From the NCBI GenBank assembly GCA_028718805.1, contig JAQUKY010000001.1, positions 80,384 to 144,383 on the forward strand: 64,000 bases of DNA, in the 5' to 3' direction. Of the stretch, positions 1 through 64,000 are shown piece by piece. The stretch comes from Candidatus Nanoarchaeia archaeon (GTDB lineage Archaea > Nanobdellota > Nanobdellia > Pacearchaeales > GW2011-AR1). Each line of letters begins with the position of its first letter. Position 1 is the first letter of the stretch. The notes under the pieces are model-generated. The model had not been told where the DNA came from, did not search any database, and worked only from the letters and a program-made list of their open reading frames with translations. The position numbers and the translations under genes are program-made.

Positions 1-130
1 TTTAATTTTCCAATTTCAGAATGAATTTTTTCAATTTCCTCTCTTTCTTTGTCAGCATCCATGGCAAAGCTATAGAAAATGTTCTTTTAAGCATTTATGT
101 TTTGAATTAAATGTTTTGTAATCTATTCAT

Positions 131-823
131 TTATCTTGATTTTATCACACCAATTCTGGGGCAATAATCTCTTGTAGGGCATATAGAACATTTTGGTGAT
201 ATGGGCAGGCAGATTGTTTTGCCAAACAAAACAAAAATTCCATTAAACTCCATCCAGTATTTTTTAGGCAGGATTTTCTCAAGTTCTTTTTCTGTTTTCT
301 CAGCTGTTTTTGTTTTTACCCAGCCAAGTCGGTTAGGAATCCTGTGGCAATGAGTATCAACAGGGATAAATTGCTGGTTAAATGCAAAATTCAAGACAAT
401 ATTGGATGTTTTAGGGCCTATTCCTTTAATTGACATTAAGTCTTCTTTATTATTTGGAACTTTTGAATTAAATCTTTTAATCAGTTCTTTAGAAACATGC
501 TTTAATGTCCGAGCTTTTTTATGATAATGGCCTGAAGAAAATATTATCTTTTCAAGTTTTTTTGTATTCATTTTTGCTATTTGTTGCGGGGTATCTGCTA
601 CTAAAAAAAGCTGTTTTGAAATTCTGTTTGTTGTTTCATCTTTTGCCCTTAAGGATAACAAGCAGGAAATTAGGATTTTGAAAGCATTTTTAGGTGATTT
701 TTTTTCTTTTCTCATCCTGTTTAAGGTAGTTCTTTCTGTATAATGAAAATGTTTTTCAAGAATTTGCATAGCGGGTTCTATATTAGAAATGAATTTTTCT
801 TTCATAAAGATAATAATATGCAA
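131..823 (-). CDS. nth: Endonuclease III (HhH-GPD DNA glycosylase/AP lyase)
   Basis: HhH motif LMSIKGIGPKTSNIVL. Asp context IPVDTH. C-terminal 4Fe-4S pattern C-x6-C-x2-C-x5-C (CLPISPKCSICPTRDYC). True start may be the internal MKEKF. Confidence 0.85.
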   Translation of the reverse strand: MHIIIFMKEKFISNIEPAMQILEKHFHYTERTTLNRMRKEKKSPKNAFKILISCLLSLRAKDETTNRISKQLFLVADTPQQIAKMNTKKLEKIIFSSGHYHKKARTLKHVSKELIKRFNSKVPNNKEDLMSIKGIGPKTSNIVLNFAFNQQFIPVDTHCHRIPNRLGWVKTKTAEKTEKELEKILPKKYWMEFNGIFVLFGKTICLPISPKCSICPTRDYCPRIGVIKSR

Positions 824-855
824 ATACTTATAAACTTCTGCTTTAGCAGTAATTT

Positions 856-1191
856 ATGAAGAACCAGAAACAAGAAGCTGTTTCTAAAACAATCTGTAAA
901 TGCCCTTTTTATGGAATTTATTATCTTAATGGTAGTCTTTATGAAGGAGATGAGAATAAATGCTTGATTAATCCTTATACTAATAATTATTGTTCAATGA
1001 AGGAAAGTAAAAAAATTCCTGATTTAATTAGCTGTTCTTCTTTTAATAAAAGAAATGATAAGGATGGTTTAATAAAAAATCTTTCTGGATTTGAGCTTTA
1101 TTTAGAAAAATTAAGGATTATAGGATTGCCTGAACAAAAAAAGGTTACATTTCAAAATTGGTTTGATTATATAATGAAATCTGCTGGTTGA
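856..1191 (+). CDS. Hypothetical Cys-rich protein
   Basis: 111-aa ORF divergent from nth; no recognisable motif. Confidence 0.35.
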   Translation: MKNQKQEAVSKTICKCPFYGIYYLNGSLYEGDENKCLINPYTNNYCSMKESKKIPDLISCSSFNKRNDKDGLIKNLSGFELYLEKLRIIGLPEQKKVTFQNWFDYIMKSAG

Positions 1192-1226
1192 TGTTTTTAT
1201 TATTCAGATTTTTCGTTTTAGAAAAA

Positions 1227-1301
1227 TGGCCCCAAGGGGATTTGAACCCCTGACACCTGCCTTAAGAGGGCAGTGCTCTAACCGGGCTGAGCTATGGAGC
1301 C
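1227..1301 (-). tRNA. tRNA-Lys (anticodon CUU), no encoded CCA
   Basis: The reverse complement folds as a cloverleaf: acceptor GGCTCCA/TGGGGCC, D stem GCTC/GAGC, anticodon stem CTGCC/GGCAG with loop CTCTTAA, T stem AGGGG/CCCCT with loop TTCAAAT, discriminator A. Confidence 0.9.
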
Positions 1302-1322
1302 TTAATTTTAGTAAGGATAATT

Positions 1323-1333
1323 GATTTAAAAAT
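1323..1333 (-). promoter_or_regulatory. TATA-box-like element for tRNA-Lys
   Basis: Minus-strand ATTTTTAAATC is centred about 27 nt upstream of the tRNA 5' end. Confidence 0.45.
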
Positions 1334-1426
1334 ATGTTGATGACATAATAAATAAAACCAAATTAATAATATAAAAAACTAGTCAAGTTAAAATACAGAA
1401 GATTAAGCTGTTTAAGCAGGGGATTC

Positions 1427-1717
1427 TTATTTTGATTTTTCTTCTTGTTCTATCTCTAAAACCATGCCTGGGATTTCATCCATGACCTTTCTTAAAACTT
1501 CTTTTTCAGTTAGTTTTGGGTCTTCTCTTGAAATCTTAAAGGCTTTTGCCGCAGCAGCCACCATGCATCTTTTTACTTTTTCGTCTCTTATATCATCCAT
1601 TTCAGAGATGTAATCTGAAACATCTTGGAATACTTCTTCATCTATTGCAAGAGGATTTTGCTTTCGAAACTTAATCACTCTTGTTGCAGCTGAAATCATT
1701 TTTATTTTTTCTTCCAT
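1427..1717 (-). CDS. Hypothetical protein (96 aa, helical/acidic)
   Basis: Clean ORF preceded by ATATTTAAATA about 35 nt upstream of the ATG; no motif recognised. Confidence 0.45.
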   Translation of the reverse strand: MEEKIKMISAATRVIKFRKQNPLAIDEEVFQDVSDYISEMDDIRDEKVKRCMVAAAAKAFKISREDPKLTEKEVLRKVMDEIPGMVLEIEQEEKSK

Positions 1718-1792
1718 CTTTTTTGCATATATGAAAGCTTATTGAGCATATTTAAATATTATTGTAAATTATTATAAGAATTAATTGTGTTT

Positions 1793-1887
1793 TTTATTTA
1801 TAATCTATTAAACGATTTTAATCTTGAGCAATCATTTTCGCTTTGTGTTAATTGCCATAGCTTATTTAGTTTTATTTATTACTGATT
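1793..1887 (-). repeat. Intergenic cassette copy A
   Basis: Shares TTTATTTATAATCTATTAAACGATTTTAATCTTGAGCAATCAT and TAGTTTTATTTATTACTGATT arms with copies at 3311, 4906 (inverted), 12685, 40405, 42387 and 52589. Confidence 0.8.
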
Positions 1888-1900
1888 AAGGAATTAAGAA

Positions 1901-2209
1901 TTATTTATACACCCTCCAGGTATGCTTGCACTTGGTGCATCTGAAGAATTTGGTTTCTGCTTCGTCGCTTGAGCGTGTTTGCAAAGTCCAAAAACTAGCT
2001 TTATTATTCTTGCATTTTGGGCATTCTGCATCTACTTCTGGCAAAAAATTACTATCTTCTTCATTTATTACTGCTACCTGAGATTTTAATTTAATATTTT
2101 CAGAGGATTCCAGATTAATCTTGTCTTTTGATTTATATTCGCATCTTGGGCATTTAGAACTATCCCCATCCTTAATCATAACACAGCCACAATTTGGACA
2201 AAATTCCAT
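1901..2209 (-). CDS. tfs: Transcription factor S (TFIIS-type transcript cleavage factor), paralog 1
   Basis: N-terminal Zn ribbon CPNCG...CPRC. C-terminal TFIIS ribbon CPKC...QTRSSDEAETKFFRCTKCKHTW with the acidic DE pair. Confidence 0.9.
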   Translation of the reverse strand: MEFCPNCGCVMIKDGDSSKCPRCEYKSKDKINLESSENIKLKSQVAVINEEDSNFLPEVDAECPKCKNNKASFWTLQTRSSDEAETKFFRCTKCKHTWRVYK

Positions 2210-2378
2210 TAGAAATTTTGTTAATTTAGATTTATAAACTCTCCTTTTTTGAAATCTGTTAAATGGTTTAGTATGGTTGTTAGAAGACTAAGGTTTATGT
2301 GAGATTGTTTATTATTAACGAAGAATTATCTATACTCTCTCCAAATTTCATTTACAATATGTGTAAAAATAGAATAGT

Positions 2379-2900
2379 CTAATTAAGATTTTCTAGCTTA
2401 TTAATTTCAGTATCTCTATACTCTGATATTTTATTTATAATCATATCCAAGGTAGGTTTTGATTCTTCTTCTACAAAAAGTAAATATTCTGCAGAACTAA
2501 TTAAACTATTAATAAGTTCGGGTTGTCTAATGCCTCCACCATTCTGTTTTATGGATTCTAAAGATTCTTTAATATATTTAATTTTTTGTAAATATGCTTC
2601 TAAATAGATTCTTATCTCAGGAGTTCCAAAATTAATCTTCTCTCTTGCTTGATAAGTAATCGTTGTTTCTAATTTGTCTATTCTATATTTTTCTGTATCT
2701 TTTATTTCGTTTAGAGTAAGAATTTTATCTTTTAAAAATTGTTCATTAAATCTTAATTCTATTATTAAATTGTTTGCAAGAGCAATATTTTCTTCAATAT
2801 CTTTTTTTGGTGAATCTCCATTTATTGCAATGATAGTTACAATGATTGCAATAAGTGTAATAATGATACTAACAATCGTAATTTTGGCTTCAAGTTTCAT
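2379..2900 (-). CDS. Hypothetical N-terminally membrane-anchored helical protein
   Basis: TM segment ITIVSIIITLIAIIVTIIAI followed by a coiled-coil-like region. Confidence 0.45.
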   Translation of the reverse strand: MKLEAKITIVSIIITLIAIIVTIIAINGDSPKKDIEENIALANNLIIELRFNEQFLKDKILTLNEIKDTEKYRIDKLETTITYQAREKINFGTPEIRIYLEAYLQKIKYIKESLESIKQNGGGIRQPELINSLISSAEYLLFVEEESKPTLDMIINKISEYRDTEINKLENLN

Positions 2901-2959
2901 AATTTCCCTTAGAAAACAACTTATTTAATTTTTTCCTTTTTTATTTTTTACACATATTG

Positions 2960-3268
2960 TTACCTATACTCTCTCCAGGTATGCTTGCACTTAGTGCATC
3001 TGAAGAATTTGGTCTCGGCTTCATCTCCTGCTCGTGTCTGAGAAGTCCAGAAGTAAGCTTCTCCATTATTACACTTAGGACAGTTTGCATTTGTAACAGG
3101 GAAAACGTCTGTATCCTTTTCTTTTATTACCCCTATTTTGGGTTTTACTTGAATTTGTTCAGAAGTCTCAATTTTTACTTTTCCTTTTGCTTTATATCCG
3201 CATCTAGCACAGCCAAAATTTTTTGTCTTTTCTACTAATACGCACCCACATTTTGGACAAAATTGCAT
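2960..3268 (-). CDS. tfs: Transcription factor S, paralog 2
   Basis: Same architecture as paralog 1: CPKCG...CARCG and CPKC...QTRAGDEAETKFFRCTKCKHTW. Confidence 0.9.
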   Translation of the reverse strand: MQFCPKCGCVLVEKTKNFGCARCGYKAKGKVKIETSEQIQVKPKIGVIKEKDTDVFPVTNANCPKCNNGEAYFWTSQTRAGDEAETKFFRCTKCKHTWREYR

Positions 3269-3310
3269 TATGAGTTTTGTATACTACTATTTATAAATGT
3301 TTCCTCCTTT

Positions 3311-3427
3311 TTTATTTATAATCTATTAAACGATTTTAATCTTGAGCAATCATCCATAGCTTGATGTTAATTGCTGCTCACTATCTCGTTTTTTGTATTA
3401 TTGGTTTAGTTTTATTTATTGGTGATT
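3311..3427 (-). repeat. Intergenic cassette copy B
   Basis: The first about 45 nt are near-identical to copy A. The central arms GAGCAAT...ATTGCTGCTC are self-complementary. The right arm is TAGTTTTATTTATTGGTGATT. Confidence 0.8.
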
Positions 3428-3436
3428 TTTAAATTT

Positions 3437-4111
3437 TTATCTAAATGCATTAATGAATTCAGTGAACCATATTTTGGGCCAGCCGAGAAGGGGGATTTTG
3501 ATTATGGCCTTGCCAATAATCTGTTCTTGGGATATATGGGTTTCATCTGTTTTATAAATATTATTATCTTTTGTTAATTGTTTTCCATTATGATCTCCTT
3601 TTGTCTGATAAGTTCCATCCTCGTTTATTTTTACTATCCTGTGAATAATTGGTCTTGGCGCAGTTGAATCTGCATTTGGCCTGAAAATTATTATATCTCC
3701 TATTTTTGGAATGAATCTGCCCCAAACAATAATTACATCTCCTTTATTGAACCCATTTGTTAAAGAAAATTCTGAGAATTGCTCTTTTGATATATTTTTA
3801 TCTTTGTACCAGCCCCCGCATACCCCCCAGTATTTATCAAGATCAATATAACCAATTTCTTTTTTTTCATCACTGGAATAAATATTATCACATAATGTTA
3901 ACCTGTTATAATCATCATAAACAATCCGGTGGTCCATACTTGAACTTTCAACTCCTGCCAAAGGTAGTTCATTTCCAAAGATTAATGAAAGGGCTGGAAA
4001 AAAGATAAATTTAACTGCGACAAATATAATCACAAGAGCGACAATCCAGCTCCAGATTGAATCTGAATGCCAAACCCAGTGCCAGCCTTTTTTTATATCC
4101 TGAAAGTTCAT
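3437..4111 (-). CDS. Signal peptidase I, archaeal/Sec11 type (S26B)
   Basis: N-terminal TM helix. Ser box GVESSSMDH, His box PIIHRIV, and TKGDHN in place of the GDN box. Confidence 0.7.
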   Translation of the reverse strand: MNFQDIKKGWHWVWHSDSIWSWIVALVIIFVAVKFIFFPALSLIFGNELPLAGVESSSMDHRIVYDDYNRLTLCDNIYSSDEKKEIGYIDLDKYWGVCGGWYKDKNISKEQFSEFSLTNGFNKGDVIIVWGRFIPKIGDIIIFRPNADSTAPRPIIHRIVKINEDGTYQTKGDHNGKQLTKDNNIYKTDETHISQEQIIGKAIIKIPLLGWPKIWFTEFINAFR

Positions 4112-4484
4112 TTTATTATTTATAATTTATAACTTATAAATGCTGTGATTATAATGTGGAAGTAATACCCAATAGAAACACAGTTATCTGGGAAGTTAGG
4201 AACTATTAATCCTTATTTAAAATATATACTACAGAATCGAAAACTTTAAATAGTATATCTTTCCTGTATACACTGAAAGTATACACAATCTCCTTTCCAG
4301 CCATACTTTTGTATGGCTGTTCATACGTAACACCTCTTTATCCCCAGAAGAGCAAAGACAGGTATTTGCCTGAAACTGGCTCCTCTAGGGTTTAAATATC
4401 AATAATAAATAAAACGAAACGAACCTATAACATAAAATAGTTTAACATTACCAAAACAGAACATAAAAACAAAATAAAACAAAA

Positions 4485-4895
4485 ATGACAGACATCTTTA
4501 ACAACACAATTTTATGTGGGAAATGCAATATTAAAATGAAGCCCGTTGAGATACATAAAAATGGTTTTGTTTTAAGGGCAGTTATGTGCCCAAAATGCGA
4601 GTCAAAGATTATTCATCCTAAAGATGAGCAGGAATATAATAATTTTACTGATTTAAAAAAGAAAGAGTTTAATGTCAAGATGAGATTTGTTGGAAATTCA
4701 TATGCAGTTTCTATTCCAAAAGAAATTGTTGATTTTATGCAGGAACAGGAAAAAATAATGAATGAAATGGTAAGATTATCATTAGAAGAATTCGGGAGAA
4801 TCAGCTTAAGTTTTGGAAATCAAAATCATAATCATGAAAATGATAGGATAAGAGCAATAAAGGAATTAAAGGAAAAAAATAAGGAGGTTAATTAA
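4485..4895 (+). CDS. Zn-ribbon plus AbrB/SpoVT-like domain protein
   Basis: CGKC...CPKC ribbon followed by RFVGNSYAVSIPKEIVDFM (swapped-hairpin AbrB-like signature). Confidence 0.4.
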   Translation: MTDIFNNTILCGKCNIKMKPVEIHKNGFVLRAVMCPKCESKIIHPKDEQEYNNFTDLKKKEFNVKMRFVGNSYAVSIPKEIVDFMQEQEKIMNEMVRLSLEEFGRISLSFGNQNHNHENDRIRAIKELKEKNKEVN

Positions 4896-4905
4896 ATTTA
4901 TATCT

Positions 4906-4999
4906 ATAATAAATAAAAACGAAATACTCAAGAGCAATTTAACATCAAGCTATGAATGATTGCCCAAGATTAAAATCGTTTAATAGATTATTGATAAAC
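4906..4999 (+). repeat. Intergenic cassette copy C (inverted relative to A/B)
   Basis: Reads AATAAATAAAAACGAAAT...GAGCAATTTAACATCAAGCTATGAATGATTGCCCAAGATTAAAATCGTTTAATAGATTATTGATAAAC and ends 11 nt before the cdc48 ATG. Confidence 0.8.
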
Positions 5000-5009
5000 A
5001 AAAGACAAA

Positions 5010-7457
5010 ATGGCAATAACAGAAGAAAAAAGCCCTAAATTAAGAGTAAGCGAGGCATTGCAGGATGATGCATATAAAGGGATTGCTAGAATTGATTTTG
5101 AGATTATGAGGGAACTTGGGATTAAAAGGGGGGATGTTATTATGATTAAAGGAGGAAAAGAAACTGTTGCTATTGCTGATAAGGCTTATCCTGCAGATGT
5201 TGGAGAAGGAATTATCAGGATTGATGGAATTATAAGGAAGAATGCAAGAACAGGTGTTGGAGAAAATGTTATTGTGAAAAAAGCAGAAATAAAAGAAGCT
5301 AAGAAGGTTGTTATTGCTCCTGCCCAGAGAGGGATAATGATTCAGGGAAATTTAAAGCCAGGATTATTGGGAAGAGCTGTTGTTAAAGGAGATGTTGTTG
5401 TTCTAGGAGGAGTCAGGAGAAGAAGAGACCTTATGAGTGAGGATTTAGAAAATTTATTTGGCGGTTTTGAAGATATTTTTGGAGATGCTTTTGGCGGGAT
5501 GGGATTAGGAGGATTACAGCAGATTAGATTTTTAATAACAAATACAACCCCAAATACTCCATGTATAATAACTGAAAATACAGAAGTTGTATTCAGCAAC
5601 AAGCCAGTTGAGGTTTCTGAAGAAACTAATTTACCTGAAGTTACTTACGAAGATATAGGGGGGTTAAGTGAAGAAGTTAAAAAAGTAAGAGAGATGGTAG
5701 AGCTTCCTCTTAAACATCCAGAGATATTTGACAGACTTGGAATTGAACCCCCAAAAGGAGTTCTATTGCATGGTCCTCCTGGAACAGGAAAAACATTGTT
5801 AGCAAAAGCTGTTGCAAATGAAAGCGAGGCTAATTTTATTTTATTAAATGGACCCGAAGTAATGAGCAAGTTTTATGGAGAATCAGAAAAAAAAGTAAGA
5901 GACATTTTTGATGAAGCTGAAAAAAATGCACCTTCAATAATTTTCATAGATGAAATAGATGCAATTGCCCCTAAAAGAGAAGATGCTGGGGGAGAAGTTG
6001 AAAGAAGAGTTGTTTCTCAATTACTAACTATGATGGATGGTTTGCAGTCAAGAGGAAAGGTAGTTGTTATTGGTGCAACTAACAGGCCAAATTCTATTGA
6101 TGAAGCATTAAGAAGGCCAGGAAGATTTGACAGGGAAGTGGAACTCAGAGCTCCTGATAAAAAAGGCAGATTGCAGATTTTAAAAATTCATACAAGAAAC
6201 ATGCCTTTAACAAAAGATGTTGATTTAAATGCTTTGGCAGAAATAACTCATGGTTTTGTTGGTGCTGATATTTCTTCATTGGCAAAAGAAGCTGCAATGG
6301 TTGTGCTTAGGAGAGTCTTGCCTAAAATTGAATTAAAAGAAGGAGAATCAATCCCAGAAGAAGTTTTAAAAGAATTAAAAGTTTATAAAAAAGATTTTGA
6401 TGATGCCCTGAAAGTTGTCAGGCCTAGTGCAATGAGGGAAGTTTTAGTAGAAACCCCAAATATTAATTGGGAAGACGTTGGAGGATTAGATAATGTTAAA
6501 CAAGAATTAAAAGAAGTTGTTGAATGGCCATTAAAATATCCTGATTCATTTACACGCCTTGGAATACGTCCTCCGAGAGGAATTTTATTATATGGCCCTC
6601 CTGGAACAGGAAAAACATTGTTAGCAAAAGCTGTTGCAAAAGAGAGCGAAGCTAATTTTATTCAGGTTAAAGGCCCAAGCCTGCTTTCAATGTGGGTTGG
6701 GAAATCAGAAGAAGGAGTTAGGAAGATATTTGAAAGAGCTAGACAAGTAAGCCCGTGCATTATATTTTTTGATGAGATTGATGCTTTAGCAGGAAAAAGA
6801 GGAATTGAGCAAGGAACAAAAGTTACTGAAAGAGTTTTAAATCAAATATTAGCTGAAATGGATGGAATTGAAGACTTGTCAAATGTAATTGTTATCGGAG
6901 CAACTAACAGGCCAGATATGCTGGATGCGGCTTTATTAAGACCAGGAAGATTTGACAGAATTTTATTAACTCCTGCTCCTTCAAAAGAAGGAAGAGAAGA
7001 AATATTTAAGATTCATACTAAGAAGATGCCTCTTGCGTTAAGTAAACATGAAGTTGAAGATTTAGATAGAAGATTTAAGAATGCAAAAATAGAAAATATT
7101 ACTTCAAAAATGGCTGCTGATGAACCGATTAAGCAATCTGATTTAATCAATAAGAAAAAGAAGGAAATTGATTTTAAAGAATTATCAGATAGAGACAAAT
7201 TAATGTATTATATCTCCGAAAAAACAGAGGGCTTTGTTGGTGCTGACATGGAAGCGTTGATAAGAGAAGCTGCAATGCTTGCTTTAAGAGAGGATATTGG
7301 CGCTAAAGAAGTTAAAATGAGCAATTTTGAAGATGCTCTGAAAAAAGTAAGAGCAAGTGTCACAAAAGGGGACATTGAAAAATACAAAAGAATAGAAGAA
7401 GATTATTTGAGAAGTGCAAAGGCTGCTTTGGAAACTCCTGTGAGCTATTTGGGATAA
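5010..7457 (+). CDS. cdc48: Cdc48/VCP-type AAA+ ATPase (N domain plus D1 plus D2)
   Basis: Two Walker A motifs ([15 protein letters not shown], twice), two Walker B motifs ([16 protein letters not shown]) and an N-terminal double-psi-barrel-like region. D2 carries an extra segment. Confidence 0.95.
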
Positions 7458-7528
7458 AATTATCTATCATATTAAAGATTATTATATATTTTCATAATAC
7501 TTATAAACTATTTTAATAAATAATTCTC

Positions 7529-8134
7529 ATGGAAGCAACTATTAAAGACACAAAACAAGTATTACTCGTAGGAGAAATTCTTGAAAATGCTTATAAAAAA
7601 TTAGGAGAGAGAAATTCAAACAGAGAGATAATTTTGCCAGAAGAAGTTAGGTCTGAAATTGCAGATGATTCTGATTATCATAAAATCAGAACAGGATATA
7701 TGGGTTATAAAACAGTTACTTTTTTTAATTTTAATAATAAAAGCTGGTTAATTGGTAATGGAAAATCTTGCGGAGCTTATCCTGCAAGACCTTATGACAG
7801 CGATATCTTAGCTTTGGAATTAGACATTGCGGTATTCCCTGAAAGAGTACGCAGCGAATTCCAGGAGAATGTAGGCAGTTATTTTAAGAATTCATTGATG
7901 TATTGTATGACAGATGGCATGTTAGCAATTTCTAAACATGGGAAATTTAATAAGAGTATGATGAATTTGTTAAGGCCAAGAATAGAAGAGTTTATTGCTG
8001 AAGAACCAAAGTACAATGAAGAGATTATCTCTCCGGATACTCATATGCCTGTAAACATAAGCCCTATGAAATATAAGCCAGAATTTGCTGATTTTTTAGC
8101 AGAGTCAATTGAAGCAGTTTTAAAACAGAGTTAA
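7529..8134 (+). CDS. Hypothetical protein (201 aa)
   Basis: Clean ORF; no motif recognised. Confidence 0.45.
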   Translation: MEATIKDTKQVLLVGEILENAYKKLGERNSNREIILPEEVRSEIADDSDYHKIRTGYMGYKTVTFFNFNNKSWLIGNGKSCGAYPARPYDSDILALELDIAVFPERVRSEFQENVGSYFKNSLMYCMTDGMLAISKHGKFNKSMMNLLRPRIEEFIAEEPKYNEEIISPDTHMPVNISPMKYKPEFADFLAESIEAVLKQS

Positions 8135-8205
8135 TTAATTTCTTATTTTAAAATTGTTACTTCTCTTTAGAAATAATTTATAAACCCTAAAATTAATGGT
8201 TTAGC

Positions 8206-8853
8206 ATGAGCATTCAAACTTTTTTAACTTATTTTATTAATGTTGATGAATACCTTGTTTTTCTTATTAGTTTATATGGGGTTTGGATTTATCCTATTTT
8301 GTTTATTGTTATCTTTTGCGAAACAGGACTTGTTGTGTTTCCTTTTTTGCCAGGAGATTCATTGATTTTTGTTGCAGGAACTATAGCAGCGCAACAACTT
8401 CTTAATGTGTGGCTTTTGTACATTCTTTTAGTAGCCGGGGCTATACTGGGAGATTCTTTAAATTATTGGATAGGCAGAAAACTAGGCCCAAAAGTTTTCT
8501 CAAGTGAGACTTCTAAATTTTTCAACAAAAATAATCTTATCAAAGCTAATAATTTTTATGAAAAACATGGTGGGAAAACAATAATTTATGCAAGATTTAT
8601 TCCCGTACTAAGAACCTTTGCCCCATTTGTAGCTGGAATAGGAAAGATGACTTATATTAGATTTTTTGCATATAATATAGTGGGGGGAATTTTATGGGTT
8701 TCACTTGCCCTATTTGGAGGTTATTATTTCGGGCAGATACCTATCATTAAAAATAATTTAACCCTAGTTGTAATTGTAATAATAATAACTTCCCTAATTC
8801 CTGCTATTGTAGAATACATTAAACATAGAATAAGGAAGATTGAAGTTATTTGA
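8206..8853 (+). CDS. DedA-family membrane protein
   Basis: Multi-TM protein with the DedA signatures FPFLPGDSLIFVAG and GDSLNYWIGRKLG. Confidence 0.8.
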   Translation: MSIQTFLTYFINVDEYLVFLISLYGVWIYPILFIVIFCETGLVVFPFLPGDSLIFVAGTIAAQQLLNVWLLYILLVAGAILGDSLNYWIGRKLGPKVFSSETSKFFNKNNLIKANNFYEKHGGKTIIYARFIPVLRTFAPFVAGIGKMTYIRFFAYNIVGGILWVSLALFGGYYFGQIPIIKNNLTLVVIVIIITSLIPAIVEYIKHRIRKIEVI

Positions 8854-8862
8854 TTTCTTGTT

Positions 8863-10164
8863 TTATTTTAATTCATCAGTACTAACTATCCCTTTATCTA
8901 CCATTTCTTTAACAGCATCGTAAATAGAAGGCATTTTTTCTGCTCTATCTCCATTTAAATATCTAATTGCTTTGCCGGCACTTGCATCATCATCCCAGAT
9001 AAACTGCATAGCAGCTATTCTTCCAGGATATTCTTTTTTAGGGTCTTTTTCATAAGTTTTTTTTACAAGCCTTTGCCCTATTCCTCCCCTGAATACATCA
9101 GTGAGTTGTTCTGTTGATATTCCGGTATTTACAAGATAGTGTAATCCTGACAAAATATCTGGTGCGTCTAGAGAACCTATGACTGTTTTCCCCCTGCGTG
9201 CTGAATCTATTGCTGTCTCTGCAATTTCATACCTGCTTATGTCATCTAAATAGACTACATTTGGGTTGAATTGCTCTACTATTTTGGATATATTTTCAGG
9301 ATCTGTGTATTTTAGATTTGTGTCAACATGGTGGATTCCATCAGGTGTTCTCTCTCCACCAAATGCAACGATGAATTTGTCTGGGCGATTTACAATATCC
9401 AGGAGATTATGTGCGGTTGTGGTTTTTCCCTCACCAGGAAGCCCTGCAATAACTACTAACCCTCCTCCTTCTTTAAACAAGTCTTTTTTTATCTTCTCTT
9501 TTTTATCTTCTTCAAAAATAGAATTTTGATATTCTTTGTAGAATATCTTTACCCTATACTGATCTCCAAAAGGGGATTCTATTTTTGAAATTGTTAAAAT
9601 ATTTTTTGTAGTCTGTTTATTTCCTATCTCTCCCTTTACTGTTAATTCCTTCTGGGCTGTTTCTCCATATTTTAATAGCTTTGTTGCTTGAACATTTGTC
9701 TTTTTTCTAAGCCATTTTCCTGTTATAATTTTCTCTTCTTTAAGTTTTCCGAAAATGTTCTCAAGTTCTCCACCTAAAGCTTCGCCTATATGCCTTGGCG
9801 GAGGCACCATTTCATAGATAGTTCCCTGTATCTTATATCTCATTTTCATTTCATACTGAAAATTTTCAAAATAAATGTCACTTGCTCTGTCTCTTATAGC
9901 CTGCAAAAGAACTGAATTAAGTAATTTTTTAATTGGGTCGCCTTCTGCTAATACTTTTAATTCATCAAGGTCTACAGAATCATTTCTAAACATGCTCTCT
10001 ATCTCTCTTCCGGCTTCTGCTAATTCAGCAGCGGTTTCTTCAATATCTTCTATTATTTTTTTATCTTCCTCGTCACTGTCTTCGACTACTTCGAAGTAAG
10101 GAAAATTATATACTTCTTGATTATTTCCTTTTTCTCTTGGTTTACTATCTTCATCCATTTTCAA
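8863..10164 (-). CDS. GspE/PilB/PilT-superfamily secretion-ATPase-like protein with degenerate motifs
   Basis: LLNSVLLQAIRDRASDIYFE...MRYKIQGTIYE resembles the GspE N2 region. Walker A variant GLPGEGKTTT. The Walker B/His-box positions read VYLDDIS and GSLDAP instead of canonical residues. Confidence 0.55.
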   Translation of the reverse strand: MKMDEDSKPREKGNNQEVYNFPYFEVVEDSDEEDKKIIEDIEETAAELAEAGREIESMFRNDSVDLDELKVLAEGDPIKKLLNSVLLQAIRDRASDIYFENFQYEMKMRYKIQGTIYEMVPPPRHIGEALGGELENIFGKLKEEKIITGKWLRKKTNVQATKLLKYGETAQKELTVKGEIGNKQTTKNILTISKIESPFGDQYRVKIFYKEYQNSIFEEDKKEKIKKDLFKEGGGLVVIAGLPGEGKTTTAHNLLDIVNRPDKFIVAFGGERTPDGIHHVDTNLKYTDPENISKIVEQFNPNVVYLDDISRYEIAETAIDSARRGKTVIGSLDAPDILSGLHYLVNTGISTEQLTDVFRGGIGQRLVKKTYEKDPKKEYPGRIAAMQFIWDDDASAGKAIRYLNGDRAEKMPSIYDAVKEMVDKGIVSTDELK

Positions 10165-10223
10165 AATATCACAGAACTCTTTTTTTTAATACAGAATATA
10201 TTAAGAGCTTCATATTTATAAAT

Positions 10224-11114
10224 TTATTGGGTTGTCACAATTACTTTTCCTTTTTCAATTATAATTGTGTGCTCTGCCTGGCTGACAGGCTTATGGGAGG
10301 TTTCAATTAACTGAGGATAATTTTTTATTATCCCCTGCTGTTCTAATTCTCTTAATGCAATTCTTGCTCCTGGGAACTTTTCCTGCACTTCCCTTAGTGA
10401 AAAAGGCAGGGTTTGATATTTCTCAAAAACATATTCTAATATCTTTCGTGCATTCGGGCTTCTTGGTGTTTTTGGATTTTCAATCCTGTATATATTACTT
10501 GAGCCTCCTTCGTAGATTCTTCCTTCTCCTGTTGTTGCAAAAGGCTCAATTGCATAAGCACCTTCTTTTAATTTATTTTTATTACCATTTGCATAATTTG
10601 GGATTGTGATTCCTGCGTGAAGGTTGTATTGACTTAAGCTGTGGCCTGAAAGGTTGATTATAGGAGAAAATTTTTTGTTTTCAATTGTTTCCTTTATTGT
10701 TTTCCCAATTTCATTTAGTGTTGTTTCTGGATTTTGTTTTAATTTCTTCAGAGCATTTTCCAGTGCTTCTTCACTTGCTTTAATTAAGTCTTTATATTTA
10801 TTGTCCGGAGTTAAATCCAGAGAAAAAGCAGTATCTGCAATATATCCGTTGAAATGAACCCCTATATCTACTTTTAATAATCCTTCTGCTTTTGATTCAT
10901 CTTCTTTTATCGGGTGATAGTGAGCAGCAATATCATTTACAGCAAGATTAACAGGAAAAGCAGGAATAGCATTTAAGTCCTCTATTTTTTTATGTATTTT
11001 TTCAGCAATTTCCAATAGAGGCATGCCTGGTTTTATTATTTCCTTAGCATAAGCTACAGCTTTCTTTGCAATTTCCCCTGCTTTAATGTAATTTGCCAGT
11101 TCTTGTTTATCCAT
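10224..11114 (-). CDS. map: Methionine aminopeptidase, type 2 (archaeal)
   Basis: Metal-ligand contexts VDIGVHFNGYIADTAF, GHSLSQYNLHAG, YAIEPFATTG and AEHTIII. Confidence 0.9.
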   Translation of the reverse strand: MDKQELANYIKAGEIAKKAVAYAKEIIKPGMPLLEIAEKIHKKIEDLNAIPAFPVNLAVNDIAAHYHPIKEDESKAEGLLKVDIGVHFNGYIADTAFSLDLTPDNKYKDLIKASEEALENALKKLKQNPETTLNEIGKTIKETIENKKFSPIINLSGHSLSQYNLHAGITIPNYANGNKNKLKEGAYAIEPFATTGEGRIYEGGSSNIYRIENPKTPRSPNARKILEYVFEKYQTLPFSLREVQEKFPGARIALRELEQQGIIKNYPQLIETSHKPVSQAEHTIIIEKGKVIVTTQ

Positions 11115-11174
11115 ATTTTATTGGGTTCTTTCAGGTATATAAATGTTTAAAAAATAACTTATTTTAAGCTTTTT

Positions 11175-12212
11175 ATGGTTGAAGACGTATGTAAACCTTA
11201 TTATAAAGGGGTATGGAAAACTACAAAGAGGGTTTGTGGTGAACTGGTGAGTGCTATTTTTATCTGTCCTGTTAGTTATCTGTTAAGGACTCCTTTAAAT
11301 TATGTTGTTAAACATTCTGATGAATATAAAGAAAAAGTCGGGAAAATTGAAAATTTAGAAAATGAAAAAAGCGGCCTGATAGAAAAAATCCATGAAGAGA
11401 CCAGATTAAGAGAGGAAGCCTGCTTTGACTCAACAAAAAAACAGGGAGAAATAGATAAACTTAAGAGAGAGCTGTCATATGAGCAGGAGAGAGCAAGCAA
11501 TCTGGAGATAGATCTAATAAAGACGATTCCGGATGCCAGAAAATTGTTATTAGAGGCACAGCAAATTTGCAGGGAGATTAAAACTCCAGCAGAAGTTATA
11601 GAGACAAGGGCAGAGTTGAACAAGAGCAGACATGATGATTATGCCAAATGGAGAGAATCTGAACTTGCGCCATACAAAAAAAGAACAGAACTGGCTGAAA
11701 AAGAAGCAGTTGCTCTGAGAAGTTTTTCAAATAAAGCTAAGAATATCCCTCTTTTTGAAAAACTGAACAATGACAGAGTGCCTTTTGCTTATTATAATTT
11801 TGGAAGCAAGAATCTGTATTATACAAAAGCTACTCTTAAATTTTTTGATTTTGACCAGGATTACTATGAGAATTTCAGCTTAAGCAAACTGCTGAGGTGC
11901 ATAAGAAAAGAGGATTTAGAAGATACTGAAGAAAGAAGAGGGATTTTGTATTCATTAAGAAAAGGAGTTAGATTGAATCATTATAAAGCAAAAACTTCTG
12001 GAAAAAATCCTAAAGAGTTGATATTGACAACCTATCCATTTGTTTACGATAACAGGCCTGTTGGGATTGCAATGTTTTTGCATGACACTAAGCTCAGTTT
12101 AAGCGCAATCAAATTTAGGATTTACTGCAAAAGTTTCGAGAAAAATTTTGAAGAGTTAAGCAAAGAATTTAAGGAGATAAAGATGAATCTTAGAAAAGAT
12201 ACCAGGACTTAA
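11175..12212 (+). CDS. Hypothetical coiled-coil protein (345 aa)
   Basis: Long ORF with a heptad-rich central region; no enzymatic motif. Confidence 0.45.
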   Translation: MVEDVCKPYYKGVWKTTKRVCGELVSAIFICPVSYLLRTPLNYVVKHSDEYKEKVGKIENLENEKSGLIEKIHEETRLREEACFDSTKKQGEIDKLKRELSYEQERASNLEIDLIKTIPDARKLLLEAQQICREIKTPAEVIETRAELNKSRHDDYAKWRESELAPYKKRTELAEKEAVALRSFSNKAKNIPLFEKLNNDRVPFAYYNFGSKNLYYTKATLKFFDFDQDYYENFSLSKLLRCIRKEDLEDTEERRGILYSLRKGVRLNHYKAKTSGKNPKELILTTYPFVYDNRPVGIAMFLHDTKLSLSAIKFRIYCKSFEKNFEELSKEFKEIKMNLRKDTRT

Positions 12213-12224
12213 TCCTTTAATCTC

Positions 12225-12668
12225 CTATTTTACTCTTCGCTCCCTTGGAACGAAGTTAGCGATTCTTTCGCCTGTAGATTTTCCACATCCAAGGAATTCG
12301 TTATTGTTTTTTAGTATTAGAAATCCTCTTTTTGTCTGGATATCCAGGTCATTCCCTCTTAACCAATCTTCTGCCTGATTATCATCAATTTCTATAATAT
12401 TTTTTGTAATCTGCTGCTTAAGAATCTGAATTCCATCCAAAGTTAATCTTATCCCATCTTTTTCTTCTTTTGCAAAGTATAATCCTATGTTTTCAATGTT
12501 TAATTTGGAGGCAAGAGTATTGAGCTCTTCATTTGACAGGCTTCCTGAATAAATTCTTATTTTATCTTCCCCAAATTTAATAAGAAGGTATGGAAGTTTG
12601 GATATTCCATACTGCTCATTGAGTTTTTCGATTATTTTCTTTTTTTCAGATGAATAAATGATTTTCAT
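12225..12668 (-). CDS. Putative PUA/NIP7-like RNA-binding protein
   Basis: Size (147 aa) and C-terminal GFLILKNNNEFLGCGKSTGERIANFVPRERR resemble pre-PUA/PUA proteins. Tentative. Confidence 0.35.
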   Translation of the reverse strand: MKIIYSSEKKKIIEKLNEQYGISKLPYLLIKFGEDKIRIYSGSLSNEELNTLASKLNIENIGLYFAKEEKDGIRLTLDGIQILKQQITKNIIEIDDNQAEDWLRGNDLDIQTKRGFLILKNNNEFLGCGKSTGERIANFVPRERRVK

Positions 12669-12684
12669 ATTTTTGTTTGTTTTT

Positions 12685-12774
12685 AGTAATTTATTAAACG
12701 ATTTTAATATGGATTCTGTTCATTAAGCTTATTATGATTGCTCCTTATTTTCTTAGTTTTATTTATTATTGGTT
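12685..12774 (-). repeat. Intergenic cassette copy D
   Basis: AGTAATTTATTAAACGATTTTAAT...GATTGCTCC...TAGTTTTATTTATTATTGG. Its right arm abuts the stop codon of the upstream gene. Confidence 0.7.
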
Positions 12775-13449
12775 TCATTTTAATTTTTCAAACTCCTTTT
12801 CCATGAACTCGTTAAATGTCATCTGGTAATATTTTCCATATTCTTTTGATACTCTTGTTCTTGGCCTGTACATGTCAAGAAAATCTACAACATCCGCCTT
12901 AAAATCATTATGTTTAATCCCCTGCATTGCTTTTAAAAATACTTCTGGGTGAATAACTGCAGAACCCATATTAATATAATGAAAAGGTTTCTGGAATCTT
13001 TCTTTAAGAAGTTTAAAATCCTTATTAGACCTGTTTGCTATCAGCCCCCAATCATCAGAAAGCAATTGCCAGTAATCGCAGGGCAGGGCTGTGAACAAAA
13101 GAACAGGGATATTTTTGTCTTCACAAAGCCTGGCAAGGGAACCTTCCGGAGCTGGTTTTTCTCCCCTTAACCAATCCCATAAATATAATCCTGAGTATTC
13201 TATTTTTTTAAGTGATTTATTTAATTCTGTTATTGGTACAGAGGTATATCCTTCTAAAGCCAGCTGAAAATCATGGAATAATGCTCCCCCATTATAGATA
13301 ATCATTTCTATATCATCAATGTTTTCTTTTAAGTGTTCATGTGCTCCTGTTTTTACAACTGCCCCGCCTATACCAATTATTTTTTTCATTTTTGCATTTT
13401 CCATGTTAATTAAACCATTTAGAATATTCAAATCTTTCTCTCCCTTCAT
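12775..13449 (-). CDS. Hypothetical protein (possible Rossmann-like fold)
   Basis: KKIIGIGGAVVKTG is a glycine-rich start. Distant resemblance to deoxyhypusine-synthase-like proteins is not convincing. Confidence 0.4.
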   Translation of the reverse strand: MKGEKDLNILNGLINMENAKMKKIIGIGGAVVKTGAHEHLKENIDDIEMIIYNGGALFHDFQLALEGYTSVPITELNKSLKKIEYSGLYLWDWLRGEKPAPEGSLARLCEDKNIPVLLFTALPCDYWQLLSDDWGLIANRSNKDFKLLKERFQKPFHYINMGSAVIHPEVFLKAMQGIKHNDFKADVVDFLDMYRPRTRVSKEYGKYYQMTFNEFMEKEFEKLK

Positions 13450-13981
13450 GAATAGTGATTATTGGAAGGCCTGCGTTTATGCATTGTATGTTCATCAGGA
13501 TTCTTCCAACCCTCCCATTGCCGTCTGTAAAAGGATGAAGTTTTTCAAAAACTATATGTTGTTTTTTAATATCATCATAACCTGCCACTTTTTTATAAGA
13601 GGTAATCCAGTTGTCAAGCTTTTTTATTAATTCTGTTTCAGAGTGTTTGGGTATCCTGTCATATTCTATATAAATTGCACCATAAAGCTGGTCATTACCG
13701 GCCGGGAAAATTGTTTTCAGGGCCCCGATATTAGCAGCGCAATCCCTTAATTTTCCTGCAATTTTTGGGTTAATCCTTTGCATCAGTATCTTATGAATGT
13801 TCAGGATGTAATCAACTGTGATAGCATCTTTATGCTTAACAGCATAAATCCATGACTTTTTAGAGTCTTCCAGAGCTTCTTCTGAATACTCCTCTTCAAT
13901 ATAATTTGAATTTCTTAGGAATTCTACAATTTCCCAGGCTATTTTTTCTTCAAGCTTTTTTCCTTGTTTTTGCTTTATCAT
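13406..13981 (-). CDS. Fic-domain protein (AMPylase family)
   Basis: Canonical Fic motif HPFTDGNGRVGR (HPFxxGNGRxxR). N-terminal SNYIEEE resembles the inhibitory (S/T)xxxE(G/N) helix. Confidence 0.85.
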   Translation of the reverse strand: MIKQKQGKKLEEKIAWEIVEFLRNSNYIEEEYSEEALEDSKKSWIYAVKHKDAITVDYILNIHKILMQRINPKIAGKLRDCAANIGALKTIFPAGNDQLYGAIYIEYDRIPKHSETELIKKLDNWITSYKKVAGYDDIKKQHIVFEKLHPFTDGNGRVGRILMNIQCINAGLPIITIHEGRERFEYSKWFN

Positions 13982-14946
13982 TTTAATTTTTTTATCTTGC
14001 AGACAAAAAATCCCTCCATGTCATTGTCATGATGATAAATCCTGCATGCTTTTTGGATTTCTTCGCTGAATTTTTTATTTTTCCATTTTGTTATTCCTGG
14101 CCTGCTTTTTATTGGCAGTTTAATTGTTTCGATTTTTATCTTATCTTTATAAGTGTTCAATAGGTGCTGTATAACTTCTTCATTTTCTTCAGGAGCATAA
14201 GAGCAGGTACTATAAACCATCTCTCCATTTTCTTCTAAAAGCTGAAATGCAGCTTCTGCTATTCTTTTTTGTTTGCCTGATAATTTGTTTAAAAGTCCTT
14301 CACTCCAGTTAAGATAAGTGCTTGGGCTTAGTCTTATGTTTCCTTCTCCTGAACATGGAGCATCAACTAAAATTTTATTAAACTTCATGTTTAGCTCTTT
14401 TAATTTTTTAGACAATTGCAGGAAGTCATGCCTTGTTATTATTGTGTTGGTTATTCCCTGCCTTTCTAGATTTGCAGAAAGAATTGAAATCCTCCCTATT
14501 GACAGGTCATTTGCAATGATTATACCTTTATTTTCCATTAAAGCAGCTGCCTGGGTTGTCTTGCTTCCCGGAGCTGCGCAACAATCCAGAAAAATATCAT
14601 TTTTGTCAAGGTTTAATGCGATTACCGGCATCATAGAAGTAATTTCCTGGATATAATAATAACCTAAAAGATGCTCTTTTGTTTTTCCCGATTCTCCTGG
14701 CTGTAAACTACTTTCTATAATCATAATTTCTTTTTGACCTGGAAGAGGTTGAGAGATTTTCCAGCCTTTTTCTTCAAGCCTTTTTATCAATTCTTCTGGC
14801 GAAATTTTTATTGTATTGCATCTAAAAGCCTTTTTTGGCTGTGTCTTAGCTGATTCAAAAAAAACTTTTATGTCTTCTTTATTATCATTCAGCAACTTGC
14901 TTATTCTTTCTACAAATGCAGGTTTTGGTTCATAATTTGTTTTCAT
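13978..14946 (-). CDS. NOL1/NOP2/Sun-family RNA (cytosine-C5) methyltransferase
   Basis: SAM motif DCCAAPGSKT, catalytic Cys motifs VDAPCSGEG and YSTCS. Confidence 0.9.
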   Translation of the reverse strand: MKTNYEPKPAFVERISKLLNDNKEDIKVFFESAKTQPKKAFRCNTIKISPEELIKRLEEKGWKISQPLPGQKEIMIIESSLQPGESGKTKEHLLGYYYIQEITSMMPVIALNLDKNDIFLDCCAAPGSKTTQAAALMENKGIIIANDLSIGRISILSANLERQGITNTIITRHDFLQLSKKLKELNMKFNKILVDAPCSGEGNIRLSPSTYLNWSEGLLNKLSGKQKRIAEAAFQLLEENGEMVYSTCSYAPEENEEVIQHLLNTYKDKIKIETIKLPIKSRPGITKWKNKKFSEEIQKACRIYHHDNDMEGFFVCKIKKLK

Positions 14947-15160
14947 TTTATATTGAAAACAAATATCTTCTTAAATTAATCGATTTGAATTTTGATAATT
15001 TTTAGTAATTCTTAAAGACGATTTAAGGCAGGATTTAGCAGAACAAGCTTGGTGTGAGATTTTTTTATTATATGGGCCTTTTGTAATTTAATATTAAATA
15101 AAGTTAAAGATTATAATCTTTCTCATAAATCCTTTTAAATCTAGGATAAATCTTAAAAAT

Positions 15161-15523
15161 ATGACGAATGCAGATACTACTAAAAACTCAAATGATGTTT
15201 TGTATAGCCTGAGTGCCACACTACTTAGGATTGAAGAACCATATGTTATAGCTTCAATAAATGAAAGAGGAAAGGAGGAAGAAATATATATTAAGGATAT
15301 ACCTTCTTTTGAAAAATCAAATGTTTTAGATGTTGGGAGCCCGTTTTTTTATCAGATTTGCAGAAATAAAAGAAATAATATTTATTGCAGGGTTGTTCTA
15401 GATTCTTTAAAAGAAGACGAGCAGCCAAAAATAGACAAGGATCTCGCTTTAATTTTAGATGAATTAGAATTAAGAGATAGAAAGCTTCTAGAAAAAATTA
15501 TTAAGCATAATCCTGGTGGTTAA
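15161..15523 (+). CDS. Hypothetical protein (120 aa)
   Basis: ORF only. Confidence 0.4.
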   Translation: MTNADTTKNSNDVLYSLSATLLRIEEPYVIASINERGKEEEIYIKDIPSFEKSNVLDVGSPFFYQICRNKRNNIYCRVVLDSLKEDEQPKIDKDLALILDELELRDRKLLEKIIKHNPGG

Positions 15524-15543
15524 TGGGTATTATATGTTAAACA

Positions 15544-16818
15544 ATGGTAAAAATCGGCATAATTGGGGGAAGCGGGTTGGATGACCCTAAATTATTGCAG
15601 GATTATTCTGAAAAAGAAATAGACACTAAATACGGAAAACCAAGTTCCAAGATAACCCATGGAAAACTTTCCGGAGCAGAGGTATATATTATTGCAAGAC
15701 ATGGGAAAACCCATAATATCCCCCCTGCTGCTGTAAATTACAGGGCTAATATTGCTGCATTGAAGTTATTAGGATGCGATTATATTATTACAACAAGTGC
15801 AGTAGGCTCATTAAAAGAAGACATTGAACCAGGAGATCTGGTTTTTCCTGATCAGTTTATTGATTTTACCAAGAAAAGGATAAATAGTTTTTATGAAGAA
15901 ATTGGAGAAGTAAATCATACCGGGATGGCAGAACCTTTTTCTGAGTTTTTGAGAGAAAGATTAATAGAAGCAACAGAAGAATTTGGTTTTAATTACCATA
16001 AAAAAGCAACAATTGTTGTGGTTGAGGGTCCGAGATTTTCTACAGAAGCAGAAAGCCATATGTTTAGGCAGTTTGGAGCAGATATTATTGGAATGACCAG
16101 TGTTCCTGAATGCACTTTGGCTAAAGAGGCAGGAATTCCTTATCAGACAATTGCTATGACTACCGATTATGATTGCTGGAGAGAAAACACTAAGTCTGTT
16201 ACATTTGAAATGGTTTTAACCAGAATGAAAGAAAATGCAGAAAAAGTAAAAAAGGTTTTGATGAGGGCAATTGAAAAAATAGCTGATTCAGACATAGATT
16301 TTATTAAAAGCAAGATAAGGACAGTCCCTGATTTTCCTAAGCCTGGAATAATGTTTAGGGATATTACAACTTTAGTAAGAGATCCAGAAGGATTTAGTAG
16401 AACAATGAAAGTTTTTGAAAATAGGTATAAAAATAAGGAAATTGATTTAATTGCGGGTATTGAATCAAGAGGATTTGTATTTGCTTCTGCTCTGGCAGCA
16501 AAATTAAATAAAGGAGTTGTTCTTTTAAGAAAACCTGGAAAGCTGCCATATAAAACAGTAGCACAGGAATATGACACAGAATACAGCAGAGACAGGATTG
16601 AAGTGCATGAAGATGCGATTGCAAAAGGGATGAATGTTTTGTTAATTGATGATTTGATTGCCACTGGTGGAAGTGCCTGGGCTGCCTGCAACTTAATTGA
16701 GAAGCTTGGGGGGAAGATTGTTGAATGCAGTTTTGTTGTTGAATTACCTGAATTAAAAGGCAGAGATAAACTGAAAAAATGGAATGTTTATTCTATTGTA
16801 AATTTTGAGGGAGGTTAA
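15544..16818 (+). CDS. Fusion: 5'-methylthioadenosine/purine nucleoside phosphorylase (N) plus adenine phosphoribosyltransferase (C)
   Basis: N half: IGIIGGSGL, ARHGKTHNIPP, VVEGPRFST, GMTSVPE. C half: PDFPKPGIMFRDIT and PRPP loop VLLIDDLIATGGS. Confidence 0.9.
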   Translation: MVKIGIIGGSGLDDPKLLQDYSEKEIDTKYGKPSSKITHGKLSGAEVYIIARHGKTHNIPPAAVNYRANIAALKLLGCDYIITTSAVGSLKEDIEPGDLVFPDQFIDFTKKRINSFYEEIGEVNHTGMAEPFSEFLRERLIEATEEFGFNYHKKATIVVVEGPRFSTEAESHMFRQFGADIIGMTSVPECTLAKEAGIPYQTIAMTTDYDCWRENTKSVTFEMVLTRMKENAEKVKKVLMRAIEKIADSDIDFIKSKIRTVPDFPKPGIMFRDITTLVRDPEGFSRTMKVFENRYKNKEIDLIAGIESRGFVFASALAAKLNKGVVLLRKPGKLPYKTVAQEYDTEYSRDRIEVHEDAIAKGMNVLLIDDLIATGGSAWAACNLIEKLGGKIVECSFVVELPELKGRDKLKKWNVYSIVNFEGG

Positions 16819-16827
16819 AATAATAAA

Positions 16828-17085
16828 ATGACAGGTAAAATAGAAGATATTTTGGGAAAAGAACCGAAAAGCATAGTTAATTATAAGGATTCACAAGAGA
16901 TGATAAATTTTATGGAAGAATTTACCGGGCTTTTACCAGAGTCAAAGATTCCAGATGCCTATAGAAGAATGGCAAAACATTATGAGAATATTGCTGGTGA
17001 TGGCACAAGAGCTGATTTTCTTAAATTAGCAGGCTATTTTCATAAAAAGGCAGAAGAGTATCAGGGAAAAGTTGATAGCGAGTAA
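16828..17085 (+). CDS. Hypothetical protein (85 aa)
   Basis: ORF 9 nt downstream of the MTAP-APRT stop. Confidence 0.4.
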   Translation: MTGKIEDILGKEPKSIVNYKDSQEMINFMEEFTGLLPESKIPDAYRRMAKHYENIAGDGTRADFLKLAGYFHKKAEEYQGKVDSE

Positions 17086-17088
17086 GAA

Positions 17089-17769
17089 TTAGATTATATC
17101 GATTATTTTTCCTATTTTAATCTTGCTTTTTAATGAATATAACTGCGGAGGCCTGTAAGAAACCTCTTTTTCTTTTTCCTCTGTTGGTTCGAGTAATTCT
17201 AAAGAAAGTATTTTTTTTCTGAAATTTCTTTTGTCAAAATTTTTTTCAAATATTATTTCATATATTTTCTGCAGTTGCGTTAGTGTAAACCTTTTTGGGA
17301 GAAAAGAGAAAGCGATTGTTGTGTATTCAAATTTCCATTTCAATCTTTTTATTGCGTATTTTAAAATTTCACTATGATCAAATGCAAGAGGAGGGAGATT
17401 TGATATTTCAAACCATTCTGCTTCTATAACATCTGTTGATGCATTTAATTTCTCTTTAGCTTTTTCAGAGTTTATTAAAGCAAAGTAAGTTACAGTAATT
17501 ACTCTTCCTCTTGGGTCTCTGCTGACATCCCCAAAAGTATAAAGTTGTTCTAAATACACTTCTTTAACTCCTGTTTCTTCTTCTAGCTCTCTTTTTGCTG
17601 CTTGTTCTAAATTTTCATGTATTTTTACAAATCCACCTGGAAAAGCCCATTTGTTTTTGAATGGTTCAACTCCTCTTTTTACAAGCAAAACTTTTAGATT
17701 ATTGTCTTTGATTGTAAAAATAACTATGTCAACTGTTACAGAAGGTCTTGGATAATCTGATAATTTCAT
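17089..17769 (-). CDS. nrtR: NrtR-like regulator: Nudix domain plus C-terminal winged-helix
   Basis: Intact Nudix box GGFVKIHENLEQAAKRELEEETGV. C-terminal FTLTQLQKIYEIIFEKNFDKRNFRKKI matches the NrtR wHTH signature as I recall it. Last gene of the NAD cluster. Confidence 0.75.
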   Translation of the reverse strand: MKLSDYPRPSVTVDIVIFTIKDNNLKVLLVKRGVEPFKNKWAFPGGFVKIHENLEQAAKRELEEETGVKEVYLEQLYTFGDVSRDPRGRVITVTYFALINSEKAKEKLNASTDVIEAEWFEISNLPPLAFDHSEILKYAIKRLKWKFEYTTIAFSFLPKRFTLTQLQKIYEIIFEKNFDKRNFRKKILSLELLEPTEEKEKEVSYRPPQLYSLKSKIKIGKIIDII

Positions 17770-18341
17770 TTGTATAGCCCCTTTTTTTGGATATATTCTT
17801 CAACTTTAAAGGGAACCATATCTTTTAAAGATTTTCCTTGCCTTATTCTTTCTCTTATTTCTGTTGAAGACTCATTATGTGTTTTAATATCTAATGCTGC
17901 CTTTATCCTCATATCTGGAATTTGCTTAATTGAATAGCCCTTTCTACTGAAAATAATAAATTCTGTTTCTTTTAATAGTTCATTTAACCCGTACCAGCTG
18001 TTATTTTCCATTTCATACAAAACGTCTGCTCCTATTACCCAATAAAACTCATGAGGATGTTTTTTCTTTAATTTTTTGATTGTTCTTATTGTATAGTTTG
18101 TTTCATTAGATTCAATTTCGGTTCTGTTTATTTTGACTTTTGGGTTATCAAATGCAAGCTGTATCATATTTATCCTGTCTTTAGCAGGAGCAAGATTCTT
18201 ATTGTACGGATGATTTTTAGAAGGGATAATCCACACTTCCTCTGCCACATGTTCTTCTAATACTGTATTTGCCATTTTTACATGATGATTATGAATAGGA
18301 TTGAAACTTCCCCCGAATAAGGCTATTTTTTTATCTGTCAT
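17766..18341 (-). CDS. nadD: Nicotinate/nicotinamide mononucleotide adenylyltransferase (NadD type)
   Basis: GGSFNPIHNHH ((H/T)xxH motif) and SSTEIRERI (ISSTxxR motif). Confidence 0.85.
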   Translation of the reverse strand: MTDKKIALFGGSFNPIHNHHVKMANTVLEEHVAEEVWIIPSKNHPYNKNLAPAKDRINMIQLAFDNPKVKINRTEIESNETNYTIRTIKKLKKKHPHEFYWVIGADVLYEMENNSWYGLNELLKETEFIIFSRKGYSIKQIPDMRIKAALDIKTHNESSTEIRERIRQGKSLKDMVPFKVEEYIQKKGLYK

Positions 18342-19119
18342 TTTCTGTTTGTATAACCCTTAATGGATATTCGCTTAATCTTATTTCAAGTATGGAATCT
18401 CTTGGAAAGTCATATTCTATTGTATCAAGTGCAAACTTTCCTTCATGCCCTTTAGATTCTATTCTAAAATATTCTCCTTCTCCACTTTTAATCGGACGAG
18501 CTGTTGTGAACTTAAATATTTTCGAGTTTCTTGGATAAGGAGTAAAATCAGAATGCCAGCCTGTTGAACCAGTTCCAGTAACTATGACTAACCCAGAATT
18601 TTCATGATATTCTATTTTTTCGTCGTACATTATATTATAGCGGGCCATTTTTGTGAATTTCATGCCTTCTCCCCCAACAGCTGTTTCGTTTAATGCTCTG
18701 CCAATAAATTTTCCATCGTGATAAACATCTTGCCTTGTCCATTCTTCAATTTTATAATTGCTATTAAGAAAATTTTTAAGAGCGTTTTCTGTATCTTTCT
18801 GGCAAAGAGCCCCAACGCTTTTTGAATCTGTTTTGAGATTTAACTGGGGGATATTTTTATTGAAGGCGGCGGTCGCAATAACCGTACCATCTCCTCCAGC
18901 CGAGATAACTGCATCATATTCGTTAACGAGTTCTTCTGATAATTCTCTTCGTGTAATTGTCCTATACTCACCTCCTGCTTTTTTGATTAATTCTTCTGTT
19001 TTCTCTACGCTTTGATTGTGATTTTCATGGCTTTCTATAATTTGCCTGCTTTTATGATTGCCATTATAATAGAATTCTAATGCTGACATTTTTCTTACTA
19101 TTAGTATTTTAGGTTTCAT
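18331..19119 (-). CDS. nadK: NAD kinase
   Basis: GGDGT motif (ISAGGDGTVIA), LNETAV, and glycine-rich VTGTGSTGW. Confidence 0.8.
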   Translation of the reverse strand: MKPKILIVRKMSALEFYYNGNHKSRQIIESHENHNQSVEKTEELIKKAGGEYRTITRRELSEELVNEYDAVISAGGDGTVIATAAFNKNIPQLNLKTDSKSVGALCQKDTENALKNFLNSNYKIEEWTRQDVYHDGKFIGRALNETAVGGEGMKFTKMARYNIMYDEKIEYHENSGLVIVTGTGSTGWHSDFTPYPRNSKIFKFTTARPIKSGEGEYFRIESKGHEGKFALDTIEYDFPRDSILEIRLSEYPLRVIQTENDR

Positions 19120-19145
19120 TTTTTCATTTGGATATCCTCTTAACT

Positions 19146-19164
19146 TAGTGTATATTTTACACTA
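19146..19164 (-). promoter_or_regulatory. Predicted NrtR-type operator fused to the TATA box (nadK-nadD-nrtR promoter)
   Basis: Minus strand reads ATTTAAATAGTGTAAAATATACACTAAG. It has perfect 7-bp arms TAGTGTA/TACACTA with a 5-nt spacer, immediately 3' of TTTAAATA. Confidence 0.6.
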
Positions 19165-19219
19165 TTTAAATCTTTGTATACTGCAGTACATACTTTTAAT
19201 TTTTTATCTGCAATAATTT

Positions 19220-20239
19220 TTACCTTCTGAGATTGTACATTTTTCTTCCAAGGGCTTTAATTTTTTCAGAATTTTTTAGCTCATTTACCCATTTATCTGG
19301 GAATATCATGCCGTTCTTTGCCCCGGCTAATGCTCCATACATTGCTCCTGTTGTGTCGCAATCTCCCCCAAAATTTACTGTTTCAATTAAACCTTCTATT
19401 GGTTTATCCCAGTATTTTTGGAACATGAAGATTGTGAAAGGATAAGCTTCAAAAACCAGGGAAGAGCATCCAAGAATCGCATATGCTTTTATATCTGGAG
19501 CATCTTGATTTTCTTTGACCCATTTCAATTTTGAGGAAAGATTGCCTCTTTCAGGTAAAGCGTCATACTCCTGCTGCCTTTCATTTTTTGTGCAGGTATT
19601 TACTATTGAATCTAAAAATTCTTGCTTTGCTGGCTCGTTTAATAATTGAGATATAGCATGGGCTTGCACAACTCCAGATGCAATTGACCTTTCATCTAAA
19701 TGAGTTGCTCTTGAAATTAATCTTGACATCTTAATTCCTTCTTCGTATTTCCCTGTTGCATGCATATATAATCCTACAGGCGCCATTTTCATGCAGGGGC
19801 CAGTTCCAGGGCCAGGAGAAATTCCCAATTTTATTTTTTCAAATGCCTCTCTTGTTGATTTCCCAAATCCCCCTCTGATCTTTCCATCTGGTTTCCTGAG
19901 AGAATCATAAACTTCCACTTGTTTTTTACAGATATCTGTTAAATCTAATATTTTTTTATCTGCAATTGACTCTGCTATTGCTAAAGTTAGTATAGTGTCA
20001 TCAGTATAATCCCCTTTTGATAGGTCTCTTCCCCAATATTTTAGCCTGCCAAATTCATCTTCTTTTAGTAAATTTCCATTTTTATCTTTGACAAGAACGG
20101 GGTCAATAAGGTCTGTTATTCTTCCAACATATTTCTTAATTTGTCCCTTTTTCCATGCTTCTATAGGCATTCCAAGAGCATCTCCGATACCACAGCCGAT
20201 TAAAGTTGCGATATATTTTTCTTCAATATTTGTTTTCAT
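19220..20239 (-). CDS. ADP-ribosylglycohydrolase (ARH/DraG family)
   Basis: GCGIGDALGMPIE, GDYTDDT and GGDCDTTGAMYGALAGA (binuclear-metal ligand contexts). Confidence 0.85.
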   Translation of the reverse strand: MKTNIEEKYIATLIGCGIGDALGMPIEAWKKGQIKKYVGRITDLIDPVLVKDKNGNLLKEDEFGRLKYWGRDLSKGDYTDDTILTLAIAESIADKKILDLTDICKKQVEVYDSLRKPDGKIRGGFGKSTREAFEKIKLGISPGPGTGPCMKMAPVGLYMHATGKYEEGIKMSRLISRATHLDERSIASGVVQAHAISQLLNEPAKQEFLDSIVNTCTKNERQQEYDALPERGNLSSKLKWVKENQDAPDIKAYAILGCSSLVFEAYPFTIFMFQKYWDKPIEGLIETVNFGGDCDTTGAMYGALAGAKNGMIFPDKWVNELKNSEKIKALGRKMYNLRR

Positions 20240-22764
20240 TTTCGTTGTTTTACAATCTCTGGCTTACTGCCTTTTTTTACTATCGTTAATCCTAAAAACT
20301 TTTTATCTTCTTCTGGGAAATCTTCTCTGAAATGACAGGCTCTGCTTTCCTCTCTTTTTAATGCACTTTCTAAAATTATACTTGCAACGTCTGCGATATT
20401 TCTAACTTCTAAAAAATCTTTTGCTAAGAAATAATCCCAATAAAACACATCGATTCCTTTTTGAAGTGCATTTAATTTTTGTATTGCAATCTCTAGTCTT
20501 TTCTTGTCTCTTGAAATTCCGCAAAGGTCAGTCATTACTCTTCTTATTGATTCCCAGTATTCTTCTATTAACTCCTGATGTTTTATCTTGGTTGCTTTTC
20601 CAACGTCCCATAATGGTATTTCTATATCTTTATTATCATGCTTCTTTGATAAAAAATGTTTTGCAGCAAGTCTCCCAAATAATATGCATTCTGGACCAGA
20701 ATTGCTTGCAAGACGTGTTGCCCCATGTAGTCCAGTGTATGATGTTTCCCCGAGTACATAACAGTTTTTTATGCTGGTTTCTGAATTTGAATCAACTAAC
20801 ACTCCTCCGTTTGAGTAATGAACTGCATAAACAATTGGGATAGGATCTTTTTTCATATCAAATCCCTTTTTAAGGCAGAAATCATAGGAATTCTTAAAAT
20901 CTTTTGTGAGCCTGCTTTCAGGGATTTTAGTGCAGTCTAACCATAAATGAGTTAAATTATTTTTTTTCATTTCCAGGTCTTCTGCCCGGCTTACAACATC
21001 ACGTGTTGCCTTTGAGCCAAGAGGATGGTACTTTAAAATGCAATCTTCTTTAGAATCTTTATAAGTCTTGATTATTGCTCCTGCTCCGCGCAGAGCTTCT
21101 GTTAATAAGAATCTTCTTTCGTTTTCATGTCTTGCCTTTAGGTCATAGAAAACACTTGGGTGAAATTGTATAAATTCCATATTTGCCAGAGGCAACCCTG
21201 CTCTGTAACACATTGCAAACCCGTCTCCTGTGGCAATATCTTTGTTGCTTGTGTATGAGAAAACTTTTCCAAGTCCTCCTGTGGCAACAAATGTTGCTTT
21301 GCAAGAAACAGTCTTGACATAATTCTTTTTTATATCATAGACATAAAATCCCAGGCATATATTTTTACCTTTTCTTCTTAATTTTTTGCTGGTTATTAAA
21401 TCAATAACAATGTGGTCTTCATGCAAAGTTATGTTTGGGTGAGTTCTTACTTTTTCACTGAGAATTTTCATTATAGTAATTCCTGTTGTGTCTTTTGCAT
21501 GAAATACTCTATTTCTGCTGTGCCCTCCTTCTATATGCAGATCATAAACATATCCTTTTTTTGATTTATCAAAATCAACTCCCTTTTGAACTAACCATTC
21601 TATAACATCTGGAAAAAAATGCTTTGAACAATATTCTACAATTTTCTTGTCATTTAGATATTTTCCTGCCATGAGCGTGTCTTTTACATGTTTTTCAAAT
21701 GAGTCTCCTTTTAACGGCTTGTTGTTAATTATTGGAACTGCAGTTAATCCCCCTGCTGCCAGATAACTATTGCAGTCTTTGAATAAGCTTTTCTTTACAA
21801 ATAAGTCTACTTTTTTACCTGCATCAGCTAATTCTAGTGCTACTGTGCATCCTGCAAATCCTCCCCCAATTACTCCACATTCAGTTCTTATCATATTTCT
21901 GTCCATGCCTAGGTCAACTGATCTTGCAGAGTGGGTTATTTCGCCTATTGAGATTCTTTCAACTCCTGTTTTAGCAATACTTCTAACATTCTCAAGGTTT
22001 ATGCCTCCTGATGCCTCTAGCAATGGCTTTTTATTTTTATTATTCTCATTTCTCATTAAAACTGCTTTTTTTAACTGTTGAGGGCTCATGTTATCCAAAA
22101 GGATTATATCTATCCCAGGAATTTTTAAAATATTTTTAAATTGATTTAAATTATCTACTTCTATTTCTATAAATTTTATTTTTTTCATTTTTTTTGCCTT
22201 GGTTACTATTTTATTTAATTGGTCGTATGTGTTTTTTCTAAGTTGTGCTAGATGATTGTCCTTGATAAGAACTGCATCATAAAGCCCTATTCTGTGATTG
22301 TTTCCCCCTCCACATTTAACAGCATATTTTTCCAATTGTCTCCAACCCGGAGTTGTTTTTCTTGTGTCGTATATTTTTGCGCTAGTCTCTTTTACTGCAT
22401 CTACATATTTACTAGTTAATGTTGCAATTCCGCTTAGTTTTTGCATAAAATTAAGAAGAACCCTTTCAGAATTTAGAATAGAATTTAAACGTCCTTCTAT
22501 TGTTGCTATCTTTTCTCCTTTATCAACTCTTTCTCCATCTTCTGCATATATCTTGACTTTTAGGCTTGGGTCATATTCTCTTAAAATTTCTGCAATGAGA
22601 TTTGTTCCGCATACGATTATTTCCTCCCGGGAAACAATGTTTGCACTTATAACTTCGTTATTTTCATGGAAGAGACTTGTTGTTACATCTCCGTTTCCGA
22701 AATCTTCTTTAACTGCCATCTTGATTAAATGAGGCAATCCCTTGAATTTTGTTTTGTTTTTCAT
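20236..22764 (-). CDS. nadC-nadB: Fusion: quinolinate phosphoribosyltransferase (NadC, N) plus L-aspartate oxidase (NadB, C)
   Basis: N about 290 aa: DTRKTTPGWRQLEKYAVKCGGGNNHRIGLYDAVLIKDNH. C about 550 aa: FAD fold GVIGGGFAGCTVALELA, FIQFHPS, GLHGATRLASNS. Confidence 0.9.
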   Translation of the reverse strand: MKNKTKFKGLPHLIKMAVKEDFGNGDVTTSLFHENNEVISANIVSREEIIVCGTNLIAEILREYDPSLKVKIYAEDGERVDKGEKIATIEGRLNSILNSERVLLNFMQKLSGIATLTSKYVDAVKETSAKIYDTRKTTPGWRQLEKYAVKCGGGNNHRIGLYDAVLIKDNHLAQLRKNTYDQLNKIVTKAKKMKKIKFIEIEVDNLNQFKNILKIPGIDIILLDNMSPQQLKKAVLMRNENNKNKKPLLEASGGINLENVRSIAKTGVERISIGEITHSARSVDLGMDRNMIRTECGVIGGGFAGCTVALELADAGKKVDLFVKKSLFKDCNSYLAAGGLTAVPIINNKPLKGDSFEKHVKDTLMAGKYLNDKKIVEYCSKHFFPDVIEWLVQKGVDFDKSKKGYVYDLHIEGGHSRNRVFHAKDTTGITIMKILSEKVRTHPNITLHEDHIVIDLITSKKLRRKGKNICLGFYVYDIKKNYVKTVSCKATFVATGGLGKVFSYTSNKDIATGDGFAMCYRAGLPLANMEFIQFHPSVFYDLKARHENERRFLLTEALRGAGAIIKTYKDSKEDCILKYHPLGSKATRDVVSRAEDLEMKKNNLTHLWLDCTKIPESRLTKDFKNSYDFCLKKGFDMKKDPIPIVYAVHYSNGGVLVDSNSETSIKNCYVLGETSYTGLHGATRLASNSGPECILFGRLAAKHFLSKKHDNKDIEIPLWDVGKATKIKHQELIEEYWESIRRVMTDLCGISRDKKRLEIAIQKLNALQKGIDVFYWDYFLAKDFLEVRNIADVASIILESALKREESRACHFREDFPEEDKKFLGLTIVKKGSKPEIVKQRK

Positions 22765-22766
22765 TT

Positions 22767-23675
22767 TTAACCTACACTTATCATCTTATTTAATGCTTTG
22801 CTGGCTTTAATCCTTATGTTTTCTGGAACATTTATCTCATACTGGTTTTTTTCAAGTGCTTCATAAACCTTTTTTAGAGTAGTTTTTTTCATGTTAGGGC
22901 ATGTTCCTCCAATTGAATAATACTTGTTCTCTGGGTTTTCTTTGATTAATCTATTAATCATATCTATTTCTGTTGCTAAAATTATTTGTTTGTTTTTATT
23001 TTCCTTTGCAAATTTAACCATTTTTTCTGTTGAGCAGATTTCATCTGCGTATTTTAAGACTTCTGCAGGACATTCAGGGTGCATTATAAGCTTTGCTTTT
23101 GGGTTTTGTTCTTTTGCAAGCTTTGCTTTTTCAGGAGAAATATTCTGATGGACATGACAGTAGCCCTGCCAGGGGATTATTTTCTTGTTTGTTTTTGTCT
23201 GAACATATGCACCAAGATTTTTATCAGGAATAAACAAAATTTCATTTTCCTTCATACTGTTTACAAGTTCAACTGCATTTCCAGAAGTACAACATGCATC
23301 TGATTCTGCTTTTATATTTGCATTTGTGTTTACATATGCAACGACTGCTGCTCCTGGATGCTGTTTTTTGAATTCTTTTAACTGTTTTACTGTTATCATT
23401 TCTGCCATAGGGCATCCTGCGTCAATTGCAGGGAGCAAGACTATTTTTTTTGGATTAAGTATTTTTGCAGTTTCTGCCATGAATTTGACTCCGCAGAAAA
23501 CTATTATGTCCTTGTCTGTTTCTGCAGCTTTTTTGCTTAATCCAAGAGAGTCTCCTATATAATCTGCAACTTCATATATTTCTGGTCTTTGATAGTTATG
23601 AACCAGTATGACTGCGTTTTTCTTTTTCTTTAATTCTTCAATTTTCCTGATTAGATTTTTTTCTTTATTTTCCAT
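22767..23675 (-). CDS. nadA: Quinolinate synthase
   Basis: About 300 aa with LVHNYQ, FCGVKFMAETAKIL and MHPECP contexts typical of NadA. Confidence 0.9.
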   Translation of the reverse strand: MENKEKNLIRKIEELKKKKNAVILVHNYQRPEIYEVADYIGDSLGLSKKAAETDKDIIVFCGVKFMAETAKILNPKKIVLLPAIDAGCPMAEMITVKQLKEFKKQHPGAAVVAYVNTNANIKAESDACCTSGNAVELVNSMKENEILFIPDKNLGAYVQTKTNKKIIPWQGYCHVHQNISPEKAKLAKEQNPKAKLIMHPECPAEVLKYADEICSTEKMVKFAKENKNKQIILATEIDMINRLIKENPENKYYSIGGTCPNMKKTTLKKVYEALEKNQYEINVPENIRIKASKALNKMISVG

Positions 23676-24111
23676 TTTTCTGCCTCCATATCTTATACTT
23701 TTCGATAATTTTTTTATGACTGAAAGCCATGTCAGGCAAGTTATCTAAGGGGAATTTTTTAACATCTGCTGCATCATCCCCTGGCTTTGTAACTCCGGTA
23801 TATTTTGTTGTAACATAGATTAAAGAGACTATATGCCCTCTTTCATTTTTGAGGGGATTATCTTTATGAGGATTTGATGTTTCGTGAAACAGCTCTAAAT
23901 CCTCTGTTTCTACATCTAAGCCTGTTTCTTCCTTAGCTTCTCTCCTGGCAGTTTGCCTCACGTTCTCTTCATCAACATTCAGAAACCCTCCCGGGAGTGC
24001 CCACAGACCTTTGTAAGGATTAAATTTTCTCTGAATCAAATATATCTCCCCATTATCTTCTATTATCAGGTCTGCAGTTACACTTGGTTTCTTAAAATTT
24101 TCTTGTTGCAT
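23665..24111 (-). CDS. Nudix hydrolase
   Basis: Nudix box GGFLNVDEENVRQTARREAKEETGL. Confidence 0.85.
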   Translation of the reverse strand: MQQENFKKPSVTADLIIEDNGEIYLIQRKFNPYKGLWALPGGFLNVDEENVRQTARREAKEETGLDVETEDLELFHETSNPHKDNPLKNERGHIVSLIYVTTKYTGVTKPGDDAADVKKFPLDNLPDMAFSHKKIIEKYKIWRQKNGK

Positions 24112-24112
24112 T

Positions 24113-24874
24113 TTAACTCTTAATAGCCTCCATAATTTTATTCTTAAATTTTATATCTACATCATAGGATATAAATCTATTTTCTGCTGTTTTATTAAAC
24201 TTTACGAAATCTTCTCCTAAAGCAGCAGATACTGCCAGAGCATCGTACATTGGAAATTCAGTTCTTCCTGTATAATCTGCCCATCTTTTTGTGGATTCAT
24301 ATAAAAAGTTTCCTAATTCAGTTTTTTTAAGAGCTTCTAGTTCATTTAGTGTGAAACAAACTTTTTTTGAGACTTCATTAGTTATCTGGAAAATTTTCCA
24401 GGGCTGAGAGAATACTTTTTGTGCAGCTTCGTTATCTGTTATCATATTGTGAGTGCCTTCAGAACCCATTATATAAACTTCTTTAACATTTTTTATACTT
24501 GGATTGTTTTCAAGCTGAAAAGCAATGTTTGTTAAAAGACCTATGCAAATAAGCTTTGTATCTTTATCATATTCTGGAAACTTATTATTTTCTAAATTTT
24601 CATTAAGCTCCTGCTGAGTTAAAGCTAATGGCTCTATTCCTGTCCAGTATTTTTTTATCATATCTTTGCTTCCAGATTTGCCCGCGGTTATTGGAATGTT
24701 AATTCCCAAAATCCTCTCGAGCTTTCTTGCTATCTTCGCCCTTATTATTGTGTCTCCCTGAGTAATTGTTATTGCCTTTATGTCTGCATTATTTTTTATA
24801 GCATAAGCCAGTGCAAACGCATCATCGGGGTCTGTTCCGATGTCTGTATCAATTACGAAATTTGTTTTTGTCAT
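24113..24874 (-). CDS. Nucleoside hydrolase (IU-NH family, short form)
   Basis: N-terminal aspartate cluster IDTDIGTDPDDAFALAYA. It is 253 aa, shorter than the roughly 310 aa of typical Rih enzymes. Confidence 0.7.
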   Translation of the reverse strand: MTKTNFVIDTDIGTDPDDAFALAYAIKNNADIKAITITQGDTIIRAKIARKLERILGINIPITAGKSGSKDMIKKYWTGIEPLALTQQELNENLENNKFPEYDKDTKLICIGLLTNIAFQLENNPSIKNVKEVYIMGSEGTHNMITDNEAAQKVFSQPWKIFQITNEVSKKVCFTLNELEALKKTELGNFLYESTKRWADYTGRTEFPMYDALAVSAALGEDFVKFNKTAENRFISYDVDIKFKNKIMEAIKS

Positions 24875-25902
24875 TTTTTATTTTCAAATAATTTATCTAC
24901 GAGTTTCTTTGCTCTATTGAATCTTTCATCATAATTCCCGTTTATCTCAATAAATGAAACTTTTCTATCCCTGAACATTTTTTTTAATTTATCATTGTTG
25001 ATTTTTCTTGTTTCCTGCTCTCCTGCAAATCTTAGGCCATCTTCAACCCATTTTACATCAGGTTCCAGATATAAGACCAGGTCATAATCCTGTAATTTTA
25101 CTATTTCCTCTATTAATTTAGATTTTTCTTTTGGGCAGTACATGTCCAAATAGTACTGGGTTGTTATTGCTTCGCTGTCAATAAACAAAACTTTATTGCT
25201 CTGCTCTGCCCTTTTCTGCTGCAATAAAAAATGTTCCATTGCTATATGATTAAACATTTCCTTGGTTAACTGATTGGAATATTTCTTACTGTAATCTCTC
25301 CCCACTTCTTCCACATAATTTGTGTTGTAAAACTTTGCCAGTTTCTTTGTAAGGATTGTTTTTCCGCAGCTTTCTGTTCCAACTACTGCAACTTTTTTTG
25401 TGAAATAAGATCTTACACAGTTTGGAAGCTTATCCCAGTTTTCATAAAGATTTTTTCTCATTTCAGTAGCTGAAATTCTTACAGTGTTTCTTTTGTCATC
25501 TATTACAATGTGTTTTGAATCTGGGTAAAATTTTTTAAAAAGTTTACTATACTCATGTTCTGAACTAAACACATAATCAATAGGTTTGCCAATTGCTTTC
25601 TTTATTAAATTTGCCCCAGTTTCCCAGTCGTAATTATTTTCCCACCGATCATCTTCGATATGTATCAGTTTTATGTTCTCAAGATTATTTAATGATTCTC
25701 CAATCCAGGATAATCTGACTTCTGCAGGAATATACTTTATTCCATCTCTCTCGCAGATTTCTCTGTCTCTGTTTTTAGATGAAGTAACAACTACATAAAG
25801 TTCATCTACTTGGTTTGAAGCAGCAATTATTGCATACACATGCCCTAAATGAAAGGGCAGGAATTTCCCTCCTATGAAACCAACTGTCTTTTTATTTTCC
25901 AT
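24871..25902 (-). CDS. nadR: NadR-like bifunctional NMN adenylyltransferase / ribosylnicotinamide kinase (no HTH)
   Basis: GGKFLPFHLGHVYAI (HxGH) in the N half; P-loop VVGTESCGKTILTKKLA in the C half. Confidence 0.85.
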   Translation of the reverse strand: MENKKTVGFIGGKFLPFHLGHVYAIIAASNQVDELYVVVTSSKNRDREICERDGIKYIPAEVRLSWIGESLNNLENIKLIHIEDDRWENNYDWETGANLIKKAIGKPIDYVFSSEHEYSKLFKKFYPDSKHIVIDDKRNTVRISATEMRKNLYENWDKLPNCVRSYFTKKVAVVGTESCGKTILTKKLAKFYNTNYVEEVGRDYSKKYSNQLTKEMFNHIAMEHFLLQQKRAEQSNKVLFIDSEAITTQYYLDMYCPKEKSKLIEEIVKLQDYDLVLYLEPDVKWVEDGLRFAGEQETRKINNDKLKKMFRDRKVSFIEINGNYDERFNRAKKLVDKLFENKK

Positions 25903-26476
25903 TTTGAGTTTTATATGATCTATACCATTTAATTAATCCGGATGTTGCCAGGACCAGGAACACAGCATAAAGTCCTGTTGTCATGTACAATCCTTTGTAA
26001 GAGTATATGAATAGCGCCATTACATCTACTGAAATCCATAAAACCCAATTTTCAAGGATTTTTCTTCCCATTAACCATTGAGCAGTAAGGCTCATTACAG
26101 TTGTTAATGAATCCCAATAAGGAAGTGAAGCCCCGGTATAATTAGCCATAACATATCCAAGCAGCATTGTTACAACTATAATCTCAAGTGACCAGAATAT
26201 TATTCCCATTATTTTTAATCTTTTAACAGGAACACTATCTTTCTTTTTTTTATTACCATAAACCCAATAATACCATCCATAAATCTGCATGAAAATGTAT
26301 ATAAAATTTTCAAGAGTATCTGAATATAGCTTAACATTTAAGAATATGATTACGTAGAGAATTGTCATTGCAATTCCTGTTGGCCAGCACCATATATTCT
26401 GCTTTGTTGTGAAATAAACACTTAATACCCCAAGTATGACTGCTGCAAGCTCCAAAATAGTCATTAATTCTAGCAT
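25892..26476 (-). CDS. pnuC: Nicotinamide riboside transporter PnuC
   Basis: Multi-TM protein with the signature KQNIWCWPTGI and Trp-rich helices. Confidence 0.85.
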   Translation of the reverse strand: MLELMTILELAAVILGVLSVYFTTKQNIWCWPTGIAMTILYVIIFLNVKLYSDTLENFIYIFMQIYGWYYWVYGNKKKKDSVPVKRLKIMGIIFWSLEIIVVTMLLGYVMANYTGASLPYWDSLTTVMSLTAQWLMGRKILENWVLWISVDVMALFIYSYKGLYMTTGLYAVFLVLATSGLIKWYRSYKTQNGK

Positions 26477-27333
26477 CTTTTATTCCTCCAAGATTTATAT
26501 CTCTCCATTACCAAGTTATGGTCAAAGGCAAGTCTTGGGGTTTCTTCAAGAGTAGCCCAGTATAGTTCAGAAGCATCATCTCCTGCTTTTGGGATTCCTT
26601 TATAATTTTTTACAATAAAAATGTGGTCAATTACATGAGTTCTTGGATCTCTATCCGGAGATGAGTTAACCATCAGTAATTCTAAATCTTCTGGGTTAGT
26701 TTTGAGGTTTGTTTCTTCATCTAATTCTCTTACTGCAGTCTTTTCCAATGATTCTTTCATGTAATCAAGGAATCCTCCCGGTAGAGCTAACATTCCTTTG
26801 TAGGGTTCATGCTTCCTTTTAACATAGCAGATTTTCCCGTTTCTTTCAACAATCATTGATGCTGTTGAAGCTGGATTTTTAAATTCCATTTTACTCCATT
26901 GTTTTACTTGTTTAGCTAAATCGTTTATAGAATAGACAATTTTTATCTCAGGTCTGATTAATGCTGTTTGTATTTCAACATCTATTTTTCTTTTGTATTC
27001 TGGATGAACCCCTATGAAAACGGGTTTATCAGAGTTACTTTGTTTTCCAAGTTCATAGAGAGTTATTGGGCAAAGAGTTTCTTTTGGGAACCAGAATGAA
27101 ACTGCATCTGCCTTCCTGAGATGATTGTATTCCCATATTATCTGTTCTTTGTCTATGCCAGGCTTATCTGGAAATATTTTTCTTCTTGGATTTAATATCA
27201 CAATTTTTTCATCTTCTAGTAACTTTACTAATTCTGACTGCCAGTTTTGGCATCCTGTTATGCCTCCGGCTATGAACAAGGATTTTTCATCTTGTTTTCT
27301 TTCATATTCTTCAGGCGCTTCTGTGTATTTCAT
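26470..27333 (-). CDS. Fusion: nucleoside 2-deoxyribosyltransferase-like domain (N) plus Nudix hydrolase (C)
   Basis: N half: LFIAGGITGCQNW...ADAVSFWF...ITLYELG (NDT/SLOG-like, Glu in YELG). C half: Nudix box LPGGFLDYMKESLEKTAVRELDEETNL. Confidence 0.65.
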   Translation of the reverse strand: MKYTEAPEEYERKQDEKSLFIAGGITGCQNWQSELVKLLEDEKIVILNPRRKIFPDKPGIDKEQIIWEYNHLRKADAVSFWFPKETLCPITLYELGKQSNSDKPVFIGVHPEYKRKIDVEIQTALIRPEIKIVYSINDLAKQVKQWSKMEFKNPASTASMIVERNGKICYVKRKHEPYKGMLALPGGFLDYMKESLEKTAVRELDEETNLKTNPEDLELLMVNSSPDRDPRTHVIDHIFIVKNYKGIPKAGDDASELYWATLEETPRLAFDHNLVMERYKSWRNKRC

Positions 27334-27334
27334 T

Positions 27335-28252
27335 TTATCTGTACTCCAAATTTATTTTAGCTATTGGGGGATGTAAAATTTCAGATTTCTTCTGAGCAAT
27401 TTTATTTCTCCTTAAAATGTCATATACAATTTTTTCAGTTGTGTTGAATTTTCTATTTCCATAAATTTTTTCATACTTTTGCATATCTTTTTCAGTATAT
27501 TCTTTAACTTGAGTATTTTCTATAAGGTTTTCAAGAGAGAATCCTTGTGTAAGACCCTCTGTTACTAATTCTACGGTTTCATACTCATAACCCAAGTCTT
27601 TGAAATCTGTTTGATTTGGTTCTATTCCTGCTGTTGGTGTTTTTTTTGCTATTTCGGGAAATCCGAGATATTCTGCCATCTGTTTCACTAATCTTTTTGA
27701 GAGATTTCCAATAGGAGAAAGATGAACAGCACCATCTCCGAATAAAGTATAATATCCTACACCAAAGTCTTCATCTTTATTTCCGGTTCCTAGCACTAAT
27801 TTTTGTTCTATGGCTGCTTTTGTTGATAAAATATTAGCCCTTATTCTTGCTATCAAGTTACCTTTGTCATATTCTTTGCCTACCTCAAAAATTCTTGGGT
27901 CAACAGTATAAAATCCTTCAATCGCTTTGTTTATGTCTATGACTTCATAGTCTATTGCAAGTTTTTTTGCAACATATGTCCCATCTATTGTATCTTTTTG
28001 CTCATTTAGTTTTGTTGGAAGCATATACCCAATTAATCCTAGTTTTCTGTCTTTCCTTCTATTGTTTTCATTATAATTATCAAATGCTTTTTTTGCTAAT
28101 GCTGCTGTTACTGTTGAATCTACTCCTCCGGATAATCCTATTACTCCCCCGGTATAGCCTATGCTGGTTATTTCATCTAAAATGAAATCTCCGATTTCAT
28201 CTGCTGCCTTTTCTGGATTCATGTATGGAAGTTTTATTTTTTCGTTTTTCAT
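27335..28252 (-). CDS. nadE: NH3-dependent NAD+ synthetase
   Basis: PP-loop GLSGGVDSTV, GNLIARIRANIL, GTGNKDEDFGVGYYTLFGDG. The start is set at MKNEKI, whose ATG overlaps the upstream TGA (ATGA). Confidence 0.85.
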   Translation of the reverse strand: MKNEKIKLPYMNPEKAADEIGDFILDEITSIGYTGGVIGLSGGVDSTVTAALAKKAFDNYNENNRRKDRKLGLIGYMLPTKLNEQKDTIDGTYVAKKLAIDYEVIDINKAIEGFYTVDPRIFEVGKEYDKGNLIARIRANILSTKAAIEQKLVLGTGNKDEDFGVGYYTLFGDGAVHLSPIGNLSKRLVKQMAEYLGFPEIAKKTPTAGIEPNQTDFKDLGYEYETVELVTEGLTQGFSLENLIENTQVKEYTEKDMQKYEKIYGNRKFNTTEKIVYDILRRNKIAQKKSEILHPPIAKINLEYR

Positions 28253-29184
28253 ATTTTTTCCTCCTCTAAAAAATAAGGTGTCAGGCAAAGCCTGCAGAAC
28301 TTATCCCTCATGAATTGTTCTATGTGTTTATCTGTGTTTGCAAGCAAAATAACATCGCTTGCTTTCAGATTTAGATTATGTTTTTTATTCAATTCTTTGA
28401 TTATTTTATCCTGGAGCGGCTTATATTTATTGTAAAGCTGTTGTGGTCTTATTTCATCCAAAATTCTGTCTGCTACAACCAGAGAGAATATATTCTTAAA
28501 CCATATATTCGCTTCAAGTGTTTCTATTGGCTCTCTGCTAAAAGTGAAACCTATCCTATAATAATACAAACCAAAAGGTTTGCTCATTGAAGTTACCACT
28601 GCGATTATGTTCTGATTGCTTAAATCGAATTTGTTATCTCTTGTTAAACCAGCATAACTAGTATCATAAACAACTTTGTGATATTTGCAGATCTCATTTA
28701 TAAATTCATTTTTGATTATGTTTCCATTTCTTGAAGAAGGGTTTGAGATGAAGAAGATTCCTGGATTTAATTTTGAAAACTCTTCATTTTCGTTAACTTC
28801 AATTATCTTTATTCCCATTTCCTTGGCATACTCTTTGTATCCTTCATATTCTCCCTTTAAAGTATAAATGGGTGCTTCAGGATTTTTTGTTTTTAGCTTA
28901 ACAAGCAAATGAAAAATACCTTCACTTGCTCCTGCTGTAAAATATCTATACTTAAAATCTTTTAAAGAGGGTAATTGTTTTTCATTATATCTTATAAACT
29001 TTCCAATTACTGGAAAGTGAAAGTCATCTAAGCCAGGAGTTATTGAACTAAGGAAGACTTTATGAGGATAGTTTTTAACAACTTCGTCTATAACTTTTCT
29101 TATTTCTGGGAAATAATAGCAATAGACTGTTCTTGTAGCTTTTAGCTTTTCTATTTCAATATTTTTTTGTTTTTGAATTTCCAT
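28249..29184 (-). CDS. PLP-dependent aminotransferase-fold protein (class I/II-like), function unknown
   Basis: TSMSKPFGL (Schiff-base Lys context), DTSYAGL and FISNPSSRNGN (degenerate NPxNPTG) in the expected order. Short (311 aa). Confidence 0.5.
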   Translation of the reverse strand: MEIQKQKNIEIEKLKATRTVYCYYFPEIRKVIDEVVKNYPHKVFLSSITPGLDDFHFPVIGKFIRYNEKQLPSLKDFKYRYFTAGASEGIFHLLVKLKTKNPEAPIYTLKGEYEGYKEYAKEMGIKIIEVNENEEFSKLNPGIFFISNPSSRNGNIIKNEFINEICKYHKVVYDTSYAGLTRDNKFDLSNQNIIAVVTSMSKPFGLYYYRIGFTFSREPIETLEANIWFKNIFSLVVADRILDEIRPQQLYNKYKPLQDKIIKELNKKHNLNLKASDVILLANTDKHIEQFMRDKFCRLCLTPYFLEEEKI

Positions 29185-29185
29185 T

Positions 29186-30046
29186 TTAAATTAAAATTGC
29201 CCCCTTATACTGCCAGTCATATCTTAGATGACCATCTGGAAAAAATATTATCTGCCTTAGGTTATCTGAATCTGGCTCTATTGTTAATGCATCTGTAATG
29301 CATATATTCTGCCCGTGAACATCGTAGACTTTTGCTCCATCATGAAAAGTCATAAGTTTGTTTCCATTTCTAATTACAAAGTTTCTTATTTTTGTCATTT
29401 CTGATTCTTTGATGAGATTTTCTGCAGTCCATGCAGCAATTTCATTATCTTCAGAATGTTTTGGCATTGCGAGTTTTCTTATGCTTAGATGCTCTAATTT
29501 CCATTCTTTAGCTTTTTCAATAAGATTCTTTACTTCTTCTGGATTGTCAATAAATCCTTTTAGCATAGTGCAGCTTATTCTTACTGAAAATCCAATAATA
29601 TGCAGTTTTTTAATTAAATTTTCAAGTTCAGGATATTCCTCTGAGAATATTTCCTTGTTTCTTTCTTGTTTATAATGAACTGCAGACAGAGCTATCATTG
29701 TTAATCCTAGAGTATACCATCTTTTCAGATGTTTGTTATAGCTTTCTTGGGTAAGTAAAATCCCATTTGTCTGTAATTCAATTAGTGGAAAATTGAATCT
29801 TTTTAAATTTTCCAGGAATTTTGTTATTTGCTTTGGATAAAGAGTTGGCTCTCCTTTTCCTGTTATCAAAACAGTCGTAATTCCTTTTATTTCTGCTAAC
29901 CTGCATGCTTTTTCAAAATTCCTCCAGTTAACTCTTGGTTCTTCTAAGCTAATCCCTTGTTTAGGAGTCATTTTTGATATGCAATAAGGGCAGTGCGCAT
30001 TGCATGCTGTTGTTCCTGCGACTATGCTAAATGTTTGTATTTTCAT
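29186..30046 (-). CDS. Radical SAM enzyme, function unknown
   Basis: CNAHCPYC (CxxxCxxC) at residues about 15-22, GKGEPTLYP (GGE-like) and ELQTNGILL. Confidence 0.8.
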   Translation of the reverse strand: MKIQTFSIVAGTTACNAHCPYCISKMTPKQGISLEEPRVNWRNFEKACRLAEIKGITTVLITGKGEPTLYPKQITKFLENLKRFNFPLIELQTNGILLTQESYNKHLKRWYTLGLTMIALSAVHYKQERNKEIFSEEYPELENLIKKLHIIGFSVRISCTMLKGFIDNPEEVKNLIEKAKEWKLEHLSIRKLAMPKHSEDNEIAAWTAENLIKESEMTKIRNFVIRNGNKLMTFHDGAKVYDVHGQNICITDALTIEPDSDNLRQIIFFPDGHLRYDWQYKGAILI

Positions 30047-30513
30047 ATTTTGCCTCCTGGTTTATAACCGCTTATCATCAAGAAACCGTTTCCGGCTAAT
30101 TTTAGTGTTTCCTGCTCTTTTAATCCCAGAGTTTTTCCGCTCATTATCTCCCAAAGTCCAAGAGCCTTTCCTAAAGCCATTGTTCTTAATGCTTCTTCTT
30201 GTTCTACTTCTAAATTAGGGGCTAGTTCAATATAACTTGGCCCCCCAGCAAGCCTGTCTTTTTGGGGGTAATCTTCTAATAGAGTTTCTAATTCTTTTTT
30301 TCTTGCCTTTGCTTTTTCTTTGTCAACTAAGACATCTACAAAGATCATATCTATTTTTTCATATTTTTCATTATTCGGAGCTTCTGAAGTATGAGGATAG
30401 CCAAATATCTCCACAACATGTAGATTCCCAGTATTTCTTTCCTCAATTACCCCTCCTTTTCTGTAAACTCTCGTAGTTTCCTGCAGTATGTCATAAAGTT
30501 TCTCAGTGTTCAT
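30043..30513 (-). CDS. Hypothetical protein (156 aa)
   Basis: Overlaps both neighbours by 4 and 11 nt; no motif recognised. Confidence 0.5.
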   Translation of the reverse strand: MNTEKLYDILQETTRVYRKGGVIEERNTGNLHVVEIFGYPHTSEAPNNEKYEKIDMIFVDVLVDKEKAKARKKELETLLEDYPQKDRLAGGPSYIELAPNLEVEQEEALRTMALGKALGLWEIMSGKTLGLKEQETLKLAGNGFLMISGYKPGGKI

Positions 30514-30781
30514 TTTTTTTACCTCCGTAGCTAAAAATAAGCCTGTTACATCGGTCTGTTTGGGATCCTGTGAAGTGATAAACTTTCCAGTGAGGGCTGT
30601 ATATCTGAATTAGTTTGTCAATAGCTTCTCTTGAAGTATTGTCTAGAAGATCAAATGCAACTTCTCGTGTTCCATTAAAAGTTGCTTCAAGAAACTTATC
30701 AATTTCTATTTCTAGGCTTTTGACAGTTTCATTGTCATTTCTTATTTTTCTTTCAATTAATGGTTCTGGTATGATTACCAT
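30503..30781 (-). CDS. Hypothetical small protein (92 aa), paralog of 31133..31390
   Basis: Shares MVI(I/T)P start, LExxIDxxLE, IYxxxWxV and QxxxxxxLxF with the 85-aa ORF. Confidence 0.45.
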   Translation of the reverse strand: MVIIPEPLIERKIRNDNETVKSLEIEIDKFLEATFNGTREVAFDLLDNTSREAIDKLIQIYSPHWKVYHFTGSQTDRCNRLIFSYGGKKNEH

Positions 30782-31131
30782 CTTCCGGCTCCTTCCCCAA
30801 AATCTGGGATTTTTGTTATACTATCTTTAGCTCGAGTTGTGATTTGTTCAAGCCCGCATCTAGTGCAGGTTCTTTTCCATCTTGGTTCTGTTTTTGCTGA
30901 AACATAAGTTGGTCCTCTCCAGTCAACACCCATTGTTCCTGGTTTATCTCCAGGAATAGTATATGCTGATGTGTAAATTGGGTCATAAATTGTCTTGCTA
31001 TATTCATGCTGACATCTTCTTTCGTAATCTCTAAGTTCGTTTCTAGCTCTGTCAGATTTTTCATTAGCTTTATTAACTTCTTCATTGGTTCTTTTTACTA
31101 TTTCACGTAATTCTCTTGCTCTGTTTTCCAT
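30775..31131 (-). CDS. Hypothetical protein (118 aa; N-terminal coiled coil, Cys/His cluster)
   Basis: RRCQHE ... CTRCG. Translationally coupled to both neighbours. Confidence 0.45.
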   Translation of the reverse strand: MENRARELREIVKRTNEEVNKANEKSDRARNELRDYERRCQHEYSKTIYDPIYTSAYTIPGDKPGTMGVDWRGPTYVSAKTEPRWKRTCTRCGLEQITTRAKDSITKIPDFGEGAGRW

Positions 31132-31132
31132 T

Positions 31133-31390
31133 TTATTCTCTGCCTCCGGTTTTCATTTCTTTAAAACTTAGATAGTTTCCTTCTCTTTGGTCTGATTCAT
31201 AACTGACCTCCCAGCCAGCTTTTTCATATATATGAGTTATTTCTTGAACTACTTTTTCTCCAGGATATTCATTTATATCGAAAGTATTTTCCCCTTCCAA
31301 TAATGCCTGGTCAATTCTCTTCTCCAGACCTTTAAGCAGGGCTTTATCTGCTTTTGTCAGAGCTTTTGCTTCTTGAGGTGTGATTACCAT
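31133..31390 (-). CDS. Hypothetical small protein (85 aa), paralog of 30503..30781
   Basis: The start is trimmed to MVITPQ (ATG 1 nt after the pncA TAA). The longer track ORF would overlap pncA by 83 nt. Confidence 0.45.
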   Translation of the reverse strand: MVITPQEAKALTKADKALLKGLEKRIDQALLEGENTFDINEYPGEKVVQEITHIYEKAGWEVSYESDQREGNYLSFKEMKTGGRE

Positions 31391-31391
31391 T

Positions 31392-32129
31392 TTACAATTT
31401 TCCCTCCAAAACCTGTTTAGTTGTAATGAGTTTGGCACCAGCTTTTGACATTTCTTCAAGTGCTTTATTTCCAAATTCAGGATCTACTTTTCCTTCAAAA
31501 TTTATATTAACAGCTTCTATTGCATCAGTTACCACATAAATCTCCAATGGTTTTTGATATTTGTCTCTAATTTCCGCCATTTTCAGAACTGCTGCTTTAT
31601 CACAATAGTCTGTTGCAAAACCATTTACAATGACTCTTTGTAGGCCTTTGTCAAGCAATTTTTTAAATGCTGGCTCAAAATTAGGATTTGTCCCAACATT
31701 ATAGTTCTGCTTTTCAAAAATTAAGTGCATCTTATTTTTTTCTGCAGCTTCTGTATACTTCTCTAGTTCATTGTTAGTATAAATCTTAATTCCCAGTTCA
31801 GGCCCATCCTTTGCTCTTATATAAATGTCTTTTTGAGGTTCTAGTTCTTTTAGCCTTAACTGACCCCAGGTTCCATTCATGCAATGATCATCAAATACCC
31901 CTCCCTGGTTTCTTATTAATTCTGCATCTTCGTAAAAATGCCTGTCTACTGACCCGAGAAACAGATAGTTGTTATCAATTGCATTTTTATGTATTGCAAA
32001 TATATTCGGGAGTCTTTCTTCTGCACCATAAGGCAATGCTGTTTTTGGCTTGTTAGCTCTTACAAACAATGCTCCTTCTCTTACACTAAAGTCGTACTGA
32101 ACATCTGTTTCATAAATTGCAGTTTTCAT
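31392..32129 (-). CDS. pncA: Isochorismatase-family nicotinamidase
   Basis: N-terminal Asp (ETDVQYDF), metal-site context SVDRHF...DDHC, and nucleophile Cys in GFATDYCDKAAV. Confidence 0.7.
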   Translation of the reverse strand: MKTAIYETDVQYDFSVREGALFVRANKPKTALPYGAEERLPNIFAIHKNAIDNNYLFLGSVDRHFYEDAELIRNQGGVFDDHCMNGTWGQLRLKELEPQKDIYIRAKDGPELGIKIYTNNELEKYTEAAEKNKMHLIFEKQNYNVGTNPNFEPAFKKLLDKGLQRVIVNGFATDYCDKAAVLKMAEIRDKYQKPLEIYVVTDAIEAVNINFEGKVDPEFGNKALEEMSKAGAKLITTKQVLEGKL

Positions 32130-32130
32130 T

Positions 32131-33324
32131 TTATTTTATACCTCCTAATCTTAGTTTTAGTTTTGGATTTGGATTGTATTGTCTTCCGACTTTTGCAATC
32201 GGAACAAAATGTTCTGGATCTTCTCCAACAGCAACTATGTCCATTTTTGATGCCCTTGATTCGAAAATCTGGCCTACACCAAGACCTTCAAATAGTTTTG
32301 TTCCTAACAATTTCTCTGCTCTTACAAATGCCTCGACCTTTTTTGGTTCTGCAAAACCACTTGATAACCAGATTTGCAAATTTTTGTAATTATTTTCATC
32401 AAGAGCTTTTCTCATGGCATAAGTCCCTGTTACAGTCACTCCTCTGTCAAACCAGTATTTCTCATCTTCTTTAGGAATGATTACTTTTTTTCCAACTAAT
32501 CTCTCAAGTTTCTTTTCATCTTTAAATTCTAAAGCTCCTTCTCCGGCATTTTCACCACATGTATCTATTCTTGGGCCATGAAGCCTGTTTTTCAGAGCTT
32601 TGGCTGTATCTAAAGTGTCTGTAATTTCTTTATTTCTGTAATCACATAAAATTATTCTTGGAACTTCTGGTTCAATGTGTTTATCAAAAGCAATCATTGT
32701 TTCTGAAACAGCTCTTTCGTAGCCATATTTTGCAGCCATTATATTTTCTAGAACGTGAGGAGTTGTTCCCATTCCTTTTTTCCCTGCTGTTGCTGCACCA
32801 ATATCTGTTGAAGCGCTTGTTGCACCTGCTTCAAAAGCTGCTTTTGTAATTGCTGCATCTTCATCATATCTCCAGTGCCTTGCACCAAAATAAGAAATAA
32901 ACCTTCCTTCTGCAGCTTTCACAACGTACCTCATATTTTTTCTTACTAAGTCTAAATCTATTCCGTGCTTATCGTTCGCTTTTGTAGTTTCTGCTGCTAA
33001 AACTCCTAGATACATTGTTTCTAAATCCACAATGTCTTGGATTGGAGCCTCAATAAGCATAAGTGTTTCTTTCGGCTGATAAGATTCTCCTTCATTTAGT
33101 GCATAAACTCTTCCTTTATGAGCAACTAAATTGCTGTATTTATCAAGAATTGCAAGAGCTTCATTTATTCCATAAACTTTTCCAGGCCCTTTTCTTATAA
33201 ATATCTGTGCTCTTACCCAAGGATTGATACCTTCTGCTTCAAGTATTTTCTTTGCTCTTAGAAAATATTTGTCAATATAAGAAGCATATTCATCAGGCAG
33301 ATTAAATTTTTTTGTTTGTGCCAT
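32131..33324 (-). CDS. pncB: Nicotinate phosphoribosyltransferase (archaeal/type II PRTase-like)
   Basis: GTTPHVL, ILCDYR, PRIDTCGE, IWLSSGF and LGVGQIF align in order with conserved blocks of archaeal NAPRTases as I recall them. Confidence 0.75.
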   Translation of the reverse strand: MAQTKKFNLPDEYASYIDKYFLRAKKILEAEGINPWVRAQIFIRKGPGKVYGINEALAILDKYSNLVAHKGRVYALNEGESYQPKETLMLIEAPIQDIVDLETMYLGVLAAETTKANDKHGIDLDLVRKNMRYVVKAAEGRFISYFGARHWRYDEDAAITKAAFEAGATSASTDIGAATAGKKGMGTTPHVLENIMAAKYGYERAVSETMIAFDKHIEPEVPRIILCDYRNKEITDTLDTAKALKNRLHGPRIDTCGENAGEGALEFKDEKKLERLVGKKVIIPKEDEKYWFDRGVTVTGTYAMRKALDENNYKNLQIWLSSGFAEPKKVEAFVRAEKLLGTKLFEGLGVGQIFESRASKMDIVAVGEDPEHFVPIAKVGRQYNPNPKLKLRLGGIK

Positions 33325-33332
33325 TTTTATTT

Positions 33333-33746
33333 TTATTTTTTACCTCCTTCATTTACAAACATCATCTGCATTTTTCCTACTATATCCGGCGTCTCAACTT
33401 TATTTAGAAAACATCCTGTCTGATAAAATTCAATTATTTCTCCTTGAGGGTCATAAACATCGCCTTGTAAAAGCCTTCTTGCAGTTACATGCCATCCGTC
33501 AGGGTAGATATCATAAGGTCCGTGTCCTGTACCTCCTCCGCCATAATAAGTTTTTTCAACAACATACCTTGCTTTTTCTCTTTCTTGGTCTATATGCCCC
33601 CTAAATTTCATAGGGCCTGCTACATTAAAGCGTCCTTTTTGAAATAGATTAGGATTTTCTATAATTCCTTCTATTCCGACTTGTGGGATTTTTATTACAT
33701 CCCCTATCTGGACTAGTTTTTGTTTTGTTAGTGTATTATTTAACAT
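33333..33746 (-). CDS. Hypothetical protein (137 aa), first gene of the NAD operon
   Basis: Gly-rich loop YYGGGGTGHGPYDIYPDGWH; no family recognised. Confidence 0.5.
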   Translation of the reverse strand: MLNNTLTKQKLVQIGDVIKIPQVGIEGIIENPNLFQKGRFNVAGPMKFRGHIDQEREKARYVVEKTYYGGGGTGHGPYDIYPDGWHVTARRLLQGDVYDPQGEIIEFYQTGCFLNKVETPDIVGKMQMMFVNEGGKK

Positions 33747-33750
33747 AAGT

Positions 33751-33769
33751 TAGTGTAGTAAATACACTA
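33751..33769 (-). promoter_or_regulatory. Predicted NrtR-type operator fused to the TATA box (main NAD operon promoter)
   Basis: Minus strand reads GTTTAAATAGTGTATTTACTACACTAACTTATG. It has the same arms and 5-nt spacing as the site at 19146. The palindrome lies between the TATA box and the ATG, which implies a leaderless mRNA. Confidence 0.6.
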
Positions 33770-33871
33770 TTTAAACCTATGTGTACTAGAGAATACATAT
33801 TGTTAGAGTTAAACTAAGATTGAAAATTACCGAGAATATGCCTTAAAATTACATACACTAAGGAGGATAAA

Positions 33872-34804
33872 TTATTGGTTTTTTGCCTCTAAATGCGAGT
33901 TTTTTGAACCACATACCCTCGAGGCAATGAAACTTCCCATTCTTCCGCATTCCTGTAAATTAAATCCTTTTATATAGGAAAATAAAAATCCTGCTGCATA
34001 AGAATCCCCTGCCCCGCATGTGTTTATTACCTTTGTTTTATAAATAGGTATTTTTATTTCTTCTCCTTTGCTTCTTACAATTGAGCCTCTTTTCCCTAAT
34101 TTTAATGAGACAATAGGGCATATCTTGCTTAGTTCTCTTAATGATTTTAGAGGATTGTAGCCAGTAAGAGCCATTGCTTCTTCTTCTGTTGCAAACAAAA
34201 TCTGTGTTTCATTAAGAAGGTTTTCCAAGCCAAGGTTATTATTCCTGACCATCTTTTCATCTGCCAGGTCAAGGCTTATCCGGATGCCTATTTCTCTTGC
34301 ATATTCTATTGTTTCAAAAAAGGTGTCTGGATTTGAGTTTAGCTCATATAAAGAAGTGTGAAGCATACTACTTTTGTTTAGTGATTTTAAGTCAAAATTA
34401 AACTTAGATGAAGCATTTAGTCCTGCCATCTGAGTTCTTTCTCCTTCAGGGGTTATGAAAATATAACAGATCCCGCTTTCTTCATCATTCATGCCAAAGC
34501 ATGGCTTTATCTTATATTTTTTTAATTCTTTAAGATAATTATTTGCTATCTCATCATTTCCAAGGCTTCCAAGCAAAGATGTTTTTAAACCAAGGCAGGC
34601 TGCATTAAATATCGCATTTGCAGGAGAGCCTGCAGCACAATACTCCAATTTCTTATCTTTTAATACAGACTTCAATTTTTCTTTGTCAAATCCTCTCAGC
34701 CCGTAAACAGAGCCTTTTTTAAGATTTAAAAAATCTAATTCAGAATCACTTATATTTACTATTGTGTCAGTTAATGCGTTTGTCAATCCTGTCAGTTCTA
34801 TCAT
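33872..34804 (-). CDS. PfkB-family sugar/nucleoside kinase (ribokinase-like)
   Basis: NTCGAGDSYAAGFL (anion-hole/ATP motif) and N-terminal AAGSPANA. Confidence 0.85.
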   Translation of the reverse strand: MIELTGLTNALTDTIVNISDSELDFLNLKKGSVYGLRGFDKEKLKSVLKDKKLEYCAAGSPANAIFNAACLGLKTSLLGSLGNDEIANNYLKELKKYKIKPCFGMNDEESGICYIFITPEGERTQMAGLNASSKFNFDLKSLNKSSMLHTSLYELNSNPDTFFETIEYAREIGIRISLDLADEKMVRNNNLGLENLLNETQILFATEEEAMALTGYNPLKSLRELSKICPIVSLKLGKRGSIVRSKGEEIKIPIYKTKVINTCGAGDSYAAGFLFSYIKGFNLQECGRMGSFIASRVCGSKNSHLEAKNQ

Positions 34805-34992
34805 TTTTAATAAGCTTTTTGACCTATTTTTTAAGAAATCACCTGATTTCCCTTATTATGGGTGATTTATAAACTTAATCTTTGTTTGAGCGTTTTTGAG
34901 GGTCCAAAATCTGTTGATATAATGACTAAATTACCGAACTATTTTTACAAAACTATAGAAAGCTTTAAATTTATATTTAGTCTGTGTATGTT

Positions 34993-35643
34993 ATGAAAGA
35001 GGTTTATTATGCTAAGTCATTGGAGGAGGATTTTGTTACAAAAACTCTAAAAGGGAAGAAGAAAGTAGCTTTTCAATCTGTTGAAAATATCGTAAAGAGG
35101 AAAGTAATACTGCCTAACACAAAAAGTTTTGGCAGGCAAATGAGGCTGTCTTGCACAGCAATTGATAAAAACTATCTAAAAACCTACAGGCCTCAGGGAA
35201 TAATCTTTAAAACAGGACAAAAACCAGAATACATACTTCCTTTTGATCTTGTGCTTCTAAGCGCGACAAACAATATAATTGTACATTATTACAGGATAAA
35301 AAATAATCTCCATGTTTATTACAATCATACTCTTATACCGGGATTTCAAAAATTTATATTTAAAGATTTTAATAAACTTAAGAAAAAATTCCCTACTTTA
35401 AAGAGTATCTGGAAAGAAGTAAATAAGTTCAGGAAGTCAGCAGGCTATCAAAGTCTGCCAATGCAGAAACACCGGCTTGTGGAATATAATGAAGCGGTAT
35501 TTTATGAGTCGGTAAAAATAACCCCTGTTGCCATTTTTGGTTACAGAAAAGAGGCAAGGAAAATAGCTAGGCAGTTGGGTTTGCCCTATTTTGTATCTGC
35601 AAAACAGTTTTACAAAGATTTAACTAACAGAAAAATAAAATGA
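34993..35643 (+). CDS. Hypothetical protein (216 aa) coupled to nadM
   Basis: ATG at 34993 (the track ORF starts at GTG 34984). The stop overlaps the nadM start (ATGA). Confidence 0.45.
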   Translation: MKEVYYAKSLEEDFVTKTLKGKKKVAFQSVENIVKRKVILPNTKSFGRQMRLSCTAIDKNYLKTYRPQGIIFKTGQKPEYILPFDLVLLSATNNIIVHYYRIKNNLHVYYNHTLIPGFQKFIFKDFNKLKKKFPTLKSIWKEVNKFRKSAGYQSLPMQKHRLVEYNEAVFYESVKITPVAIFGYRKEARKIARQLGLPYFVSAKQFYKDLTNRKIK

Positions 35644-36194
35644 AAAAGTCAGTCCTGATTATTGGCAGATTTCAGCCGTTTCATACCGGGCATTTGGAAT
35701 TAATTAAGAAATATTGCAGACTTGGATATTTTATTAAAATCGGCATAGGTTCTGTAAACAAGCCATGTGACTTAAAAAATCCTCTTACTTTTAAAGAAAG
35801 GGCAAATATTATCAGGGGAGTTCTAAAAGATAACAAAATAAAAGATTATGAATTATACAGCATTCCGGATATACCAAGAGACAGCTTATATGCAGGACAT
35901 GTTTCCAAGATAGTTGGAAAATATGATTTGGTTATTACTGGAAATATGCTGATAAAAAATATTTTCCTGAAATATTGCTCTTCTTCAGCTACATGCAGGG
36001 TTGATTATTTCAATGAAAAAGTTAATAGAATAAAAGAGATAAAAGCAAAGAATATAAGAAAGAGATGGCTGTTCAGCAAACCTAATAAAAAAGAAATTTC
36101 AAAATCCACTTTTGGTTATTTAAAAAAGGCAAAGTTCTCTGACAGGCTGAAAGAAATTTACAATTTTAAAAGGATAAAAGTCAGGGAGATATAA
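35640..36194 (+). CDS. nadM: NMN adenylyltransferase, archaeal NadM type
   Basis: IGRFQPFHTGH ((H/T)xGH of the archaeal NMNAT family); about 180 aa. Confidence 0.8.
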   Translation: MKKSVLIIGRFQPFHTGHLELIKKYCRLGYFIKIGIGSVNKPCDLKNPLTFKERANIIRGVLKDNKIKDYELYSIPDIPRDSLYAGHVSKIVGKYDLVITGNMLIKNIFLKYCSSSATCRVDYFNEKVNRIKEIKAKNIRKRWLFSKPNKKEISKSTFGYLKKAKFSDRLKEIYNFKRIKVREI

Positions 36195-36198
36195 ATAG

Positions 36199-36609
36199 CT
36201 ACTGAGGCTCTTTGGGTTTTTTATCTACTGAAGAAGCCTTTTCTGATTTAATCGCCCTATATAAGGCAGGTATAATGGCTCCTAGAAGATTGGTATATAT
36301 CGGGAACCAATTAGCAGATTCTGATGGGTTTTGAATAATGTCTTTTCCGAATTCATAAATAATTGTGCAATATGCTGCCTGCCCTGCTAAATGCAGCATA
36401 TAATTACTAACCCCTCCAGGAATACCATCCCTTAAGTTGACTACCTCTTTAATTGCAGAAAATGGATCAAATAAACTTTTAAAAGCTCCCACGCATGCTC
36501 CTGCTACTGCAGCAACAGGTATACCTGCTAAATCATCAACTAAATCAGACAACTCATTTTTTTGTTTCAATATTTTTTGTTCATTTTGCTGTTCTGTTTG
36601 TGTTTCCAT
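36199..36609 (-). CDS. Hypothetical membrane protein (136 aa)
   Basis: Hydrophobic segments. Shares the METQT start with the upstream gene. Confidence 0.4.
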   Translation of the reverse strand: METQTEQQNEQKILKQKNELSDLVDDLAGIPVAAVAGACVGAFKSLFDPFSAIKEVVNLRDGIPGGVSNYMLHLAGQAAYCTIIYEFGKDIIQNPSESANWFPIYTNLLGAIIPALYRAIKSEKASSVDKKPKEPQ

Positions 36610-36653
36610 TTTTATTTTACTTCCTGTTTGAATTTATCTATCGGATTTATTTT

Positions 36654-37121
36654 TTAATCTGGTCTGAAATTTACAGAGGATACAAATCCACTTCCATAAC
36701 CCCATTCCTCCCAATTACGATAATTGGCTTGTACCTCATAATTTATCTCTTTGCAAGGCCTTCCATCCCCCCCTCTTTCACCAAAAGTAGCGATAGAAGT
36801 ATCTCTTTTTATTAATTTAGAGGAATATTCTAAATCTTCTATCGATTTAGTCCGTTCAGAAGCAGCTTTGTCTAAACCTGCATTAGAAAAATAGCATTGC
36901 AGGGAGGGGATTCTAAACTTCCTGCCTCCGATTGATGCTTCAACTTCCCAATTAGGCTCATTTTTACTTTCGTAATAACCAATATTTCTAGTCAGACTTA
37001 TCTCGATATTATCATTTCTATGTTTAGATTTTTCATTAAAATCTCCAAGGAAGAATCCAATACTCATTAAAGCACCTGCACTTCCCGCCACTAAAATACT
37101 TTTTAATGTTTGTGTTTCCAT
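36654..37121 (-). CDS. Hypothetical N-terminally anchored protein (155 aa)
   Basis: TM/signal-like ILVAGSAGALMSIGFFLG. Confidence 0.4.
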   Translation of the reverse strand: METQTLKSILVAGSAGALMSIGFFLGDFNEKSKHRNDNIEISLTRNIGYYESKNEPNWEVEASIGGRKFRIPSLQCYFSNAGLDKAASERTKSIEDLEYSSKLIKRDTSIATFGERGGDGRPCKEINYEVQANYRNWEEWGYGSGFVSSVNFRPD

Positions 37122-37205
37122 TTTATGTTTATTTGTTTTATTTTGTTACTATTATTTGGTAATAGCTAATATTTAAATAATGCCTCCCACCTTGTGGTAA
37201 GTAAG

Positions 37206-37943
37206 ATGTATGAGAAATTGCTTGAAGAATGCGGGCTGACACAAAATGAAACCCTTGTATACCTCGCATTGCTTAAAATGGGCAAGGCTAAGAGTGGGGA
37301 GATAATCAGGGAAGCAAAAATCTCCGGGGGAAAAATCTATGAAACACTTTACAAACTTGTTGACAAAGGTCTTGTGAAAGAGGTATCTGAGAACAGGGTA
37401 AAGCGATTTATTGCAAATGATCCAAAAACATTGATATCTTATATCAGGGAGAAAGGAAAGAGCCTCAAGGAAAAAGAAAATGAGCTAAATAAAGCGGTTC
37501 CGTTGCTATTCAGCCTTAAGAAACAAGAGTCTGAATCAGATAGCGTTTCTCTTGTTAAAGGAACTAAGGGGATTTCTCCTGTTGTCTATTCAGTTTTGGA
37601 GCAATCAAAAGAGATTAGGATTATGGGTGTCAGGTCTTCTAAAAAAGAAGAATATAATAATTTTTGGAGGGGCTGGCACAGAAAGAGAGTTGAATTAAAA
37701 AGAGAGGCTAAAATGTTATTTTCAGACAGGAATACAGATTACTGGAGATTTTTCAGGAAGCTTAAATACACCAAGGTAAAAGAGCTTCTTCATCTAAGCC
37801 CATCTGCAATTATGACTATAGATAATAATGCCTTTTTATTTTCTTATGAAGAAGAATTTACCTGCATCCATATAACCTCAGATTCCATATCTTCTTCTTT
37901 ATCAAACTTTTTTGATGATTTATGGAGAATAGCCAAGAAATAA
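37206..37943 (+). CDS. TrmB-family transcriptional regulator
   Basis: N-terminal wHTH LTQNETLVYLALLKMGKAKSGEIIREAKISGGKIYETLYKLVDKGLV. ATATTTAAATA lies about 30 nt upstream of ATG 37206. Confidence 0.75.
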   Translation: MYEKLLEECGLTQNETLVYLALLKMGKAKSGEIIREAKISGGKIYETLYKLVDKGLVKEVSENRVKRFIANDPKTLISYIREKGKSLKEKENELNKAVPLLFSLKKQESESDSVSLVKGTKGISPVVYSVLEQSKEIRIMGVRSSKKEEYNNFWRGWHRKRVELKREAKMLFSDRNTDYWRFFRKLKYTKVKELLHLSPSAIMTIDNNAFLFSYEEEFTCIHITSDSISSSLSNFFDDLWRIAKK

Positions 37944-37946
37944 GGA

Positions 37947-40397
37947 CTAAAACTCTCCCAGCTTTTTTTGTTTGCTTCCATCTGCAATTTCTTTTATGTT
38001 TATATTGAAAACCTCAAATATGTTTTCAACTGCTGGCAGAATCTGATTGTTCAGATAATAATTTATGTTATACTCTCCTTTTTCATCAGGGAGCTTTACT
38101 TTTTCCCTGACAAGCTTTTTTTCTTTTTCGCTCCTTACCTCGGCTATAAAATATTCAACCAGCATGCCGATGTCTATCGGTTTCCCTGCTTCTTTTATTT
38201 TTCTTGCAGCTATCACGTGGGGGGTTATTGCCTTATATTCATCAATTGATTTTTTTAACTGGGTTCTTATAAGGACTTCTTTAATCTCAATCTCCCTATT
38301 TTTAATTTTCCTTATCACATTCTTAACATATTCCAGTGCTTTTTGCTCGTTTCCATCATTTAAAATTAAATGTAAAACTTTATTCTGGGTCTCTCTTGCA
38401 AGATTGCACCAGTCTCTTCTTACTGTTTCAAAACCTCTTATTTTTATTTTATTCTCCTCGTTTATTAATGCATATTTCTTTTTTGCCCCAAACTCTCCTG
38501 TTCTTTTTGTGACCCAAATACCTCTTTTATAAAAATCTTCCAAATCCAGTTCCATTATTCCCGGAAGATTTTTATTGATTTCTTTTAATAATTCAAGAGT
38601 CTGAGGTTTTGTGTGAGCATTTAACTTAAAAGCAACGCTGTCTGTGTCAGAATATACGACCTGATACTCTTCTTTGTTTATTTTGTCAATCACCTGCTTT
38701 ATATTCTGCCTTGCAAAATAAGCAGTTGATGCAGCAGCCTCCAGGCAATAATATCTTGCCCCGAAAAATCCCTGATAGCCATATGCTGCATTTGCAATTA
38801 ATTTATAGGCATTGCTCCTTACTTTTGTTATGGGGTTTGGATTTTTCTTGTACTCTTCCTTATACTGTTTCCTTTTTTCTATTATCTCACCTAACAATAT
38901 GGGAAAAAAACCTGGCTTTTTTAAAAAATAAACTTTTTTATTCCCTAATTCTCCTTGATATACATTTTTTTTGTCTTTTGTTAAAGTTGATAAAGAGAGG
39001 TTGTATGATACAATCACACTTGCGTACATGCTTGTAAAATCAAAAAAAGAAATATTTTCATATAATCCTGGAACAGGCTGGAAAACAAAAGCTCCTTCAT
39101 ATTTTTCTCTTTGCATCCTTTTTCCTATTTCATCGCGCATAGGCCTTTTTTCAGGGATTTCATTAAATCTTTCTAAATTATGAATTACTAAATCTTCAAA
39201 ATCTCCTGCCATTGTGCTCCTTGAAACGTTGAACAAGGGCTCTCCAACAATTTTTGTAATCTCCATAAGGTCAGGGAATAATTTTTCAGTAAGCTTGTAG
39301 GTTAATGCAGAATCCTGGAGATTATAGTCAAAATAGTCCTCCCATTCATGTTTTTTTACTTTTGCAGAATGTTTATGTTCCCATTCATGTTTTTTCTCCC
39401 CTAAAAGCTCATTTGAAACTTCGTTTAAAGAGAGAGTTTCTGACTGGAGGTACTGGGAATAGGCATTCTGGATAAACCTCAGCAAGTCAATATGAACAAT
39501 CCCTTTTATTTTTCCTGTTAATAACCTGCCTCTTGAAAAACTTGGCTGGGAGTTATCTATTCCAAGATTTAATTTCATACTCTTTTTTTCAGCTCTTGCC
39601 CTTAAATAAGGCAGGTCAAATCCGTCTGAAAAATAACCAACTAAAATGTCAGGAGAGTATTGCTTTACATATTTTACAAAAGCTTCTAACATGTCTGCTT
39701 CATCTTTAAAGCATTCAACAAAGTTCTGGTCTGAACAGTGTTTCCAGGTCAGAACTTTCCTGAAATTTTCCCCAACAAGGGAAATCATTACAATTTCCCC
39801 CTTTCCTATTTCAAATTCATCTGCTTCAATATCATAAGCAAGTATCTTTGGTTTGAATTCCTGTTTTTCTGTTTCAGTAATCTTATTAACTTTTAAACAT
39901 AGATCAACATCAAGCGAGTTAATTATATTCCCAAAATCATTGTCTGTTAAAACCTCTCCTTCAATTTTATACCAATTAAGAGGTTTAAGCTTTTTTTCTA
40001 TGATATACTGGGTTATATACCCCAAATCGTAACCTCTTCTTTTATTTACTTCTTTCATTCCTATTTCATCTGCAATTGAATGAGCATCTTTGTAATTTGT
40101 GATAAATATTTTAATTGCATTTACATCCTGCCCTAAAAATTTCTTGTCATGAAGCTCTGTCCTTATAACCCTTGATTTTCTTAGTTTATCATTTACTTCT
40201 ATTTTCTCTATTTTTTCTCTTATTTGCTTAATTTTTAAATCACATGTTTTTGGCTTTAAAACTGCCCAAAAATAAGGTTCAAAACTGTCAATTATACAGA
40301 TTCTTTTTCCCTTGTCATCTCTGCCGATTATTTTTGCATAATTTTTTTCCTGCCAGTCAAAATAATCATAGTCTATTGGGATGAATTGTATTTGCAT
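37947..40397 (-). CDS. polB: DNA polymerase, family B
   Basis: Exo I AYDIEAD, Exo III YNLQDSALTY, motif A FDFTSMYASVIV, motif B KLIANAAYGY, motif C VYSDTDS. No intein. Confidence 0.95.
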   Translation of the reverse strand: MQIQFIPIDYDYFDWQEKNYAKIIGRDDKGKRICIIDSFEPYFWAVLKPKTCDLKIKQIREKIEKIEVNDKLRKSRVIRTELHDKKFLGQDVNAIKIFITNYKDAHSIADEIGMKEVNKRRGYDLGYITQYIIEKKLKPLNWYKIEGEVLTDNDFGNIINSLDVDLCLKVNKITETEKQEFKPKILAYDIEADEFEIGKGEIVMISLVGENFRKVLTWKHCSDQNFVECFKDEADMLEAFVKYVKQYSPDILVGYFSDGFDLPYLRARAEKKSMKLNLGIDNSQPSFSRGRLLTGKIKGIVHIDLLRFIQNAYSQYLQSETLSLNEVSNELLGEKKHEWEHKHSAKVKKHEWEDYFDYNLQDSALTYKLTEKLFPDLMEITKIVGEPLFNVSRSTMAGDFEDLVIHNLERFNEIPEKRPMRDEIGKRMQREKYEGAFVFQPVPGLYENISFFDFTSMYASVIVSYNLSLSTLTKDKKNVYQGELGNKKVYFLKKPGFFPILLGEIIEKRKQYKEEYKKNPNPITKVRSNAYKLIANAAYGYQGFFGARYYCLEAAASTAYFARQNIKQVIDKINKEEYQVVYSDTDSVAFKLNAHTKPQTLELLKEINKNLPGIMELDLEDFYKRGIWVTKRTGEFGAKKKYALINEENKIKIRGFETVRRDWCNLARETQNKVLHLILNDGNEQKALEYVKNVIRKIKNREIEIKEVLIRTQLKKSIDEYKAITPHVIAARKIKEAGKPIDIGMLVEYFIAEVRSEKEKKLVREKVKLPDEKGEYNINYYLNNQILPAVENIFEVFNINIKEIADGSKQKKLGEF

Positions 40398-40404
40398 TTT
40401 GGTT

Positions 40405-40500
40405 TTTATCAGTAATATTTAATACGATTTTAAGATGGGGCAATTAGGCATGGCTTAATCTCAATTGCTCCTTATTATTTTCGTTTTACACATTATCAAT
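40405..40500 (-). repeat. Intergenic cassette copy E
   Basis: TATCAGTAATATTTAATACGATTTTAAG...GGGGCAATT...AATTGCTCC...TTTTCGTTTTACA, directly upstream of polB. Confidence 0.65.
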
Positions 40501-40557
40501 TATTTAAAGTTATTAAAGAAAGATAAAGTGTTATTTAAAATTTGGGGTATGATAAGA

Positions 40558-40839
40558 TTAAGCTACAAACTTTTTGTGTTCTCCATTATTAAAGAAAGCA
40601 AGAACAGCACTCCTCATAACTGGAAAAAGCTTAAAATGTCTATCCTCATCAGTTTCTAATGTTTTTTCAAGAGTGCCTTGGGCATAAGAATCTGCAAAAA
40701 TTTTAGCTTTATCAGCATATATTGGAGGAAAAGAATTAAAAGTTACTCTCATTTTCTCTCTCCAGTCCTTGGGCTGATACTGTTTCATAAAACTTTCTAT
40801 ACTTACTCCTAAAAGTTCATAATTTTGATTATTGTCCAT
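40558..40839 (-). CDS. Hypothetical protein (93 aa)
   Basis: ORF only. Confidence 0.4.
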   Translation of the reverse strand: MDNNQNYELLGVSIESFMKQYQPKDWREKMRVTFNSFPPIYADKAKIFADSYAQGTLEKTLETDEDRHFKLFPVMRSAVLAFFNNGEHKKFVA

Positions 40840-40936
40840 ATTTTCCTTATAGATATTCTATTTATAGATGTTACTCTTTAGTGATAACAATAGAAAGGTT
40901 TAAATATATGTTTTGCTTATATAAACTAAGGAAAAA

Positions 40937-41302
40937 ATGGCAAAGAGATTAGAAACTTTGAATTTTGATAACCCGACTGCAGAAGAAACAGAAAGGCATC
41001 AAAGAATGGCCGAGAATATTGAATTTGAGCAAAAATGCGAAGATTATCTTAATGGAGAACGGATAAGAAAATACACTGATTTTTTAAAGGCAGTAAAGCA
41101 ATCAGGAATTAATGTAGAAAATATTCTTTCTGATATCCCTGCTAAAATGAGGCATTTGAGGGACATTATGGGTTATGAAGTTTTAATTGGTAAAAATAAT
41201 AAACCTGTTCCTCTTGATGATGCCAAGTCATCAAGAATAGGAAAAGCTTATCTGCACACTTACAATCAGGCAAGAAGATATTTAGATAACTCAAACAATT
41301 AA
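40937..41302 (+). CDS. Hypothetical protein (121 aa)
   Basis: ORF only. Confidence 0.4.
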   Translation: MAKRLETLNFDNPTAEETERHQRMAENIEFEQKCEDYLNGERIRKYTDFLKAVKQSGINVENILSDIPAKMRHLRDIMGYEVLIGKNNKPVPLDDAKSSRIGKAYLHTYNQARRYLDNSNN

Positions 41303-41332
41303 TTTTATTAATCCTTTTTCTCTTTGTTATTT

Positions 41333-42367
41333 ATGGGACTGCAAATAGGGGAAATTATTCCGAAGAAGCAAATTGAATTTAAAGACTTAAAGAATAAGAT
41401 AATTGCTGTTGATGCTTTTAATGCGATTTACCAGTTTCTTACCACAATCAGGCAGCCAGATGGTACCCCCTTAAAAGATAGCAAAGGAAATGTTACAAGT
41501 CATCTATCGGGATTGTTCTACAGAAATATGAATCTGATTCTGGAGGGGGTTAAACTTATTTATGTTTTTGATGGAGAGGCCCCTGATTTAAAAGAAAAAA
41601 CCTGGAAAAAAAGAAAAGAGGCAAGGAGAGAAATGAAAGAAAAATATGAAAAGGCAAAATCAGAAGAGGATATAGAAGCAATGGGGAAATATGCCCGATT
41701 TGAAACTAAGCTGGATGAGGAAAAAATAAAAGAGAGCAAGGAATTATTAGAAGCTATGGGGATTGCTGTTGTGCAGGCTCCTGGGGAAGGAGAAGCACAG
41801 GCAAGCGTTATGGTTAAGGAAGATAGTGACATTTATGCTGTTGCTTCTCAGGATTATGACTGCTTGGTGTTCCAGTCTCCGAGGTTAATACAAAATCTGG
41901 GAATGGCAAGAAAAAGAAAAACTATTTCTGGTTATGTGGAAATTTTTCCGCAATTAATTGAATTAAAAAATGTTTTAAAGGAACTTGATATTAACCAGGA
42001 ACAACTTATTTGCCTTGGTGTTTTGTGCGGGACAGATTATAATCCTGGGGGGGTTAAAGGGCTTGGCCCTAAAAAATCCCTTGCAATTGTTAAAGAGTTT
42101 AAGACAAAAGAAAAAATATTTGATGCAATTGGAAAAGATAAATTAGAGAAATATGAAATTAATTTTGAATGGAAAGAAATTTATGATGAGATTGAAAAAC
42201 CTAAAGTAAAAAAGATGAAAAAGCAGGATATTGAATTCCCAAAAATAGATAAGGATAAAATTAAGAAAATATTATTAAGGCATGATTTTTCAGAAGAAAG
42301 AATAAATAATCAGCTTTTAAAGCTTGATGAAGTAAAAAAAGCTAAGGCACAAAAGACGCTGTTTTGA
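41333..42367 (+). CDS. fen: Flap endonuclease 1
   Basis: AVDAFNAIYQFL, VFDG, GEGEAQAS, SQDYDCLVF, H3TH GTDYNPGGVKGLGPKK, and C-terminal PIP-like QKTLF. The start is set at MGLQIGE. Confidence 0.9.
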   Translation: MGLQIGEIIPKKQIEFKDLKNKIIAVDAFNAIYQFLTTIRQPDGTPLKDSKGNVTSHLSGLFYRNMNLILEGVKLIYVFDGEAPDLKEKTWKKRKEARREMKEKYEKAKSEEDIEAMGKYARFETKLDEEKIKESKELLEAMGIAVVQAPGEGEAQASVMVKEDSDIYAVASQDYDCLVFQSPRLIQNLGMARKRKTISGYVEIFPQLIELKNVLKELDINQEQLICLGVLCGTDYNPGGVKGLGPKKSLAIVKEFKTKEKIFDAIGKDKLEKYEINFEWKEIYDEIEKPKVKKMKKQDIEFPKIDKDKIKKILLRHDFSEERINNQLLKLDEVKKAKAQKTLF

Positions 42368-42386
42368 TGATTTTAATCTATTTTTT

Positions 42387-42467
42387 GGTAATTTATTAAA
42401 CGATTTTAAGTTTTGTTTGAGTGGCTTAATTGTTTATGAGTTTTTAGTTTAGTTATTTATTACTGAT
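42387..42467 (-). repeat. Intergenic cassette copy F (in a convergent intergenic region)
   Basis: GGTAATTTATTAAACGATTTTAAG...TTAGTTTAGTTATTTATTACTGATT, located between two 3' ends. Confidence 0.7.
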
Positions 42468-42508
42468 TTTTAGAATAGTAGTCCTGATTATATTCTAGAA
42501 TTTGTTTT

Positions 42509-42721
42509 TTAATATCTCTGTGCTTTGTATCTTGATCTGAGACTTATTACTAATAGTATACCAATCACTATTAGAATTATCTGATAAATTATTTCTCCAG
42601 GAACAAGGTATGAAAGAATACCTGATGAAAAATAATTTTTTATGCTTTCAATTTTTGAGAGCATTGGAAGTATTGCTACTAATATTAATATTACCCCCAA
42701 AAATTTTTCTTTAATTGGCAT
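42509..42721 (-). CDS. Small membrane protein (70 aa)
   Basis: Two hydrophobic helices. One nt separates it from the upstream gene. Confidence 0.4.
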   Translation of the reverse strand: MPIKEKFLGVILILVAILPMLSKIESIKNYFSSGILSYLVPGEIIYQIILIVIGILLVISLRSRYKAQRY

Positions 42722-42722
42722 T

Positions 42723-43349
42723 TTATCTTAACCTCCTATTCCCTATTCTGGATATAGACTCCAATAATGTTTCTGGACCCTGGCCTCCAAATGCAAAAGC
42801 TATGACAATAAGAATTATTAATCCAATCCAGCTAGTTAAAACTTCCCAAAACCAGACAAAAGCGGGTATGTCTGCTAATAACCCTGGCAAAATTTGTTCT
42901 GGATAAAAATTATACAAAACTAACCATGTGAGAAAAACAACAGCCACTGCCCCAATTTTACCAAAGCTTTCAGAAGAAAATCTTATTAAAAATGCAATTC
43001 CTATTGCTGCGGCAAGGAATAAGGCCCAGGAGCTGATTTCTCCTCCGCCGTAGGCGGTTATTAACCCTCTTTGGGCTATTGCCATACTTATTAATGCTGA
43101 TAATCCTAAGGCAATAATTACTGAAACTGCACTATTCTTAAATGCTTTATTAAGAGTGTAAAATATAAGCGCAAAGAAGATTAAAAAAAGAACAGCAGAT
43201 AATACCCATTCATTTTCTAAATAATCTAGTGGGGAACCATAAAACCCAAAGTTTCCAAAGGGGCTATAGCTATAGGCGGAGATAATTGGAAGAATGAGTA
43301 ATAGTGTTGTTAATGCTAATCCTAAAGTTCTTGATATTTTTGTCTGCAT
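42723..43349 (-). CDS. Polytopic membrane protein (208 aa), paralog of 43369..44067
   Basis: Signal-like N-terminus, then SPLDYLENEWVLSAVLFLIFF (compare SPVELFNSEWSKFTIIVVLLF) and AQRGLI (compare MQRGLI). Confidence 0.5.
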   Translation of the reverse strand: MQTKISRTLGLALTTLLLILPIISAYSYSPFGNFGFYGSPLDYLENEWVLSAVLFLIFFALIFYTLNKAFKNSAVSVIIALGLSALISMAIAQRGLITAYGGGEISSWALFLAAAIGIAFLIRFSSESFGKIGAVAVVFLTWLVLYNFYPEQILPGLLADIPAFVWFWEVLTSWIGLIILIVIAFAFGGQGPETLLESISRIGNRRLR

Positions 43350-43368
43350 TTTAAATTCTTAATCTATT

Positions 43369-44067
43369 TTAATTAAGCCCAGGATCATAACCGGTGTTTG
43401 TATTTTTTCTTCCAAACCAACCGCCCCCACCCCCACCGAAACTTCTTCTTTGTGCTCTATAACGCCAGCCATAACCCATTTTTTCTCTTTTCCATCCCCA
43501 CCATACTATAATTATAAATATAATAATAGCGATTGTGATTGTCCAACCGCCTAAACTTTTAATCCAGTCAATAGAATCTCCTACGGGGCCATATATTACT
43601 GTTTCTGGGAGTAAATCACCTGCTATATAAGCAAGAATTATTAATAAAAATAAGAATACAATCAATCTTAACAAGGAAAATCTTTTTACTCCGTACTCAT
43701 TTGTACTCATTCCAAATTTGTAGAATAAAAAGAAGAATGCAATTAATACAGCAGCGATTACAATCCAATCAACTCCCCCTGGACCAAAGAAAGGATCTAA
43801 GAAAGGGTCTATCAATCCTCTTTGCATTATGGGCAGAGTTATGAGAATAGACACACAAAGTGAGATTATTGTTGAGACAGCAGGATTTTGCATTCGTCTG
43901 TTTAAAAAAGAGTATATTGAAACAAATAATAACACAACAATAATTGTAAATTTTGACCATTCTGAATTAAACAACTCTACAGGGGAGTTGAGATAACTAA
44001 GGGCTGAGGTTAATGGTATAACCAACAATGCTAAAACAAATACAAATACTAATGCTTGCTTTCTCAT
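43369..44067 (-). CDS. Polytopic membrane protein (232 aa) with Gly-rich tail
   Basis: Same topology as its neighbour. C-terminal RRSFGGGGGGWFGRK. Confidence 0.5.
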   Translation of the reverse strand: MRKQALVFVFVLALLVIPLTSALSYLNSPVELFNSEWSKFTIIVVLLFVSIYSFLNRRMQNPAVSTIISLCVSILITLPIMQRGLIDPFLDPFFGPGGVDWIVIAAVLIAFFFLFYKFGMSTNEYGVKRFSLLRLIVFLFLLIILAYIAGDLLPETVIYGPVGDSIDWIKSLGGWTITIAIIIFIIIVWWGWKREKMGYGWRYRAQRRSFGGGGGGWFGRKNTNTGYDPGLN

Positions 44068-44346
44068 TTTCGCCCCTTTCTTATTATCCTTAATTTAGCA
44101 TTATTTATAAATATTGTTGATTTCATAAAAACAATATTTATACTGGTATAACTGGTAATTTGATAAACGAAAACTATAATGTATAAAATTAACGATTTTG
44201 GTAATGTCAAAGACGAAGTAAGGTGTAATTGATAAGAGCAAAAGATGTGATAGAGAAGCTTAATCTCATTTATATCACCTTGAAATAGTTTATTAGATCA
44301 CCAATAAACAAATTAAATAACCAAAAAATAAACAACAAAATCAAAT

Positions 44347-45126
44347 ATGGCAGACTATGATATTCTTGGGAATATAGCAGTAATTAAAGGAGAGGCTAAT
44401 TTAAAGAGAAAGACAAGAAATGAGAAGTTAGAAGAAGCCAGGAAATTATTGAAAAATCCGAGCATTAGAACTATTGTTGAAAAAATCGGGAATGTTAAGG
44501 GAAGATTAAGGACAATCAGTGTTAAGCATGTTTTGGGTGAAAAAAATCTTATTGCAAAGCATAAGGAAAATGGGTGTGTGTTTAAATTTGATGTTTCTAC
44601 CTGTTACTTTTCTCCAAGGATATCTGAGGAAAGAAAAGAAATTGCAGGCATGATTAAAAAAAACGATTCTGTTTTGGTTATGTTTGCAGGGGTTGGAGTT
44701 TATCCTATTGTTATTTATAAAATAAAAAAACCAGCTAAAATTGTAGGTATTGAATTGGGAAAAGAGTGCTGCAGGTATTTTAAGGAAAATTTAAAATTAA
44801 ACAAGATGCTGAATAAAATTGGAATTATTCAGGGGGATGTCAAGAAAAAAATAAATTCCAAACTTGGAAAGTTTGATGTTGTTATTATGGCAAGGCCTAA
44901 TCTAAAAGAGAGTTTTTTGAAAGAAGGCTTAACGGCAAGTAAGAAAGGAACAAGAATATTTTATTATGGTTTTTGCAACGTTGATGAAAAAGATGAAATG
45001 GTTAGAGGTTTGATTGATGAGGCTGGAAAATTAAAAAGAAAAATTAAAATAATTAATGTTCAGAAAGCCGGAGAGATTGCTCCCTATAAGTTTAGGTATA
45101 GGGTTGAGATGAGAGTATCGAATTAG
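44347..45126 (+). CDS. trm5: Trm5/Met-10+-like SAM-dependent tRNA methyltransferase
   Basis: CYFSPRISEER (Met-10 signature context), SAM loop VLVMFAGVGVYPIV, and VIMARPN in place of NLP. Confidence 0.65.
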   Translation: MADYDILGNIAVIKGEANLKRKTRNEKLEEARKLLKNPSIRTIVEKIGNVKGRLRTISVKHVLGEKNLIAKHKENGCVFKFDVSTCYFSPRISEERKEIAGMIKKNDSVLVMFAGVGVYPIVIYKIKKPAKIVGIELGKECCRYFKENLKLNKMLNKIGIIQGDVKKKINSKLGKFDVVIMARPNLKESFLKEGLTASKKGTRIFYYGFCNVDEKDEMVRGLIDEAGKLKRKIKIINVQKAGEIAPYKFRYRVEMRVSN

Positions 45127-45304
45127 AATCGTGTTTGGGTTTTAAGTGAGAGTAGAAATAGGAATTATAATCAAAACAGGTTTGGTCTAATCTGGCCATA
45201 TCTTCTATTATTTCCGAATTATCCTCTGTAGTTTTTCCATTAAATAAAATATCATCAATATCATCATATTCACAAAGTAAATCTATGCCCTCTTTGTCCA
45301 TCAT
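45092..45304 (-). CDS. Hypothetical acidic small protein
   Basis: 70-aa ORF overlapping the trm5 3' end by 35 nt. Weak. Confidence 0.25.
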   Translation of the reverse strand: MMDKEGIDLLCEYDDIDDILFNGKTTEDNSEIIEDMARLDQTCFDYNSYFYSHLKPKHDSNSILSSQPYT

Positions 45305-45390
45305 TTTTGGATAATTATTTGTCTTATAAACTTTGTTATAATCTATAATTTTAATAATACCATATAAATGTTTAAAAGCATTTAGTTTAT

Positions 45391-45672
45391 ATGTTTCTTA
45401 TGAGAGGTCAATATTGTTTATCAGAAAATCCTAATTGTGCCTTCTATTTAAAGCATAAAGAAGATAATTCTAAAATTTGGGTTAATGGAGGAGAAATTTA
45501 TTGCTGTAATAAGCAGTGTGTTAGTTTTGACTCTAAAGGAACTCCTATACAATTTGATGAATTTGACAATTCATTGTGCGGGTGTGTTGAGGGAGCAGTT
45601 ATTGGTAATGGGATCCCTGTTGATGTATTGGGAAGAAAGATTGATTTAGAAAAGGTTGTTGGCTTAAAATAA
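45391..45672 (+). CDS. Hypothetical Cys-rich protein (93 aa)
   Basis: Nine Cys residues; no motif recognised. Confidence 0.35.
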   Translation: MFLMRGQYCLSENPNCAFYLKHKEDNSKIWVNGGEIYCCNKQCVSFDSKGTPIQFDEFDNSLCGCVEGAVIGNGIPVDVLGRKIDLEKVVGLK

Positions 45673-45693
45673 TTTTTTAGAGATGATTGAGTT

Positions 45694-46035
45694 TTATTCG
45701 TAAGTTATTTTTGGTTCATCAATTTTGCCGAATTTTCTCTGAAACATTTTGAAAAAAAGTTTAATTTTTAATCCATCGTACGAAAGATGGAATTTTAGTG
45801 GGTTATCGCTATCTTCTTTATTTGGAGTATATTTTATTCTAGCGCTAGCGATTAATCCGGAAAAACCATGATAATTATCTGTGTCTACAAAGGATTTACC
45901 AAAAAGTGATAAAACATAGGCACATCGTTTTGCCAAATTTTCCAAAGTCCTGGCTTCTTTTGCATTAAGAGAACCATAAATATCAAGATCAGTGAGATAG
46001 TTCTCGTCTTCTAATGTAACTTTATCAATTTTCAT
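45694..46035 (-). CDS. Hypothetical protein (113 aa), last gene of the KS operon
   Basis: Overlaps the upstream gene by 11 nt. Confidence 0.45.
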   Translation of the reverse strand: MKIDKVTLEDENYLTDLDIYGSLNAKEARTLENLAKRCAYVLSLFGKSFVDTDNYHGFSGLIASARIKYTPNKEDSDNPLKFHLSYDGLKIKLFFKMFQRKFGKIDEPKITYE

Positions 46036-46768
46036 TCTTATTATAAATCTTGTTTCTTACAGCAAAATAATGATCTCTGCTTGCTTTTTTCATCTTGTTT
46101 ATATCTCCTCTTCCTATTATTATCTTCCAACCAAGGGTATCTGCTAATGCTTCATAGTATTCATCCATTGAATCAGACATTTGCTCACAATATTCTGTGT
46201 ATTCTGTTTCTGTCAAAGTATTTCTTACCAAATTTTCGTAAGTTTCTGAGACATCTTTGTTTTCATATTGACTATTCATTTTAGAAAGTATTTTTTTATG
46301 ACACTCTGCTGCTATTTTAACAGTCTTAGCTCTTGCCTTGATTACTTCTTTGTCAAGAGGATTAGTGTGCCCTTTATAAAAATTTAAATCATCCTGCCCT
46401 ATTTGTTTTGAAACAGCCAGATATTCTTTTTCGGGGATTTCATTTGGTTCTTGACAATATTTTTCAGCTAAACTAATTGAATAGGATTTCATTTTAGCTA
46501 AATGTTCATAGGTCTTTTTTAGTCCATATTTTTCTATTTGTTGTTTAAATGGCGTATTGTCTTTACATTCATTTACAAAAATAATGCTGTCTTCTAATGT
46601 TGCAGCTCTAATTAATTCAGGAGCAGATAGTTTTTCTTGTTTAATGGTTTGCTGGGTCTGTACTGCCTGATTTATCTTTTGTTCAAGCCCTCTTGCCTCA
46701 GAGATATTTGTCGTTAATGCTAATACTGCTGTAACAAATCCAATTTCCAGATATTTTTTAAAATTCAT
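46025..46768 (-). CDS. Hypothetical secreted/anchored helical protein (247 aa)
   Basis: Signal/TM IGFVTAVLALTTNISEA. One nt after the KS stop. Confidence 0.45.
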   Translation of the reverse strand: MNFKKYLEIGFVTAVLALTTNISEARGLEQKINQAVQTQQTIKQEKLSAPELIRAATLEDSIIFVNECKDNTPFKQQIEKYGLKKTYEHLAKMKSYSISLAEKYCQEPNEIPEKEYLAVSKQIGQDDLNFYKGHTNPLDKEVIKARAKTVKIAAECHKKILSKMNSQYENKDVSETYENLVRNTLTETEYTEYCEQMSDSMDEYYEALADTLGWKIIIGRGDINKMKKASRDHYFAVRNKIYNKNEN

Positions 46769-46769
46769 T

Positions 46770-48173
46770 CTATGTTACATCTCCTAAAACTAAAGCAGAA
46801 TTATATCCCCCAAAACCCATAGAGATTACAAGGGAATTTCTTATATTCCTTTCTACTGCTTTATTGGGGGTGTAGTTTAAATCACATTCAGGGTCTGGAT
46901 TGTCTAAATTAATTGTTGGGGGAACAAGATTATTTTGTACTGCAAGAGCACTTATTATCGCTTCTATTCCTCCTACTGCTCCTATTGAATGTCCTGTCAT
47001 TGATTTTGTTGAGCTTATATTTAACTTGTTAGTATGTTCTTCAAACACCTCTTTAATAACTTTAGTTTCAACAAGATCACAGGTTTTGGTTGCAGTTCCG
47101 TGGGTATTGATATAATCAATTTCATTTATGTTTAAACCAGACATATTGATTGTTTTTTTTATCGCTTTTTTTAAGTACTCTCCTTCTGGATGAAGCATAA
47201 CCATTTGTGGGTTTGCATCACTGGATTGACTATACCCTTTTATTTTAGCATAAATTTTAGCATTTCTTTTTAATGCACATTCTTTTTCTTCTAAAACAAT
47301 TATCCCTGCTCCTTCTGAAATAGCAAATCCATCTCTGTCAATGCAGTATGGTTTGGGTTTTGTTCTCGAGATTACTCCTAAATTAGATAGGCAGGATATT
47401 GCCTGCAGAGTAATTGGTGCTTCAGAACCTCCTGCAATTGCAGTATTAGAACGACCTTCCTTAATTGTGTAATAGGCTTGTCCTATTGCGTCAAGTCCTG
47501 AAGAACAAGCGGTATTTATACATATCGAAGACCCATGAAAGTTAAAAAAACTAGAAATTTTTGCAGGAATTGCATAACTTTTAAAATCTATGGTATTTGG
47601 TGGAGTAAATTGGTAAAGATTTCCAAATCTTTTATTAAGAAAGGTTATAAATTCTTCGAGCTTGTCTTCTTGCAATAGGCATTTGTACTTTACAAATTCT
47701 CTTTTTGTTTTAAAAAAATGAAATGGTCTAACCAATTTATTAAATTCTTCAAAGGTTTTTTTCATAACTGTCTGGATAACTACTTTTACAACCTGCTCAT
47801 TTGATTGAATCGGTTCTTCTGCATTTCCCATAAAAACGTCAATATCATTGTTTTCTTTGTTATATTCCAAAACTGCATTTTCTAATGCTAATCTTGTTCC
47901 AAGAACAGCAAATTGTATGGATTTGTCATCTGTTTTGACTTTCCCATAATTTTTTTTATTAAATTTCCCTTGATTTACATCTTGTAAAAAATAATTATCT
48001 AGATTAAAATCTTTGATTTCACTTCCCTTAATTTCCCCATAACCTCTATCTCTTACTATTGGAAGAGTCTCAAAAAAAGATTTTCCATTAACTATGTTCT
48101 CCCAAAAATCTCTTATTCCAATTCCATTGGGTGTTACTATTCCTAGCCCTGTTATTACAACTTCTCGGTTCAT
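46770..48173 (-). CDS. Beta-ketoacyl synthase, FabF/KAS-II type (Cys-His-His)
   Basis: VVITGLGIVTPNG, active-site NTACSSGLDAIG, THGTATKTCD, GHSIGAVGG, GFGGYNSALVL. About 60 extra residues precede the active-site Cys. Confidence 0.85.
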   Translation of the reverse strand: MNREVVITGLGIVTPNGIGIRDFWENIVNGKSFFETLPIVRDRGYGEIKGSEIKDFNLDNYFLQDVNQGKFNKKNYGKVKTDDKSIQFAVLGTRLALENAVLEYNKENNDIDVFMGNAEEPIQSNEQVVKVVIQTVMKKTFEEFNKLVRPFHFFKTKREFVKYKCLLQEDKLEEFITFLNKRFGNLYQFTPPNTIDFKSYAIPAKISSFFNFHGSSICINTACSSGLDAIGQAYYTIKEGRSNTAIAGGSEAPITLQAISCLSNLGVISRTKPKPYCIDRDGFAISEGAGIIVLEEKECALKRNAKIYAKIKGYSQSSDANPQMVMLHPEGEYLKKAIKKTINMSGLNINEIDYINTHGTATKTCDLVETKVIKEVFEEHTNKLNISSTKSMTGHSIGAVGGIEAIISALAVQNNLVPPTINLDNPDPECDLNYTPNKAVERNIRNSLVISMGFGGYNSALVLGDVT

Positions 48174-49408
48174 TTTTTAAACATGCTCCCCCTTTCCAAA
48201 TCTTCAAGGGAATTTATGGCTTTTTTAAGACAATTTTCTCTTGCTTTATCTCCTCCGACAAATTTTAGATGTTTTTCAGCAATATCTTTGCAATAACTGC
48301 ATGAATTTGCATTTTTTTTCTCATTTTTCAACTCTGAGATATCACAAATGTGCTCGCTGCAATCTTTACCTTTGATAAAAGGTTCTATAAATCCATCTAG
48401 ATCTTTGTTGTTTAAATAAACTTGTGCTGGAAAAATTGCTTCTTGCATATTTCTCATTTTTTGTGCCCTTGCTTTTCCTAAAATAGCTCCTTTAATAAAA
48501 GGGGTTCTATTTACTTGTGTGAATTCATTGTTTCTGTAATTTAGAATATCAAAAAGATTTCCATCATAAGATTTTTCTGCATAAGCTTTAACAACTCTTA
48601 CTAGCCAATCAGTAGGTCTTGAACGTTCTGTTAATTTTAAAGTTAAATTTGTCTTTCCAATTTTATCGCATAGCTCTTCATAATAATGAACATCTTCTGG
48701 TCTTATCCAGTCTGCTGCAATAAATTTTCCAGAGCTTTCAAATTTTTCTTTTCCGCAGTTCAAAGAATAAAAATCCAAGAAAAATCCTCCTGATTCATGA
48801 TTTGATTGAGAAGAGTGAGCAAGAGCATTTGCATGATTTGTTCTGTAAATACAATCGTGCAAACAAGTGTTATTGGCAATCAATCTTAAATTTAAATCAG
48901 TTGATTTTAATGCCTGTTCTAACTTTTTAAAATTTCTGTTAAATCCGTAATGTAATGTTAATTCGTCTGCTCCTAATTCTTCCCAGGCCCTTATTCTTTC
49001 CAGACTGTCTATATCGTTATATACTGAAACAGAGATTTCTAAATCTGGCGCAGTATTTTTTGCAAGTTTTAGCATGAATGGGCTTCCGACAGTTACAATG
49101 TCTGCTCCTGTGTCTTGGATATGTTTTATAAAATCCCTTATTTGTAAATTTGTTTTTCCAGAGAATTCTCTGTTATCTGAGCATAAAGCATTAAAAAGAT
49201 AATTAAACTTAATTCCATGTTCATGTGCAGTTTTAATATGCCCCTTTAGTTGTTTCTGTGAGATATTGGGTATTGTAAAGCTTGGTCTTCCTCCGCCAAT
49301 GATATGTTCGCTCAGCATGCCATACAAACACTTGACAATTCCAAAAGGCGCAACTTTTTCTATTAATTTATTATCAAAATTTGTAGCTAAATCATACCTC
49401 ATTTCCAT
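48170..49408 (-). CDS. Peptidase-U32-family-like TIM-barrel / Fe-S protein
   Basis: The block order HEHGIKFNYLFNA, DTGADIVTVGSPFML, ISVSVYNDIDS and ELGADELTL matches U32 proteins. NNTCLHDCIYRTNH sits at the signature position, with further C-terminal Cys residues (CSEHIC, CSYC). Confidence 0.55.
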   Translation of the reverse strand: MEMRYDLATNFDNKLIEKVAPFGIVKCLYGMLSEHIIGGGRPSFTIPNISQKQLKGHIKTAHEHGIKFNYLFNALCSDNREFSGKTNLQIRDFIKHIQDTGADIVTVGSPFMLKLAKNTAPDLEISVSVYNDIDSLERIRAWEELGADELTLHYGFNRNFKKLEQALKSTDLNLRLIANNTCLHDCIYRTNHANALAHSSQSNHESGGFFLDFYSLNCGKEKFESSGKFIAADWIRPEDVHYYEELCDKIGKTNLTLKLTERSRPTDWLVRVVKAYAEKSYDGNLFDILNYRNNEFTQVNRTPFIKGAILGKARAQKMRNMQEAIFPAQVYLNNKDLDGFIEPFIKGKDCSEHICDISELKNEKKNANSCSYCKDIAEKHLKFVGGDKARENCLKKAINSLEDLERGSMFKK

Positions 49409-49523
49409 ACCCGTTATTCTTCTTAAGTGATTATAAAGATTATTATTATCTATAGAATATATTGTTTAATTTATGTTGTTCAAGAACAAGCTTGTTTTTA
49501 AATAAAAGAATTTTGAAATAAAC

Positions 49524-49883
49524 ATGAAAGGGTTGAGAAATGCAATAGCGGGTCTTGGGTTGGCAGGCTTGCTTGCTGTTTCTGGGTGCGGCATAACTAT
49601 CCCCCTTAAGCCGGCCCCGTATATTCCTCGCGATTTAAGGGGGACAGCACAAGCGCTTATACTTGAAAAGAGAGCAGATGAGCTTGCTGGAAGCAGTTCT
49701 TTAGATGATTTGGGGGATGCTGTTAAAATTTATGGAAGTGTGGGCAAGCTGGAAAAGATGGATAAAGTGCTAGATGAGATTGCGGGTATGAGAGGCGAGG
49801 ATGAAGATGAAGTAATCAATTATATTGATATTGGAAGAAGATGTAATGAAATGTATGAAAGAATTGATAAAAAGAAAAAATAA
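49524..49883 (+). CDS. Putative lipoprotein (119 aa)
   Basis: Lipobox-like LLAVSGCG after a signal peptide. Confidence 0.45.
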   Translation: MKGLRNAIAGLGLAGLLAVSGCGITIPLKPAPYIPRDLRGTAQALILEKRADELAGSSSLDDLGDAVKIYGSVGKLEKMDKVLDEIAGMRGEDEDEVINYIDIGRRCNEMYERIDKKKK

Positions 49884-49916
49884 AAAGGATTAAAAAAGTA
49901 AATTTTAATATGACAG

Positions 49917-50510
49917 ATGTTACTGGAGAAAATTTCAAAAGGAGTGATTTGTGCGGGATTTGGATTAGCTGTCTTATGCTCTTCTTGTGATAGTATTGAC
50001 GGGCAACCTATTGGGAGAATGGGTTCTTATGCAAGCGCAACAATGGCAACAAGTTTTCAAGGTCTGAAAGATTTAGGGCAGCATAGTTCTTCATCAGAAG
50101 GCAATGGGCAGGTGTATTGCTGTAGATGCGGGCATATTGATATTGCTCATTTAAGAAAATCTGCTGATTGGACCAGATATCTTGGAGAAAAATCCTATAG
50201 TCATTTAATGAATAATGATGCTAAATTTTCATTTTCATTTAAAGAACCTTCTCAATATTTTGTTAGTATTGATTATCCAAAGAACTGGGGAAGTTTGAAA
50301 TCAGAAGATAAAGAAAAAATTTCAAAAGAGGTTTCTGTTGGGCTTGGACAGTATTTTTCTTATACAGGGGTTACCTGGCACGAGATGCTTACCTGGTTTG
50401 GGTACAAATCAACAGGATTTTATACAGAATTCCCATCAGCTTTTTCGTGGGAAGATGGATTTCCAAAAAATTATGGGATACATAAGAAAAGAGGCTGTAG
50501 AAAAATATGA
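49917..50510 (+). CDS. Putative lipoprotein (DUF4056-like?), C-terminus possibly frameshifted
   Basis: LAVLCSSCD signal/lipobox. GQVYCCRCGHIDIAHLRKSADWTRYL and SAFSWED blocks. The overlapping +1 ORF continues to 50532. Confidence 0.45.
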   Translation: MLLEKISKGVICAGFGLAVLCSSCDSIDGQPIGRMGSYASATMATSFQGLKDLGQHSSSSEGNGQVYCCRCGHIDIAHLRKSADWTRYLGEKSYSHLMNNDAKFSFSFKEPSQYFVSIDYPKNWGSLKSEDKEKISKEVSVGLGQYFSYTGVTWHEMLTWFGYKSTGFYTEFPSAFSWEDGFPKNYGIHKKRGCRKI

Positions 50511-50634
50511 TTGTGATGTAGACCCAGACTGACTTCTTTTGATAATAACCAGTAATACAAGATAACGAAATATTAATGGGTTGCTGATATCAAACCAGTC
50601 AGCTATTTTGAGAAAGTTTTAGGTTAGTTCTTAC

Positions 50635-50667
50635 AAGCTAGGGCTCTGCGGAGCCCTAGCTTTTTTA
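50635..50667 (+). terminator. Perfect GC-rich hairpin plus T-run (intrinsic-terminator-like)
   Basis: AAGCTAGGGCTC tgcg GAGCCCTAGCTT followed by TTTTT: a 12-bp perfect stem with a 4-nt loop. Confidence 0.5.
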
Positions 50668-50751
50668 CCCACAAGAGAAAAACTTATAAATCAATAATCA
50701 TGACTATTTTAGAGGTGTTCGCATCTCAGAGAGTTTTCTGAGTAGATTAAG

Positions 50752-51135
50752 ATGGCATATGAATTTAATAAGTGTGAAGAAGGAAGATTATATAAAATTG
50801 TAGATGGATTGATGAACCTAAGAAAGTCAATTGTTGGTCCTAAAAGAGAATATGAAGAATCTCTTGAGAATCTTGCTCTATCCTCCTGTGAGAAAATTGG
50901 AAACTTAGTTCTTAAGATTGGAAATTCTTATATTGGAAAAGTAATAAGAAAAAGAGCTATTCCTATTTATTTAACATGCTGTTTTGGAGGAGCCCTCGCT
51001 AATACTTTAGCTAACTATAATAACACAGGCAATTTAGGAGAATCTGTAATGTTAGGAACTGTAATCGTGGCCTCTATTGCCCCAGCACCATTTATTGCAA
51101 AAGCAATAGTTAAAGGAGAAGAAAATAATAAATAA
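50752..51135 (+). CDS. Hypothetical membrane protein (127 aa)
   Basis: Two C-terminal hydrophobic helices. Confidence 0.4.
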   Translation: MAYEFNKCEEGRLYKIVDGLMNLRKSIVGPKREYEESLENLALSSCEKIGNLVLKIGNSYIGKVIRKRAIPIYLTCCFGGALANTLANYNNTGNLGESVMLGTVIVASIAPAPFIAKAIVKGEENNK

Positions 51136-51141
51136 AAATTT

Positions 51142-52440
51142 TTATATCTTTTCCCTGATATTCACAGAAGTTGGTGCCTCGCCGCCATGCCAGGTGAATC
51201 TTGGGCGGATTCTGACAGGATATAATCTTTCTGAATTATCATCTAAGATAATTGCACTTCCTTTTAAATCCGGGAGATTGTTCATTGATTTTGTTATTCC
51301 TTCTAATAAATAAGTCTGCATCATTTCATTTAGTGCTTCTAAATCTTTTTTATTGGTTAATCTATGGCTTATTATAATATCTGACTGAGTCATTACATCC
51401 CTGTGAATTACTCCTGGCTGCTGAGTTGCCAATACCATTGATATTCCTGGCTGCCTGCCTTCACGCAAAAGCTGAATTAGTGCGTTTGATGCAGGAGTTT
51501 TTTCATTCATTGGAAGGAATTCATGAGCCTCATCAATAAACAGCCAGACAAGAGGCATTTCTTTTTCATATTCCTTGCTTCCAATTCCGTGCTCGATTGC
51601 ATCAATTTCTTCTTTTTTTCTTGCCAGCATTCTTTGATTAAATAACTTTTTTGAGACCAAGCCAATAATTAATGCACGAACATTAAATGAAGATGTTGAA
51701 GAGTACATTGACAAATCCAAAACAGAAGTTTTCCCGGCTTTTATCAGATCTGAAATTTTTGTTGGCTTTTCGTTTTTAGATGCAAACACTTTCCACGACT
51801 TAGCTGCTTCAAACAAGGAAATAGCTGCTTTTTTTGTCTTGTCATCTGCTTCAGTATTTTTTGCAATCAAATCAGTTATATTTTCCAGATCAAAATCTTC
51901 CTGCAGGTTTGATAAAATTCTTTGAATTAAAACAGAAACAGAGTCTGTCATTTCCAGATTGAAGATAGATAACCAGTCTTCAATATCCAATTCAGAAACA
52001 GCTAATGCAAATTTTTTAGTTACAGGAATGCCTCTTTTTTCATATTCATCAAAATAGCCTGCAGGAACCCAGATGTTCACCGGAAGATTTTTTGTTTTTA
52101 ACTGCCATTCTTCAAGCAATGCTGTTTCTTTTTCATTTTTGAATTTCATTGTCCAGAAAATTCCCATTGTATCAAATATCAGGGAGGCAATATTATCCTT
52201 TACTTCTGCAGGCAGATCAGATAGTTCTTCTGCTAAAACACCGATTGTATATGATTTTCCAGAACCTCTTTTTCCTGCAATTAAAATTACATGGCTTCTC
52301 GCTACATCAAACCAGATTAGATTGCTTAAAGAAGTATAATTACCCATGCTGACATAACCCTTTCCAATATAGATTAGTCCTTTATCCTCTAACTTTTCCT
52401 TATCTGCTTTGTCCCTTCCTATTATAATATCGTATGGCAT
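51142..52440 (-). CDS. HerA/FtsK-like P-loop ATPase (DUF87-type)
   Basis: Walker A LIAGKRGSGKSYT, Walker B VWLFIDEAHEF, and an N-terminal barrel-like segment IIIGRDK...LIYIGKG. Confidence 0.65.
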   Translation of the reverse strand: MPYDIIIGRDKADKEKLEDKGLIYIGKGYVSMGNYTSLSNLIWFDVARSHVILIAGKRGSGKSYTIGVLAEELSDLPAEVKDNIASLIFDTMGIFWTMKFKNEKETALLEEWQLKTKNLPVNIWVPAGYFDEYEKRGIPVTKKFALAVSELDIEDWLSIFNLEMTDSVSVLIQRILSNLQEDFDLENITDLIAKNTEADDKTKKAAISLFEAAKSWKVFASKNEKPTKISDLIKAGKTSVLDLSMYSSTSSFNVRALIIGLVSKKLFNQRMLARKKEEIDAIEHGIGSKEYEKEMPLVWLFIDEAHEFLPMNEKTPASNALIQLLREGRQPGISMVLATQQPGVIHRDVMTQSDIIISHRLTNKKDLEALNEMMQTYLLEGITKSMNNLPDLKGSAIILDDNSERLYPVRIRPRFTWHGGEAPTSVNIREKI

Positions 52441-52588
52441 TTTTTGTTTTCTTTCTTTTTTATTTATGCTTTATCAATAATCTATAACTCTGTTCGCTTT
52501 GTAGATGAGGAGATTAGCTTTATTCTCAGTAGCTTGTTCTTCTCATATATACTCTGTTTAGTATTTATCTATTACTAATTTAATCATT

Positions 52589-52683
52589 TAGTAATGTATT
52601 AGACGATTTTCATATGAAGCAATCATTTTAAAACTTCTTGCTCAATTGCCTATTATTATTTCGTTCTTATTTATTACTAATTT
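52589..52683 (-). repeat. Intergenic cassette copy G
   Basis: TTAGTAATGTATTAGACGATTTTCAT...GAAGCAATCAT...CTTGCTCAATTGCC...CTTATTTATTACTAATT. Confidence 0.65.
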
Positions 52684-52817
52684 TATGTTTGTGATATTTT
52701 ACCTTTTTTATTAAGAATATTTTAATCTATTTAAGGTTTTATGTCTGAGAGATTGAATAAAAACATTATGGATTTCACAATCATAATGTTTTTAAACCCT
52801 TAATTGTTAAAAACTAA

Positions 52818-53882
52818 ATGGATGAAAGAAAGCACTGGGAAAACAGACCAGAAAGGAGTATTGTGAGCAGACCAGAAAAGACGGTTATGAAAATTGACAA
52901 TGACCCAGACAACAGGATTTCTAAAGTAACTGAAAGAGTTAAGGGTAATCCCTGGATTATGGTCAGTATTGTTTTAGGAATTGCAGTTATAATTTTATTA
53001 TTTATGGTTTTTAAGGGGGGAATTACTGGAAATGTTATTAAGGCAGATGATGCTGGAACAAAAATAGTTGAATATTTAAATGGTATGACCGGCGGGGGAG
53101 TTGAATTTGTAAGCAGCGAGGATCTAGGAAGTTTATACCAGATAACTGTTTCTTATCAGGGACAGGAAATACCTGTTTTTACTACAAAAGACGGAGAATA
53201 CTTTCTTCAGGGAGCGGTTCCTATAAATGCACAAACTGCTGATAATTCTGCTGCTAATACTCAAACACCTGCTGAAGTTCCAAAATCAGACAAGCCAAAA
53301 GTTGAGGCATTTATATTCTCATATTGCCCTTATGGATTACAATTTGAAAAAGCATTATTCCCGGTTTATGATTTATTAAAAGGCAAGGCAGATATTAATA
53401 TAGTTGCAATCGGAGCAATGCATGGTGAATTTGAAAAAACAGAATCATTAAGACAAATAAGCATTGAACAATTATATGGAAGAGATAAATTATTTGCATA
53501 TCTGAAAGAATTTGATTCAAGCACTAATATTGGTGCTTGCAGTGGAGATGACACATGCCTGAATAAGTATCTTCCAGCGATATATACCAAGTTAGGAATT
53601 GACAAGACCAAAGTTGATAATTACATGAAATCAAGTGCTGTAACTGTTTATGATGCACAAGGAGCAGAAGCAAACTCATTAGGTCAAACAGGTTCACCAG
53701 GTTTTATGATAAATGGAGTGGAAGTACAGGTTTCAAGAACTCCTGAAGCAATTAAAACAGCAATCTGTTCTGCATTTAATACTGCACCAGCTGAATGTTC
53801 ACAAACATTATCAACAGCATCACCTGGTGCTGGATTTGGTGCTGCTGCAGGCAGTAGTGCCAGCAGTGCAGCTCAATGTTAA
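52818..53882 (+). CDS. Membrane-anchored extracytoplasmic protein, possible thioredoxin/DsbA-like fold
   Basis: Single TM (IMVSIVLGIAVIILLFMVF). FIFSYCPYG sits at the position of a CxxC but has only one Cys. Ala/Ser-rich tail ending in QC. Confidence 0.4.
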   Translation: MDERKHWENRPERSIVSRPEKTVMKIDNDPDNRISKVTERVKGNPWIMVSIVLGIAVIILLFMVFKGGITGNVIKADDAGTKIVEYLNGMTGGGVEFVSSEDLGSLYQITVSYQGQEIPVFTTKDGEYFLQGAVPINAQTADNSAANTQTPAEVPKSDKPKVEAFIFSYCPYGLQFEKALFPVYDLLKGKADINIVAIGAMHGEFEKTESLRQISIEQLYGRDKLFAYLKEFDSSTNIGACSGDDTCLNKYLPAIYTKLGIDKTKVDNYMKSSAVTVYDAQGAEANSLGQTGSPGFMINGVEVQVSRTPEAIKTAICSAFNTAPAECSQTLSTASPGAGFGAAAGSSASSAAQC

Positions 53883-53976
53883 AATAGAGGATTAATAAAG
53901 ACTAATTAATAATATAAAAACAGGATAACTAATAACTAGATTTGTAATAAAAAAACTCGGATAAACTATTGGAACA

Positions 53977-54020
53977 GATTGCCCAAGCGATATAAAGTTG
54001 ATTATTACCGATAAATAAAG
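53977..54020 (+). repeat. Partial cassette copy H (promoter-proximal arm only)
   Basis: GATTGCCCAAGCGATATAAAGTTGATTATTACCGATAAATAAAG. Compare copy C: GATTGCCCAAGATTAAAATCGTTTAATAGATTATTGATAAACAAAAG. Confidence 0.55.
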
Positions 54021-54026
54021 AATAAA

Positions 54027-54461
54027 ATGACAAAAATAAAAGAACTAACACCAAGACAGGGAAATGTTAATGTAGAAGGAGTTATAACTGAGGTTGGAGA
54101 AGCAAGGACATTTAACAAATTTGGCAGGCCATTGGTTGTTGCAAATGCAATATTAAAGGATGATTCTGGAAGTGTTAAACTGACTTTGTGGAATGATGAT
54201 GCAGGCAGATATAAAGCTGGAGATAAAATTAAGGTTACAAATGGTTATGTCGGGGAATTCCAGGGAGAAAAACAATTAACATCAGGGAAGTTTGGGAAAA
54301 TCGAGAAAGTTGGAGAAGGTGAGATAGAAGAGAATGTTGATGAGAAAGCAGAAGTTTCTGCAGATGATGAAGAATTGGAAGATGCTCCTGTTGCAGAAGT
54401 TATTGAAGAAGAAGCAGAAGAGCCTGAAGGCGTAGAAAAGATTGAGGAAGAAGAGTTTTAG
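54027..54461 (+). CDS. ssb: Single OB-fold ssDNA-binding protein with acidic tail
   Basis: OB core VNVEGVITEVGEARTFNKFGRPLVVANAILKDDSGSVKLTLWND plus a Glu/Asp-rich C-terminal tail, similar to crenarchaeal-type SSB. Confidence 0.75.
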   Translation: MTKIKELTPRQGNVNVEGVITEVGEARTFNKFGRPLVVANAILKDDSGSVKLTLWNDDAGRYKAGDKIKVTNGYVGEFQGEKQLTSGKFGKIEKVGEGEIEENVDEKAEVSADDEELEDAPVAEVIEEEAEEPEGVEKIEEEEF

Positions 54462-54536
54462 ATTTATTTTTGAGTGATTTTTATTTATAATAGATATTTA
54501 TCTTTTAATTTTGTTAGAAAGAAATTATAATTACTA

Positions 54537-55190
54537 TCAATTATTGAAATAGCTTTTAATTTTTTGTTCAGTTTTTTCTACTATTGGTTTTACTAATTTC
54601 ATATCTTTATCTGCTTGTTCAAATACCCTTTTATTCGTTTGATAGTCCTTTTTTCTAACAAGAAATCTTACTTTTTCGTCATTTATAATGTAAATCCAAT
54701 CAACTTCACCATCTAGGTTTCCATGATTTCCTCCGTCAATATAACCAAAACCATTTATCTTACTTTCTGAATTAATGATTGCTTTTCTAATACATGTTTC
54801 ATATGGCTGATTGTATTCTATTACTATCCTTTCAATAGGCTCTTTTCCTTGAGTTAAAAAAGGAGAAAGGTTTTCTTTTATCTTTTTAAGAAGAGTTTCA
54901 GATTTATAATCATAGTTGTTAGGATCTCCATCGGCGTATTCAAATTCTATGCTTGAAAGAATATGCCTTGCATTATTTTCAATTTGGTTTTCCCATAATA
55001 TATTTCTATCATAATAAATTATGCTATCTATTTCTTTATTATCCTTTTTGGTAGCAGAATATCCTAAATGTATATTTCTCCTAGGATAAGACTTTATAGA
55101 GTTAACATCACTATTACTTGAGTTTGAGAGTGCTGAGATAGATGAGACAGAAAGAACCACTCCGATTGCAATTCTTTTTAATAAATTCAT
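54537..55190 (-). CDS. Hypothetical secreted protein (217 aa)
   Basis: N-terminal signal-like IAIGVVLSVSSISALS. Confidence 0.45.
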   Translation of the reverse strand: MNLLKRIAIGVVLSVSSISALSNSSNSDVNSIKSYPRRNIHLGYSATKKDNKEIDSIIYYDRNILWENQIENNARHILSSIEFEYADGDPNNYDYKSETLLKKIKENLSPFLTQGKEPIERIVIEYNQPYETCIRKAIINSESKINGFGYIDGGNHGNLDGEVDWIYIINDEKVRFLVRKKDYQTNKRVFEQADKDMKLVKPIVEKTEQKIKSYFNN

Positions 55191-55374
55191 AGGTTTTATT
55201 TGTGAGCTATGTTTATAAGCTTTTTTTATTAAAAGTTTTACTGTATAGTGGGTAATCTAAATAGCCTTGCCCACAAAGTAATGACAACAAAAATTATTGC
55301 CCGAAAGTTTTTTAAATACAAAAATCTCAGTATTTCTACCTAAAAGGGAAGGAGAGTTCTGTGATAATATTAAG

Positions 55375-56094
55375 ATGGAAAATAAAATTGAAGCAAGAAA
55401 AAAGTTTATTTACGAACAAGTTGGAGAAGAAGCAATAAAATTGTTAAAAGAATCAGGATTAAATATTGATAATGCTGTAACCAATATATTAAGAGAACAA
55501 GAAGAACAAAGAGAAAAATTAGAGGCTCAAGCAGAATTTGGAACTGTGGAAGATATAATGACTTCTGAACTTGTTTATAAGTCTAAGTCTACAGAAGATG
55601 TTTTTGGTAAAGAATATTCAAGGAGATTATATTTAATTGGATTAGATGATAATCAAATCAAAGGCTTACATCAAGTTGAATCTCTTATTCTTTCAACAGG
55701 AAGTATGTCTGAAGAAAGAAAACAACCGTGGGTTAGAAGATATTTTATAATGCCAGATTCAACTCCAGAAAAAATGCCTAAAGTAGGTGAAATGACTTTA
55801 TCTGAATTAATTTTAATTACCGATGATGCAAATTCTGCTTTTTGGAGAGACCATCATGTTTTATCAGGAGAAGCATGGCAAGCACTTTGCATTGCAGCAT
55901 GTTGTGCTCAATATACAGAAGCAAGATATGCTTATGGTTTCAATGCAAGAACTGAAAAGCTGGGATGGTCAAAAGCTCAAAGCGGAGCATACACAAAAAA
56001 TGAATGTCTTCTAACCGAAAGACTAAAGTGGGGTCACCATGAAAATCCTGCTTGGACTCCCGAAACTACCAATCTCGAACAGTTTAAAAGATAA
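55375..56094 (+). CDS. Hypothetical protein (239 aa)
   Basis: The start is set at the first ATG (MENKIE); the track ORF begins at a TTG. No motif recognised. Confidence 0.4.
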   Translation: MENKIEARKKFIYEQVGEEAIKLLKESGLNIDNAVTNILREQEEQREKLEAQAEFGTVEDIMTSELVYKSKSTEDVFGKEYSRRLYLIGLDDNQIKGLHQVESLILSTGSMSEERKQPWVRRYFIMPDSTPEKMPKVGEMTLSELILITDDANSAFWRDHHVLSGEAWQALCIAACCAQYTEARYAYGFNARTEKLGWSKAQSGAYTKNECLLTERLKWGHHENPAWTPETTNLEQFKR

Positions 56095-56214
56095 TTTTCG
56101 TGACACGACCCTCCTTTTTGTTACAACTTTCTTAAAATCTTATACTGAAAACTTACTTTATGGGCGGAAAACAGCTAATAATCGGCTAATCAAGGGTTTA
56201 TAGGCAGGGCTAAT

Positions 56215-56941
56215 CTAAATCAGCTTTTCTCTCAAATCATTTACAATATCCATCAAGCTTCTTACTCTCTTTCTGTCAACTTGCTGGTAGGTGTTTCCAT
56301 CGGGTTTAAAATAGCTTCCGATGATTGCTGCATCTGCAATTCTTAGCTGTTCATTAATATTTTCTAGATTAACTCCTGCACCAACAACCAAAGGAAAATC
56401 TTCTAATAATCTTTTATATTCTTTTAGTTTTTCTATTGGTGTTTCTATTCCTGTTCCGGCTCCAGTTGTGACAATTGCGTCGCATCTTGGCATTGCCTCA
56501 TGTAAATCCTGTTCAAGAGGATTTCCTGTTTTTTGGATATATTTAAAGCCAACTCCTCCAAGAACAAGAATATCAGAATATTCATTTTTTACTTGCTCAT
56601 ATCTTCTTACATTTAAATCCCTTGTCTGGATACTATCAAACTGCACAAATTTTGCTTTAAAATTCTCTGCTAATCCGAACGCAGAATAAGGATCTATTAA
56701 AACATTTACACCAAGAATAATATTCAGATTTAATTTAGAAGTTTTTTTCTAGTGTATCACAAATATCAGTATAAGTTCCGTGATAGTCTTCTATTATTGC
56801 TCCGTTTACTCCTTCTTCCTGATAAATCATTAATTCTTCGAGAGCTCTTTCTACTTTTTCTTCTTTTTTTCCTGCCAGATGAATCATTCCTATTATTGGT
56901 TTTCTGACAGAAAATAATTTTTCAAATTTATTTAAGTTCAT
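56215..56941 (-). pseudogene. BtpA/SgcQ-family TIM-barrel gene interrupted by a frameshift in an A7 run
   Basis: The N fragment (KPIIGMIHLAG...GVNGAIIEDY) and C fragment (VTTGAGTGIETP...VVGAGVNLEN) match BtpA blocks. The missing middle (LNIILGVNVLIDPYSAFGLAENFKAKFVQ) is readable by shifting frame at 56742-56748. Confidence 0.7.
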
Positions 56942-56943
56942 TT

Positions 56944-58167
56944 TTAAGCAAACCTATTCAGATTATTGCTCATAATCATGTCATGTTTTCTTTCTTTTAA
57001 CCATTCAGTTTCTTTTTCATCTAAATCAAGGCGTTTATTTGCTTCCCGGTCTATAATCAACGGGAAAAGAAAAGCTTCTTTATTTGCTTTTCTCTTGGAA
57101 ATATGGCATCTTTGAGAATATTTTGCTATTATGGATTTCTTTTTTGCATTTTTTTGATTAGAAAGCCAGATTTTTAATATTCTTGAAGGTTTTCTGTATT
57201 TTGTGAACTTTTTGTATTTTAGTTTTGTTGCTGTAGAAATTCCTGCAGATAAAAAAAAGTTTTGGTATAACAAAAATCTCCAGTATTGCTGCCTGTAGAT
57301 TCTTCCTCTGAACACATCTGCCTTGCTTAAACTATCATAAGCTTTTGCCAAGGCTTCTCCTTTATATTCTGAAGGAATATTTTCTTCAACCCATAATAAT
57401 ATTTCATCTAATTCCAGTTTAGTATTGTCATAAACTCTTATTGTTTTTTCTTCTGTTTTGTTTTGGAAAACATTTTTTAATGCATTAAATATGCTTTCTT
57501 CTTTTTCTCTTTCGCTTAGTTCTTCTAAGAATGCCTGTTCCCCTAGACTTATAGCTGTCTGAAGGTCATTTAATGCAGCTCTTACATCTCCCTTTGCCAG
57601 TACTGAAATCATGATTATTGTTTCCGGCCTTAGAGATTTATTTTCTTTTTTTAAAATATCCTTTATTATATTAAGAATTACCTTGTCAGTTAATTCATTT
57701 ACACTTACTAAATGGCATCTTTTTCTTAATAAATTAAATTTCCTGTCCCAGATATCATTTGCAGTTATAATTATAGGATGAGAAGTTTTGTCAATTAAAG
57801 CTATAAGTTCCGGCAACCCCCCCCTGTCTGTTCCGGTTATCCCGTCTGCTTCATCCATTAAAATTAATTTTCCTTTTCTGAATAAAGAATGCTGTTCTAT
57901 AGAAGGCCTTAATACTTCCTCTAATTTTAATCTGTTTCTTAAATCGCTTGCATTTAGTTCAAATAATTCCAAGTTAAACTCATTTGCAAGAGCAATTACC
58001 AAGCTTGTTTTTCCTGTTCCAACAGGGCCGTTTAATATCAGAGCTTTTTTCATTGGAAATCTCTTATAAAAGTTTATAACTTCCTGGATGGCAATGTCCT
58101 GCCCCCTTATATCTGAGAACTTCTTTACTCTGTATTTTTCAATTAAAGGCAAGGTTTTAGGCAGCAT
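56944..58167 (-). CDS. rfcL: Replication factor C, large subunit
   Basis: Walker A LNGPVGTGKTS, Walker B LILMDEADG, and a basic C-terminal region. Confidence 0.9.
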   Translation of the reverse strand: MLPKTLPLIEKYRVKKFSDIRGQDIAIQEVINFYKRFPMKKALILNGPVGTGKTSLVIALANEFNLELFELNASDLRNRLKLEEVLRPSIEQHSLFRKGKLILMDEADGITGTDRGGLPELIALIDKTSHPIIITANDIWDRKFNLLRKRCHLVSVNELTDKVILNIIKDILKKENKSLRPETIIMISVLAKGDVRAALNDLQTAISLGEQAFLEELSEREKEESIFNALKNVFQNKTEEKTIRVYDNTKLELDEILLWVEENIPSEYKGEALAKAYDSLSKADVFRGRIYRQQYWRFLLYQNFFLSAGISTATKLKYKKFTKYRKPSRILKIWLSNQKNAKKKSIIAKYSQRCHISKRKANKEAFLFPLIIDREANKRLDLDEKETEWLKERKHDMIMSNNLNRFA

Positions 58168-58168
58168 T

Positions 58169-58510
58169 TTAAATTATTTTATTTATTCCTTCGAAGTGAA
58201 TTGTTTTATCATCTATATCATAGACTTCATTTACTTTATAAATCCCTTTTGTATACATCTTTCCATTTTTTAAAAGATGGATTGCTCTTTGTATGGTTAT
58301 ACTAGCTAATGGGCGGGATAGTTCCCCGTTTCCTTTTGTTTCTACTAAAGGAATTTCGCCAAAAAACCAGTAATTTCTTTGCCCTTCTTTTAGGAAATCA
58401 TAAAATTTTCCTGCTTCAATATTCTTTGGCAAACATTCATCTTCTAATCTTCCTTTTGTTCCAAATTTTCTTAATGCTAAATCTGGATTAAATTCTATTT
58501 GAATTCCCAT
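58169..58510 (-). CDS. Hypothetical protein (113 aa) inside the rfc operon
   Basis: One nt from the rfcL start; no motif recognised. Confidence 0.45.
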   Translation of the reverse strand: MGIQIEFNPDLALRKFGTKGRLEDECLPKNIEAGKFYDFLKEGQRNYWFFGEIPLVETKGNGELSRPLASITIQRAIHLLKNGKMYTKGIYKVNEVYDIDDKTIHFEGINKII

Positions 58511-58516
58511 TTTAAA

Positions 58517-58744
58517 TTATATACTCACTCCATATATTTTCTTCATTAAATGTCCTACTCTTCTTCGTTGTAATGGCAAATCCATTTCTATTATATTGTA
58601 GTATCCTTCAACCTGGACGTTTAAATGAACATATTTATTTTTAATGTAGTCTATAGCTCTTTGTAAGATGGGATGTTCACATTCACTATAAGCATTTTTT
58701 TCAGAATTCCATAGTTGTCCTAATAATTTTAATAAGTTTTTCAT
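58517..58744 (-). CDS. Hypothetical protein (75 aa) inside the rfc operon
   Basis: ORF only. Confidence 0.4.
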   Translation of the reverse strand: MKNLLKLLGQLWNSEKNAYSECEHPILQRAIDYIKNKYVHLNVQVEGYYNIIEMDLPLQRRRVGHLMKKIYGVSI

Positions 58745-58752
58745 ATTTTAGT

Positions 58753-59145
58753 TTACTCCTCTTTCTTTATGAATAATTTATTACTTCCGTTATAGCGTAT
58801 ACCATGCGGCCATCCTTTTTGGAAGTGTTCAAAACCTTTTTCTGATAGGTTTATGTACCAACTTGAATTTTCTGATTCTGGAATTAATATTTTTCCAAGA
58901 CCTTCCATGTCACTTGCGTTTTTAAAAAACCCTCCTGGATCTTTGCCATAACCAAGAAAAAAATATGTTCTTAGTTCCATGCATGTTCCTCTTAATAATA
59001 TGTATCCTTTTCCGTCTTTGTCCAGATTTTTTGAACTATTATGAATATCTGCAAAATGCTTTGTAGGACCTTTTTCTAATGCATTTGATTCTTCTGCTGT
59101 CAGAAATAAAGTTATATCCTGGTCGTTATCATATTTAACTTGCAT
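58753..59145 (-). CDS. Hypothetical protein (130 aa) inside the rfc operon
   Basis: One nt after the rfcS stop; no motif recognised. Confidence 0.45.
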   Translation of the reverse strand: MQVKYDNDQDITLFLTAEESNALEKGPTKHFADIHNSSKNLDKDGKGYILLRGTCMELRTYFFLGYGKDPGGFFKNASDMEGLGKILIPESENSSWYINLSEKGFEHFQKGWPHGIRYNGSNKLFIKKEE

Positions 59146-59146
59146 T

Positions 59147-60154
59147 TTATTTTACAATTCCTTTTCCAGCAAGCACAAAGCTTGCTAAAAGGGCCTCTAA
59201 TTGGATAAACTCATCGCTTCCCTCAACTAATCTGAATTCAATTTCCCCTGTTTTCTCTGTCAACTTTACTTTTAACTCATCATCAATCTGCAGGTTCCAG
59301 ACTTCTTTCTGTATTGATTTTATTATGTCTGTTCCTGAAACAGATTCTTTTAGCATTACATCCAATAATTTTTCTTTTGCTCTTTCAAAGTCCCCTGAAA
59401 GGGCATATTCCAGGACAATTTTTATGTCTGCTGGCTTTGCGCTTGAGATTAAAGTGCTCACAAGTTCAGAGGTTATTGCAGGAGAAATAGAAGCTGAAGC
59501 CTGAAGAAGATTTATTACCCTTCTGCAATCTCCTTCACTTCCCTCATATAGAGTTTCTATTGTCTTATCACTTATTTGCAGATTTTCGCTTTCTGCTATT
59601 TTTTTGATAATCCTCTCTATATCTTTCCTTTCTAAGAGCTTGAATCTGAAAATTGCTGTTCTTGACTGAATTGGGTCTATTATTTTTGAGGAATAGTTGC
59701 AGGAAAGAATAAACCTGCAGGTTCCTGTGAAATTTTCCATTGTTCTTCTTAATGCCTGCTGGGCTTCCCTTGTTAATGCGTCTGCTTCATCCAAGAAAAT
59801 AACTTTAAATGGAACATCTCCTAACGCTTTTGTCCTTGCAAAATCTTTTACTTTTTGCCTTACAACATCAATTCCTCTTTCATCACTTGCGTTCAATTCC
59901 AGGTAATTCTCTTTCCAAGTTGGACCAAATAACTCTTTTACTACAATTAAAGCCAATGTAGATTTTCCTGTTCCTGCAGGTCCTGCAAACATCATGTGGG
60001 GGATGTTTAATGATTTAGTCAGATTTTGTACTTTTTTTATAATGTCATCCTGCCCAACAACACCTTCAAATTTTTTTGGTCTGTATTTCTCTGTCCAGAT
60101 TGTCAATTCATTAGCTTTTTTTAATTGCCTCTCTTTTAGTTCTTTAAGTTCCAT
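59147..60154 (-). CDS. rfcS: Replication factor C, small subunit
   Basis: Walker A FAGPAGTGKST, Walker B IFLDEADAL, and SRC-position motif PIQSRTAIFRF. Confidence 0.95.
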   Translation of the reverse strand: MELKELKERQLKKANELTIWTEKYRPKKFEGVVGQDDIIKKVQNLTKSLNIPHMMFAGPAGTGKSTLALIVVKELFGPTWKENYLELNASDERGIDVVRQKVKDFARTKALGDVPFKVIFLDEADALTREAQQALRRTMENFTGTCRFILSCNYSSKIIDPIQSRTAIFRFKLLERKDIERIIKKIAESENLQISDKTIETLYEGSEGDCRRVINLLQASASISPAITSELVSTLISSAKPADIKIVLEYALSGDFERAKEKLLDVMLKESVSGTDIIKSIQKEVWNLQIDDELKVKLTEKTGEIEFRLVEGSDEFIQLEALLASFVLAGKGIVK

Positions 60155-60491
60155 ATTAGAATAGGAAGAAAGGGTGAATTTGTTTTATAAAGATTATTAT
60201 GGTGATATGTAATCTTTATTAGGGATTAGAAATGTGTCTGTTGTTTTTCCCTCTATTTTTTAGTTTATATTCCTAATTTATAATCTTATCCGCTTTGGCT
60301 TATGTTCTCATAGCGTTAAAGAGTTTTTTTATTAAGGATTTAGTTTTTTAGCAGCTTAAGCTTGATGTTATTTTTGAGATGAATCTTTCTTCAGAGTGTT
60401 TAACTACATAGTGCATATCATTGTCTTTGGCAAGTTTCATGAGTTCACAGAATGTATCAGCTATAATCCCTATTTTTTCTGCACTTTTTTT

Positions 60492-60884
60492 CTAAAGGAT
60501 TATCCCCCGCATCATAAAAGCTGATATCAACAGCATATCCTCCTCATTTCCAAACTTATTCTTGTTTTTATCTATAGATACTCCTATTAGACCTTTTTTA
60601 TTCTTGAAATGTGTTTGGTTAGCAATCACAGATAACATGTCTCTTGTATACGTTACCCCTTTTTCTACTGGATAATCTTCTTCATCTTTTTCAGTAGCAG
60701 GAGCGCTATCGCGTCTTTCTGTCCAATATTGATTGTTGTCTGTCCAATCATTAGAGCTTTTAAAATAATCTACAAATCTTTGCTTAATTTCATCTTGATT
60801 ACCTTCTCCAATAAGTATTTCCATATTAGAAGTGGTTATATCCAGTATTTTTTCTAAATCAGAGTCAGGGGTTTGCTTAACCAA
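60492..60884 (-). CDS. Hypothetical protein; boundaries doubtful
   Basis: The ORF has only a TTG start, and the nearest upstream ATG is out of frame. Its TAG is followed in frame by 48 more sense codons. Confidence 0.3.
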   Translation of the reverse strand: MVKQTPDSDLEKILDITTSNMEILIGEGNQDEIKQRFVDYFKSSNDWTDNNQYWTERRDSAPATEKDEEDYPVEKGVTYTRDMLSVIANQTHFKNKKGLIGVSIDKNKNKFGNEEDMLLISAFMMRGIIL

Positions 60885-61004
60885 TTCAATAAATTGTTCT
60901 GGTGAATATCTGTCTTTCTCTGGGTAACCATTTTATCTGGATTATTTTTTATGACTTTTGGACCCTTTGGGGTGTATTTAAATGCCTTTTAATCAGAATT
61001 CTTT

Positions 61005-61121
61005 TTAACTTATTCTTGCTTTTCTTTGCTTTCTTTTTCTCTTTACTCTTCTAATTCTTTTTCTCTGCCATTTCCATCTCATTTGGCCTTTCTTTTTCCA
61101 TCTTCTACTTGAGCGTTTCAT
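61005..61121 (-). CDS. rpl41e: Ribosomal protein eL41 (L41e)
   Basis: Not in the ORF track. Translates to MKRSSRRWKKKGQMRWKWQRKRIRRVKRKRKQRKARIS, matching the archaeal eL41 pattern KRSSRRWKKKGxMRWKW as I recall it. Confidence 0.8.
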   Translation of the reverse strand: MKRSSRRWKKKGQMRWKWQRKRIRRVKRKRKQRKARIS

Positions 61122-61152
61122 GAAATAGAATGGAAAATAGTGTTTAAAAAGC

Positions 61153-62163
61153 TTATCTCTTGCTCTTTGATAGCCCTTCAAGGCTTTGTTGATATAATCT
61201 CTCTTTTTCCTGTTTTGTATTTGTAATATTATCTTCTATTTCTTTTAACTCTGCTTTTTTTGTGTTTATGTTAGAATCTATCTTATATATTTCCTCATTT
61301 TTTTCTTTTATAGTCTTTTCTAGACCCTCAAAATTTGCCCTTTGATAAGCTGCTTTTCTCGTTAAATCCCCTAATTCATAATTTTTTGTTTCTATATTTT
61401 TTTCTAGTACAGAAACCTCCCCTATCTTATTTTTATATGCTTCTGTTGCCCTATGTAAATTTTGTTCTGTTGTGTAAACTTCTGTTTGCAGATTTCCTAA
61501 GGTATTCTGCTTGTTTTTAATATCTTTTTCAAGAACAGGTATTTGCGTCTTTAGCGAATTGTAATGGCTAAAATTAAGATCATATTTCTTGAGGCTATTT
61601 TTGTAAGTGTTTCCTGCAAATGCAATTACTAATGCAAGTGCTATTGTTGCAAAGATTTTTGCAGGGCGATTTTTTTTCATTTTTTCTCCCCTGTCTTTTA
61701 TCTTCTGCAGCTCTTCTCTTTCTAAGTATAAGAGGTTTGGATTTGCTTTTTTTAATGCTTTCCTAAAACAGGTGTCTGTTTTTTCTGAGTCTGACCTTAT
61801 AAGAACAAGCCCATCTTTTGTTCTTTTATCGTCTGCTATATAAAGGGCTGCTCTGTCTATTATTTCCGCTAATGGCCTGCCGGAATTCAGCATGTTCTTT
61901 ATATCGTTTCTGCTATTTGCCTGGGTGATCATTTCAAGAAATCCATCTGCGATTATCACGCTCTTTATTCCTCTTTGTCCCTCTTCTATCAGCCTTTTTT
62001 TAGCTTCTTCATCAGATACCTGTTCTTTGAGAAGTGCGGTTAGGGCTTCATAAATAGGGTGTATTATTCCTTCTTCTGTTGAGAAATTAGAAGATTTTTT
62101 GGAATATAATCCTGCTATTTTTTCTGTTAAATTATTTTTCTCCATTTTTCTCACATCCAGCAA
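61153..62163 (-). CDS. Hypothetical bitopic protein: N-terminal globular domain, one TM, long coiled coil
   Basis: TM IFATIALALVIAFAG at about residue 170, followed by about 150 aa of heptad-rich sequence. Its start overlaps the E1-like gene's end. Confidence 0.5.
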   Translation of the reverse strand: MLDVRKMEKNNLTEKIAGLYSKKSSNFSTEEGIIHPIYEALTALLKEQVSDEEAKKRLIEEGQRGIKSVIIADGFLEMITQANSRNDIKNMLNSGRPLAEIIDRAALYIADDKRTKDGLVLIRSDSEKTDTCFRKALKKANPNLLYLEREELQKIKDRGEKMKKNRPAKIFATIALALVIAFAGNTYKNSLKKYDLNFSHYNSLKTQIPVLEKDIKNKQNTLGNLQTEVYTTEQNLHRATEAYKNKIGEVSVLEKNIETKNYELGDLTRKAAYQRANFEGLEKTIKEKNEEIYKIDSNINTKKAELKEIEDNITNTKQEKERLYQQSLEGLSKSKR

Positions 62164-63337
62164 GGCAGTTTCTTAATGTCAGAACTTTTTCAATCCCTCT
62201 GTTAGAATTGTATTTGATAGTAGCTGTGTCTTCATGCATTTTGTTTATCTGGTTTACTAGAAGAGCCCCGGTTATCTGGTTTGAGATTATTGTTGTAGGC
62301 TCATAACAACTGCCAACTTCTTCTTTATCTTTTGTCTGGCTTAGCATTCCAAAACCCTGGCAGTCAAGGCAGGCTGTTTTTCCTGGAATATAAGGCATTA
62401 CACTTCCTTGTATGAAAGATGTCCCAGAATTTAAGAGAGGGGTTTTTGTTTTATAGGAAAGCCAGTCCAGATAATATCTTGCTTTTGCGTTATCAACACA
62501 GCTTAAAATAATCTCATAATATTTTTCTAATTTGTAGTTCTCATCAACCTTCCTAACTATGCCTTTAAAATTTCCTAATTTTGATAACTTTTCTGCCATT
62601 ACTTCTGCTTTATATTTTCCAACTGAATTGTAAAAAAGAATCTGCCTGTTTAGATTAGATTCCTCAACGTTGTCAAAATCAATTACATCAACATCTGCCC
62701 CTGCCATTGCCAGCCCTATGCCTGCAAATGTGCCTATTGCACCTGCCCCAACCAATAAAACTTTCTTGTTTATTTTATCCTCTAAATTACTCGCTGAGAG
62801 CCTGGAAAGGGTTTTATCATCTGGGAGAGGCATTATTCTTTTTCTTATTTCATCTGCTGTTATCCCTGAGGCAATTATTGCATTTATAATCCCATTGTTT
62901 TTTTCATTTTTATGAAAATTGATAATCTCGTCTAAACTTTCATTTTTTTTAATAACTTTAATCTTATAGGATTCTTTAGAGCAGGATGCAGAGATAGCTT
63001 GAATGCTGTTTTTTATTGCATATCCAATACAAATTTGCTTTTCTCTGCCTTCAGAAGCGTCTACAAAAAAATCTGGTTTTCCTATATAATCCTTTGCAAG
63101 TTCTTCATTTAAAACTTCTCCTTGTATTTCTTCAAATTCAGTATCCGGGTTCATATTATAGAAATCTAAAAATTGCAGGCTGTTTTCTCCTATCCTTGTT
63201 ATTTTTCCGAAACCCATTGCTGTTAAGTCTGCAAGAATAAAAGAAGCAAGATTATTTGAGCCAGTTACAACTATGTGTGAATTTTGCAGATTTTCCTGCT
63301 TCCATCCTTTTGCCAGTTCCTGCTTTGCATATCTCAT
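62132..63337 (-). CDS. E1-like protein with tandem ThiF/MoeB-type domains (degenerate N, active-looking C)
   Basis: C half: VLLVGAGAIGTFAGIGLAMAGADVDVIDFDNVEESNLNRQ, SCVDNAKAR, CLDC...CLAGC. N half: RYAKQE...NSHIVVTGSNNLASFILADLTAMGFGKITRI, with ThiF-like layout but no Gly loop or NRQ. Confidence 0.8.
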   Translation of the reverse strand: MRYAKQELAKGWKQENLQNSHIVVTGSNNLASFILADLTAMGFGKITRIGENSLQFLDFYNMNPDTEFEEIQGEVLNEELAKDYIGKPDFFVDASEGREKQICIGYAIKNSIQAISASCSKESYKIKVIKKNESLDEIINFHKNEKNNGIINAIIASGITADEIRKRIMPLPDDKTLSRLSASNLEDKINKKVLLVGAGAIGTFAGIGLAMAGADVDVIDFDNVEESNLNRQILFYNSVGKYKAEVMAEKLSKLGNFKGIVRKVDENYKLEKYYEIILSCVDNAKARYYLDWLSYKTKTPLLNSGTSFIQGSVMPYIPGKTACLDCQGFGMLSQTKDKEEVGSCYEPTTIISNQITGALLVNQINKMHEDTATIKYNSNRGIEKVLTLRNCLAGCEKNGEK

Positions 63338-63343
63338 TTGAAA

Positions 63344-64000
63344 TCATCTGGAGAAAATCCCGAGCAAGCCAGGTTTTTTTACTTTTTGTCTTATCTCTTC
63401 TCTTATCCCTTCTTCTGAAAATTTAATATCATCTTCTGTTTCTATTATCTCCAGCTTGATTGGTTTTTTTGTTATGTGGCTTTTTTCGCAGACAGTGCAT
63501 ATCTCTTTTAATGCAACTTCTGCATAAAATTTTCCTTCGCTTGCCACAAGTGAGTATGCATACCCCAAGGATTTTAGTTTTTGGGGCTCAGTTTCTTTAA
63601 ATGTCAGTGTATGCTCTCCGAGAGGCATGAAAATTGTTTTCCCTCCTATGTTAAAATAGAATTTGTTGTCTTTAGTATGCATATAATTTATTTTTGGATT
63701 AATGATTTTTCTTTCTACAGTATACGTGTTAAAGGGCTTTGTTGATTTTATTTCAAGTTCAACTCCTCCTTCTCTAATGAGGAATCTGTTTCTTTCAAAT
63801 TCGTTTTTTACGGGATCGTTTCCTATTAGGATTATTTCCCTGTTTCCTGCTATTGAATGAACAAGTTTTTCTAAATTTCTGTCATCTGTTCCAGAATGCC
63901 AGGCGCCCATGCCATGATGGCTGTGCCAACAGCCTATTGCATCATATCCAAGATTTTCAATTTCTGCCTTGGATTTGAATGCACCTTCCGGGCCAATTGA
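63344..64000 (-). CDS. JAB/MPN+ (JAMM) metalloprotease with C-terminal extension; 5' end outside the window
   Basis: The frame stays open to position 64000. JAMM motif WHSHHGMGAWHSGTD (HxH-x7-S-xx-D), followed by about 185 aa of unassigned sequence. Confidence 0.8.
   Translation of the reverse strand, partial: SIGPEGAFKSKAEIENLGYDAIGCWHSHHGMGAWHSGTDDRNLEKLVHSIAGNREIILIGNDPVKNEFERNRFLIREGGVELEIKSTKPFNTYTVERKIINPKINYMHTKDNKFYFNIGGKTIFMPLGEHTLTFKETEPQKLKSLGYAYSLVASEGKFYAEVALKEICTVCEKSHITKKPIKLEIIETEDDIKFSEEGIREEIRQKVKKPGLLGIFSR

Follow-up and report, generated by a model that had tools for sequence, protein, structure and literature searches.

To our knowledge, complete ubiquitin-type cascades outside the eukaryotes are few (the ubiquitin systems of Caldiarchaeum and the Asgard archaea, the SAMP system, and the Bil, Bub and Cap2 systems), and each of those described earlier altered views of the origin of the eukaryotic system. 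We likewise know of tandem E1 enzymes, in which an inactive adenylation domain is joined to an active one, only from protein-conjugating systems. JAB metalloproteases, E1-like enzymes and small tailed proteins are also combined in sulfur-carrier pathways (CysO/Mec+ and QbsCDE). In the Bil systems, genes in the order bilA-B-C-D encode a ubiquitin-like protein (BilA), an E2 (BilB), a JAB protease (BilC) and an E1 (BilD), the last of which displays an inactive-then-active (IAD-AAD) design (10.1101/2023.09.26.559546). The SAMP/UbaA systems, in contrast, function without an E2 (PMC4443979, PMC4895103).

Here we describe an operon from a DPANN (Nanoarchaeia) archaeon to which these systems provide the closest comparisons. 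Our preferred reading, to which we would assign a probability of about 0.6, is that it encodes a previously undescribed ubiquitin-like protein-conjugation system, acting through the steps proposed below, in which the E2 position is taken by a protein without recognisable relatives.

Organization of the operon

The window analysed here is a 64,000-nucleotide stretch of archaeal DNA; at its end, on the minus strand, lies a five-gene operon of which the 3' part falls inside. The original prediction, made from that stretch alone, had described a JAB reading frame running off the window edge and, 6 nt further on, a 401-aa protein; the two frames are exactly as reported (the first ends at 63344 and the next occupies 62132..63337 (-), with a gap of 6 nt, TTTCAA, between the JAB stop and the E1 ATG), and every motif that it quoted is present (HSHHGMGAWHSGTD, MRYAKQE, VVTGS, GFGKI, GAGAIG, NLNRQ, CVDN, CLDC and CLAGC). 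A public contig (L001), which shares 2909 nt with the window at 0 mismatches and runs past coordinate 64000, carries beyond that point the genes for a 112-aa small protein and for a 331-aa orphan protein, termed MID. The genes follow one another as small protein, MID, JAB, E1 and finally a membrane coiled-coil protein, with intergenic gaps on L001 of 13, 2 and 6 nt followed by an overlap between the E1 and fifth genes. The expectation that a modifier and any E2 would be found just past 64000 was therefore borne out for a small, glycine-ended protein and for a cysteine-containing protein in the E2 slot, in which no similarity to a UBC fold could be detected; the broader proposal of a ubiquitin-like cassette gains support from these partners and from their Bil-like order (Ubl-'E2'-JAB-E1).

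The JAB/MPN+ metalloprotease, recognised by Pfam and by its identity with L001, is represented in the window by its 3' part (63344..64000, minus strand; residues 70-287 of 287, and the stop), its start lying outside at L001:1565. Pfam Prok-JAB matches the window fragment at E=2.8e-7 and the full 287-aa protein at 1.8e-10. The JAMM active-site motif H-S-H-x7-S-x2-D can be read directly from the sequence (63884..63925, minus strand), and the complete zinc site E...HxHx7Sx2D (E37, H95, H97, S105 and D108) is kept in 64-66 of 66 family members. The C-terminus of the protein contains approximately 150 extra residues, with a CxxC within them.

The fifth gene (61153..62163, minus strand; 330-336 aa) overlaps the E1 stop, by 32 nt if it begins at a TTG or by 14 nt from the called ATG. 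Its product has a soluble N-domain, a single transmembrane helix predicted at residues 168-186 and an extended coiled coil; homologues are found behind E1 only in the window's clade (L003, L007, L008, L009 and L010) and in L026.

The candidate modifier

Across 27 diverse homologues of the 112-aa small protein, the C-terminal glycine is the sole invariant residue. Most of these homologues end in VQ(E/Q)GG followed by variable tails of 0-10 residues, and candidate members of the family are 110-180 aa in length and predicted to be folded. Neither Pfam nor profile comparisons revealed sequence similarity to known ubiquitin-like proteins. An AlphaFold model of moderate confidence (pLDDT 66, pTM 0.61) displays a b-b-a-a-b-b-3_10-b topology, and nearly all of its top Foldseek matches are beta-grasp proteins (DIX, Ras-binding, ubiquitin, NEDD8, ISG15 and SUMO), at probabilities of 0.94 or lower, E-values of 0.02-0.1 and TM scores of 0.4-0.57. 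At the moderate confidence of that model, the protein appears beta-grasp-like. A small beta-grasp protein ending in GG had been anticipated; such a fold is suggested, at moderate confidence, by the model and the GG terminus is found in relatives, but the window's own clade ends in VG, without GG.

A single-chain E1 with two dissimilar halves

The E1-like protein (401 aa; 62132..63337, minus strand) matches Pfam ThiF at E=1.4e-41 over two stretches and comprises two ThiF-type domains in a single chain. Some 60 full-length homologues were collected, with DPANN archaea as their named sources, and the best PDB matches of the family profile are the Uba1 AAD (1e-31) and SAE2 (4e-30); MccB (4e-29), ThiF, MoeB and PaaA also score. 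Profiles of the two halves, built from 55 homologues with the N half taken as residues 1-177, align with each other in hhalign with a probability of 98.9% (E=1.2e-17) over 148 columns, a tandem-ThiF similarity that is, at the level of sequence profiles, far above chance and that upholds the original description of two ThiF-like halves in one 401-aa chain.

The N half (residues 1-176; 62810..63337, minus strand) is assigned as an inactive adenylation domain by hhalign and PDB profile. By itself its profile matches MoeB (4.5e-14) and ThiF (1.8e-12), so this half is ThiF-like. The Gly loop, the NRQ and the catalytic Asp are absent, and a deletion of approximately 22 residues falls precisely at the Asp...NLxRQ nucleotide-binding segment; the RYxxQ element, however, is kept (73/79 members have R2, and 75/79 have Q6). 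In MoeB and ThiF dimers, and in eukaryotic E1s, this N-terminal element reaches into the active site of the partner.

The C half (residues 177-401; 62135..62809, minus strand), assigned as an active adenylation domain from its conserved active-site residues, displays the features of the ThiF/E1 superfamily, all of them invariant: a GxGxxG loop, N228/R231/Q232 and the Mg-binding Asp D282. Motif and conservation locate the ATP-binding Gly loop GAGAIG at residues 197-202 (62732..62749, minus strand) and NLNRQ, with the arginine finger R231, at residues 228-232 (62642..62656, minus strand). G197, G199, G202, R231 and D282 are invariant in all 79 members. The contrast originally drawn between a degenerate N half and a complete C half is upheld. 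NCBIfam models best matching the C half are those of ThiF and MoeB, all far under their cut-offs. A first Zn-type CxxC (C323, C326; 62360..62371, minus strand) pairs with a second motif, CLAGC (C391, C395; 62153-62167, minus strand); among 79 full-length E1s, C323 is present in 37, C326 in 36 and C395 in 36, the rest having other residues or gaps.

Conservation also marks Cys344 (62306..62308, minus strand), in a short crossover loop, as the candidate thioester cysteine: it is retained in 39/39 members of one set and 78/79 of another. Because the segment from C326 to N353, in which this cysteine lies, is just 22-39 residues long in all members, no CYS or SCCH domain can have been inserted there. 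A UFD-like E2-docking domain is absent as well, the protein ending at residue 401 directly after the second Zn motif.

By its sequence, the enzyme is a single-chain IAD-AAD protein whose first domain is devoid of nucleotide-binding residues, and the two halves would probably pack as an intramolecular pseudo-dimer. This arrangement had been called the eukaryotic E1 design; the inactive-then-active order is indeed found, but it is not exclusive to eukaryotes, since bacterial BilD shares it (10.1101/2023.09.26.559546).

MID, the protein in the E2 position

MID contains one invariant cysteine (C299), found in 70/70 and 45/45 members of two alignments, in a family with a mean column identity of only 19%. 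This cysteine is embedded in an HPF-x(8-12)-IC motif in 59-63 of 70 members, although the HP motif is lost in the window's clade. In E2 enzymes of the UBC fold (a helix, a 4-stranded meander, the active-site loop and a further helix), the catalytic cysteine follows an HPN-type motif by about 8-10 residues. Pfam, PDB profile and PADLOC searches with MID gave no match, and its hhalign comparison with human E2s yielded a probability of 1%, in which the 12-residue HPF...IC stretch alone aligns, to the HPN...C site. In an AlphaFold model (pLDDT 70), the C-domain consists of a beta-meander, then the Cys loop, then a helix; Foldseek retrieved no E2 with it (best PDB match E=1, TSG101 UEV E=2.9, best BFVD match E=0.1). 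As judged from profiles and this model, the fold of MID is not recognisably that of a UBC domain.

Distribution and genomic context

Of 80 loci examined in DPANN archaea and Desulfobacterota, most combine the small GG protein, MID, JAB and E1; this four-gene core is present in dozens of the former as well as in the latter, including one cultured carrier (Desulfoferrobacter suflitae DRH4, locus L046), and comparison of the loci indicates that MID is linked to E1 as tightly as JAB is. The data establish which genes the cassette contains and in which order, the identity of their domains, the conservation of their motifs and how widely they are distributed. Conserved around the E1 gene are those for MID, JAB, AAA+ and orphan proteins. 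A ClpX/HslU-like AAA+ protein is encoded in 32 of the loci, and seven DPANN loci have, a short way upstream of the small-protein gene and in most cases immediately before it, the gene for a classical AAA+ ATPase, which the proteasomal-ATPase OB domain matches faintly and below threshold. This frequent linkage to ClpX-like or classical AAA+ proteins suggests a 'tag-and-unfold' pathway. In the window, RFC subunits adjoin the cassette, with PolB and Cdc48 more distant within the same 64 kb, and at locus L006 the surroundings comprise ribosomal proteins, FtsZ, Spt5 and SecE. The location of the cassette in such core neighbourhoods, in organisms with minimal genomes, argues for an important cellular role.

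Proposed mechanism and alternative explanations

From these features we infer a pathway of adenylation, two successive thioesters, conjugation to targets and a link to unfoldases. The modifier would be the 112-aa beta-grasp-like protein, which already ends in glycine here; in its relatives, the 1-10 residues that follow GG would be removed by the JAB protease. The E1 would fold as an intramolecular pseudo-dimer with a degenerate N half that no longer has an ATP site of its own, while the C half would bind ATP-Mg and adenylate the C-terminal glycine of the modifier. Cys344 in the crossover loop could then accept the modifier as a thioester and hand it to C299 of MID, acting in the part of the E2, from which it would pass to lysines of target proteins; JAB may also undo the modification. 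The membrane-anchored coiled-coil protein may serve as a clade-specific adaptor or target, and AAA+ unfoldases may fill its accessory place in other lineages, which suggests unfolding, extraction or degradation as the fate of the proteins that are tagged. A more far-reaching version of this reading, which we regard as tentative and rather doubtful as a whole, is a housekeeping tagging pathway of DPANN archaea and Desulfobacterota, of an origin separate from that of the eukaryotic, Bil, Bub and SAMP systems, with the smallest known single-chain pseudo-dimeric E1 and a non-UBC cysteine carrier (MID), and feeding AAA+ unfoldases.

One alternative concerns the role of MID. Tagging might instead proceed without an E2, as in SAMPylation, the E1 alone activating and conjugating the modifier and MID, not a thioester carrier, acting as an adaptor or E3-like factor, as a second (cysteine) isopeptidase or as the main target; the failure of every test to place MID among UBC proteins, the MoeB/UbaA-like short-loop cysteine and missing UFD-like domain of the E1, and the SAMP/UbaA precedent (PMC4443979, PMC4895103) all speak for such a route. 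We nevertheless consider it unlikely, given that a lone invariant cysteine in so divergent a protein resembles a catalytic nucleophile, that its HPF...IC context is similar to an E2 active site, and that MID is as closely tied to E1 as JAB is. Another alternative would be a sulfur carrier, in which the E1 thiocarboxylates the small protein at its C-terminal glycine for delivery of the sulfur to a metabolite, tRNA or cofactor, and JAB only trims it as Mec+ does CysO. The C half does find its best NCBIfam matches, far under cut-offs, in ThiF and MoeB, the N-half profile is nearest to the same two proteins, and JAB-trimmed carriers exist. However, a rhodanese domain occurs in none of the approximately 60 full-length E1 homologues (which contain ThiF and, in a few cases, other Rossmann-type Pfam families), no MoaE, ThiG, CysM or NcsA-type genes are among the conserved neighbours scanned, the partners that have been kept are an invariant-cysteine protein and AAA+ unfoldases, and tandem E1s of this kind are known to us from protein-conjugating systems only. 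The purely sulfur-transfer context that would have spoken against the original prediction is thus not what the scanned cassette genes and neighbours contain, and we hold a carrier function to be improbable.

An equally improbable alternative concerns role rather than chemistry: the same reactions could serve antiviral defence, like Bil or type II CBASS, instead of housekeeping. The gene order matches bilA-B-C-D (10.1101/2023.09.26.559546), and PADLOC models for the Cap2 'E1-E2' (1e-15) and, weakly, for BilD (4e-6) match the E1; the matches are limited, however, to the generic nucleotide-binding part of the adenylation domain, the loci lie among the core genes listed above, the cassette is found in many DPANN and Desulfobacterota species, IMG/VR contains no full-length relatives and PHROG no matches, and no CapH/CapP-like regulator came to notice. 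Finally, the high rank of MccB (4e-29) among the family-profile matches, with PaaA scoring too, could evoke a RiPP system that modifies the C-terminus of a precursor. The candidate substrates are folded proteins (by prediction) of 110-180 aa with GG ends rather than short peptides, a ThiF domain, rather than a peptide clamp, forms the N half, and exporter or immunity genes were not recognised among the conserved neighbours, so that we give this explanation very little credence.

If the more far-reaching version of the scheme is correct, MID would represent a new class of conjugating enzyme, and a logic resembling that of ubiquitin and the proteasome would operate through AAA+ unfoldases. The cultured carrier and the small size of the components make the biochemistry directly testable.

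Comparison with known systems

The Bil systems offer the closest parallel in layout, with the same succession of four roles (small protein, 'E2', JAB and E1, on L001 and in many DPANN loci) and a JAB that is here expected to expose the C-terminal glycine of the modifier. In contrast to the short crossover segment of 22-39 residues seen here, BilD contains a helical CYS domain of approximately 80 residues; the 331-aa MID is unrelated to BilB, and the modifier shows no sequence relationship with BilA; and the cassette is found in DPANN archaea and Desulfobacterota, in a housekeeping genomic context. Assignment of the E1 as a BilD was rejected (62 columns at a probability of 73% in hhalign against E. 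aridi BilD; PADLOC BilD 4.2e-6, 23.7 bits, 80 residues), as was that of MID as a BilB-type minimal UBC protein (MID C-domain against BilB, probability 0.3%). The Bub (6E) and CBASS Cap2/Cap3 systems share the logic of a prokaryotic E1, a JAB and a conjugated protein (10.1101/2024.11.21.623953), but BubCD and Cap2, both of them fusion proteins, are homodimeric, and Bub forms oxyesters without a catalytic cysteine, whereas the E1 described here has an invariant one. Orthology with either was discarded, since the E1 scores only 47 bits with BubCD and 54 with Cap2 but 113 with Uba1.

Among archaeal systems, SAMP/UbaA/HvJAMM1 resembles the cassette in its host domain, short crossover-loop cysteine, Zn-type CxxC pairs and JAMM partner (PMC4443979). 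UbaA, MoeB and ThiF, however, have one adenylation domain each and form homodimers, whereas two are fused here, and the cassette has an extra invariant-cysteine protein, MID. The E1 is not a UbaA equivalog (NCBIfam NF047750 reaches 49.8 bits where its cut-off demands 450), and Pfam gives the modifier no match to the ThiS/MoaD family. The Caldiarchaeum Ub/E1/E2/RING/Rpn11 cluster is likewise an archaeal operon of modifier, E1, E2-position protein and JAB (PMC5654768, PMC3082918); as described, it has a bona fide ubiquitin, an E2 of the UBC fold and a RING E3, while here no relatives of the modifier or of MID could be detected by sequence, and a RING protein was not seen.

The eukaryotic E1s (Uba1; SAE1/UBA2; NAE1/UBA3) share with the present enzyme the pseudo-dimer logic of an inactive and an active domain, and a RYxRQ element retained in the inactive half; they differ in possessing FCCH/SCCH catalytic-cysteine domains and a C-terminal ubiquitin-fold domain. 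The N-half profile is closer to MoeB and ThiF (MoeB 4.5e-14) than to SAE1 (7.6e-4) or NAE1 (0.03), which suggests an independent duplication, and not orthology with the eukaryotic inactive domains. The cassette adds a further lineage, one whose inactive/active E1 seems to trace back to a duplication of its own.

Organization of the cassette

At the 62-64 kb end of the window, a minus-strand reading frame with its stop at 63344 runs past the window edge at 64000, and the fragment that lies inside matches the Pfam Prok-JAB family (E=2.8e-7). Six nucleotides separate this stop from the start of a 401-aa ORF (63337..62132, minus strand), which matches Pfam ThiF in two stretches (E=1.4e-41). The original prediction read the pair as a JAB (MPN+) metalloprotease and a tandem E1-like protein, with a ubiquitin-like modifier and any E2 expected just beyond the edge; every motif that it quoted is present in the two ORFs. 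An exact-protein look-up recovered a 4.7-kb public contig (L001) that matches the window exactly across their 2909 shared bases and reaches 1771 bases beyond position 64000. It carries five co-directional, tightly packed genes: a 112-aa protein ending in ...NGFQKVG and a 331-aa protein (here termed ‘MID’), both beyond the window; the complete JAB protein (287 aa); the E1; and a fifth gene overlapping the E1 stop, which in the window’s own clade encodes a coiled-coil membrane protein of 330-336 aa. The full-length JAB site, E...HxHx7Sx2D, is conserved in 64-66 of 66 relatives. Chance ORFs were rejected as an explanation for these genes. An extremely basic 58-aa ORF with a KRKRKQRKARIS tail (61005-61181, minus strand) overlaps the 3' end of the coiled-coil gene, and may be either spurious or a small nucleic-acid-binding protein.

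The E1 protein

When profiles of the N half (residues 1-177) and the C half (178-401) of the E1, built from an alignment of 55 full-length homologues, were compared with each other, they aligned over 148 columns (hhalign probability 98.9%, E=1.2e-17), and the N-half profile by itself matched the solved structures of MoeB (4.5e-14) and ThiF (1.8e-12); the predicted presence of two ThiF halves in one chain is confirmed by these comparisons. Relative to solved structures, the N half is missing about 22 residues at the Asp...NLxRQ segment. Invariant positions of the C half in the family alignments comprise G197/G199/G202, N228/R231/Q232 and D282; a cysteine in the short crossover loop (C344) is kept in 78 of 79 members, and the CxxC-type pairs C323/C326 and C391/C395 in slightly fewer than half of 79 full-length members. 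In MoeB and ThiF dimers, and in eukaryotic E1s, the RYxxQ element contributes to the partner’s ATP site; in the N half of the cassette E1, R2 and Q6 of this element are kept in 73-75 of 79 members.

The candidate modifier and MID

The 112-aa candidate modifier has no match in Pfam, PADLOC, NCBIfam or PHROGs, and neither a PDB profile search nor hhalign against ubiquitin, NEDD8, SUMO1 and BilA returned anything. Its AlphaFold model (pLDDT 66) has the order b-b-a-a-b-b-3_10-b, and the best Foldseek matches to it are nearly all beta-grasp domains (DIX, Ras-binding, ubiquitin, NEDD8, ISG15 and SUMO), at probabilities of at most 0.94 and weak E-values of 0.02-0.1; this model, of moderate confidence, suggests a beta-grasp fold. 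Across 27 diverse homologues from related loci the sole invariant residue is a C-terminal Gly, mostly within ...VQ(E/Q)GG and followed by 0-10 unconserved residues, a terminus that reads as the signature of a protease-trimmed tail.

MID, which occupies the position of an E2, likewise has no family match in Pfam, PADLOC, NCBIfam or PHROGs, and its relatives amount to only 86 cluster representatives among 1.84 billion proteins. Foldseek searches of PDB and BFVD with its AlphaFold model (pLDDT 70) gave no significant match, and a PDB profile search with its C-terminal domain gave none at all. Only one Cys of that domain is invariant (70/70 in one alignment, 45/45 in another), and in most members HPF-x(8-12)-IC precedes it. 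When the domain was compared by hhalign with three human E2s and BilB (published sequence), just the 12-residue HP..IC motif aligned to the HPN...C active site of E2s, which was not significant. From its position, the invariant Cys and this motif resemblance, we infer an E2-like role for MID. A BLAST match that linked the MID cluster to the JAB cluster was dismissed, its source being a single truncated ORF. In two Nanoarchaeota loci, three to four tandem paralogues of about 280 aa flank the E1 gene (L020:5267-10147; L023:8361-10765); their similarity to MID is confined to its central helical part, and they do not carry its Cys domain.

Distribution and genomic neighborhood

The protein database holds about 60 full-length members of the E1 family, and those with a named organism come from Nanoarchaeia, Pacearchaeota or Woesearchaeota. 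A one-genome-per-species scan yielded 96 relatives, the best 80 of which were taken as loci. Roughly half of these 80 are from DPANN archaea (some MAGs carry other labels), many of the others belong to Desulfobacterota, among them the cultured Desulfoferrobacter suflitae DRH4 (L046), and a few are from Chloroflexi and candidate phyla. When the ORFs of these loci were searched with iterative HMMs, the genes for the small GG protein, MID, JAB and E1 proved to occur as a set, usually in that order in DPANN; bacteria have either small protein-MID-c3-AAA+-JAB-E1 or a circular permutation beginning with E1. The only database names given to cassette proteins are ‘ThiF family adenylyltransferase’ and ‘hypothetical protein’.

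A ClpX/HslU-like AAA+ ATPase is part of the cassette in 32 loci (28 bacterial, 4 DPANN), and in 7 DPANN loci a classical AAA+ ATPase, with a faint match to the proteasomal-ATPase OB domain that falls under the Pfam cut-off, is encoded a short way upstream of the small protein, in most cases immediately next to it. ATPases in or adjoining the cassette are found at L078:4942-6051, L035:3015-4160 and L020:2372-3853. Just downstream of E1 are Ser/Thr protein kinases in 6 DPANN loci and a transglutaminase-like protein (a weak, sub-threshold match) in 2 loci; genes of these two kinds occupy L035:8432-9298, L004:8530-10227 and L029:8302-9267. The genes that follow E1 could not be grouped across loci into a common family; the coiled-coil membrane protein that replaces these accessory genes in the window’s clade is specific to that clade, with no relationship either to the c3 protein of the bacterial loci or to the fifth genes of other DPANN. 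Fifteen Desulfobacterota loci (L049:6692-6961 and 14 others) have, directly upstream of E1, an 89-93-aa coiled-coil protein with the conserved terminus F[GA]PPHG. Like the candidate modifier, this small protein conserves a C-terminal Gly, and it might be another tag or a substrate.

The cassette resides in core-gene neighborhoods: genes for the small and large RFC subunits adjoin it in the window, where PolB and Cdc48 occur elsewhere in the same 64 kb, and its neighbors in a related locus (L006) are ribosomal proteins, FtsZ, Spt5 and SecE. A viral or mobile origin was rejected, as viral contigs in IMG/VR contain no full-length relatives and PHROGs gave no matches.

Several other features of the window were noted. 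Three small orphan ORFs (58169-59145) lie between the RFC subunit genes (56944-60154, minus strand). The double AAA+ ATPase of Cdc48/VCP type (5010-7457, plus strand), which carries a CDC48 N-domain, is unlinked to the cassette, and could act in this genome as a Ubl-tag reader. An 842-aa fusion (20236-22764, minus strand) joins NadC (quinolinate phosphoribosyltransferase) to an L-aspartate-oxidase-like flavoprotein (FAD_binding_2 and Succ_DH_flav_C), and a second QRPTase_N protein is encoded at 32131-33324. A nucleoside phosphorylase (PNP_UDP_1) is fused to a phosphoribosyltransferase domain at 15544-16818 (plus strand); a U32-peptidase-like protein adjoins a beta-ketoacyl synthase at 46770-49408 (minus strand), which is unusual for DPANN; and the sole RNA gene found in the 64 kb is a tRNA-Lys(CTT) (1227-1301, minus strand).

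Proposed mechanism and alternatives

Given the observed parts list, active-site conservation and synteny, we infer the following steps. JAB would trim the modifier precursor, and later strip the modifier from its targets. The C half of E1 would adenylate the terminal Gly of the modifier, with the N half acting as a structural partner that retains R2 and Q6 of RYxxQ, and C344 would form a thioester with the modifier; C299 of MID would then take the modifier and hand it on to targets. The AAA+ linkage of the cassette suggests unfolding, extraction or degradation as the fate of tagged proteins, and the membrane coiled-coil protein of the window’s clade may either guide the tag or be tagged itself. 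To this full scheme we assign a probability of 0.6; the narrower claim, that the genes form a Ubl-activating cassette in which a tandem E1 is combined with a JAB protease, is highly probable.

Conjugation might instead proceed independently of an E2, with MID in another role, which we regard as unlikely. That the cassette is a sulfur-carrier system is less probable still: the scanned conserved neighbors include no sulfur enzymes, and none of the approximately 60 full-length E1 homologues carries a rhodanese. Use of the same chemistry for antiviral defence is similarly improbable, the genomic context speaking against it, and an MccB-like peptide modification is very improbable indeed.

Comparison with known systems

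Against solved structures, the E1 family profile scores 113 bits with Uba1, 108 with SAE2, 105 with MccB, 102 with ThiF, 97 with MoeB, 54 with Cap2 and 47 with BubCD. Membership of the BilD, Cap2, BubCD or UbaA families was rejected on PADLOC, NCBIfam and PDB-profile scores together with hhalign: the protein scores far under the UbaA equivalog cut-off, its hhalign alignment to BilD is limited to the generic nucleotide loop, and, unlike BilD, it has no CYS domain. Its inactive half is nearer to MoeB and ThiF than to SAE1 or NAE1, and this sequence relationship points to an independent duplication as the probable source of the tandem halves. The BilD protein of Bil operons is also built as an inactive followed by an active adenylation domain (10.1101/2023.09.26.559546), and the original framing of that arrangement as the eukaryotic-E1 design is therefore outdated.

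Searches of the openly accessible literature on DPANN, Woesearchaeota, Pacearchaeota and Nanoarchaeota turned up neither a ubiquitin-like cassette nor this gene set, and the cassette is absent from the 2006 survey of Iyer et al. We regard the cassette as a real, conserved and apparently undescribed ubiquitin-like system, in which the E1 is minimal and probably pseudo-dimeric, and an orphan cysteine protein stands where a recognizable E2 would be expected. Because the E1 falls outside the known families, and MID and the modifier have no recognizable relatives among the known systems compared, the cassette is not filed under the Bil, Bub, CBASS, SAMP or Caldiarchaeum-type systems. Its gene order and roles mirror those of Bil operons, and on present comparisons it is a separate lineage that would work as all of these systems do.
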